Origin: a virus
Lineage: Duplodnaviria; Heunggongvirae; Uroviricota; Caudoviricetes
DNA: 18,284 nt
Strand: one strand, 5' to 3'
IMG/VR virus record: IMGVR_UViG_2671180878_000013
Span: 1-18,284 of that record
In this document: positions 1 to 18,284 of the stretch, one piece after another
How the letters are laid out: every line of letters starts with the position of its first letter
Numbering within the stretch: position 1 is the first letter of the stretch
Program-made: the position numbers and the translations under genes
Notes under the pieces: generated by a model
What the model was told of the DNA's origin: nothing
Databases searched by the model: none
What the model saw: only the letters and a program-made list of their open reading frames with translations

Positions 1-56
1 AAACCCTGGTTAAAATCCACACGATAAAAATGACAATGCAAGTATCTCATGCTGTT

Positions 57-81
57 GCCCGAACCTACTCGGGCTTTTTTT
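57..81 (+). terminator. Rho-independent terminator on the plus strand
   Basis: Perfect 6-bp stem gcccga/tcgggc with 6-nt loop, followed by a run of 7 T. It would stop plus-strand transcription entering from left of the window. Confidence 0.5.
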
Positions 82-399
82 GCATGTAAAAAGGCTCCTG
101 CGATGAGGGGCCTGGATATATGCCTAATCTCTGTATACAGCATGATGCCGGGTGCCTCCCGGTGAATTCTGCAATGACCAGACAGAATCCGCAACTTGCC
201 TATACAATACGCAACCAAACATCTGTCATTATGCCCCGCCGCCCAGGGGGATTCATCATGCAGGATTTTTTTAACAAACGCTCAGCATGTCAGGCAACAG
301 TCGACTACCTGAATTGTGAGGCATTTAACATTTCACTGTCCGGTGTCTTTCCTGTAATAAAAAGCCCGCAAAAGAGAGTCAGGGCAGATAAGTGTGGTG

Positions 400-476
400 T
401 GGCGCGTTGTACTGGATTCGAACCAGTGACCGATTGCTTAGAAGGCAATTGCTCTGTCCGGCTGAGCTAACAACGC
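400..476 (-). tRNA. argN: tRNA-Arg, anticodon UCU (reads AGA)
   Basis: Reverse complement folds as a cloverleaf: acceptor GCGTTGT/ACAACGC, anticodon stem ATTGC/GCAAT, loop CTTCTAA, T-arm ACTGG-TTCGAAT-CCAGT, encoded CCA. Symbol follows the Stx-phage ileZ-argN-argO convention and is tentative. Confidence 0.75.
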
Positions 477-489
477 ATGATGCTGATAA

Positions 490-566
490 TGGACCGCCAT
501 CGGGGACTTGAACCCCGCACAGCCAGCTTCGAAGGCTGACGCTCTATCCCGATGAGCTAATGGCGG
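490..566 (-). tRNA. argO: tRNA-Arg, anticodon UCG (reads CGA)
   Basis: Reverse complement folds as a cloverleaf: acceptor CCGCCAT/ATGGCGG, D-stem GCTC/GAGC, anticodon loop CTTCGAA, T-arm CGGGG-TTCAAGT-CCCCG, encoded CCA. Symbol is tentative. Confidence 0.65.
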
Positions 567-575
567 TATGTGATA

Positions 576-651
576 TGGTGGCCCTTGCTGGATTTGAACC
601 AGCGACCTGGCGATTATGAGTCGCTCGCTCTCACCACTGAGCTAAAGGGCC
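576..651 (-). tRNA. ileZ: tRNA-Ile2-like, anticodon CAU (lysidine type, reads AUA); Met cannot be excluded from the anticodon alone
   Basis: Reverse complement GGCCCTTTAGCTCAGTGGTGAGAGCGAGCGACTCATAATCGCCAGGTCGCTGGTTCAAATCCAGCAAGGGCCACCA closely resembles recalled E. coli ileX/ileY tRNA-Ile2. The 7-bp acceptor stem and encoded CCA are present. Confidence 0.7.
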
Positions 652-813
652 GGGCGCAGGATAATAACGGTACGTAACTAATCCTGCAATATCATCCGTT
701 CTGACTGACTAAATCCTGAACTTCCCTGACCGTCTGCTCAAAACGTTCAGTCTCCAGCTCAACGCCAATTGCACGACGCCCCAGCGACATTGCTGCTTTG
801 ACGCTACAGACAT

Positions 814-842
814 AAAAAAGCCAGCCACTGGGGGAGGCTGGC
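814..842 (-). terminator. Rho-independent terminator on the minus strand
   Basis: Stem gccagcc/ggctggc with a G-rich loop; on the minus strand the hairpin is followed by TTTTTT. Confidence 0.45.
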
Positions 843-1021
843 AAACTCGTAGAGCAAAATGCTGTTACGCAAACTTCGTTACAGGGTCATCCTGCAATAC
901 AAAAAATACACAATATTTAGAAAACTAATAGTGCCATGTGCAATTTTTAAGATTTTGTTATTAATTGTGGTCGCACCTTCCTTTCTGTGTACTTTCCGTA
1001 TAGCTCACAGGATTCTGGGTA

Positions 1022-1046
1022 CAAAAAAACCCGCGCATCGGCGGGT
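1022..1046 (-). terminator. Rho-independent terminator on the minus strand, candidate tR' ending a short pR' transcript
   Basis: Stem acccgc/gcgggt with 6-nt loop; on the minus strand it is followed by TTTTTTTGT. It lies about 60 nt downstream of the candidate pR'. Confidence 0.55.
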
Positions 1047-1093
1047 TCTTAAATCTTATCAACGGTAGACATACAAAGCCCATCGTTGGGAAA

Positions 1094-1122
1094 ATCTTAT
1101 CCATATTTTTTGAAAAATGCAA
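1094..1122 (-). promoter_or_regulatory. Candidate late promoter pR' (Q-dependent antitermination entry site)
   Basis: On the minus strand, -35 TTGCAT (1122..1117), a 17-nt spacer, and -10 TAAGAT (1099..1094), located just downstream of the Q stop and upstream of the terminator at 1022-1046. Confidence 0.4.
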
Positions 1123-1153
1123 GCATCATGTCGTCATCTTCGGCGAAAACCAT

Positions 1154-1906
1154 TTATCTTGTCACCTTTCTCAATTGTATCTCTGCATATGCTTCTTCCT
1201 GCCAGCACTTTGTAACCAGTTTATCAATGACATCTGCATATCCTTTGTACCACTGATAATCCGTCAGGTCTGGTACCAGCTTCTGGACATGAAGCCGCGC
1301 CAGTGTGGTTGGTAAACGGCTAAACCGGTTTCCATTGCAACGCCCACAAACCTTATAAACAGGCGTGCCATGAAGCCGGGTTCTTTTTTCATCCAGGACA
1401 ATACCTTTACCCTTGCACCCTCTGCATGCTGTGCTGACTTCTCCCTTACCATGACAATGCTGACATAGTTCCTTCACCCACTCTTCCTTAATAACAGATT
1501 CCCCGCTTCTGGAGTGTTTCACCACCTCGCGCAATACATTATGAAATCCAGTACCAGCACAATGCTCACAGCGAGCCTTACTTGCCGCAGACCTGGAATA
1601 ATCAGCAAAGGCAAAATTCACAAGGTAAGGAATGATCTGTAGCCGGGTTTCTTCACTCAATTTATTCAATGTCGGGTTATCCAGTGCCATCGCGTAATTG
1701 AGCAGACCTTCAATCGCAAACTGAGGATCCTGAACACCAACTTTTGCCAGGAATAAAGCAAACCCAAGCGGTGCTTTTGACTGCACCATCCCCTGCGCAG
1801 CCATCACATCCGTAATTGTTAAACCACCAGAGCCTGTCGCCGGTGCGTCATCGCTCAGTTTTGGAGATTTCGGGGAGTAATATTTCGGTAAGGCTTCAAG
1901 GTTCAT
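1154..1906 (-). CDS. Q: Antitermination protein Q (phage 82/21-type, zinc-binding)
   Basis: 250-aa ORF starting MNLEALPKYYSPKSPK with paired Cys/His motifs (CEHC, CQHCHGKG, CRGCKGKG, CGRCNG). ATG at 1906 is preceded by GGAGAA. The ORF-track start at 1948 would overlap the upstream gene. Confidence 0.8.
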   Translation of the reverse strand: MNLEALPKYYSPKSPKLSDDAPATGSGGLTITDVMAAQGMVQSKAPLGFALFLAKVGVQDPQFAIEGLLNYAMALDNPTLNKLSEETRLQIIPYLVNFAFADYSRSAASKARCEHCAGTGFHNVLREVVKHSRSGESVIKEEWVKELCQHCHGKGEVSTACRGCKGKGIVLDEKRTRLHGTPVYKVCGRCNGNRFSRLPTTLARLHVQKLVPDLTDYQWYKGYADVIDKLVTKCWQEEAYAEIQLRKVTR

Positions 1907-1919
1907 GCTCGTTCTCCAC

Positions 1920-2969
1920 TTACGCCAGTACGCCAATTGCCAGCGCACGATCGATAAAACGAAATATCAGCTCCAGCTGAGAGCCATACTTCTCTTCAAA
2001 TGCCACGGTATCCGCATGAAGCTCGTTGTGATGCTCCCGACACAGCGGTAGCGTGAAAATATCGTGAGATTTTGTCCCCATTCCGCCCTGACCATGACCA
2101 ATCAGGTGATGGGGATCGTCGGCTGGCTTACCACAACACGCACACGGCTGTGTCTTTACCCAGCGTGTGTATTTCTCATTTACCCAGCGGCGACGTTTAG
2201 GTCGTTTCATGAAGGATTCCGGAGACTCCGGATCAACGGCAATGCTGACCACCGTCTTTTCCTGTGGTGGGTTCTGTTGCTGGTGGGTGTGAGACGGTAG
2301 CGCAATATTTTTTGTGCGCTGCTTCAGTATGCTGGTGGCGGTCTGTTCTCCCGGTATGATGTCGCTTTCACGGTATACGGAGCGGATTTTTTCCGCACGC
2401 AACCCCAGCGAACGACGTAATACCGCTTCCGGTAGCGCGTCCGCCACCTGATTGCGGACCGCCCACCAGGATAATTCAGCCAGCGATAATTCCCGTTCCT
2501 GTATGCCATTCATTGCGTGGCGGATGACGTCAATCATCCATGCTGACAGGTTTTGTTGAGCAAGTTGCTCGAGTGATTCTGATGTCTGGTCGCGCAGCTG
2601 GTTGTCACAGTGCCAGCACAACACCATCGCGCCGGTACCATAACGGTGAATGACTGTTTCGCTGTGATGATAATCGCCGTGTGGCCACTGGCAGGATTTC
2701 ACGTGACGTAATAACCAGTCAGACAGTGCACCTGCACCACCTGCTGCACGAATAACCCGCTCATCGCTGAAAAATGGCAGTAATGTTTTATCCTCTGCCA
2801 GCGGCTGGCGAACGGCAGGAACGACTCCGGACGGCAGACCGCGCATGTTTTTCGGTTCCGGCTCCACCAATATTCTGCCGTTATGGAATACTGACATTGA
2901 TTCACGGCCTGGCTTAACGATAACCAGACCGAGTTCCGGTACCAGAACAGGTCGAAGTAATACCCGCAC
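1920..2969 (-). CDS. ydfU: DUF968-family prophage protein with C-terminal HNH-like motif (YdfU-like)
   Basis: 349-aa ORF with C-terminal CACCGKPADDPHHLIGHGQGG...CREHHNELH motif, at the position just upstream of Q as in Qin. The start appears to be GTG at 2969 with GGAGG 4 nt upstream; an ATG at 2897 is an alternative. Confidence 0.7.
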   Translation of the reverse strand: MRVLLRPVLVPELGLVIVKPGRESMSVFHNGRILVEPEPKNMRGLPSGVVPAVRQPLAEDKTLLPFFSDERVIRAAGGAGALSDWLLRHVKSCQWPHGDYHHSETVIHRYGTGAMVLCWHCDNQLRDQTSESLEQLAQQNLSAWMIDVIRHAMNGIQERELSLAELSWWAVRNQVADALPEAVLRRSLGLRAEKIRSVYRESDIIPGEQTATSILKQRTKNIALPSHTHQQQNPPQEKTVVSIAVDPESPESFMKRPKRRRWVNEKYTRWVKTQPCACCGKPADDPHHLIGHGQGGMGTKSHDIFTLPLCREHHNELHADTVAFEEKYGSQLELIFRFIDRALAIGVLA

Positions 2970-2970
2970 G

Positions 2971-3240
2971 TTACCTCCAGATGCGCTGCTGGAATGTGCG
3001 GGACGGACGCGGTGGGCGTTCGGAATAAGGGAGCCTGGCGGAGATTATCCAGTGACGACGATCGAAGCTGAGATCTTTCTGAAACTCGTAACCACGCCTG
3101 CGGTAACACTGGATCAGCCATTCGGCCTGTTCTTCAGTGCATAGGGGATGCTGGAACCAGTCGGTTTTAAATACGTGCGAACACCGCCCTTGCCTACTGG
3201 CAAGGGCGGCAGAATTGTGCAATCTGCTATCGTGCGCCAT
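2971..3240 (-). CDS. Hypothetical 89-aa protein, translationally coupled to the DUF968 gene
   Basis: ATG at 3240 preceded by GGAG. The stop TAA sits inside the GGAGGTAAC ribosome-binding site of the next gene. Product not recognised. Confidence 0.45.
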   Translation of the reverse strand: MAHDSRLHNSAALASRQGRCSHVFKTDWFQHPLCTEEQAEWLIQCYRRRGYEFQKDLSFDRRHWIISARLPYSERPPRPSRTFQQRIWR

Positions 3241-3293
3241 CGGGATCTCCGGTGGCACGGTGTTTCTCAGCGACGGTTCAAGTCAGCCTGATT

Positions 3294-3521
3294 TTATAGC
3301 TGCTTCTGAATATCATCAACAGGTAATCCTGCCAACTCTCTTACCTCAGAAAGAAGAGAAAGGCTTACAACAACCTCATTACTTCGCATAACAAAACCAC
3401 ATTGAAAAGAACCATCACTGTTTCTGTAAACAACAACCGGGCGCGTGCTCTCATAAAACCCCGGGATCAAACTGGCTGGGATTTTCACAACACCTCCTGA
3501 CGTAAAGGAAATGAAATGCAT
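3294..3521 (-). CDS. Hypothetical 75-aa protein (rem position of Qin)
   Basis: ATG at 3521 preceded by GAGAGAAG. Product MHFISFTSGGVVKIPAS... not recognised; its position between the hok and ydfU homologs matches rem in Qin. Confidence 0.35.
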   Translation of the reverse strand: MHFISFTSGGVVKIPASLIPGFYESTRPVVVYRNSDGSFQCGFVMRSNEVVVSLSLLSEVRELAGLPVDDIQKQL

Positions 3522-3744
3522 TATCGCTTCTCTCGGACTATAACCATGAAAAGAGACGCATTTCACTCAGTAAATCTGAGGATTTTATGCGCAAGAACAA
3601 TGACTTTTTCTGTCTGCCGTTTATACAATCTGAATTACGTCTGTTTTTTGAACACCGATAAATCAGCAAGCATTCTCAAATAAAGATTGCCTCCATAGTC
3701 CACATGGTGTAACACTATGTGTTATATAAAATGCAGAGGCAGGT

Positions 3745-4116
3745 ATGCGAATTTTCAAAAACGCCTGGTTTGAACGTTTCGCCCGAAAACATCGGATTTC
3801 CGATAAATCGCTGCGCAAAATCGTGGAGCAGGCCGATAAGGGGATCATATCCGCAAATTTGGGTAGTGGTGTCATTAAACAAAGATTAGCCCGAAGTGGT
3901 GGCGGAAAATCAGGCGGTTACCGGACAATAATTTTTTACCGCGTTGCAGAAAAAGCCTTTTTCATCTACGCATACGCAAAGAATGAACGAGAGAATATCA
4001 CTGCTATAGAGGAAAATGCTTTTCGAAAAGCCGCTCCCCATGTCCTCAATCTTACTGATGAACAGCTGGCACAATTGATTCAACAAGGCCAGTTCACGGA
4101 GGTACCCAATGAGTAA
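3745..4116 (+). CDS. higB: HigB-like (RelE/ParE superfamily) toxin
   Basis: 123-aa ORF with GGYRTIIFY...FFIYAYAKNEREN motif resembling HigB-type toxins. GAGG lies upstream of the ATG, and the gene overlaps the downstream antitoxin gene by 8 nt. Confidence 0.6.
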   Translation: MRIFKNAWFERFARKHRISDKSLRKIVEQADKGIISANLGSGVIKQRLARSGGGKSGGYRTIIFYRVAEKAFFIYAYAKNERENITAIEENAFRKAAPHVLNLTDEQLAQLIQQGQFTEVPNE

Positions 4117-4426
4117 AAATTACCGCAGTGATGCACTTGCATCTGTACATGAAATGATGGAGTCACTCCATGATATCGGTGCAATCACAAAACAAACTAT
4201 GCGCGAATTCGATGAAACTTGTCTTCAGCCTGCGCCGGTAATGTCTCCGGAAAGGATCCGTGCACTGCGAGAACGAGAGCATCTGTCTCAACCTGTTTTT
4301 GCCAGATACCTCAACGTCAGTAAAAACCTGATATCAGACTGGGAACGAGGAGTGAAACGCCCGGGAGGTGCAGCTCTTCGGCTTCTTTCAGTTGTCGAGA
4401 AAAACGGGATCCAGGTAATATCCTGA
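4109..4426 (+). CDS. higA: HigA-like HTH (XRE-family) antitoxin
   Basis: 105-aa ORF with a C-terminal HTH (LSQPVFARYLNVSKNLISDWERGVKRPGGAALRLL). The toxin-first, overlapping arrangement is typical of HigBA. Confidence 0.6.
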   Translation: MSKNYRSDALASVHEMMESLHDIGAITKQTMREFDETCLQPAPVMSPERIRALREREHLSQPVFARYLNVSKNLISDWERGVKRPGGAALRLLSVVEKNGIQVIS

Positions 4427-4499
4427 TATTCTAATACAACAAAACCCGCCGAAGCAGGTTAAGTGCGGGTGCGTTGAGGATGCCTGACACATCAGAGGT

Positions 4500-4521
4500 G
4501 GCGAGGGATTTCTCCCTCGCC
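4500..4521. repeat. Perfect hairpin ggcgaggga-tttc-tccctcgcc between the convergent higA and hok genes
   Basis: 9-bp perfect stem with 4-nt loop seen directly; no flanking T-run on either strand, so it is not a canonical intrinsic terminator. Confidence 0.5.
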
Positions 4522-4528
4522 AGGTCTC

Positions 4529-4684
4529 TTACTCCTCAGGTTCGTAAGCTGTGAAGACAGCGACCTCCGTCTGGCCGGTTCGGATTCGTACCTCGCAGAG
4601 GTCTTTCCTCGTTACCAGTGCCGTCACTATGACGGTTAAACAGATGACAATCAGGGCGATTAACATCGCCTTTTGCTGCTTCAT
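4529..4684 (-). CDS. hokD: Hok/Gef-family membrane toxin
   Basis: 51-aa product MKQQKAMLIALIVICLTVIVTALVTRKDLCEVRIRTGQTEVAVFTAYEPEE matches recalled HokD/RelF almost exactly. AAGGAG lies 9 nt upstream of the ATG at 4684. Confidence 0.85.
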   Translation of the reverse strand: MKQQKAMLIALIVICLTVIVTALVTRKDLCEVRIRTGQTEVAVFTAYEPEE

Positions 4685-4917
4685 AGCCTGCTTCTCCTTG
4701 CCTTTCGGCACGTAAGAGGCTAACCTACATGTGCAAAGCATGAAATTGGCCTCAGATTAATGTTAAGCGTCCTGCAAGACGCGTAATGTTAACTGGGGCT
4801 TTTCTCTGTCTGCCTTACGGCGGCATGCCCGAGGCAGACAGCCTCAAGCACCCGCAGCAATTCTACTTAACTCTTCTTTCCCCGCAAATCATTTTATCCC
4901 CGATGGTAATGTTCTCC

Positions 4918-4937
4918 CGATATGGGAATTCCCATAT
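4918..4937. repeat. 20-bp perfect palindrome GATATGGGAATTCCCATATC
   Basis: Seen directly; lies between the stop of the ORF6N gene and the hok leader. Candidate protein-binding site or processing structure. Confidence 0.6.
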
Positions 4938-4955
4938 CAAGGTTAACTCAATCGG

Positions 4956-5507
4956 TTAAAGCTCCATTAATTTTCCGGCCAGTTCATCTCGTGGCATTAC
5001 CAGCCATCCGCGCGATTTAAGCAAAGCCAGGGCTTCTTCAACCGTCACCAGCTGGCCAGGCGCATAACTTCGGATGAAGGCGGTTTTATCGTCACGGATC
5101 GCCAGGTGAAAATCGATATTCATTTTTCCCATAGCCCGCTCTTTCTCGTACTGGTTGAAGTAACTGTCTTCGAGTTTTTCGAATACTTCCCACGCCTGAT
5201 CGGTTTCGAGCATTTTTGCATGACGGGCTGCTCCGCGTTCTGTCCAGAGGATGAGAGTGCGGGTTTTGGGAGAAATTTTCACCTCATTTTGCGACTCGTT
5301 TAAAACTAGTCGCAAATTTTTGAGCTCATCACCAACAGCTTTAAAGAAGTGTTTTCCCTCAATAAATCGAGATTTATTTTCATGGTGATTCTGCTGTATA
5401 CGGATTGCTTCTGTTCCGTAAAGGCGGGCGAGTAACTCAGTTGTGATTACAGGAATCTGGTTATAAGTGACAGGGGAAAGGTTTTTGACAGTAACTTGAG
5501 TCGTCAT
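4956..5507 (-). CDS. ORF6N/KilA-N-type DNA-binding protein (antirepressor-like)
   Basis: 183-aa ORF with an N-terminal pattern (LARLYG...RFIEGKHFFK...TERGAARHAKMLETDQAWEVFEKL) characteristic of ORF6N domains. AGAGGG lies upstream of the ATG at 5507. Confidence 0.6.
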   Translation of the reverse strand: MTTQVTVKNLSPVTYNQIPVITTELLARLYGTEAIRIQQNHHENKSRFIEGKHFFKAVGDELKNLRLVLNESQNEVKISPKTRTLILWTERGAARHAKMLETDQAWEVFEKLEDSYFNQYEKERAMGKMNIDFHLAIRDDKTAFIRSYAPGQLVTVEEALALLKSRGWLVMPRDELAGKLMEL

Positions 5508-5671
5508 GATAACGCCCTCTGGTTGATGAATTTAACTATCACCACCTTCAGGTCTCAATCATCAGGTGGCGAGACGTACAGGGTTGAGACTACCGGATCA
5601 ACCAACCGGCCAGCCTTTCGGCTGCCCCATACGCCTCACCATAATTCAGATGTGCGTGCGCATACGACAAT

Positions 5672-5693
5672 AAAAAACACGCTCGCGGCGTGT
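5672..5693 (-). terminator. Candidate tR2-like Rho-independent terminator on the minus strand
   Basis: Stem acacgc/gcgtgt with 5-nt loop; on the minus strand it is followed by TTTTT. It sits between the replication/accessory genes and the ORF6N gene. Confidence 0.35.
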
Positions 5694-5778
5694 GTCTGTC
5701 GCGGTTGAATATCCGGGGTCTCAATCCCGACGGTCAACTCGACCGTGCGGTGAATATAGCCCCGGATTAGTAATTACG

Positions 5779-5862
5779 TCAACCCCAGCGGCAAATCGAA
5801 TAAACCACCAGCGCTACCGCCATTGCAACTCCTGCCGTTACGAATGCCTCAGGCCAGGTCAT
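5779..5862 (-). CDS. Candidate 27-aa hydrophobic peptide (MTWPEAFVTAGVAMAVALVVYSICRWG)
   Basis: Hand-translated. Its ATG overlaps the stop of the upstream 61-aa ORF as ATGA, and GAGG lies 10 nt upstream. One predicted transmembrane helix. Confidence 0.3.
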   Translation of the reverse strand: MTWPEAFVTAGVAMAVALVVYSICRWG

Positions 5863-6044
5863 CGTAAACTATCCTCAGCGCCAATCAGTCCGTTTCGCTT
5901 CAGGCAGTCCATCGCTTTATACGGTAATTTGGCTGACAGGCGAAAATCACCCTGCAGCATCAGGCTTATTCCCTTATCCCGGGCTTTCGCTCTGACCGCT
6001 GCCTCGCTACGACCAATCAGACTGCCGATACTTTCGACAGTCAT
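5859..6044 (-). CDS. Hypothetical 61-aa protein, possible small HTH regulator
   Basis: MTVESIGSLIGRSEAAVRAKARDKGISL... from the ATG at 6044. The longer 111-aa ORF-track version would overlap the upstream gene by 90 nt. Confidence 0.35.
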   Translation of the reverse strand: MTVESIGSLIGRSEAAVRAKARDKGISLMLQGDFRLSAKLPYKAMDCLKRNGLIGAEDSLR

Positions 6045-6103
6045 CGTTCCCGCGCACTGCCGGAGTATCAGAATTTCAGCCCGGCACCACGTCTTCCACC
6101 CAC

Positions 6104-6865
6104 TCACCGCTGCTGTTCTCTGGTGGCGGTAATATCCCGGAGAATATCCCGGCACTTGTTCAGCTCCCGCAGCGCGGCGCAGACTCGCTCCCACTTCTGA
6201 ACCTGACCTTTTGCCCGGCGCAGCTCGCGGTTAGCCACATGCAGCGATGGTAAAATCAGCCCATCCGGATGCTTTCTGGTGAACGACGGCTGTGACTGCA
6301 CTGTGACCGCCACACTTTCCGTTTTTATTTCTTCCTGTGTTTCCGCTTCCCGGACTGGTAACGCAACACATGCTGGCTGAGGAAAGGCCTTACCATCATT
6401 TTCCGTTACCAGCGCGGCTTTCGGCTCTGCTGGTAAATTATCGCCCGGCATGCAGTAACGAAATCTACCGTTCTGATTAACGCGTGCCAGCCGCCCCGTT
6501 GCGGTTACCACCGCCAGCGTGGAAGCAACCTTGCGAGTACTGACACTGAACTTACCCGCTATTTCTTCACAGGTTTTAGCCCCCTCCTGAGCGATAAACT
6601 CAATCATCATGTTAGCGCTAACTTTTGGAGCGACCTCTTCGGTCAGCATATCCTGTGTTTCAGATTTTACTGGCCGCTCTTCGGTTACCCGGGATTCACC
6701 TTCGACAGCCAGAAACCAGGTGTGACCCGTTTTATCAACAACGCCATTTTTTTTGAGCTCCCACAGTTCGTTGAGAACTTCTTCACGGCTGATATCAATT
6801 CGTGCCGCCAGTTCAACAGAATTGGCTTTACCCATCGCTTTCAGTGCATGCAATACGGTTTCCAT
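6104..6865 (-). CDS. Hypothetical 253-aa protein with two predicted winged-helix domains (ren position, just downstream of the P-like gene)
   Basis: ATG at 6865 preceded by GGAGGAAG. Two HTH-like segments (SVELAARIDISREEVLNELWELKKNGVV and CEEIAGKFSVSTRKVASTLAVVTATGRLARV) and a basic C-terminus; family not recognised. Confidence 0.55.
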   Translation of the reverse strand: METVLHALKAMGKANSVELAARIDISREEVLNELWELKKNGVVDKTGHTWFLAVEGESRVTEERPVKSETQDMLTEEVAPKVSANMMIEFIAQEGAKTCEEIAGKFSVSTRKVASTLAVVTATGRLARVNQNGRFRYCMPGDNLPAEPKAALVTENDGKAFPQPACVALPVREAETQEEIKTESVAVTVQSQPSFTRKHPDGLILPSLHVANRELRRAKGQVQKWERVCAALRELNKCRDILRDITATREQQR

Positions 6866-6899
6866 TAAAACTTCCTCCGGATAAAAATTACTTCTCAAA

Positions 6900-7565
6900 T
6901 CAGACAAAACCAGCCGCTTTCCGGCGTTCATACTCCTGTTTCAGCAACTCAATTGGCGTTGGTCCCAACGGGCGTTTTGGTGCCGCCAGTTGTCGCCGTA
7001 CTGGCGGAACGCTCAGGCCGTTACTAACATGCTTTGCCCATTTCGTCAGCTGCCGTTCTGCAAGCCGTTTTAATTCCCCTTCGGTCATCTGGCGTTCAAT
7101 CCCCTCTGAACGCATCTCGAGGCAAATGTGATACAGCACAGGCTGAGGCCACGGATATTTGTCGCTTCCGTTATATCGCCAGGACTCATTACGCCAGCGG
7201 CGATACTCCTCCATCACAGCATCCACCGTCAGGCCAAATGGATTGGCCCCGCTTTCCGAAATCAGCGCCACAAACTCAGCCAGGTCCGGAGGCCATGTTT
7301 CACCCGCCCGGCAGCGGTCCATGCACTGGCGGCAGACCTGCCGGATTTGCTGCTCAGTCATCGCGCCAATCTGTGCAATCCAGAGCTTCGAAGGTGCGGC
7401 CCCGTTCTTCTGGGTCCAGCGGTTCGAATAAACCTCCCCCATGAGTTCCCACAGCTTCCAGGCCGTTTCCGTCGCTGATAAATCCGTTTTCACGTTCCCA
7501 CTGCTCACGTGCTGCCCGAATTTCCTGAACTGCCCGTGATGCGGTGCCACCTGGTGCTGCTGCAT
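6900..7565 (-). CDS. Lambda P-like replication protein (helicase loader)
   Basis: The C-terminal two thirds resemble recalled lambda P (YPWPQPVLYHICLEMRSEGI..., GELKRLAERQL...). Start is uncertain: the frame is open to 7565, while an ATG at 7361 overlaps the O-like stop by 8 nt. Confidence 0.6.
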   Translation of the reverse strand: MQQHQVAPHHGQFRKFGQHVSSGNVKTDLSATETAWKLWELMGEVYSNRWTQKNGAAPSKLWIAQIGAMTEQQIRQVCRQCMDRCRAGETWPPDLAEFVALISESGANPFGLTVDAVMEEYRRWRNESWRYNGSDKYPWPQPVLYHICLEMRSEGIERQMTEGELKRLAERQLTKWAKHVSNGLSVPPVRRQLAAPKRPLGPTPIELLKQEYERRKAAGFV

Positions 7566-8394
7566 GGTTTACCCCCTTGCTGACTGGTTTAACCTGCGCC
7601 CTGACGTGATTTACGTGACGGGCGAATTTCTGCTCCCACTGAATCTGCGTAAACACTTTCCCCTCCGCTGCCCAGTAGTCCCGGAATGCGGTAAGTTCAG
7701 CAGGTGTAAATTCTGTCTCCGGCAAAGCCATCCCCCACAACGCAGCCCGTCGTCGAAAATCCCGTGACGGATACCAGCTATCGGTCATCGGAAATTTTCC
7801 GATGGGTTCGCTCAGGCCATCCAGGAATACATGGGGGGCTGCCTGTAACGACAAAACTTCCTGCTCACTGATCGGAGCACTCTCGCGTGCGTTATGTGTG
7901 GGGTTTAGATCTTTGGGTTCCTTTGGGTTCCGTGATCCGTTTTTGGGTGTCTTTGATGGAAAATTTGGGTGTCTTTGGTTATTTTCCATGCAACAAAGAG
8001 TTCCGTTTTTGGGGCTCTTTTGTGCTGAAACATAACCGTTTTCGGTACTGTTTTTATTAACAGCACCAATTTTACCCACCTTTAAAGACACCCGTTTTTG
8101 GGTGTATTCAGGCTCGGCAACACTTTCTTCTACACCGATAAGTCGGTACACCACAATTTGCTTTGTTCTGCCTTTTCTCTCACCGGTATCAACAATTAAC
8201 CCAATCTCCATCAGGTGTCGTAAGCTGTCCTGCACAGTCTTTTTGTTCAGTTCCGTTACTTCTGCCAGTGCAGATACAGACGGGTATGCACACAAATCGG
8301 CACCGCACATATCAGCAAGCCAGGTCAATACAGACTTACTGGATGAACTGCCGGTTTTCACCTTTTTAGCCCATCGTAGTGCATCGATACTCAT
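7354..8394 (-). CDS. Replication initiator (lambda O analogue): N-terminal HTH, linker encoding the origin, C-terminal DnaT-like domain
   Basis: N-terminus MSIDALRWAKKV...SVSALAEVTELNKKTVQDSLRHLMEIGLI is HTH-like. C-terminal segment GKFPMTDSWYPSRDFRRRAALWGMALPETEFTPAELTAFRDYWAAEGKVFTQIQWEQKFAR matches the recalled E. coli DnaT C-terminus. AGGGG lies upstream of the ATG at 8394. Confidence 0.75.
   Translation of the reverse strand: MSIDALRWAKKVKTGSSSSKSVLTWLADMCGADLCAYPSVSALAEVTELNKKTVQDSLRHLMEIGLIVDTGERKGRTKQIVVYRLIGVEESVAEPEYTQKRVSLKVGKIGAVNKNSTENGYVSAQKSPKNGTLCCMENNQRHPNFPSKTPKNGSRNPKEPKDLNPTHNARESAPISEQEVLSLQAAPHVFLDGLSEPIGKFPMTDSWYPSRDFRRRAALWGMALPETEFTPAELTAFRDYWAAEGKVFTQIQWEQKFARHVNHVRAQVKPVSKGVNHAAAPGGTASRAVQEIRAAREQWERENGFISDGNGLEAVGTHGGGLFEPLDPEERGRTFEALDCTDWRDD
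7911..8103. repeat. Origin of replication: iteron array plus AT-rich region inside the initiator gene
   Basis: Tandem ctttgggttc x2 (7911-7930); tttgggtgtctttg at 7942-7955 and 7964-7977; TTTGGG(T/G) cores again at 8007-8013 and 8096-8102; inverted copy aaagacacccg at 8083-8093; AT-rich block 8030-8080. Coincides with the PKNG-rich linker of the initiator. Confidence 0.7.
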
Positions 8395-8917
8395 ACGAAC
8401 CCCTGGCAGATATTTGTTTATCTGCAAAGTAATATTGATACTGCTGACGATACGCATGCTTGAAAGCAATAGCTTTTTCTATAAGCTCGTCAGTCTCACG
8501 TTCCACAACAGATGGATCCGCAAAAAGCAGTCCGGACTCCACCACATCGCCATATTCTTTGTTTAACCCGGCGATCATGTACGTGATGCTTTTTCCGTCA
8601 CTAATTTCACGATACAACCTGAAATCATTAATCCGGATAGCCTCCATAATTGCAGGCACTAGCGCCGTGAACTTTTCACGCTTATCCCTGGTGTCGATAG
8701 CCTTCCAGCGTTCGAATATCTTCACTCGATTAACGCCAAGCGCTCGCTGATCAACCGCGCCACCTTCATCTGTGACACGCTGAACATCGATGTTCGGGCG
8801 CTCTTTCAAAACCCAGAATGCTTCAGTGATTAATATCGTCGCCTGCTCCTGTGTCATTCCTGGTCGACATATCCAGGCATCCAGAGCCTCACGAGCCTGT
8901 TCAGGAGTGATTTTCAT
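8366..8917 (-). CDS. Hypothetical early protein at the cII position (possibly YdaT-like)
   Basis: 183-aa ORF between the cro-like and initiator genes. The family assignment rests on position only and is weak. Confidence 0.4.
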   Translation of the reverse strand: MKITPEQAREALDAWICRPGMTQEQATILITEAFWVLKERPNIDVQRVTDEGGAVDQRALGVNRVKIFERWKAIDTRDKREKFTALVPAIMEAIRINDFRLYREISDGKSITYMIAGLNKEYGDVVESGLLFADPSVVERETDELIEKAIAFKHAYRQQYQYYFADKQISARGSYEYRCTTMG

Positions 8918-9057
8918 TGTTCAACCGCCCCGCCCGCTTTGCCTTACGATATTCGTCATAAACTTTGGGGTCGTACTGAAGTTCCCCGCCGGATGCCTCT
9001 TGCAGGCGCATCGCGCGACCTTCAGGAACTAGCTCTTGCCATTGAGAAACAGCAGAT
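8901..9057 (-). CDS. Cro-like (YdaS-type) HTH protein, C-terminal fragment; N-terminus lost in the gap
   Basis: Minus-strand translation adjoining the gap reads ...SAVSQWQELVPEGRAMRLQEASGGEL..., resembling the end of an XRE-type HTH. It is divergent from the repressor-like gene. Confidence 0.35.
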
Positions 9058-9081
9058 NNNNNNNNNNNNNNNNNNNNNNNN
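9058..9081. other. Assembly gap: 24 N of unknown true length
   Basis: A run of N in the sequence. Both flanking genes lack N-termini, so the gap must stand for several hundred missing bases covering the divergent repressor/cro promoter-operator region. Confidence 0.9.
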
Positions 9082-9082
9082 C

Positions 9083-9331
9083 GCCGAGGTATTGCAATGT
9101 TCACCAACCTGGATACTGTTTGGCGACGAGGACAAAACACCAGCTCCCCCTGTTTCACTCGATAGTACCCTAGACTTATCGGAAGATGAGTTAGAGATGC
9201 TGCGTTTGTATCGCGCACTTCCTAAATCAGAGCAACAAGCACAACTCAGCGAACTCCGCGCCCGCGTTGAGAATTTTAATCGCCTGTTCACCGAGCTATT
9301 AGAGGCTCGCAAACGCAACAAGCATCAATAA
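9083..9331 (+). CDS. dicA: DicA-like (cI-analogue) repressor, C-terminal fragment; N-terminal HTH lies in the gap
   Basis: (A)EVLQCSPTWILFGDEDKTPAPPV...LSEDELEMLRLYRALPKSEQQAQLSELRARVENFNRLFTELLEARKRNKHQ matches the recalled C-terminal half of E. coli DicA. Confidence 0.7.
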   Translation, partial: AEVLQCSPTWILFGDEDKTPAPPVSLDSTLDLSEDELEMLRLYRALPKSEQQAQLSELRARVENFNRLFTELLEARKRNKHQ

Positions 9332-9418
9332 TCATCCCTTCACAAAATTTTAAAGCCTTACATTTCAATGTATTGGCTTTATCTTGCGCCAATACTTGAG
9401 TTTTCTCATCAAAAAACC

Positions 9419-9473
9419 TTGACGAAAAATAATGAGAAAACTAAATTATCTCCATCAACACACCGCACGGTGT
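9419..9473 (+). promoter_or_regulatory. Candidate promoter of the dicB-type operon with a downstream palindromic operator
   Basis: -35 TTGACG (9419-9424), 17-nt spacer, -10 TAAATT (9442-9447), then the 14-bp palindrome ACACCGCACGGTGT (9460-9473). Confidence 0.45.
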
Positions 9474-9523
9474 TCTCCGCAAACAGTTCCGCTACCCCGG
9501 CGTTAAGGGGAAATGAGGTCAAC

Positions 9524-9676
9524 ATGGATACGCTCAATCTTGGCAACAACGAATCTCTGGTATGCGGAGTATTCTCCAACCTGGACGGCACGTTTACCGC
9601 GATGACGTATACCAGAAGCAAAACGTTTAAAACGGAAGCTGGCGCGCGTCGCTGGTTAGCAAGAAACTCTGACTGA
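9524..9676 (+). CDS. ydfA: YdfA-like small protein
   Basis: 50-aa product MDTLNLGNNESLVCGVFSNLDGTFTAMTYTRSKTFKTEAGARRWLARNSD, first gene after the repressor as in Qin; GAGG upstream of the ATG. Confidence 0.7.
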   Translation: MDTLNLGNNESLVCGVFSNLDGTFTAMTYTRSKTFKTEAGARRWLARNSD

Positions 9677-10326
9677 TGAGGTTGACGATGGAATTTAAAG
9701 ATTTACCTCCTTCAATCCAGGAGATTGCAGCACACACACTTCGTCATCGTCTGAACGAACTTGAATTGGAATCGGTAACGAAAAAAGACACTGATAATAT
9801 GGCTCGTAATGTGCGCGATGCGTTTACCGGATTGTATTTCTGTGCGTCTATAAATAAACACGACTCAGAGAGTGTGGCAAATAAAATTGCAGAAACGACA
9901 GCGCAAAACATCAATACGAAACCAACGGAAGAAGAAATTGATCAGTTTGCTCATGATGCTGGTTTAAAAAACAAGAAAGAAAAATCGCCATATGCGGGGA
10001 ACATGTTTGTTTATGACAATCTCATCAGAATTCGTGGCGAAATTCCGGCGGAATACCTGGCAAGAGTCCATCAGGCATTGCTTAAAAATTTGGAAACAGA
10101 ATTATTTGATGGCAACACTAACGGTTTCTTCATGGTATCAGGCCTTGAGAAAGACTGGGATGCAGAAAAACGCTGGAATGTTGCTACATGGTTATTCAGT
10201 AACAGAGCCGCTGCACTGGAAGCTTCGGCATGTATTTGCGGCCTGTTCTTAACAGACCACAAATATAATCTGGATGTGTACAGTTATATTTACGCTGAAC
10301 ACGGTCCACTCTGGATTGACTGGTAA
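9676..10326 (+). CDS. Hypothetical 216-aa protein, or 212 aa from the ATG at 9688; family not recognised
   Basis: ATG at 9676 overlaps the ydfA stop as TGATG; the alternative ATG at 9688 has GAGG 6 nt upstream. Sits where Qin has ydfB/ydfC. Confidence 0.6.
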   Translation: MRLTMEFKDLPPSIQEIAAHTLRHRLNELELESVTKKDTDNMARNVRDAFTGLYFCASINKHDSESVANKIAETTAQNINTKPTEEEIDQFAHDAGLKNKKEKSPYAGNMFVYDNLIRIRGEIPAEYLARVHQALLKNLETELFDGNTNGFFMVSGLEKDWDAEKRWNVATWLFSNRAAALEASACICGLFLTDHKYNLDVYSYIYAEHGPLWIDW

Positions 10327-10536
10327 TTATAAGGAAACACCAGCAGGGCCGCGGCGACCAACAGAACGATTAAAATCAATAATGCCATTATAAAGGACAT
10401 TATTTAATTTATCGTCGAATGCTGATTCTGTGAGCCTCAACTCTGAATGAGTTTTTAATAACCCTGATTGCCTGAGTTGATTTACCAGGCATTCAATCTG
10501 TTTTTCAATAAGCGGATTTCTTTTTTTGTTTGGCAT
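10327..10536 (-). CDS. Hypothetical 69-aa protein, convergent with and abutting the 212-aa gene
   Basis: ATG at 10536 preceded by GGAGGA. Its stop codon directly abuts the stop of the plus-strand gene. Product MPNKKRNPLIEKQIECLVNQLRQSGLL... not recognised. Confidence 0.45.
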   Translation of the reverse strand: MPNKKRNPLIEKQIECLVNQLRQSGLLKTHSELRLTESAFDDKLNNVLYNGIIDFNRSVGRRGPAGVSL

Positions 10537-10874
10537 TTTATCCTCCATTGAGGTTCTGGGTTAAAAATGGAGACCAACACGCTGTCACGTGTGGTCGTGC
10601 GCCGGACACGGATAAGAATCCGGTACTGACAGTTTACTGAAAGGATATTTCCCTGAAAAGTCAGTGCATAACGCGAAAGCGTACGGCGAAGCTCTTTCCC
10701 TTAGAAGGCTTGTCGTTAGATTTCTTCGAACGTGCGCTTCCGGTTGTGGCACTCCGCGAAATGGCGCGGCGGTAAGTATGGCGGGGTTATTCCTTCCCCA
10801 GTTGAGGACACCGGGTTGTCAGGTTGACCATACGCTTAAGTGACAACCCCGCTACAACGCCCTCTGTTATCAAT

Positions 10875-10933
10875 ATTCTGGTGACATTTGGCGGTATCAG
10901 TTTTACTCCGTGACTGCTCTGCCGCCCTTTTTT
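10875..10933 (+). ncRNA. dicF: DicF small RNA (ftsZ-targeting sRNA of the dicB operon)
   Basis: attctggtgacatttggcggtatcagttttactccgtgactgctctgccgccctttttt matches recalled E. coli DicF, including the terminator hairpin and T-run. Ends are approximate. Confidence 0.8.
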
Positions 10934-11103
10934 AAAAGTGAATTTTGTGATGCGGTGAATGCGGCTCAGCGCACGCGGAACAGTTAAAACCAAAAACAGT
11001 GTTATGGGTGGATTCTCTGTATCCGGCGTTAATTGTTAACTGGTTAACGTCACCTGGAGGCACCAGGCACCGCATCACAAAATTCATTGTTGAGGACGCG
11101 ATA

Positions 11104-11292
11104 ATGGAAAAGTTATCATGTAATGCCAGCACGTCTGAACTTCGTTTCGAAATTGGCGTTATCACTGGAGACAAAACATTTATTGAAGACGCCATTAAGC
11201 AGAGAAAACTCGAGCAGGACCTGTTAAATGAAGTATGCATTCCTTCAATGCTGGCTCGTCTGGACCTGCTGCAAAAAGGATATAAACAATGA
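11104..11292 (+). CDS. dicB: Cell-division inhibitor DicB
   Basis: 62-aa product MEKLSCNASTSELRFEIGVITGDKTFIEDAIKQRKLEQDLLNEVCIPSMLARLDLLQKGYKQ matches the recalled DicB pattern (FEIGV...EDAI..RK...LLN..CI.SMLARL); GAGG upstream. Confidence 0.8.
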   Translation: MEKLSCNASTSELRFEIGVITGDKTFIEDAIKQRKLEQDLLNEVCIPSMLARLDLLQKGYKQ

Positions 11293-11480
11293 ATACAACA
11301 TTTGCACTCGTTCTGACAGTTTATCTTGTTTCCGGCGAATCTCTTGAGCTGGTGACTGGCTTATACGGTTCAATGAAAGAATGCATGGCTGCAGCAGCAG
11401 AACAAAAAATTCCCGGTAACTGTTATCCGGTAGATAAAACTACTCACACTAATAATAACGAAATACCGGCAGGACTTTAA
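11289..11480 (+). CDS. ydfD: YdfD-like small membrane protein (lysis-associated in Qin)
   Basis: 63-aa ORF whose ATG overlaps the dicB stop as ATGA; hydrophobic N-terminus MNTTFALVLTVYLVSG; same position and length as ydfD. Confidence 0.65.
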   Translation: MNTTFALVLTVYLVSGESLELVTGLYGSMKECMAAAAEQKIPGNCYPVDKTTHTNNNEIPAGL

Positions 11481-11573
11481 AACAGCACCGTAATTAATAT
11501 CCGGTTTCATTTTTATATGCCAGCAATGGCAGGGATTTGTTCACCCTTAAATCTGTAATGAGGTTAAAACAAA

Positions 11574-14045
11574 ATGAGTAAAGTCTTTATTTGCGCCGCC
11601 ATTCCGGACGAACAGGCAATAAAAGAAGAGGGCGCAGTTGCTGTAGCCACTGCCATTGAAGCCGGTGATGAACGCCGCGCCCGTGCCAAATTTACCTGGC
11701 AATTCCTGGAGCAATATCCTGCTGCTCAGGACTGCGCTTATAAATTTCTTGTCTGCGAAGATAAACCTGGCATGCCCCGCCCTGCTATCGACTCCTGGGA
11801 TACCGAATATATGCAGGAAAACCGCTGGGATGAGGAATCCGCTTCCTTTATTCCGGTCGAACCAGAATCCGATCCTATTAACGTCAATTTTGACAAGCTG
11901 TCCCTTGAAGTACAGAACGCGGTCCTGGTTAAGTTCGGTACATGTGAAAACATCACCGTTGATATGGCGATTGACGCGCAGGAATTACTGCAAGAAGACG
12001 TGGCTACCTTTGACGGACATATCGTTGAAGCACTGATGAAAACGCCTGAAATTAACGCTATGTATCCGGAACGCAAACTGTTCGCTATCGGATGGGTTAA
12101 ACACAAATGTAAGCCGGGTACCAAATGGCCCGAAATTCAGGCTGAATTACGTAACTGGAAAAAACGGCAGGACGCAGAGCGCAAAGAGACTGGAAAATAC
12201 ACGTCTGTTGTTGATCTTGCCCGCGCCAAAGCCAACCGACAGCACACTGAAAACCCAGCAGAAAAAATCCCTCCTGTAACTGCCGCCATTCATCGCGAAT
12301 ACAAGCAGACATGGAAAACCCTGGACAGGGAGCTGGCCTACTATCTCTGGCCTGGTGATGCGGATGCCGGAAACATTGACGGCAGCATCCTTCGCTGGGC
12401 TAAAAATGAAGTTATCGCCAGAGATCGCGAAGACTGGAAGCGCATCTCCGCATCAATGCGCAAACAACCTGATGCGCTTCGCTACAGCCGCCAGACTATT
12501 TTTGGCCTTGTCCGTGAACGTCCGATCGACATTCACAAAGACCCTGTGGCACTGAACAAATACATTACTGAATACCTGACTACAAAGGGCGTGTTTGAAG
12601 ATGAAGGAAGAAATCAGAGCGCAACTGATACTCTCTCGTCGCCAGTACCAGAAACTGATGCAGTGGAAACGGCAATTCAGGACAACGAAAAAACCGAATG
12701 CAAAGTGGAAGTCGAATCATCTGTAGAGCGTGAGGGGCCGTTCTACTTCCTCTTCAGCGACAAGGATGGCGAAAAATACGGTCGTGCAAACAAACTTTCT
12801 GGTCTGAATAAGGCGCTGGCTGCAGGGGCTACTGAAATCACGAAAGAAGAATATTTTGCCCGCAAAAACGGTACATACTCAGGTTCACAACAAAATACTG
12901 GTGCATCTGACACGATCGCACAACCGGAGCCGGTAAAAGTTACCGCTGACGAAGTAAACAAAATTATGCAGGCAGCCAATATCAGCCAGCCTGACGCCGA
13001 TAAGTTGCTTGCTGTATCACGTGGTGAATTTGTTGCAGGGATTAGCGACCCGAATGATCCGAAATGGGTGAAGGAGATTGAAACCCGCGATTCAGTGAAT
13101 CAGAACCAGCAAGAAACGGAACAGAACGACCAGAAAGCGGAACAAAACAGCCCAAATGCGTTACAAAACGAGCCAGAAACGAAACAATCCGAACCAGTAG
13201 TGCAACAGGAACCGGAAAAAGTCTGCACCGCCTGCGGTCAGAGCGGTGGCGGCAACTGCCCCGATTGTGGCGCTGTCATGGGCAACGCAACATACCAGGA
13301 AACATTCGATGAAGAGAATCAGGTTGAAGCTCAGGAGAATGATCCGGAGGAAATGGAAGGCGCTGAACATCCACACAAGGAGAACACTGGCGGCAATCAG
13401 CATCACGCCAGCGATAGTGAAACTGGCGAGGCGGCAGATCCCTTAATTAAGGTGAATGGTCATCACAATCTCACATCCACCAGCAGAGCGGGGATTCATC
13501 TGATGATCGACATTGAAACCATGGGAAAAAATCCCAATGCCGCGATTATCTCAATAGGCGCAATATTTTTCGATCCACAAACCGGAGATATGGGACCGGA
13601 ATTTAGCAAGACCATCGATCTGGATACTGCTGGCGGAGTTATTGATCGTGACGTCATTAAATGGTGGCTGAAGCAATCACGTGAAGCGCAGTCTGCCATT
13701 CTGACCGATGAAATCCCGTTAGATGATGCACTACTGCAATTGCGGGAATTTATCGCCGAAAACTCCGGTGAATTTTTTGTTCAGGTCTGGGGAAATGGAG
13801 CCAACTTCGACAACGTGATTTTACGCCGTTCATACGAACGGCAGGGGATCCCCTGCCCCTGGCACTACCACAACGATCGCGATGTACGCACAATCGTTGA
13901 GCTAGGGAAAGCCATAGACTTCGATGCCAGAACAGCTATCCCATTCGAAGGTGAGCGCCACAATGCACTTGATGACGCCCGTTACCAGGCAAAATACGTT
14001 TCAGCTATCTGGCAAAAACTGATCCCGAGTCAGGCTGATTTTTAA
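11574..14045 (+). CDS. ydfE: Intact YdfE-like 823-aa prophage protein with a CxxC...CxxC zinc ribbon and a C-terminal DEDD-type 3'-5' exonuclease domain
   Basis: C-terminal motifs HLMIDIETMG (Exo I) and ERHNALDDARYQA (Exo III-like); zinc ribbon CTACGQSGGGNCPDCG; Q/E-rich acidic linker; GAGG upstream of the ATG. The K-12 ydfE is a truncated remnant of this gene. Confidence 0.7.
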   Translation: MSKVFICAAIPDEQAIKEEGAVAVATAIEAGDERRARAKFTWQFLEQYPAAQDCAYKFLVCEDKPGMPRPAIDSWDTEYMQENRWDEESASFIPVEPESDPINVNFDKLSLEVQNAVLVKFGTCENITVDMAIDAQELLQEDVATFDGHIVEALMKTPEINAMYPERKLFAIGWVKHKCKPGTKWPEIQAELRNWKKRQDAERKETGKYTSVVDLARAKANRQHTENPAEKIPPVTAAIHREYKQTWKTLDRELAYYLWPGDADAGNIDGSILRWAKNEVIARDREDWKRISASMRKQPDALRYSRQTIFGLVRERPIDIHKDPVALNKYITEYLTTKGVFEDEGRNQSATDTLSSPVPETDAVETAIQDNEKTECKVEVESSVEREGPFYFLFSDKDGEKYGRANKLSGLNKALAAGATEITKEEYFARKNGTYSGSQQNTGASDTIAQPEPVKVTADEVNKIMQAANISQPDADKLLAVSRGEFVAGISDPNDPKWVKEIETRDSVNQNQQETEQNDQKAEQNSPNALQNEPETKQSEPVVQQEPEKVCTACGQSGGGNCPDCGAVMGNATYQETFDEENQVEAQENDPEEMEGAEHPHKENTGGNQHHASDSETGEAADPLIKVNGHHNLTSTSRAGIHLMIDIETMGKNPNAAIISIGAIFFDPQTGDMGPEFSKTIDLDTAGGVIDRDVIKWWLKQSREAQSAILTDEIPLDDALLQLREFIAENSGEFFVQVWGNGANFDNVILRRSYERQGIPCPWHYHNDRDVRTIVELGKAIDFDARTAIPFEGERHNALDDARYQAKYVSAIWQKLIPSQADF

Positions 14046-14114
14046 TGTTCAACCATCGCCGGTTGTGACTGGTATTCTGCAACCGGCCCTCATCTGATGT
14101 AAGAGATAAAAGCG

Positions 14115-14366
14115 ATGAGCGAAGTAATCATGATTGTCTCTCCCGGTAAATGGGTATCCGAAGAGCAGTTAATTGCGCTGAAAGGAATAAAAAAAGGTAC
14201 GTTAAAAAAGGCCCGGGAAAAATCGTTTATGGAAGGAAGGGAATATAAGCATGTCGCTCATGACGGTATGCCATGGGATAACAGTCCATGCTTTTACAAC
14301 CTGGAAGAAATTGATCGCTGGATTGAGCGCCAGGCATCTGCAAGACCAAGACGTCATCTTGCTTGA
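14115..14366 (+). CDS. xis: Excisionase (Xis-like, winged-helix)
   Basis: 83-aa ORF immediately upstream of the integrase on the same strand; AAGAGA upstream of the ATG. Confidence 0.65.
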   Translation: MSEVIMIVSPGKWVSEEQLIALKGIKKGTLKKAREKSFMEGREYKHVAHDGMPWDNSPCFYNLEEIDRWIERQASARPRRHLA

Positions 14367-14400
14367 CTAAAAGCAACACGAACCAATGAGAGAAGCTGAA

Positions 14401-18284: not shown

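Follow-up and report, generated by a model that had tools for sequence, protein, structure and literature searches.

Layout of the late-gene region

The window, that is, the whole 18,284-nt stretch of IMG/VR virus record IMGVR_UViG_2671180878_000013 that we analyzed, opens at its left end with the features listed in Table 1. On the minus strand the order is Q, pR', two terminators (t1 and t2), a methylase remnant, ileZ-argN-argO, a 39-nt slot and an STnc100-type gene, which faces an EcOnc03-type gene on the plus strand. Based on these features, we consider it very likely that bases 1-1153 are the leader of a late operon together with its cargo slot, from a Qin-type lambdoid E. coli prophage that lacks stx, with a convergent sRNA pair at the end. 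All of this is already known, the layout having appeared in papers of 2014 and 2020.

Table 1. Features at the left end of the window, in the order of late transcription.
Feature	Position	Strand	Evidence
Q, late-gene antiterminator, lambda type (ydfT/QuuQ-like), 250 aa	1154..1906	-	Pfam, PDB, RefSeq
pR' late promoter	1079..1122	-	Colinear alignment with lambda pR'
First intrinsic terminator t1, hairpin and U7	1023..1047	-	Fold, annotation in Ayreon, Sp5 identity
StxS 3'-fragment homologue, GU|AUU RNase E motif to terminator t2	814..898	-	Sakai Sp5 alignment, fold
DNA methylase C-terminal remnant (pseudogene)	692..805	-	RefSeq, PHROG, Sp9 comparison
tRNA-Ile, anticodon CAU, ileZ	576..651	-	ARAGORN; Rfam tRNA 72.5 bits; RefSeq and Sakai naming
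tRNA-Arg (UCG), argN	490..566	-	ARAGORN; Rfam tRNA 55.9 bits; Sakai argN2 anticodon tcg
tRNA-Arg (UCU), argO	400..476	-	ARAGORN; Rfam tRNA 70.1 bits; Sakai argO2 anticodon tct
Empty cargo ('moron') slot, 39 nt	320..358	-	blastn versus Sakai Sp5
STnc100 / EcOnc27-28 / PasD-type sRNA gene	82..297	-	Rfam RF02076, promoter-like site, PasD2 alignment
EcOnc03-type anti-sRNA gene (AgvB/AsxR family)	11..81	+	Rfam, EcOnc03 identity, terminator scan

O26:H11 11368 carries bases 1-1153 at 100% identity, and the sequence of the late leader is identical in more than 100 finished genomes. Bases 1-400 joined to the rest of the window were not found in any complete E. coli genome. In O26:H11 11368, the flank to the left of base 1 carries esterase, holin, RrrD and lysis protein genes; the esterase gene starts 127 nt left of the window on the minus strand, and no plus-strand gene is annotated in this flank. 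The window itself ends before the esterase, and this neighbor is known from identical or related loci. A nanS-type esterase lies on the late strand at the left in all related IMG/VR loci with enough flank (81/81), and in every related locus examined it is the left neighbor, with lysis genes of the same orientation after it. The initial annotation had placed lysis genes among the candidates for what lies beyond the left edge, where the identical O26:H11 11368 locus indeed has them. Ordinary host genes devoid of any late-region remnant, which by that annotation would have spoken against it, are not what this flank holds in O26:H11 11368; esterase and lysis genes stand there instead.

The Q gene matches the Pfam family PF03589 ('Antitermination protein Q') at 177.2 bits (cut-off 26.7), and among solved structures it is closest to lambda Q (PDB 7ubm, E = 1.5e-37). 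RefSeq labels the gene 'antitermination protein'. Directly downstream, pR' consists of a -35 box TTGCAT (1122..1117), a 17-nt spacer and a -10 box TAAGAT (1099..1094). Six nucleotides past the -10 box lies a -10-like element, AACGATGGG (1087..1079), which contains AACGAT. The corresponding lambda elements (TTGACT, TAAATT and AACGATGGG) are colinear with these, the last being identical and the spacing equal. In lambda, the AACGATGGG element is the sigma-70-dependent pause signal. The predicted transcription start of pR' is at about 1087.

From this start, the first terminator would end a predicted transcript of about 65 nt, which bears out the initial proposal of a candidate pR' with a terminator about 60 nt later. 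The 69-nt leader ending in t1 folds at -24.8 kcal/mol (z = -4.1). The hairpin is annotated as 'terminator' in phage Ayreon, and its sequence is identical in Sakai Sp5. Rfam matches in 963-1091 (STnc370 and the Leu and Trp leaders) were weak, all far below gathering scores. The first terminator is also the junction of two sequence modules, and the Q/pR'/t1 module is common to Stx2c phages, in which stx2c is driven by such a module.

A PF03589 Q, a promoter directly downstream with a -10-like element, and intrinsic terminators together make up a Q-type antitermination unit. The unit resembles that of lambda in its Q family, in the colinear promoter elements and in having terminators that precede the lysis genes. 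It differs in the length of Q (250 aa versus 207 aa in lambda) and in the position of the first terminator (after about 65 nt versus 194 nt in lambda), and it has two terminators in tandem. Also unlike in lambda, the holin gene is separated from pR' by an esterase gene and a stretch of about 1 kb that holds tRNA and sRNA genes.

The second terminator claimed downstream of pR' was found at 842..814, with a stem at 842..820, a U run at 819..814 and a fold z of -3.05. It corresponds to tR' of Stx phages, which was mapped by Term-seq 258 nt from pR' (Sy et al. 2020, PMC7547250), and therefore a near-identical StxS RNA is encoded here. The 3' 85 nt of the StxS homologue here differ from Sakai Sp5 by one mismatch, and the last 75 nt, including the terminator, are identical. 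We also considered tR' as annotated in phage Nil3, which projects onto an AT-rich stretch between two hairpins, where there is no terminator.

The methylase remnant is labeled 'DNA methylase, incomplete, missing N-terminus' in RefSeq and matches a PHROG DNA methyltransferase (E = 1.4e-37); the gene is intact in Sakai Sp9. Downstream of it, covariance-model prediction accepted all three tRNA genes proposed initially (for scores, see Table 1). The Ile-Arg-Arg trio itself stands, although the two Arg anticodons had been swapped: ARAGORN, Rfam and the comparison with Sp5 give the transcription order Ile(CAU)-Arg(UCG)-Arg(UCU). The same ileZ-argN-argO order is found upstream of stx2A in Sakai Sp5. 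Immediately past argO (399-340), a weak hairpin with a T run was considered as a terminator of the tRNA operon and rejected, since it folded no better than shuffles (z = 0.22). Overall, the initial reading of Q, a late promoter, two tandem terminators and a tRNA trio arranged as in Stx phages was upheld.

The last 400 bp had been described as free of protein-gene starts. Consistent with this, we found no minus-strand protein gene in 1-400, where RefSeq has no CDS and no ORF has a Pfam match above threshold. ORFs in 1-470 were likewise rejected as genes for want of above-threshold Pfam matches. Their matches are small PHROGs of unassigned function, and we read these families as over-called ORFs because one ORF runs antisense across the tRNA genes.

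The cargo slot

In 933W and Sakai Sp5 the order is Q, pR', ileZ-argN-argO, stx2AB, EcOnc27/AsxR, nanS-p and S-R-Rz. An Stx2 phage examined with the Rfam models has the tRNAs, stx2AB, STnc100 (207.7 bits), AsxR (88.1 bits) and the esterase in this order. The window resembles Sp5 in order and sequence from t1 through the tRNAs (94%) and again from the STnc100-type gene onwards. The Stx phages 933W and Sp5 differ from it by the presence of stx, by another Q and pR' module and by another anti-sRNA class. With blastn, positions 1048..359 of the window align with Sp5 1369-2052 and positions 319..41 with Sp5 3394-3668, which leaves 39 nt here where Sp5 has 1342 bp including stx2AB. The distance between argO and the STnc100 model is 109 nt, with no CDS between. 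The tRNA trio of Stx prophages is thus present, while stxA and stxB are absent between the tRNA genes and the sRNA pair. Whatever follows the tRNAs had been assumed to lie just outside the window; the Sp5 alignment instead places the toxin slot inside it, at about 358-320, and empty.

One may ask if the region arose by recent loss of stx from a Shiga-toxin phage, through a clean excision between argO and the STnc100-type gene. Both slot flanks are homologous to those of the Stx2 phage Sp5 (94% upstream, 79% downstream), the StxS region hardly differs from its counterpart in Stx phages, and the Q/pR'/t1 module is the same as the one driving stx2c in Stx2c phages. We nevertheless regard a recent deletion as improbable, because the downstream flank is closer to the stx-less Sp9 (91% identity, versus 79% to Sp5) and because the 39-nt slot junction is identical in Sp9 and in phage phi296. 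The IMG/VR sample argues in the same direction. Anti-sRNA genes in this sample fall into three classes (61 AgvB, 41 EcOnc03 and 16 AsxR), and in EcOnc03-class loci argO lies within 500 nt of the anti-sRNA gene in 24 of 32 cases, as in the window. STnc100 is adjacent in 31 of the 32. Slot content follows the class, with stx2 in 0/32 EcOnc03-class and 9/9 AsxR-class loci. Since anti-sRNA class tracks slot content, an old and widespread empty-slot lineage is indicated rather than a fresh deletion. The data are compatible with either ancestral gain or ancestral loss of the cargo.

The late leader is of minor weight as a discovery, and it has some practical value in annotation and slot scoring. The distance from argO to the STnc100-type gene lets the cargo slot be scored as empty or toxin-bearing, and whether stx2 is present went with the anti-sRNA class (EcOnc03 or AsxR) among the IMG/VR loci sampled.

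The convergent sRNA pair

The STnc100-type gene, overlooked together with its terminator in the initial account of the minus strand, matches Rfam RF02076 at 170.9 bits (gathering score 47), spanning 290..82 and model positions 1-206. A promoter-like site (CTGACA-17-AAAAAT) lies at 297..265, which would place the transcript start at about 261. The terminator comprises a hairpin at 121..96, whose stem has a C.A mismatch, and a U run to about 88-89 that abuts the plus-strand terminator. Folded alone, the 209-nt STnc100 region was no better than shuffles (z = -0.46), so that support for this RNA comes from the covariance model and the homologues. STnc100 (RF02076) corresponds to EcOnc27/EcOnc28 of O157 Sakai, which the gene resembles in its full-length match, its place directly upstream of the esterase and its terminator. 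The Sp5 copy, at 79% identity, comes after stx2B, whereas the gene here directly follows the tRNAs. The promoter and 5' end also align with PasD2 of EPEC E2348/69; PasD differs in its 3' half, which carries a UGUGAG seed.

The EcOnc03-type gene has a -10 box TAAAAT at 11-16, with its -35 box just outside the window, and encodes a predicted RNA from about 22 to 81 (~56-60 nt) that ends in the terminator at 57-81. The Rfam AgvB model matches at full length over 22-81. Its score barely reaches the gathering score (56.2 versus 56 bits) because the 5' third differs from AgvB; AsxR scores 44 bits. The RNA shares 50 of 51 bases with EcOnc03 of the O157 Sakai prophage Sp9 (Tree et al. Fig. S4), which places it in the AgvB/AsxR anti-sRNA family. 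Members of this family are sRNAs of 51-60 nt with a variable, class-defining 5' region of 14-18 nt. The RNA has the conserved 3' region of ~42 nt ending in a Rho-independent terminator, with the core motif exact, and its 5' region, AAAAATGACAATGCA, is that of EcOnc03. The one difference is a base in the terminator loop (CCTACT here versus CCCACT in EcOnc03), and the CCTACT-loop allele is itself common, being found unchanged in 14 of the 119 IMG/VR matches. The promoter is conserved across all three anti-sRNA classes.

The position also fits the family. EcOnc03, AgvB and AsxR are alike in length, 3' region with terminator, promoter and location convergent with a longer sRNA; here the convergent STnc100-type gene adjoins on one side, and the esterase on the other is known from identical or related loci. 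In 29 of 29 EcOnc03-class loci of the IMG/VR sample, the esterase gene begins some 165 nt further left and is read from the other strand. Downstream of pR', convergent sRNA pairs flanked by a cargo gene and a conserved ORF have been described in Sp3, 4, 5, 9, 10, 11, 15 and 17 (Tree et al. 2014, PMC4104026). In the same study, EcOnc03 of Sakai was Hfq-dependent, with lengths of 56, 54 and 51 nt, and its RNA was detected by northern blot and 5' RACE. AgvB sponges GcvB and AsxR destabilizes FnrS (Tree et al. 2014, PMC4104026), whereas no anti-sRNA activity or target has been reported for EcOnc03, which among the papers covered is named in that one alone. Two candidate links of the EcOnc03 5' region to core sRNAs were compared by eye and are too weak to claim: MgrR, whose seed shares AUGCAAG with it, and GcvB, with an interrupted match of 6+3 bp.

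The plus-strand terminator at 57-81, already noticed in the initial annotation, was found by a terminator scan as a 6-bp stem with five G-C pairs and a T7 tail. The scan returned five terminators in 2 kb versus 2.1 +/- 1.4 expected, and a single match is not significant alone; we accept this one as real because of the Rfam AgvB match and the EcOnc03 identity. A different role for the hairpin would be as half of a two-way terminator that mainly stops the minus-strand STnc100-type RNA or read-through from pR'. The two terminators do stand back to back, about 6 nt apart (57-81 on the plus strand and 121-88 on the minus strand), and the C.A mismatch weakens the STnc100-type stem. On the minus strand, however, the 57-81 hairpin has an A run before it and no U run after it, and therefore lacks the tail of an intrinsic terminator. 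Moreover, the 42 plus-strand nt upstream of it belong to a conserved RNA family whose promoter is conserved too, and northern blot and 5' RACE have detected the homologous RNA in Sakai, which makes such a role very unlikely. As for a convergent, presumably protein-coding gene entering from the left, which the initial annotation had proposed, the terminator is good and starts only 56 nt from the window's edge, so that the window alone would leave room for one, but we give it almost no credence because the ~58-nt sRNA starting at about base 22, with its conserved -10 box, accounts for the transcript, and the left flanks described above (O26:H11 11368 and the 81 IMG/VR loci) have a late-strand esterase in that place. 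None of the three sRNA genes of the region is annotated in RefSeq, and an unexplained convergent terminator therefore keeps turning up for readers of the sequence or its annotation.

Expression scheme and StxS

From lambda and O157 Sakai we infer the following scheme, in which promoters, starts and Hfq binding are assumed to be as in homologues. In the lysogen, pR' would fire constitutively and transcription would end at t1 or t2, yielding short RNAs of which one would be StxS-like. The two sRNA genes would be transcribed from their own promoters, and their RNAs would bind Hfq. Upon induction, Q would modify the RNA polymerase paused at pR'. The modified polymerase would then pass every terminator and cross the tRNAs and both sRNA genes, running antisense to EcOnc03, and read-through would go on into the esterase, holin, lysozyme and spanin genes left of the window.

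StxS, the short pR'-tR' transcript of Stx1/Stx2a phages, has been reported to correlate with a 144-aa Q, whereas the Q upstream of its sequence here is of the lambda type and 250 aa long, and the pR' is lambda-like. The full transcript is predicted to be about 274 nt, versus 258 nt in Stx phages. Unlike those phages, the prophage here is without the toxin. Of 5426 complete E. coli genomes, 176 combine the StxS sequence with such a Q and pR' in a Qin-type prophage that lacks the toxin.

For StxS to be made here, transcription from a pR' unlike that of Stx phages would have to pass t1. Leakage of the first terminator is evident in Stx phages.

If t1 leaks, non-Stx prophages of O26, O103, O111 and O145 might supply StxS-type RpoS activation together with the EcOnc03 anti-sRNA, a possibility that we put forward tentatively and with some doubt. 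If true, it would mean that phage control of host sRNA networks depends neither on toxin carriage nor on the type of Q.

Late promoter, tRNA genes and terminators

Sequence comparison identifies the parts of bases 1-1153 and establishes their order. All of the features listed in the initial annotation (Q, a late promoter, two terminators, three tRNA genes and a plus-strand terminator) were found, although its interpretation of them was supported only in part. Except for a small RNA (the anti-sRNA) on the plus strand, these features read along the minus strand, in the direction of late transcription.

Features of bases 1-1153, the Q gene and the rest of the window
Feature	Position	Strand	Remarks
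Q gene	1154-1906	minus	250 aa; Pfam PF03589 at 177 bits
pR' -35 box, TTGCAT	1122..1117	minus	directly downstream of Q; 17-nt spacer to the -10 box
pR' -10 box, TAAGAT	1099..1094	minus	
AACGATGGG element	1087..1079	minus	six bases past the -10 box
t1, first intrinsic terminator after pR'	1047..1023	minus	strong hairpin and seven U; leader fold -24.8 kcal/mol, z = -4.1
t2, second intrinsic terminator (tR' of Stx phages)	842..814	minus	hairpin and U run; fold z = -3.05
tRNA (CAU), ileZ in Sakai	651..576	minus	ARAGORN and Rfam tRNA model; Ile in RefSeq
tRNA-Arg (UCG), argN	566..490	minus	ARAGORN and Rfam tRNA model
tRNA-Arg (UCU), argO	476..400	minus	ARAGORN and Rfam tRNA model
STnc100 RNA, full-length	290..82	minus	Rfam 170.9 bits, gathering score 47
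EcOnc03-type -10 box, TAAAAT	11-16	plus	upstream sequence conserved across all three family classes
AgvB-family RNA	22-81	plus	Rfam 56.2 bits, gathering score 56
sok	4679-4853	minus	Rfam 117 bits, at gathering score; next to hokD
C4 antisense RNA	5562-5646	minus	Rfam 69 bits, at gathering score; isrK directly after
isrK	5672-5746	minus	Rfam 51 bits, at gathering score
DicF	10876-10927	plus	Rfam 77 bits, at gathering score
Integrase gene	14386-15681	plus	
nleC, type III effector gene	16472-17458	minus	beyond the 15733 end of the O103:H2 homology; likewise in CFSAN027343

The closest solved relative of the Q protein is lambda Q (7ubm, E = 1.5e-37). When the promoter is aligned with lambda pR', the boxes stay colinear, and AACGATGGG recurs unchanged at the same spacing. 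We take AACGATGGG to be lambda's -10-like element, which pauses the polymerase so that Q can load. Because of this colinearity and the identical pause element, we accept the site at 1122..1079 as pR' and put its start near 1087.

Both ARAGORN and the Rfam covariance model recovered the expected tRNA trio, with the two arginine anticodons in the reverse of the order first proposed. The resulting order, ileZ-argN-argO, is exactly that found upstream of stx2A in Sp5, the stx2 prophage of O157 Sakai. In Sp9, the stx-less prophage of the same strain (locus L006, 4155-4236), ileZ and argO are kept but lie 80 nt apart, which means that argN is either missing or partly deleted; a methylase gene is intact in Sp9 and a remnant in the window.

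The predicted transcript end at t1, about 65 nt from the start, agrees with the earlier estimate of about 60 nt past pR'. Sp5 has the identical t1 hairpin, at about +24 to +50 of its transcript, and there it evidently does not halt all transcription. In both Sakai Stx phages the 3' end of the pR' transcript was mapped by Term-seq 258 nt from pR', and RNase E cleavage at a GU|AUU motif yields the regulatory RNA StxS (Sy et al. 2020, PMC7547250). Placed on the window after correction for a coordinate shift between genome versions, this end corresponds to t2, and the 85 nt from the GU|AUU motif to the U run (898..814) differ from Sp5 by one base.

The t1 hairpin (1014-1047) is a recombination junction at which two modules meet. 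The module at 800-1047 travels with a 144-aa Q in O157 Stx phages. The module at 1014-1200 travels with a lambda-type (ydfT-like) Q in many other, non-EHEC E. coli and occurs in phages mEp460 and Ayreon and in Stx2c phages, where Q, pR' and t1 also stand upstream of stx2c, about 2.1 kb from the tRNA block. The joined form is found in 176 of 5426 genomes. StxS is reported to correlate with the 144-aa Q, and some non-toxigenic phages also have it (Sy et al. 2020, PMC7547250); here StxS-type sequence (814-1122 region) follows a lambda-like pR' and a PF03589 Q of 250 aa.

An empty toxin slot and two convergent small RNA genes

The content that follows the tRNA genes had been placed outside the window. 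Alignment with Sp5 puts the toxin slot inside it, and empty: 1048..359 aligns at 94% and 319..41 at 79%, and between these blocks the window has 39 nt where Sp5 has 1342 bp including stx2AB. The same 39-nt junction is present in Sp9, which is 91% identical to 802..1, and in the stx-less phage phi296. The corresponding order in the Stx2 phage VT2phi_272 is tRNAs, stx2A, stx2B, STnc100 (207.7 bits), convergent AsxR (88.1 bits) and esterase.

An STnc100-type RNA on the late strand had been overlooked. Its homologue in Sp5 is EcOnc27, whose northern probe sequence matches the Sp5 copy, and in EPEC E2348/69 the same slot is occupied by PasD2, which aligns with the window at its promoter and 5' end. 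This alignment points to a promoter at 297..265 and to a start near 261; a promoter scan independently listed a promoter-like site at 293..265. The evidence for this RNA is the covariance model and its homologues, as folding energy alone gave no support (z = -0.46). In its terminator stem (96-121) the window has a C.A mismatch where Sp9 has U-A; the Sp5 stem is fully paired.

The plus-strand terminator at 57-81, also picked up by a terminator scan, had been attributed to a convergent gene entering from the left. It instead closes a small RNA that starts inside the window, so no gene need enter. The AgvB score of this RNA is marginal solely because its 5' third is unlike AgvB, and the AsxR model gives 44 bits. 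It equals EcOnc03 of Sp9 at 50 of 51 bases (Tree et al. 2014, Fig. S4), the one change lying in the terminator loop. EcOnc03 ranked third in abundance among unannotated Hfq-bound RNAs; it has sizes of 56, 54 and 51 nt, its 5' ends have been mapped, and it loses stability when Hfq is absent (Tree et al. 2014, PMC4104026). No naming of EcOnc03 other than in that paper was found in the literature searched. The -35 region of the window's copy lies just beyond the window edge.

About six bases separate the EcOnc03 terminator from the end of the STnc100-type 3' hairpin and its U run, and the two genes thus converge. Convergent small RNA pairs between a post-pR' cargo gene and a conserved ORF were described in Sp3, 4, 5, 9, 10, 11, 15 and 17 (Tree et al. 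2014, PMC4104026), and the architecture of bases 1-1153 is exactly this known one.

In phi296 (locus L004, 4760-4850) the STnc100-type gene is present with no AgvB/AsxR-family match; where the anti-sRNA would be, there is another hairpin, rich in G+C and with an A/T run, that has no Rfam match. ORFs at 120-470 (plus) in the window and 8814-9218 (minus) in L001, a locus reaching left of base 1, match small PHROGs that have no known function (E = 1e-19 and 2e-14). They run antisense over the tRNA genes or over the two small RNA genes, and the families were probably assembled from over-called ORFs on conserved non-coding DNA.

Left flank, family survey and late transcription

Over bases 1-1153 the window shows 100% identity to O26:H11 11368 and to many genomes of O26, O145, O111 and O103 strains. 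On the left, 11368 carries esterase (starting 127 nt from base 1), holin, RrrD lysozyme, lysis protein and terminase genes, all on the late strand, and no long plus-strand ORF approaches the 57-81 terminator there; at this identical locus, lysis genes beyond the edge were borne out and a convergent gene coming in from there was not. On the late strand a hairpin with a T6 run closely precedes the esterase gene (L001 8970-8996, 4-30 nt beyond base 1 on the left). It overlaps the EcOnc03 -35 region and is conserved in Sp5, Sp9 and phi296 as well as upstream of each of the three anti-sRNA classes.

When IMG/VR was scanned for the core that the anti-sRNAs share, at least 119 loci matched, and those listed fall into only three classes by their 5' region: AgvB (at least 61), EcOnc03 (at least 41) and AsxR (at least 16). 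The exact window allele occurs at least 14 times among the matches listed. Of the listed EcOnc03-class loci, 32 have 3 kb or more of sequence on the tRNA side; in these, STnc100 adjoins in 31, argO lies within 500 nt in 24 and stx2 is present in none; stx2 is present in all nine listed AsxR-class loci with enough flank. An esterase N-terminus, read from the opposite strand, stands about 165 nt to the left in 29/29 listed EcOnc03 loci, and likewise to the left in 81/81 listed loci overall. Given this last count, the source of the window very likely has the esterase and lysis genes to its left.

No complete E. coli genome has the whole window in one piece. The match to O26 11368 is 98% over bases 1-2234, the backbone (400-15733) is 99.9% identical to the Qin-site prophage of O103:H2 strain 129, and 9453-18284 match CFSAN027343 at 99.8%. 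Since dicB, dicC, relE and ydfT are annotated here in related strains, the element is related over its full length to the Qin prophage of K-12. In the backbone relatives (L010, L011), the strain 129 prophage among them, the slot behind the tRNAs is filled by two hypothetical genes together with genes for TerB and DUF3927; in strain 129 the esterase comes after these. The O103:H2 homology stops at 15733, with rspB next in that strain; beyond nleC, the window and CFSAN027343 continue into tail-fibre genes of a neighbouring prophage.

By analogy with work on lambda and Sakai, pR' would be constitutively active in the lysogen and give short RNAs ending at t1 or t2, while the STnc100-type and EcOnc03 RNAs would be made from their own promoters and bound by Hfq. 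Upon induction, Q would carry the polymerase past t1, t2, the tRNA genes, the STnc100 terminator and the further conserved hairpin left of the window, into the esterase and lysis genes, transcribing the antisense of EcOnc03 in passing. The feature is real and already described, and its sequence is common; the pairing of StxS sequence with a 250-aa Q adds only a little to the picture drawn by Sy et al.

Follow-up and report, generated by a model that had tools for sequence, protein, structure and literature searches.

A hok/mok/sok locus of the hokD allele and a HigBA2-like gene pair placed tail to tail in a Qin-like prophage

Prophage genes that converge on each other raise the question of whether they work as one unit or merely share a site. 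The question is posed here by a hok gene and a toxin-first gene pair facing it, together with the further question of whether this hok gene is under RNA control of its own. Both lie in an 18,284-nt stretch of viral DNA (Caudoviricetes; IMG/VR record IMGVR_UViG_2671180878_000013), which is referred to below as the window. A first-pass annotation of the bare sequence had described a HigBA-like pair opposite an independent hok module. The locus is very probably composed of two independent, canonical toxin-antitoxin (TA) modules arranged tail to tail, namely a complete hok/mok/sok system of the hokD allele and a pair of the HigBA2 type (Table 1). The analysis established which genes are present and what they are homologous to, the RNA elements with their predicted folds, the conservation of the locus and the independence of its modules.

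The window is part of a lambdoid, Qin-like prophage of Shiga-toxin E. coli (STEC), and both modules are situated in its variable 'moron' region. They are flanked by replication and anti-repressor genes on one side and by DUF968/Q antiterminator genes on the other. The locus and both module types have already been catalogued; in sequenced STEC genomes of O26, O103 and O157 the locus is 100% identical. RefSeq names all three proteins (toxin, antitoxin and HokD), and its annotation under 8402 leader matches is 'none', leaving Sok, mok and the leader unannotated at prophage copies.

Table 1. Features of the two modules, in window coordinates
Feature	Position	Strand	Basis or remark
Imperfect 19-bp inverted repeat, TGTAACAC-TAT-GTGTTATA (equally 7+5+7)	3708-3726		Predicted; likely HigA-type operator
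Type II toxin gene, HigB2-like, 123 aa	3745-4116	+	PF06296, RelE/ParE superfamily; RefSeq 'type II TA system RelE/ParE family toxin'
Antitoxin gene, HigA2-like, 105 aa	4109-4426	+	C-terminal XRE-type HTH, residues ~48-94
Intrinsic terminator of hok mRNA	4436-4460	-	Hairpin AACCUGC-UUCG-GCGGGUU (4443-4460) and U-tract; terminator scan; homology to K-12 hokD 3' end
fbi (fold-back inhibition) element, CCUCAACGCACCC	4467-4479	-	hok 3' UTR; pairs with mRNA 5' end
hok (hokD allele), 51-aa membrane toxin	4529-4684	-	HOK_GEF PF01848, E = 2.7e-23; RefSeq hokD
mok reading frame, 70 aa	4529-4741	-	In-frame N-terminal extension of hok; ATG at 4741; SD GAGG 4750-4753
hok mRNA 5' leader	4685-4853	-	Rfam RF01794 'sok' model match, 4679-4853(-)
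Leader parts	tac 4842-4853; first hairpin 4806-4841; ucb 4795-4801; dcb 4716-4719		Further parts: Sok target, hok SD
Sok promoter	4698-4726	+	-35 TTGCCT 4698-4703; 17-nt spacer; -10 TAACCT 4721-4726
Sok antisense RNA gene, ~77 nt, predicted	4733-4809	+	Coordinates transferred from annotated K-12 sokC and sokB by alignment
hok promoter	4860-4888	-	-10 TAGAAT 4860-4865; -35-like TTGCGG 4882-4887

A complete set of hok/mok/sok elements

The hok gene lies on the strand opposite to the pair, as first described. It had been called a near-exact HokD homologue; the homology is confirmed, and the qualifier falls away, as the protein is 100% identical to K-12 HokD with its start at 4684. The upstream stretch, estimated earlier at about 270 nt, measures 271 nt (4685-4955) and ends at the next gene, an ORF6N anti-repressor (4956-5507, minus strand). 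The hok -10 aligns with TATAAT of K-12 hokC and TAGGAT of K-12 hokB and is conserved in 61 phage loci, and the transcription start was assigned by homology to G4853. A generic promoter/terminator scan found no hok, Sok or higBA promoter and no Sok terminator, so the hok and Sok promoters and the Sok terminator were placed by homology. Compared with the consensus, the hok -35 is weak, as is the Sok -10 (TAACCT).

A covariance-model search and RNA folding had been suggested for the upstream stretch. The search matched the Rfam hok/sok model RF01794 from end to end (117.3 bits with a gathering score of 59, E = 1.3e-26, model positions 1-157 of 157), with the model on the hok strand, where it also lies in K-12 hokC and hokB. 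The hairpin with a 9-bp stem noticed at first pass (CTGTCTGCC...GGCAGACAG) is real, being the first stem-loop of both the Rfam model and the minimum free energy (MFE) fold. The hok mRNA folds with z = -8.0, and the MFE structure predicted for its 418 nt pairs tac with fbi. With the 3' end shortened in silico by 50 nt, ucb is predicted to become the partner of the 5' end, and dcb that of the mok SD; this predicted tac/ucb and SD/dcb switch fits the hok mechanism summarised in PMC9841398.

Lack of a mok frame, or of a Sok-like antisense promoter or terminator, had been named as an observation that would speak against RNA control; all three are present. The mok frame starts at its own ATG, runs in frame with hok like mokC, and is 74% identical to K-12 MokC, which also shares its stop codon with hokC. 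Among 62 distinct hokD loci the ATG is invariant, and 54 of them have the frame in register at a length of 70 aa. The putative Sok promoter and terminator occupy positions homologous to those of sokC and sokB. In alignment, the promoter coincides with that of sokB (TTGCCG-N17-TAAGAT), and it is kept in 62 distinct loci as TTGCCT..TAACCT or TTGACC..TAATCT. The 5' part of Sok complements the start codon and SD of mok, its terminator comprises a long hairpin (4748-4800) followed by a U-rich tail, and the RNA folds at -31 kcal/mol (z = -5.6). Judged from sequence, a Sok gene with promoter and terminator covers the mok translation start. A literature search for 'sokD' returned no relevant paper. 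The full-length Rfam leader, the mok frame and the Sok promoter and terminator together bear out the proposal of an independent hok/sok-type RNA-regulated module.

The hok/mok/sok locus of plasmid R1 shares with the window a Hok/Gef-family peptide, a leader of the same covariance model, tac/fbi and ucb/dcb elements, a GAGG mok SD, and a Sok gene that runs antisense to the mok start, has its promoter within the leader and ends in a terminator hairpin. The R1 Sok promoter reads TTGCGC-N17-TATCCT (TTGCCT-N17-TAACCT in the window). In R1, mok is in the +1 frame relative to hok, whereas mok of the window is in frame and yields a 70-aa extended Hok. Furthermore, the second leader hairpin of the window, which is the Sok terminator, has an insertion of ~20 nt relative to the Rfam consensus, and the locus is carried by a prophage instead of a plasmid. 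K-12 hokC/mokC/sokC and hokB/mokB/sokB are collinear with the window from the -10 to the terminator, with similar Rfam scores (118 bits for hokC, 110 for hokB and 117 for the window). The window differs from them in its Hok allele (HokD) and its longer Sok hairpin; IS186 abuts K-12 hokC, whereas no IS element stands beside the window locus.

K-12 hokD (relF), which belongs to the relBE-hokD operon of the cryptic prophage Qin, encodes the identical 51-aa protein and sits in the same prophage surroundings, flanked by DUF968/ydfU and Q to one side and by dicC/dicA/DicF to the other. However, its DNA is 98-99% identical to the window from the SD to the terminator only (window ~4441-4701). Nothing is found upstream of the SD, where promoter, tac, ucb, mok start and Sok are absent, and the Rfam sok model gives no match to K-12 hokD, in line with the initial remark that sok and mok are missing there. 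In K-12, relE-relB abut hokD, and rem lies downstream where the window has higBA. Since K-12 hokD lacks the upstream parts and is abutted by relE-relB, the window is the un-rearranged form. A tblastn search with approximate RelB/RelE queries gave matches in only 2 of 80 phage hokD loci, a set that does not include the window, and these two are the sole K-12-like ones, without a BLAST match to the window hok leader. A passage of PMC12214031 citing Pedersen & Gerdes 1999 already describes K-12 hokD as a rearranged remnant. The window illustrates the un-rearranged hokD/mokD/sokD, with K-12 relBE-hokD as a truncated derivative; it adds little beyond this, hok/sok in prophages having been surveyed before.

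Toxicity, Sok turnover, mRNase activity and repression would be expected to follow the paradigms of R1 hok/sok and V. cholerae HigBA2. The weak promoter would give rise to a hok mRNA of ~415 nt (4853 to ~4436), held inert by tac/fbi end pairing and by ucb sequestering the mok SD. Slow 3' trimming would remove fbi, upon which the 5' end would pair with ucb and the mok SD would be displayed in the SD/dcb hairpin. Translation of Mok, here the N-terminally extended Hok frame, would then drive translation of Hok, presumably a membrane-depolarising peptide. As Sok would be short-lived, pair over the mok start region and trigger duplex decay, Hok would be produced only once Sok synthesis stops.

Alternatively, though this is rather doubtful, the hok locus may be structurally whole and biologically a silent passenger, like the K-12 chromosomal hok loci. 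The weak promoter hexamers are compatible with such a fate, as is HokD itself, which has no DNA-encoded Cys at aligned position 46; K-12 hokD mRNA is edited there to only ~6% (PMC12214031). A silent passenger is harder to reconcile with the retention of every regulatory element, and with a comparison of 61 distinct phage loci, in which the promoter and the mok ATG are conserved and the hairpins are kept by compensatory changes. Moreover, the over-expressed HokD coding sequence was toxic in a preprint assay, and hok is enriched in prophages (bioRxiv 10.1101/2025.08.07.668861). A complete, RNA-regulated hok/mok/sok module is the preferred reading. The activity of the window copy is nevertheless not guaranteed, because chromosomal hokA, hokB and hokC gave no post-segregational killing when tested in the literature.

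The HigBA2-like pair and its upstream palindrome

The second module had been described as a toxin-first pair of a RelE/ParE-like protein and an XRE-HTH protein with an 8-nt overlap, and this description stands (overlap 4109-4116). The toxin covers the whole PF06296 profile (E = 1.4e-47, profile positions 1-120 of 120), and the antitoxin matches HTH_3 at residues 50-94 (E = 1e-7). The label HigBA-like can be narrowed to HigBA2-like. The best PDB sequence matches of the toxin are HigB-2, and the antitoxin is matched best by HigA-2 of V. cholerae (E = 6.7e-8, residues 45-99 aligned to 39-93). An AF2 model of the toxin (pLDDT 78) is best matched by the HigB2 chain 8a0x_C (probability 1.00, TM 0.50/0.55), and the top Foldseek matches are all HigB2, with probabilities of 0.82-1.00 and TM scores of 0.40-0.56 that are modest at this pLDDT. 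The resemblance of toxin to HigB2 is a distant one (~24% identity, TM ~0.5).

Like the window pair, V. cholerae HigB2/HigA2 form a toxin-first operon with a RelE-fold toxin, a ~104-aa antitoxin bearing a C-terminal HTH, and one 7+5+7 inverted repeat lying across the -10, which in the window is a candidate. The window toxin model differs from HigB2 by two extra C-terminal helices. The four base-contacting residues of VcHigA2 (PMC11006873) are not conserved in the window antitoxin, and the operator sequence differs too. Kinship with relBE, the neighbour of hokD in K-12, was ruled out by the reversed gene order and the XRE-type HTH of the window antitoxin; relBE is antitoxin-first, with an RHH-type RelB and a PF05016-type RelE. 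By analogy with HigBA2, the RelE-fold toxin is presumably a ribosome-dependent mRNA endonuclease. The 105-aa antitoxin would neutralise it, and its C-terminal HTH dimer would repress transcription of both genes by binding the 19-bp inverted repeat that lies across the candidate -10.

The literature search yielded no paper on this E. coli pair. It is very unlikely that the pair is no growth-arresting TA and consists instead of transcription factors, or belongs to phage defence or anti-defence and merely shares the RelE fold. Such a view can draw on PHROG families 5869 and 2104, both of 'unknown function', and on the search for a tested PF06296 member close to the window toxin, which found none. 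The toxin has no match in NCBIfam or PADLOC either, and therefore no defence-system assignment was made. However, the nearest relatives of known structure are HigB2, which is a proven ribosome-dependent mRNase, and the antitoxin of HigB2. Order, size and frame overlap of the pair are also rigidly kept across phyla and in unrelated contexts: Salmonella, Halomonas and a cyanobacterium all have a toxin gene followed by a 105-aa HTH gene, with an overlap of 8 nt in the first two and of 23 nt in the third. Additionally, the toxin is frameshifted and the antitoxin intact in some genomes, which is how TA modules are expected to decay. These points favour a HigBA2-type TA pair.

An operator-like palindrome in front of higB had also been pointed out. 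It was recovered upstream of the toxin gene (Table 1), with 7 of 8 arm positions complementary. Lying 37 nt before the toxin ATG, it overlaps a candidate extended -10, TGtTATATA (3720-3728). The repeat search did not list it, the arms being too short for the settings, and it was checked by script. In a shuffle test of the 110-nt upstream region, 531 of 2000 dinucleotide shuffles (27%) were as good. The palindrome alone is not significant, and the idea that it is significant in itself was dropped on this result; conservation across distant homologues was relied on instead. A motif TGTnAYAC-TAW-GTRTTAYA stands 30-37 nt ahead of the toxin start codon in the homologues of O104:H4, Z1323, Salmonella and Halomonas, amid unrelated flanks. 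The footprinted V. cholerae HigA2 operator, TGTACGC-N5-GCGTACA (PMC11006873), has the same geometry and position. A role as operator is thus suggested by the conserved motif, although the conservation may partly be due to its being the promoter. With it, the PF06296/HTH family gains a conserved operator-like motif.

Independence of the modules and possible read-through

The two modules are independent. None of the 80 phage loci with identical HokD carries the pair within 2.5 kb, in O104:H4 a toxin gene of the doc family and a further small ORF separate the pair from hok, and strain Z1323 has the pair without hok. A single functional unit of pair and hok is ruled out by these observations. The convergent geometry noted at first pass is accurate; a functional unit it is not, the modules occurring apart elsewhere. 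The 80 loci were chosen by HokD protein identity, so purifying selection on hok is not claimed.

Coupling of the modules by transcription is unlikely, but several details of the junction would allow it. The higBA transcripts, having no efficient terminator of their own, would cross hok in antisense and Sok in sense orientation, up to the Sok terminator. In this way, the type II promoter would add an anti-hok/Sok-containing RNA or interfere with hok transcription. The junction of the modules would lie inside a shared hairpin (4443-4460), where higBA would have lost its terminator tail. This hairpin, that of the hok terminator, is the only one after higA and at the same time delimits the higBA module on its 3' side, as homology with the O104:H4 higA 3' flank reaches ~4460. 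On the plus strand it contains a C.A mismatch and is followed by no T-tract, whereas the homologous O104:H4 hairpin is perfect and followed by TTTTC; the U.G variant at position 4456 of the window occurs in no other of the 62 hokD sequences. Sok and higBA are on the same strand, and from 4427 to the Sok terminator the terminator scan predicted no terminator on the plus strand. If true, coupling would be a direct transcriptional link from a type II to a type I TA, in which a promoter derepressed upon antitoxin degradation sets the level of the anti-hok/Sok-containing RNA. However, since the modules are apart in most genomes, any coupling would be incidental to this arrangement. Moreover, hok/sok is self-sufficient in all studied systems, and Rho-dependent termination after the higA stop codon is possible. 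Two independent modules are thus the favoured reading of the locus. The hok leader is present in 4168 of 5426 complete E. coli genomes.

The hok/sok locus and its predicted transcripts

By its sequence, the locus is a textbook hok/mok/sok system beside a HigBA2-like type II toxin-antitoxin pair. The first-pass annotation, which had proposed a HigBA-like pair facing an independent hok/sok-type module, was essentially right in both description and interpretation. Both modules are of known kinds and can be found, already named, in public annotation; toxicity, Sok expression and repression are properties that we infer for them.

Features of the locus and its surroundings (positions in the window)
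Feature	Position	Strand	Remarks
AgvB	22-81	+	Rfam
STnc100	82-290	-	Rfam
Three tRNAs	403-651	-	Rfam; Arg, Arg, Ile per RefSeq record
Palindrome	3708-3726		TGTAACAC-TAT-GTGTTATA; upstream of toxin gene
Toxin ORF	3745-4116	+	123 aa
Antitoxin ORF	4109-4426	+	105 aa; 8-nt overlap with toxin ORF
hok mRNA terminator	4443-4460	-	hairpin + U-tract; terminator scan
hok	4529-4684	-	51 aa; 100% identical to K-12 HokD
Sok -35 (predicted)	4698-4703	+	TTGCCT; 17 nt upstream of TAACCT
Sok -10 (predicted)	4721-4726	+	TAACCT; 7 nt upstream of 4733
mok start	4741-4739	-	ATG, preceded by GAGG (4753-4750); 70-aa ORF in frame into hok
ORF6N anti-repressor gene	4956-5507	-	next gene beyond hok leader
C4 antisense RNA	5562-5646	-	Rfam
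isrK	5672-5746	-	Rfam
DicF	10876-10927	+	Rfam

The hok gene lies opposite to the pair as described, and its product is an exact rather than a "near-exact" HokD. The upstream stretch, estimated at about 270 nt, measures 271 nt up to the ORF6N gene, and the reported 9-bp-stem hairpin is present with arms at 4806-4814 and 4833-4841. A covariance-model search aligned 157 of 157 positions of Rfam RF01794 ("sok") with minus-strand 4679-4853 (117.3 bits; gathering score 59; E = 1.3e-26). This model is in truth the sense-strand hok mRNA leader, ending at the hok Shine-Dalgarno sequence (SD) and AUG. Its K-12 matches at hokC and hokB are on the strand of hok, with the annotated sokC and sokB on the opposite strand inside the interval. 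The window is collinear with both K-12 loci over the whole stretch between the -10 hexamer (TAGAAT here, TATAAT in hokC, TAGGAT in hokB) and the 3' end, including the 5' end GGGUGCUUGAGG. K-12 mokC has the same build as the mok frame, sharing its stop codon with hokC, and is 74% identical to it. The mok ATG shows no variation among the distinct loci, and 54 of these 62 have a 70-aa frame in phase with hok.

The fold of the 418-nt transcript (4853 to 4436) has z = -8.0, and no shuffle out of 100 equalled it. The 5' 12 nt (4842-4853) pair with 4467-4479 in the 3' UTR, a predicted tac/fbi interaction, while the mok SD pairs with GCCCC at 4795-4798 (ucb). Removal of the 3' 50 nt in silico shifts the 5' end to 4795-4801 and the mok SD to CCUC at 4716-4719 (dcb), the same refolding switch as described for R1 hok mRNA (PMC9841398).

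Sok is placed at 4733-4809 on the plus strand by using the hokC/hokB alignment to carry over the coordinates annotated for sokC and sokB, and the mok SD and start codon fall under it. At the equivalent promoter positions K-12 sokB has TTGCCG-N17-TAAGAT, and the 62 distinct hokD-type sequences have TTGCCT..TAACCT or TTGACC..TAATCT. The fold of the candidate RNA (-31 kcal/mol, z = -5.6) has a short 5' region and then a long hairpin, after which comes CUUUUCUC. The Sok promoter, the Sok terminator and the mok frame, on which the proposed independent module depended, are all found at the sequence level, and the full-length RF01794 match, Sok homology and tac/fbi fold likewise support that module. 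In RefSeq, 4168 of 5426 complete E. coli genomes contain matches to the leader/Sok region, at 8402 places in all, and the feature annotated under these matches is "none"; prophage hok copies systematically lack annotation of Sok, mok and the leader.

Several smaller features accompany the messenger. The second leader hairpin doubles as the Sok terminator. Relative to the Rfam consensus and K-12 hokC/hokB it is longer by a ~20-nt insertion (4768-4788), found in 57 of 62 hokD-type sequences. In a small hairpin just 5' of the hok SD, the two arms vary in a compensatory way (UGCC/GGCA versus GACC/GGUC). At hok codon 47 (4544-4546, minus strand), flanking CAG...CUG closes a 9-nt loop in the minimum free energy fold.

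K-12 hokD is ~98-99% identical to the window (5 mismatches in ~260 aligned positions), and the alignment is limited to the stretch between the hok SD (AGGAGAAGCAGGCUAUG, ~4701) and the U-tract of the terminator (~4441); its surroundings differ, with relE upstream and the rem side downstream. Since this homology starts only at the SD and Qin has no Rfam sok match, which bears out the remark that K-12 hokD lacks sok and mok, the window holds the complete locus and K-12 hokD is a rearranged remnant of such a locus. Component loss of K-12 hokD by genomic rearrangement already figures in the part of PMC12214031 citing Pedersen & Gerdes 1999. Among 80 IMG/VR contigs chosen for identical HokD, 78 carry the leader and 2 a K-12-like relBE junction. 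Enrichment of hok in prophages has been described in a 2025-26 preprint (bioRxiv 10.1101/2025.08.07.668861).

The HigBA2-like pair and its upstream palindrome

The toxin-first order and overlapping frames hold as first noted. Pfam PF06296 (RelE) aligns with the toxin from one end to the other (E = 1.4e-47), and the only significant PDB sequence matches of the toxin are V. cholerae HigB-2. Its AlphaFold2 model, built from 32 homologues (pLDDT 78, pTM 0.71), has a beta-alpha-alpha-beta4 core and two C-terminal helices; the top Foldseek matches are all HigB2 chains (prob up to 1.00, TM 0.50/0.55), with Mtb HigB1, ParE and RelE ranked far below. The antitoxin carries an XRE-type HTH at residues ~48-94 and matches HigA-2 best in the PDB (E = 6.7e-8), so that the HigBA-like assignment stands. 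The family (1418 proteins) is widespread and highly conserved, and homologues in Chromatiaceae, Halomonas and a cyanobacterium are ~60% identical. Moreover, a toxin followed by a 105-aa HTH protein in overlapping frames recurs in a Salmonella prophage, a Halomonas chromosome (8 nt in both) and a cyanobacterial contig (23 nt). These contexts are otherwise unrelated, and on comparative grounds such recurrence argues strongly that the two genes form a module. Several E. coli genomes (H43, H45-H48) have a toxin gene that is annotated as two CDS, with a match longer by 1 nt (732 versus 731 nt), and an intact antitoxin, which looks like a frameshift in the typical pattern of TA decay.

The operator-like palindrome proposed before the toxin gene is present but not significant by itself, 27% of shuffles being equally good. 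In the window, O104:H4, Z1323, Salmonella and Halomonas, the motif TGTnAYAC-TAW-GTRTTAYA lies 30-37 nt 5' of the toxin start codon, and O104:H4/window homology starts exactly at this motif. The footprinted V. cholerae HigA2 operator, TGTACGC-N5-GCGTACA (PMC11006873), is alike in geometry (the palindrome read as 7+5+7) and promoter-proximal position but differs in half-site sequence; by alignment, the base-contacting residues of VcHigA2 are also replaced by others in the window antitoxin. As the right arm overlaps a possible extended -10 (TGtTATATA, 3720-3728), the palindrome may be conserved as promoter and operator both.

Prophage setting and module junction

Positions 3600-4960 (1361 bases) are 100% identical to STEC chromosomes of O26:H11 and O103:H2, and 99.9% identical to O157:H7 chromosomes among the matches listed. 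The neighbourhood in O26:H11 str. 11368 is a lambdoid prophage, with a Q antiterminator, DUF968 and small ORFs on one flank and the ORF6N protein, replication genes, dicC and dicA on the other. The K-12 cryptic prophage Qin is parallel in order and orientation: ydfT(Q)-ydfU-rem-hokD-relE-relB ... dicC-dicA-dicF.

Among 5426 complete E. coli genomes, the pair occurs in 215 and the hok leader in 4168. A single system made of the pair and hok was rejected, as the modules occur apart: Z1323 has the pair without hok, a doc-family toxin gene and a small ORF separate the pair from hokD in O104:H4, and no pair lies within 2.5 kb of hokD in any of the 80 phage loci. TA modules of the relBE, higBA2-like, doc-family and hok/sok kinds are shuffled in this region, a hot spot for them.

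Homology to O104:H4 on the higA side reaches ~4460 and homology to K-12 on the hok side starts at ~4441; because these ranges overlap, a ~20-nt terminator hairpin is common to both modules. The junction lies inside this hairpin (4441-4460), the last segment homologous to the O104:H4 higA 3' flank. On the plus strand it contains a C.A mismatch, the T-tract present after the O104:H4 hairpin is missing, and the terminator scan predicted no plus-strand terminator before that of Sok. These features would permit higBA read-through, antisense to hok and on into Sok, an improbable event and the sole non-standard idea that the data allow. Among 62 hokD sequences, only the window has the U.G variant at 4456 (C.A on the plus strand).

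The C4 antisense RNA and isrK lie immediately upstream of the ORF6N gene; this arrangement resembles a P1 c4/ant-type or Gifsy-1 isrK-type immunity/anti-repressor control module. Additionally, a perfect 20-nt palindrome, GATATGGGAATTCCCATATC, without a U-tract, occupies 4919-4938 between the ORF6N stop codon (4956) and the hok promoter, and could bind a protein or insulate against read-through out of the early-right operon.

Follow-up and report, generated by a model that had tools for sequence, protein, structure and literature searches.

In phage lambda the replication origin lies within the pR operon (PMC7466680). Four 18-bp dyad iterons, built of a C-rich arm, an AAAAC centre (AAATT in one of them) and a G-rich arm, are embedded in the linker-coding middle of gene O, with a well-defined A+T-rich unwinding region distal to the array; the O protein has an N-terminal iteron-binding domain (PF04492) and a C-terminal domain that meets P, which loads DnaB. 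Phage phi80 has its iterons inside the O-like gene 15, directly after the part encoding the winged helix, and the P-like gene 14 follows with an overlap of a few bases. The annotated gp15 sites of phi80, TTCCCGAAAACGGGAA, are 16-bp dyads spaced regularly, about 21 bp apart; AAGAAC repeats of the GAAC type and AAAGATCT come after them, and a clearly A+T-rich stretch lies after the array. The gp15 protein belongs to the Phage_rep_O family, matches PHROG families common to lambda O, and has no DnaT domain.

A second type of initiator pairs an HTH_36 domain with a DnaT-like C-terminus. In the epsilon15-like phage phiV10 (Uetakevirus), p43 carries HTH_36 (E = 1.8e-10) and DnaT (E = 1e-15) domains and is followed by the P-like p44 (E = 1.5e-56); the linker of its gene contains six CCNAAAACGG cores, three of them as 24-bp tandem units, and the record annotates the proteins and not the origin. 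The same succession of HTH_36, DnaT_C and a P-like protein is found in the DopC/DopE genes of Cellvibrionales and Oceanospirillales (Brezellec et al., 2017; PMC5509034), which are resident chromosomal genes of bacteria that lack dnaC and dciA, and whose loci are reported to be free of iterons and of origin function. Chromosomal DopC thus illustrates that an HTH_36 and DnaT_C protein need not be tied to an origin (PMC5509034). DnaT itself, primosomal protein I of E. coli, acts in PriA-dependent restart and not at the origin.

The window analysed here is a stretch of 18,284 nucleotides of viral DNA, and its initiator gene occupies positions 7354-8394 on the (-) strand. Translation of this open reading frame gives a protein of 346 aa, which PGAP lists as WP_000020565.1, a 'DnaT-like ssDNA-binding domain-containing protein', and which matches phrog_1032 'replication initiation protein' with E = 5e-90, the same PHROG family as the phiV10 initiator. 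Annotated DNA of E. coli O157 (NZ_CP022050.2) is 100% identical to the gene. The setting is that of a prophage, with integrase, excisionase, cro/cI, Q-like and RusA genes nearby. The gene has a match in 1254 of 5426 complete E. coli genomes, and at least 80% of the exact gene is found in 907; the replication module is present in roughly one sixth of complete E. coli genomes and is often multicopy in those of O157. The initial annotation had placed an iteron origin inside this gene, in the segment that encodes the linker of the initiator, as ori-lambda is placed in gene O, and the comparative sequence evidence for such an arrangement is strong. On this evidence we consider it very probable that a lambdoid prophage of E. 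coli O157 has its origin of replication in this array, built inside the initiator gene in the manner of ori-lambda and ori-phi80.

The N-terminal domain (aa 1-86; 8137-8394, (-) strand) is presumed to bind the iterons; its AF2 model is a winged helix with helices at residues 3-11, 17-30, 40-47 and 51-64 and a beta hairpin at 67-85, and Foldseek returns weak matches to the winged helices of MarR and PerR. The helix-turn-helix assigned to it at first has less support than was stated: this protein itself falls below the HTH_36 cutoff, at 20.9 bits against 25. Its relatives pass that cutoff, and the model has the winged helix. The initiator matches the O-like PHROGs 678 and 345, as do lambda O and phi80 gp15. 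Membership of Phage_rep_O was considered and is not claimed, since PF04492 gives no match in the initiator at E <=0.01 and hhalign of the N-terminal domain against lambda O is colinear and weak (probability 11%, E = 0.0026). Homology to lambda O would rest on the shared PHROG profiles, whose scores the iteron-encoded linker may inflate.

The N-terminal domain is followed by a disordered, PKNG-rich linker (aa 87-195; 7810-8136, (-) strand; pLDDT <50), which holds the entire repeat array, and then by a three-helix, ssDNA-binding, DnaT-like domain (aa 197-267; 7594-7806, (-) strand). A resemblance of the C-terminus to DnaT had been suggested, with alignment as the check, and the alignments confirm it: PF17948 scores 60.4 bits against a cutoff of 25 (E = 1.4e-16), the DnaT entries 6aep, 4ou6 and 9zbt of the PDB match with E from 1e-17 to 5.5e-19 (5.5e-19 for 6aep), and the model superimposes on 4ou6/6aeq in Foldseek with a target-normalised TM of 0.89-0.94 and an rmsd of about 1 Å. 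Identity to E. coli DnaT is about 55% over its C-terminal domain of about 70 residues. The N-terminal half of DnaT is absent and a winged helix and linker stand in its place; as the PDB and Pfam matches are confined to aa 194-271, we regard this as a shared domain and not as an ortholog of full-length DnaT (about 179 aa).

The repeat array spans 7910-8108 (gene nt 287-485, aa 96-162), between the segments coding for the winged helix (aa 3-85) and the DnaT-like domain, in the linker with its pLDDT <50. Four full 24-bp dyad iterons make it up, together with a variant copy and a tandem pair of half-copies; they share one orientation, on the coding (-) strand. The iteron core is CC-N-AAAA-CGG, and the 24-bp consensus is AA-s-r-n-n-C-CC-(A/G)-AAAA-C-GG-g-A-n-n-s-TT. 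In the order of the gene these elements are R1, AATACACCCAAAAACGGGTGTCTT (8085-8108; self-complementary at 16/24 positions; PWM 31.7 bits; peptide Y-T-Q-K-R-V-S); R2, AACAGTACCGAAAACGGTTATGTT (8029-8052; 16/24; 29.5 bits; S-T-E-N-G-Y-V); R3, AAGAGCCCCAAAAACGGAACTCTT (7996-8019; 14/24; 30.2 bits; S-P-K-N-G-T-L); the variant R4v, AAGACACCCAAATTTTCCATCAAA (7952-7975; R-H-P-N-F-P-S), with an intact left half, an AAATTT centre and a degenerate right half; and R5, AAGACACCCAAAAACGGATCACGG (7930-7953; 31.1 bits; T-P-K-N-G-S-R), with a full core and a weak right arm. Dyad symmetry is poor in R4v and R5 (6-8/24). An AATTTT-centre variant occupies the position of R4v in the Edwardsiella, Serratia and Plesiomonas homologs, and iteron 3 of lambda has a similar AAATT centre. 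Beyond R5, at 7910-7931, TRF identifies a tandem 10-mer, GGAACCCAAA x2, whose units resemble the left half of an iteron, followed by AGATCT.

All of the elements listed in the initial annotation are present at their coordinates. At least six TTTGGG(T/G) repeats had been claimed, and six occur on the + strand, at 7912, 7922, 7942, 7964, 8008 and 8097, making up six of the ten TTTGGG sequences on the + strand of the whole window. The perfect tandem 10-mer CTTTGGGTTC covers 7911-7931 with 2.1 copies and a 100% match, the two identical 14-mers TTTGGGTGTCTTTG stand at 7942-7955 and 7964-7977, and the inverted copy AAAGACACCC, at 8084-8093, is 100% complementary to 7967-7976; this inverted copy is the other half of a palindromic repeat. 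The description nevertheless overlooked the full copy at 8029-8052, which has no TTTGGG because its core is CCGAAAACGG, and it merged two classes of repeat, the 24-bp dyad iterons and the tandem 10-mer, which corresponds to the left half of the iteron only.

Clustering of these repeats is far beyond chance. The 10-bp core CCNAAAACGG has four matches where 0.15 are expected, all on the (-) strand within 165 bp, and none of 200 shuffles reached four matches; the 18-mer CGTTTTTGGGTGTCTTTG has three matches at <=3 mismatches where 0.03 are expected. A PWM scan of the entire window returned only four sites, which are the full iterons, and the four cores match the family consensus exactly. The spacings of 56, 33, 44 and 22 bp look like multiples of 11; the homologs have spacings of 18, 24, 26 and 33 bp, and helical phasing is therefore not a family feature.

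As the array lies in a segment coding for a disordered linker, and as linker motifs such as PKNG and QRxPFFPS are both repeated and conserved across homologs, peptide motifs being kept in relatives at 52-58% identity, the repeats could be thought the DNA shadow of a repetitive peptide selected in the protein and without function as DNA. Consideration of 14 homologous genes makes this scarcely credible. The set comprises ten loci from a genome-contig scan, which are diverse enough for the purpose, and four found through exact-protein look-ups. Each gene carries two to six copies of the core, in uniform orientation and always at nt 280-480, and the single 10-bp core is read in three frames (41, 17 and 2 sites) to give the unrelated peptides TPKNG, TQKR or PKT. 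Synonymous positions are fixed: proline within the motif [PTS][KEQRN]NG is CCC at 31 of 31 sites, against 46 of 251 (18%) elsewhere (p = 1.6e-20, a value that overstates independence, as do all the p-values of the codon test, because the homologs are related), and at the same motif sites lysine is AAA in 26/26, asparagine AAC in 45/48 and threonine ACC in 14/14. All 59 sites have AA at -7/-6, and 42 of them have TT at +15/+16; the two pairs mirror each other about the centre of the core, neither was imposed by the search, and a dyad of this kind has no meaning for a peptide. The annotated protein-binding sites of phi80 have the same core. It is these three features, the multiple reading frames, the fixed synonymous codons and the unimposed symmetric flank, that in a comparison of sequences argue for constraint on the repeats as DNA and not as peptide. 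The PKNG-rich 'low-complexity' linker would then be largely a by-product of encoding iterons.

Comparison with the described origins supports the same reading in its main features and locates the differences. The phi80 sites are dyads with an identical CC-G-AAAA-CGG core and the same position behind the winged-helix part of the gene, ahead of a P-like gene. Here the units are of 24 bp at 22-56 bp, the A+T-rich block is modest and inside the array, and the overlap with the P-like gene is up to 212 nt; unlike gp15, the initiator has a DnaT-like domain. The iterons of lambda follow the same plan of a C-rich part, AAAAC and a G-rich part. The lambda core differs at two of the nine specified positions, and the two-domain plan of O is shared, with an HTH_36-like domain here in place of PF04492 and a different C-terminal domain. 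The phiV10 initiator aligns with a part of the N-terminal domain only, at about 51% identity; its iterons are tightly tandem, and its second repeat class differs (AACCAGTCAT x3).

The distribution of the core follows the N-terminal domain. In homologs from Edwardsiella, Plesiomonas and Serratia this domain and the iterons are kept and the C-terminus is Phg_2220_C; among 60 viral ORFs that combine this N-terminal domain with a triple core, the C-terminus is DnaT-like in 29 and not in 31. The distant N-terminal-domain relatives phiV10, Vibrio phage Her, AP22 and Bcep176 have the same type of array, so that the core accompanies the winged-helix domain from E. coli to phages of Cupriavidus, Vibrio and Acinetobacter with any C-terminal domain. 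When viral contigs were scanned for clusters of three cores, 80 loci came out; in 59 the cluster falls within an ORF that has this winged-helix domain (median E = 2e-39). Most of the others look, by inspection, like other initiator-type proteins, and one that was checked is a true lambda-O-family protein. The converse is also seen: E. coli alleles that share the DnaT-like C-terminus and P, and whose N-terminal domain is of the replisome-organiser type, lack such a core and have five GTCACG repeats at the equivalent place. It is known that in lambdoid phages the origin and the N-terminus of O form one exchangeable unit. The co-inheritance seen here indicates that the iterons and the N-terminal domain likewise behave as one such unit, independent of the C-terminal domain.

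The limit of this unit is visible in the DNA. Rac YdaU and other E. coli 'DnaT-like' prophage initiators share the C-terminal module from the peptide L-N-P-T-H-N on, with about 85-92% DNA identity, and their loci have the same P-like gene, ydaT-like gene and DUF1627 neighbourhood; their N-terminal domains are of the DUF1376 or replisome-organiser type, and they have no CCNAAAACGG cores. Protein and DNA comparison places the module junction at AAACCCCACACATAAC (7891-7906, (-) strand), from which point the module is common to initiators of other N-terminal types, and homology to Rac-SA53 ydaU and other E. coli alleles ends at about 7914. As homology between initiators with differing N-terminal types begins directly downstream of the repeats, and as recombination between repeats seems to have produced natural deletion alleles of 22 codons, which in the protein alignment reach from the PKNG peptide of R3 to the one of R5, the segment might be seen mainly as a recombination hot spot or a boundary of mosaic lambdoid modules, with repeats that derive from exchange and not from initiator binding. 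We consider this very improbable: a boundary leaves unexplained a 24-bp dyad consensus that extends from Cupriavidus to E. coli in strict orientation and position, and the junction adjoins the array and does not lie within it. A module boundary at this place is in any case compatible with an origin and is not an alternative to it.

Two elements are candidates for the site of unwinding at the proposed origin. G+C content is 35-40% over 7940-8100, compared with 53-60% in the 3' half of the gene, and the least stable 30-mer of the gene, 70% A+T, lies at 8046-8075 between R1 and R2; for low duplex stability it ranks at the 97.8th percentile of the window. The AT-rich block described at the outset thus exists; it is modest, and it stands within the array rather than distal to it. 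Enterobacter homologs have extra iterons at the equivalent position, and the block, an alternative candidate unwinding element, may consist of decayed iterons. The other candidate, for unwinding or for entry of the loader, is the segment at 7910-7931, which occupies the position that GAAC-type short tandem repeats and AAAGATCT take 3' of the iterons in relatives and in phi80. The segment after the last iteron (7885-7931) is conserved across homologs with differing C-termini and resembles the AAGAAC/AAAGATCT segment of phi80; its G+C content of about 50% is unlike that of lambda. The AGATCT segment was also compared by eye with the oriC 13-mer (GATCTnTTnTTTT) and rejected, having at least three mismatches at the 11 specified positions. 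Only two 1-mismatch matches to DnaA boxes (8054 and 8284) were found, which is the chance level, and the same scan gave no IHF consensus. An Rfam search of 6900-9000 gave no match.

Downstream of the initiator, the ORF at 6900-7565 on the (-) strand (221 aa from a start at 7565) encodes a lambda-P-like helicase loader, as had been noted from the sequence: PF06992 matches with E = 5e-16, and phrog_109 'P-like helicase loader' with E = 2e-62, residues 19-220 aligning to profile positions 22-235 of 236. Gene callers other than PGAP, which starts this ORF at 7361 (153 aa), make it 223 aa long. All homologs conserve the open upstream frame, and the ORF, in the +1 frame, shares up to 212 nt with the 3' end of the initiator gene. 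Within 6800-9100 we found no promoter-like sites and no terminator-like site between the two genes, the sole terminator-like site of the region, 6909-6925, being close to where the P-like ORF ends (3'). The association of a DnaT-like initiator with P had been called unusual. It is in fact very common: the pair is present in all 25 sampled rows of E. coli matches, phiV10 is annotated with the same pair, and the DopC/DopE architecture is published (PMC5509034). The present locus, with prophage genes and an intact iteron array, differs from DopCE in these respects and looks like a phage-borne form of the same architecture. Its E. coli host has dnaC.

Many O157 prophages are thought to be defective. 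Iteron arrays can also titrate an initiator and inhibit related phages, and such inhibition is described for cloned lambda replication regions (PMC3349717), and DopC is an instance of the same architecture losing origin function. The repeats could accordingly be binding sites for the winged helix that form no working origin, and serve in autoregulation, copy control or the exclusion of related phages, or persist as a relic of a defective prophage. This reading is unlikely. The initiator and P-like ORFs are both intact, and the four cores agree exactly with the family consensus. Within the gene, E. coli alleles vary least in the distal part of the array: among 43 alleles there are no polymorphic sites in 7915-7974, a stretch of 60 nt that includes R5, against about 6 per 60 nt elsewhere. 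The best 80 viral-contig relatives of the C-terminal domain are all near-identical E. coli copies and therefore of no use for covariation; they were used for polymorphism only. The plaque-forming phages phiV10, Vibrio phage Her and AP22 keep the same layout, and the DopC loci are reported without the iterons that the present locus has. In literature on ydaU, Rac oriJ, DnaT with iterons, the phiV10/epsilon15 origin and the iteron sequence we found no description of the present origin, and a paper on the Stx 'Eru' replication region mentions neither iterons nor DnaT.

Taken together, the comparisons favour an origin, and it is an ordinary, well-supported member of a known textbook class. By analogy with lambda O/P and phi80 gp15/gp14, we propose that transcription of the early-right operon (cro, the ydaT-like gene, the initiator and P) would supply the initiator, whose N-terminal winged-helix dimers would bind the dyad iterons; the A-tract centres may bend the DNA, so that an O-some-like complex would form. 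The adjacent element, either the GGAACCCAAA x2 / AGATCT segment or the A+T-rich block between R1 and R2, would then melt. The DnaT-like domain, tethered by the disordered linker of about 110 residues, may hold the single strand, or provide the docking site for P-DnaB, or both, so that the host DnaB would be loaded.

We also put forward, tentatively, a broader reading in three linked parts, which taken jointly we rate at somewhat below an even chance. The CC-N-AAAA-CGG core may be one ancient element common to the winged-helix initiators of the HTH_36 type and of the lambda-O/phi80 type, and may extend to a possible third type, found in viral contigs and unclassified in Pfam. It would then be the flanking arms that confer specificity, and the PKNG peptides of the linker would merely follow from having to encode the core. 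On this view, the combination of HTH_36, DnaT_C and P, that of the 'domesticated' DopCE, was already present in phages with intact iterons, and the DnaT-type domain is not an addition that followed domestication. The third part of this joint reading is that enterobacterial DnaT and prophage initiators have exchanged the DnaT-type domain.

The general picture of lambdoid replication is unchanged by this locus. Our analysis provides a precise and testable map of the proposed origin, in which five iterons, a distal element that is conserved and the junction of two modules are placed, and it presents the locus as a phage-borne counterpart of the DopC/DopE system. It is also an example of cis-acting DNA dictating a 'low-complexity' linker in a protein. 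Replication of prophages of this kind, which carry virulence genes or mobilise them, influences induction and the dosage of toxin genes.

The repeats lie in the linker-coding segment of the initiator gene (7354-8394, minus strand), which codes for a protein of 346 amino acids. All of the elements listed in the initial annotation are present: six TTTGGG(T/G) repeats at 7912-8102, accounting for six of the ten plus-strand TTTGGG in the window; a perfect tandem 10-mer at 7911-7931; two 14-mers of identical sequence; an inverted copy; and a fall in G+C content to 35-40%. That list overlooked the repeat at 8029-8052, which has CCGAAAACGG as its core, and treated two kinds of repeat as one. Seen from the coding strand, the array is best described by a 10-bp core, CCNAAAACGG, which occurs four times, always on the minus strand (7937-7946, 8003-8012, 8036-8045 and 8092-8101), against an expectation of 0.15; none of 200 shuffles reached four. 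Alignment of 59 cores from 14 homologous genes extends this to a 24-bp consensus unit, AA-s-r-n-n-C-CC-(A/G)-AAAA-C-GG-g-A-n-n-s-TT. The AA at -7/-6 is found in every core and the TT at +15/+16 in 42 of the 59; neither was imposed by the search, and the two mirror each other about the core centre.

The complete dyad iterons in the window are R1 (8085-8108), R2 (8029-8052), R3 (7996-8019) and R5 (7930-7953), together with a variant iteron, R4v (7952-7975), which has an AAATTT centre. Two tandem left-half units, GGAACCCAAA, follow at 7910-7931, then AGATCT, and the junction motif AAACCCCACACATAAC occupies 7891-7906. Self-complementarity reaches 14-16 of 24 in R1-R3 and is far lower in R4v and R5, and the 30-mer of lowest duplex stability in the gene (8046-8075) falls between R1 and R2. 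At the distal edge of the array there are three GATC in 65 bp (7870, 7908 and 7934), compared with a window average of 2.7 per kb; control of the origin by Dam and SeqA is conceivable.

The array encodes the PKNG-rich linker of the initiator, and the repeats could in principle be a feature of the peptide alone. The core, however, falls in each of the three reading frames (41, 17 and 2 sites) and is translated as T-P-K-N-G, T-Q-K-R or P-K-T. When sites were chosen by the peptide motif [PTS][KEQRN]NG, the proline codon within them was CCC in 31 of 31 cases, against 46 of 251 elsewhere (p = 1.6e-20, p-values here being generous as the sequences are related); lysine was AAA in 26 of 26, asparagine AAC in 45 of 48 and threonine ACC in 14 of 14. 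The AA/TT dyad flanking the core is without peptide meaning. The three-frame reading, the fixed synonymous positions and this dyad argue that selection acts on the DNA, and a purely peptide-level explanation of the repeats is effectively excluded. Among 43 distinct E. coli alleles no polymorphic site falls at gene nucleotides 421-480 (window 7915-7974, spanning R4v, R5 and the 10-mers), against about six per 60 nucleotides elsewhere. Two 324-residue alleles from E. coli and Shigella (P0002 and P0005) lack exactly 22 codons in the region of 7930-8019, the gap in the protein alignment running from the PKNG encoded by R3 to that encoded by R5; on sequence comparison this deletion reads as iteron copy-number variation, as expected of repeats.

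The array travels with the N-terminal domain of the initiator. Full-length homologs from Klebsiella, Enterobacter, Salmonella, Kluyvera and Scandinavium (52-58% identity) carry it at the equivalent place. Those from Edwardsiella, Plesiomonas and Serratia retain the N-terminal domain together with six or seven iterons, joined to a different C-terminal domain, Phg_2220_C (E = 1e-10), and the P-like gene is still next. A Cupriavidus homolog of 45% identity has five cores, and arrays of like kind are found in remoter relatives of the N-terminal domain, in phiV10, Vibrio phage Her, Acinetobacter phage AP22 and Burkholderia phage Bcep176. The Her gene (locus L103) has five perfect 24-bp tandem iterons at nucleotides 359-478, and that of phiV10 (L104) has tandem 24-bp iterons at 344-470. 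Each of these arrays is succeeded by AACCAGTCAT-type repeats, two or three in number, and in Bcep176 there are three to four copies of GAACAGTAG; a second class of short tandem repeat past the iterons seems to characterise the family.

Some E. coli prophage initiators have the DnaT-like C-terminal module and P in common with the window (85-92% DNA identity) and carry an N-terminus of the replisome-organiser or DUF1376 type, and CCNAAAACGG is absent from these. In the replisome-organiser type the corresponding position has five GTCACG spaced about 10 bp apart, which presumably reflect another iteron specificity. Homology between the types begins at L-N-P-T-H-N (7891-7906), immediately past the array. 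In two loci with GTCACG (L098 and L099) the five repeats, at gene nucleotides 410-456, stand directly before the shared junction, and a second cluster of four copies lies in the N-terminal coding part (129-186).

A scan of viral contigs for three clustered cores, made on DNA alone, found at least 80 loci. In 59 of the 80 listed loci the cluster lies inside an ORF with this winged-helix domain (median E = 2e-39), some 80-160 residues into the stop-to-stop frame; the C-termini of the listed winged-helix ORFs are DnaT-like in 29 cases and other in 31. By inspection, most of the other listed loci look like other initiator-type proteins, and one that was checked is a true lambda-O-family protein (PF04492, E = 5e-24), 85.5% identical to gp15 of phage phi80. 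A recurrent initiator-like protein (L126, L130, L139, L164 and others) has a triple CCNAAAACGG core in its linker, where the peptides over the core are SENG and SPKT; a Pfam search of this protein gave no match. The core may thus occur in proteins far outside the family analysed here.

In phi80, the four sites annotated as bound by gp15 are TTCCCGAAAACGGGAA, with a core identical to that of the window. Beyond them phi80 has AAGAAC repeats, AAAGATCT and then the P-like gene 14; at the corresponding place the window has two copies of GGAACCCAAA and AAAGATCT. The segment past the last iteron is very similar in homologs of either C-terminal type, and AAAGATCT is kept there in most enterobacterial homologs and in phi80 (L225, about 1113-1121). 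The four annotated iterons of lambda share with the window the plan of C-rich arm, AAAAC and G-rich arm, one having an AAATT centre. In lambda and Stx phages the origin lies in the middle of O, where binding of O to such arrays forms the O-some and an adjacent A+T-rich tract unwinds (PMC7466680). The initiator of the window, like lambda O and phi80 gp15, matches O-like PHROGs 678 and 345 over its N-terminal part; a direct hhalign comparison of the window protein with lambda O is weak, and PF04492 does not match the window protein. As judged from sequence, the probable origin conforms to the lambda/phi80 plan even in its iteron core.

An AlphaFold model agrees with the layout of the initiator, with a winged helix at residues 3-85, disorder at 87-195 (pLDDT below 50) and a three-helix domain at 201-266 (pLDDT 73-86). 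The proposed likeness of the C-terminus to DnaT holds at the level of the domain: Pfam PF17948 scores 60.4 bits, the DnaT chains 6aep, 4ou6 and 9zbt match with E values between 1e-17 and 5.5e-19 (70 residues aligned at about 55% identity), and the model superposes on DnaT structures with target-normalised TM scores of 0.89-0.94. The initiator is not a DnaT ortholog, since its N-terminal half is unrelated to that of DnaT.

The adjacent gene is a P-like loader, as had been proposed (PF06992, E = 5e-16; phrog_109, E = 2e-62, covering almost all of the profile). Its reading frame continues without a stop for 212 nucleotides ahead of the start assigned by PGAP (7361), overlapping the 3' end of the initiator gene in the +1 frame (7354-7565, minus strand). 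Both frames are conserved across the overlap in homologs of 52-58% identity, with the P-frame motif ETAWRLWxVMGEIFSNRWTQKNG, and the phrog_109 alignment begins at residue 19 of the long ORF. The 153-residue annotation of P is therefore probably truncated, with about 70 codons dual-coding. In addition, phrog_15931 (482 positions, function not assigned) matches both initiator residues 161-345 and residues 4-221 of the long P ORF, with overlapping profile positions (window 6900-7900), which suggests that some phage records hold initiator-P fusions or frameshifted ORFs.

The pairing of these two proteins, initially thought unusual, is common. Matches occur in 1254 of 5426 complete E. coli genomes, with at least 80% of the initiator gene in 907 and up to six places per genome, and in 25 of 25 sampled rows the DnaT-like protein stands beside 'replication protein P'. 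The GenBank record of phiV10 likewise lists an initiator of the DnaT family and, after it, a protein of the P family. DopC and DopE, domesticated from lambdoid phages, combine HTH_36 with DnaT_C ahead of a P-like protein and are without iterons (Brezellec et al., PMC5509034); the present locus is a phage-borne form of this architecture, with iterons.

Window positions 7354-8469 match, at 100% identity, part of a prophage in the E. coli O157 strain FDAARGOS_293, where the annotated surroundings form a lambdoid early region. The genes there are integrase, excisionase, exonuclease, dicB, cI-like repressor, cro and ydaT-like, then 'DnaT-like ssDNA-binding domain-containing protein', 'replication protein P', DUF1627 and DUF977, and beyond these a RusA-family gene and an antiterminator. 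A YdaT-family gene (PF06254, E = 1e-5; 8366-8917, minus strand) stands in the place of cII, with a 29-nucleotide overlap onto the start of the initiator gene. A run of 24 N at 9059-9082 replaces about 306 bp of the reference O157 genome (L001, 11705-12010), a stretch that runs from the 5' end of cro through the intergenic region into the beginning of the repressor gene; both flanks align to the reference, and the run is thus an assembly gap or a masked stretch. Elsewhere in the prophage the Rfam matches above gathering score are AgvB (an anti-GcvB sRNA), STnc100, three tRNAs, sok (adjoining hokD), C4 antisense RNA and isrK ahead of the gene for an ORF6N protein, and DicF; match coordinates are 22-81, 82-290, 403-651, 4679-4853, 5562-5746 and 10876-10927.

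The sequence anatomy, domain architecture, conservation pattern and gene order are direct observations, and it is very probable that the array is the prophage's initiator-bound origin. The main alternative, that the sites are bound by the initiator yet have ceased to act as an origin, or have a purely regulatory role, we consider improbable. On the model of lambda and phi80, the winged-helix domain would bind the dyad iterons as dimers and bend them, a neighbouring element would melt, the tethered DnaT-like domain might bind the single strand, the P-DnaB complex or both, and DnaB would be loaded. Our literature search found no description of this specific origin class. The result is confirmation of an expected kind of element, and modest in import.

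Follow-up and report, generated by a model that had tools for sequence, protein, structure and literature searches.

In the type I toxin-antitoxin systems txpA/RatA and bsrG/SR4 of B. subtilis, the two transcripts are convergent and overlap at their 3′ ends. Phages P22 and lambda carry sieB together with esc and the sas antisense RNA, and in lambda the oop RNA acts against cII; the open reading frame (ORF) for SieB, a membrane protein, also gives rise to Esc, and oop is noncoding. Colicin immunity proteins are membrane proteins, unlike the hydrophilic small protein of the locus described here. In the Qin prophage of K-12, the transcript of the dicBF operon starts upstream of ydfA and extends through dicF (PMC10448788). 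The functions of two of the products of this operon, YdfB and YdfC, are unknown (PMC5069750).

RESULTS

Two convergent genes between ydfA and DicF

The window (the whole 18,284-nucleotide stretch of DNA that was analyzed) belongs to an E. coli prophage in which two uncharacterized genes adjoin the repressor and lie convergently, tail to tail (Table 1). An earlier sequence-only reading had described a 212-aa gene and a 69-aa gene with touching stops, and this was borne out by both the sequence and the RefSeq annotation: the stop codon of the large gene (TAA, 10324-10326) is in direct contact with that of the small gene (TTA, 10327-10329). An alternative start at 9676, an ATG that overlaps the ydfA stop, would lengthen the large protein to 216 aa (ORF 9676-10326, plus strand). 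The ORF of the small gene spans 10327-10548 on the minus strand (73 aa), and a GGAGG sequence is found 5 nt upstream of the start at 10536.

Homology to Qin of K-12 starts at 9453, just past the promoter-like site, is lost just after ydfA (∼9670), and is back at ∼10596; DNA alignment with Qin found no homology inside the slot, the interval between these borders. The promoter-like site is likely the counterpart of the repressor-controlled early promoter dicBp, a role assigned from K-12 data (PMC10448788). The same sequence-only reading held that the Qin gene order is broken here and that ydfB and ydfC have been replaced. The replacement stands, as neither gene product resembles YdfB or YdfC (BLASTP: E of 3.9, no alignment, and E of 0.16), but the word "broken" overstates what is a common E. 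coli allele and one of several mosaic outcomes. After the slot, the gene order is as in Qin (DicF, dicB, and ydfD, with YdfD annotated as a lysis protein). The structured stretch at the right border corresponds to the "long untranslated region" of the dicBF operon (PMC5069750). It has a minimum free energy of −132 kcal/mol (z = −3.6) and matched no Rfam family, and covariation across 41 distinct copies of this pre-DicF leader did not distinguish which strand bears the selected structure. Because no terminator was found between the large and small genes and the K-12 dicBF transcript spans ydfA to dicF (PMC10448788), transcription of the early operon must cross the small gene in the antisense direction, as the earlier reading had anticipated.

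TABLE 1 Features of the locus, with positions in the window
Feature	Position	Strand	Description
Promoter-like site TTGACG-17-TAAATT	9419..9447	+	Upstream of ydfA; consensus match
ydfA (DUF1391, 50 aa)	9524..9676	+	Pfam PF07151, E 1.6e-28; annotation; left border of the slot
Large gene, PHROG 2151	9688..10326	+	212 aa; RefSeq start 9688; WP_000394548.1
Stem-loop, 14-15 bp	10234..10264	-	63-93 nt beyond the stop of the small gene, within the coding 3′ end of the large gene
Small gene, PHROG 4274	10327..10536	-	69 aa; RefSeq start 10536; WP_001133037.1
Structured 5′ leader of the small gene	10537..10625	-	HP1 10602-10623, HP2 10572-10596, HP3
Conserved, GC-rich, strongly structured noncoding stretch	10597..10875	+	Right border of the slot; precedes DicF
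Weak promoter candidate TTTTCA-17-TAAACT	near 10626-10655	-	By eye, 8/12; below scan threshold
DicF sRNA	10876..10927	+	Rfam RF00039, 77 bits; downstream, same early operon

Properties of the two proteins

Both proteins are covered from end to end by families without a function annotation: the large protein matched the PHROG 2151 profile with an E value of 1.8e-147 (212/212 positions) and the small protein matched the PHROG 4274 profile with an E value of 1.2e-51 (69/69 positions). The large protein consists of a shared N-terminal module (residues 1 to ∼50, MEFKDLP...FTGLY), a low-complexity linker (residues ∼50 to 98), and a conserved acidic alpha/beta domain of ∼115 aa (residues ∼99 to 212, nt ∼9982-10323), referred to here as the CTD. 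The AlphaFold2 model of the full-length protein was poor (pLDDT 54); the CTD-only model (pLDDT 78, pTM 0.72) predicts a b-b-a-b-b-a-b topology. The CTD of the window has a pI of 5.0, and most of its invariant residues are hydrophobic or are Gly, Pro, Asn, or Asp, with no conserved residues that look catalytic. The small protein is basic (pI 9.7), with the conserved motifs SGLLK and, at the C terminus, RRGxPAGxxL. Both proteins are hydrophilic (GRAVY −0.5), and no membrane segments were predicted in the small one. The dN/dS ratios, 0.25 to 0.6 for the large gene and 0.07 to 0.27 for the small gene, indicate purifying selection on each.

Neither protein was matched in Pfam, NCBIfam, or PADLOC, and for both, nothing above noise came from profile searches of PDB sequences. 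Neither can be assigned to a described family by these searches, and the earlier reading had likewise left the large protein unassigned. No toxin family or fold was matched by the CTD. The top Foldseek names for this domain were those of a Prp/YsxB-like cysteine protease, an assignment that was rejected because neither of the distant homologues, P0175 and P0188, retains the His and Cys found in the E. coli family. The further suggestion of defense or superinfection-exclusion cargo found no support, since PADLOC-DB v2 matched neither protein of the pair nor any of eight cargo proteins from alternative cassettes of the slot. A literature search on ybl81, the WP accessions, and DUF1391 returned nothing relevant, and no experiment or expression data were found.

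Conservation of the pair in E. coli and in Salmonella prophages

The pair is present in 597 to 598 of 5,426 complete E. coli genomes (about 11%; the counts for the two genes are 597 and 598), and Shiga-toxin lineages (O157:H7, O103, O111, and O145) predominate among the matches listed. In IMG/VR, the small gene accompanies the CTD in 73 of the 77 loci that have a CTD and room for a neighbor, and the CTD is present in all 73 loci with the small gene, with no orphan small gene seen. The stops abut exactly in 70 of the 73 loci holding both genes, the alleles of which are 82 to 100% identical; taken with the dN/dS values of both genes, this upholds the claim that the arrangement goes beyond chance. 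The pair is not obligatory, however, since in one widespread allele group the small gene is deleted and the large ORF is intact (an orphan CTD). Among 50,697 deposited phage genomes, tblastn detected neither the CTD nor the small protein; the N-terminal module alone was present.

When 1.84 billion representative proteins were searched, the CTD was found in only one full-length cluster and two distant ones, P0175 and P0188. The latter two directly follow int-repressor-Cox in P2-like or hybrid prophages of Salmonella, and each is followed by a convergent small-protein homologue with an overlap of 11 or 53 nt. In a third context, a stand-alone CTD gene abuts a convergent small gene. Identity to the Salmonella homologues is 27 to 31% for the CTD and 42 to 52% for the small protein. 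The Salmonella CTD homologues have a different N terminus, with or without a helix-turn-helix (HTH), or no N-terminal part at all; the HTH_3 match of P0175 (an XRE HTH) was the sole match to Pfam, NCBIfam, or PADLOC among the pair and its distant homologues. No Rfam-detectable DicF was found downstream in the Salmonella contexts. The small protein is 64 to 69 aa long across lineages, and the charges are complementary in every one of them (pI 9.5 to 9.9 for the small protein, 4.6 to 5.3 for the CTD). Synonymous sites are saturated between lineages; therefore, the linkage of the CTD and the small gene is old, though the surrounding slot shuffles freely. What is conserved, judged by sequence comparison, is the acidic domain of ∼115 aa at the C terminus together with the basic small protein. 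The recurrence of this pair in Salmonella prophages of very different types makes a functional two-protein accessory module probable, and its being kept together in unrelated prophage backbones fits the earlier view of the two genes as one accessory system.

A hypervariable slot with two entry points

The sequence-only reading had raised the possibility of a variable cargo slot in Qin-like prophages, and the interval is one: it is hypervariable, with at least 10 alternative cassettes among 71 loci. The slot has two facing entry points, the shared N-terminal module on the plus strand and the shared leader on the minus strand. In several cassettes, the shared N terminus is joined to variable C termini and followed by a small partner gene, whereas K-12 and many other cassettes have no convergent gene. 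In one genome, ydfB is retained and ydfC alone is replaced. Another cassette has one plus-strand gene with two different minus-strand partners (L172 versus L237), a finding that makes it less likely that facing genes are cognate in every case. A tentative reading is that the two convergent genes constitute one self-contained accessory cassette among many alternatives in a repressor-controlled early (dicBF-type) operon.

Transcript signals of the small gene

The stem-loop downstream of the small gene is a probable 3′ end or terminator of its transcript. Three allelic versions of this hairpin pair on the minus strand by means of G·U pairs, and the plus strand is weaker by 3.6 to 7.2 kcal/mol; the Salmonella homologues have a GC stem and a U-tract at the analogous position. 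In the 5′ leader, HP3 pairs CUCCAU (10567-10572) with AUGGAG (10543-10548) and would cover the ribosome-binding site. The leader with this Shine-Dalgarno (SD)-covering helix is conserved, and HP2 varies in sequence with its pairing retained; in the window, the lowest-energy fold of the leader lacks the helix. Other cargo genes on the minus strand of the slot share this leader, as do the Salmonella homologues, and the adjoining noncoding leader is 81% identical to that of the Salmonella loci. A promoter scan with a 9/12 threshold found no sigma-70 site upstream of the small gene, and no LexA box was seen there by eye. The earlier proposal of antisense control holds in part: the small gene is read antisense, but purely antisense control is unlikely, given that conservation of the small ORF is at the protein level.

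DISCUSSION

The explanation that we tentatively prefer is an effector/antagonist protein pair, the expression of which may be mutually exclusive through convergent, 3′-overlapping transcription. The CTD protein and the small protein would bind each other as effector and antagonist, and an overlap of ∼95 nt at the 3′ ends of the convergent transcripts would make the synthesis of the two proteins mutually exclusive. While the repressor keeps the early promoter off, the small gene alone would be expressible. Induction or infection would fire the early operon and send polymerases across the small gene antisense, and the small-gene mRNA would pair with the operon RNA, leading to a buildup of the large protein. 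Counted for the pair are the old linkage and co-occurrence of the two genes, the complementary charges, and the signals of a separate transcription unit for the small gene; counted against it are the lack of a good sigma-70 promoter for that gene, the lowest-energy leader fold without the SD-covering helix, the loss of the small gene in one widespread allele group, and the cassette in which one plus-strand gene has two different minus-strand partners. A conserved FDGxxNGxF loop and the RRGxPAGxxL tail are candidates for the sites of contact. With this polarity, the small basic protein would be an effector under tight control that targets either the host or phage development, and the acidic domain would be an antagonist that the prophage makes for itself on going lytic, an arrangement that resembles P22 sieB/esc/sas. 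This assignment of roles is favored only slightly over its reverse. Two indirect hints were counted for it: there are orphan CTD alleles with an intact ORF and no orphan small gene, and one CTD homologue bears an XRE HTH, a domain often found in antitoxins and regulators. Sequestration of the SD sequence, which is typical where a gene product must stay low, is a further hint. The usual size rule, by which the toxin is larger than the antidote, counts against it.

The roles might also be reversed, as in colicin operons, which we consider rather unlikely. The large protein would then be an inducible early effector or toxin, built from the shared N-terminal module and a swappable C-terminal "warhead" that targets the host or competitors, and the small opposite-strand gene would encode the immunity or antidote function from its own promoter. 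Several cassettes of the slot have just such a shared N terminus, variable C termini, and small partner gene, the size ratio is that of toxin/antidote pairs, and an orphan large gene could be tolerated as a result of repression in the lysogen. The immunity gene of ionophoric colicin operons is driven by its own promoter from the opposite strand (PMC9517006), and the neighboring operon products DicF, DicB, and YdfD are toxic to the host (PMC5069750, PMC10448788). However, a toxin would be expected neither from the absence of catalytic-looking conserved residues and of any toxin family or fold match in the CTD nor from its acidity, since an acidic CTD facing a basic small protein is the opposite of most toxin/antitoxin pairs. 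The CTD is also found without the N-terminal module that this explanation calls for, an antidote gene would be expected to occur often as an orphan, yet the 73 loci include no such case, and a sequestered ribosome-binding site would be unusual in a protective gene.

Two other explanations, each of which we regard as improbable, would dispense with partnership of the proteins. The layout could be mainly a regulatory device, in which convergent transcription of the small gene, together with its antisense overlap, would reduce the leaky transcription that reaches toxic dicF-dicB from the early promoter, or in which the large protein would be a lysis/lysogeny regulator at the CII position of P2/186-like phages. 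This would suit a cassette that separates the early promoter from dicF/dicB and has no terminator between its two genes, the HTH-bearing homologue directly after cox, the minus-strand leader common to unrelated cargo genes, and the spontaneous firing of dicBp, the promoter of a toxic operon, in a subpopulation in K-12 (PMC10448788). But conservation of the small ORF as a protein down to 42% identity, at its low dN/dS, would be superfluous for pure interference, most CTD homologues have no HTH, the K-12 and many other cassettes manage without a convergent gene, and DicF is not detectable by Rfam in the Salmonella contexts. Alternatively, the two may be unrelated accessory genes, adjacent only as a block that moves between conserved recombination arms with no functional coupling. 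The high mosaicism of the slot between ydfA plus the N-terminal module and the leader, the occurrence of the adjoining leader in the Salmonella loci as well, the cassette in which one plus-strand gene occurs with two minus-strand genes, and the loss of the small gene in some alleles are all in line with such movement. It would hardly explain why adjacency, convergence, and 3′ contact persist to synonymous saturation, in three N-terminal contexts and two phage types, while all else in the slot is replaced over the same span, nor the lack of orphan small genes and the consistently complementary charges.

The cassette occurs in roughly one-ninth of complete E. coli genomes, within an operon whose other products include the cell-division inhibitors DicF and DicB. 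An effector/antidote pair, if that is what it encodes, would extend the known ways in which prophages leash toxic or exclusion genes by a protein-protein design based on convergent antisense transcription. The slot, with its two entry points that face each other and at least 10 cargo sets that are unrelated and lack annotation, is a defined place in which to look for new prophage accessory functions. It is possible, though doubtful, that the pair represents a new prophage effector/antidote protein family in which the lysogenic-lytic transcription switch flips which partner is made and that the slot is a previously undescribed "two-port" cargo site, with a plus-strand port where cargo is fused to the shared N-terminal module and, facing it, a minus-strand port with a common leader that gates translation. 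In EHEC and Salmonella prophages, such a site would hold a reservoir of exclusion, defense, or host-takeover functions.

Comparison with known systems

In comparison with ydfB/ydfC of the K-12 Qin dicBF operon, the pair has the same place, from ydfA to the DicF-bearing untranslated region and downstream of a DicA-repressed promoter, with homologous flanks; in contrast, it has no similarity to YdfB or YdfC, and one of its genes is on the opposite strand. Type II toxin-antitoxin genes are co-directional, usually overlap within one autoregulated operon, and belong to recognized superfamilies, whereas the genes here are convergent in all homologous loci and no toxin or antitoxin superfamily was recognized. 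The complementary charges are the one feature here that bears on the neutralization by binding of a growth-arresting toxin in such systems. The layout resembles that of type I systems such as txpA/RatA and bsrG/SR4: the RNAs are convergent and predicted to overlap at their 3′ ends (to go by the sequence, the putative terminator of the small gene lies within the coding end of its partner, with no terminator between the genes), the locus is prophage borne, and one structured leader may hide a ribosome-binding site. However, the antisense partner is a conserved protein-coding gene rather than a noncoding antitoxin RNA, and both products are hydrophilic, with no small hydrophobic peptide. Like sieB/esc/sas and oop, the pair lies beside the immunity region as an early-operon accessory or regulatory function, and antisense transcription may tune a lysogen-expressed function on phage growth, but there is no homology to either. 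The ionophoric colicin operons (PMC9517006) have a repressor-controlled gene with a modular N terminus and swappable C terminus, followed by a tail-to-tail, independently transcribed small gene; the layout here is similar, with an opposite-strand small gene for which a weak promoter candidate was found. Unlike in those operons, there is no homology (no Pfam match to a colicin domain), there are no translocation or receptor domains, a phage repressor takes the place of LexA, and the small protein is hydrophilic and basic instead of a membrane immunity protein. Finally, the slot recalls the polymorphic toxins (CdiA-CT/CdiI and Rhs; PMC3482391) in its fixed junction (…F(T/I)GLY), its many unrelated C termini, and the small neighboring gene of each; it differs from them in that the proteins, at ∼100 to 210 aa, are tiny, stay inside the cell, and lack domains for secretion or trafficking, the partner gene is convergent, and the CTD also occurs alone or on another N terminus.

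The CTD and the small gene form a conserved, linked unit

The window is a lambdoid prophage integrated next to rspB, i.e., at the K-12 Qin site, and the 1.6 kb surrounding the gene pair is 100% identical to STEC chromosomes (e.g., NZ_CP037943.1). Homology to K-12 Qin ends just past ydfA and returns at ~10596, and direct comparison showed no resemblance to YdfB or YdfC in either the 212-aa (large) or the 69-aa (small) protein. The convergent genes with touching stop codons described in the sequence-only reading were borne out, and its antisense layout also holds: the genes are in contact at their 3′ ends, a scan of the interval showed no terminator between them, and the K-12 counterpart of the operon is a single transcript from upstream of ydfA through dicF (PMC10448788). 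The large gene lies inside this repressor-controlled early operon.

Features of the window and of the compared Salmonella loci (window positions unless a locus is named)
Feature	Position	Strand	Remarks
AgvB and STnc100	22-290		Rfam
Three tRNAs	403-651		Rfam
sok beside hokD	4679-4853		Rfam
C4 antisense RNA and isrK	5562-5746		Rfam; L007 also has C4 RNA, near a "Derepression" family gene
cro-like and ydaT-like genes		-	First in local order
YdaT_toxin-family gene	8366-8917	-	Pfam E 1.1e-5; directly downstream of cro-like gene, as in Rac-type immunity regions
HTH repressor, dicA counterpart	8939-9331		Between cro-like/ydaT-like genes and promoter-like site
Run of 24 N	9058-9081		Hides part of repressor gene; intact 135-aa gene in identical RefSeq locus
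Promoter-like site	9419-9447		After repressor, before ydfA
ydfA (DUF1391)	9524-9676		Precedes large gene
Large gene, 212 aa	9688-10326	+
N-terminal module	9688-9840	+	~50 aa
Stem-loop	10234-10264	-	Inside coding end of large gene
Abutting stops, TAA/TTA	10324-10329
Small gene, 69 aa	10327-10536	-
Palindrome	10339-10358		In small gene
Pre-DicF stretch	10597-10875		GC-rich, non-coding
DicF	10876-10927		Rfam; after pre-DicF stretch
dicB, ydfD homologue, 823-aa exonuclease, xis, int			In that order downstream of DicF
Pre-DicF stretch, Salmonella	L006 7104-7378; L007 7105-7371; L010 6864-7098
DicF position, Salmonella	L006 ~7379-7425; L007 ~7372-7420
Stand-alone CTD gene, Salmonella	L248 and L249, 3214-3591	- (of locus)	Adjoins small gene

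Further upstream, the matching RefSeq locus (L001) has annotations for a RelE/ParE-family toxin gene and a neighbouring HTH gene.

Pairwise dN/dS was 0.07 to 0.27 for the small gene and 0.25 to 0.6 for the large gene, and both therefore encode proteins. Both are hypothetical proteins in RefSeq (large, WP_000394548.1; small, WP_001133037.1) and match PHROG profiles of "unknown function" end to end (phrog_2151 and phrog_4274, respectively); neither matched Pfam, NCBIfam, or PADLOC. The large protein is called "Ybl81" in some E. coli records. A literature search found no paper on either protein, and in the dicBF literature the upstream genes are labelled "unknown function" and the non-conserved EHEC genes are shown uncommented (PMC5069750). 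Among 5,426 complete E. coli genomes, the small gene was present in 598 and the large gene, at ≥80% coverage, in 597; O157:H7, O103, O111, and O145 predominate among the listed hits. Homologues of both proteins are limited to Escherichia and Salmonella.

When 1.84 billion representative proteins were searched with a profile of the large protein, the matches divided by domain. The first ~50 to 90 residues (MEFKDLP...F(T/I)GLY, the N-terminal module) occur on dozens of proteins of 42 to 200 aa with unrelated C termini (P0160-P0203). The acidic C-terminal domain (CTD, residues ~100 to 200) occurs in only one full-length cluster and two distant proteins, P0175 (286 aa) and P0188 (220 aa), whose N termini differ from that of the window's protein; P0175 carries an inserted XRE-type HTH (Pfam HTH_3, 26.2 bits versus a cutoff of 23). 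The module has several allelic versions, which recombine independently of the CTD. A search of 50,697 deposited phage genomes found no CTD and no small protein; of the parts of the pair, only the module was present, in the early region of Stx2a-converting phages (H91-H130; e.g., a 147-aa protein of phage PA2).

The two distant CTD genes lie in P2-like or hybrid prophages, immediately after integrase, repressor, and Cox, and downstream of each is a convergent gene of 64 or 69 aa with clear homology to the small gene (42 to 52% protein identity, with SGLLK and a C-terminal RRGxPAGxxL in common; named Salmonella enterica at NCBI). Here the 3′ overlap is 11 or 53 nt. A third arrangement was found in other Salmonella prophages, where a convergent small gene abuts the end of a stand-alone CTD gene (~125 aa, MRLTMESKQAEE...) and the module is a separate gene on the CTD gene's other side. 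The stand-alone gene is missing from the called-gene table of those assemblies (L248 and L249) and is intact by translation. Among IMG/VR loci holding the CTD with room for a neighbour, 73 of 77 had the small gene, always convergent, and the stops abut exactly in 70 of these 73; conversely, all 73 loci holding the small gene had a full CTD. Of the other four, one (L088) has a truncated CTD, and three belong to the same allele group, which has a 162-nt deletion within the small gene and an intact large ORF ending ...WIDWFKG. The CTD and the small gene are thus shown to be a conserved, linked unit, convergent with 3′ contact.

The codons of the small protein's conserved C-terminal RRGPAG hold a GC-rich palindrome, GCCGCGGC. 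On the opposite strand this gives PAGPRR, into which frameshifted large-gene variants (P0158) run.

The pair occupies a variable slot with two entry points

The interval from ydfA to the conserved pre-DicF leader (9676 to 10596 in the window) was measured in 80 IMG/VR loci encoding YdfA (L163-L242). In the 71 loci where both borders were found, it spanned 84 to 920 nt and held at least 10 cassettes, so the earlier suggestion of a variable cargo slot stands. In a recurrent cassette, a plus-strand gene made of the N-terminal module and an unrelated C terminus (101 to 212 aa) faces a convergent minus-strand gene of 61 to 105 aa, with 3′ ends that overlap by 11 to 41 nt, abut, or, in a single case, are separated by 80 nt. 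Minus-strand genes alone are found in other cassettes, with products of 148 aa (hydrophobic segments), 163 aa (coiled coil and a zinc-ribbon-like end), or 106 aa (membrane-like); the rest are as in K-12, with ydfB/ydfC, or empty. Eight alternative cargo proteins were searched against Pfam and PADLOC, and none matched. The slot therefore has a conserved entry point on each side, the two facing each other, and what lies between them varies: on the plus strand, a common start and module (MEFKDLP..F(T/I)GLY), and on the minus strand, a common structured leader, which is shared up to the start codon by different cargo genes. K-12 keeps most of this leader with no cargo gene.

Beyond the slot, the pre-DicF stretch is highly structured (MFE −132 kcal/mol, z −3.6) and matched no Rfam family. 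It is also present in the Salmonella P2-like prophages carrying the distant pair (81% identity over ~200 nt), and covariation on 41 distinct copies did not distinguish the functional strand. At the DicF position of L006 and L007, Rfam found no DicF; a different short sequence ends there in a terminator-like hairpin (GCAGGAAGGGGCGCCTGC followed by UUUUUAU) and may be a DicF-position sRNA with another seed.

Signals around the small gene

A 14- to 15-bp stem-loop lies on the minus strand 63 to 93 nt beyond the small-gene stop. Its stem differs among three allelic versions, every change keeps minus-strand pairing via G·U, and the same helices are 3.6 to 7.2 kcal/mol weaker on the plus strand. At the analogous place, the Salmonella homologues have an 8- to 10-bp GC stem followed by UUUCAUAUUUAUUU, an intrinsic-terminator shape predicted to function in the minus-strand direction only. 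Upstream, the ~90-nt leader has three helices: HP1 (CCGGAU...UCCGG); HP2, which has four different sequences in four lineages with pairing kept in all; and HP3 (CUCCAU paired with AUGGAG), which is predicted to cover the Shine-Dalgarno sequence. Both Salmonella leaders have HP3 in their predicted fold, and the minimum-energy fold of the window's leader lacks it. A promoter scan at a 9/12 threshold gave no site for the small gene; a weak candidate read by eye (TTTTCA-17-TAAACT, 8/12) lies just upstream of HP1. These signals lead us to infer that the small gene is transcribed as a separate unit, whose RNA would overlap the 3′ end of the large-gene mRNA.

Possible roles of the two proteins

AlphaFold2 modelled the full-length large protein poorly (pLDDT 54). 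When the distant homologues were included in the alignment, the CTD alone was modelled at pLDDT 78 and pTM 0.72 (topology b-b-a-b-b-a-b). Foldseek against BFVD and PDB returned no specific match (nothing below E 1e-3). Residues conserved across distant CTD homologues are mainly hydrophobic plus an FDGxxNGxF loop, with no obvious catalytic set. The CTD is acidic in every lineage (pI 4.6 to 5.3), and the small protein is basic (pI 9.5 to 9.9; one allele, 7.9).

We favour, with moderate confidence and counting both polarities, a functionally coupled protein pair. The proteins would act as partners, an effector with its antagonist, and because of convergent overlapping transcription only one of them would be expressed in the lysogenic state and only the other in the lytic state. 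We lean slightly toward the small basic protein as a leashed effector and the acidic CTD as the antagonist made when the prophage goes lytic, because the ribosome-binding site of the small gene is predicted to be hidden by the leader, orphans were seen among CTD alleles and not among small genes, the charge pattern agrees with this polarity, and one CTD homologue has an HTH. The reverse polarity, by analogy a colicin-like inducible effector (large) with an opposite-strand immunity gene (small), is nearly as likely.

Simple hitch-hiking of two unrelated genes is less likely than coupling. One 133-aa plus-strand gene of the slot faces one gene in L172 and a different one in L237, so the partner on the opposite strand is not always fixed; the linkage of the present pair is nonetheless old, since synonymous sites are saturated between its E. 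coli and Salmonella lineages, in a highly mosaic neighbourhood. A mainly regulatory or insulating role ahead of dicF-dicB is likewise less likely; the dN/dS values are those of protein-coding genes.

Comparison with known systems

Each system compared has defining features that the pair lacks. Type II TA systems are co-directional operons, and the pair is not, nor does it include a known toxin or antitoxin family; it also differs from type I TA systems, since its antisense partner codes for a protein and its products are not hydrophobic peptides. It has no PADLOC match among catalogued defence systems, and neither homology to colicin/immunity and polymorphic toxin families nor trafficking domains. 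Its predicted wiring logic is shared with 3′-overlap type I TA loci and with P22 sieB/esc/sas and lambda oop/cII. Ionophoric colicin operons follow this logic too: an inducible colicin is accompanied by an opposite-strand immunity gene (PMC9517006). Because the defining features fail and the wiring logic is common, we rate the pair, neither categorically new nor yet a defence system, as an uncharacterised prophage accessory pair of unusual architecture.
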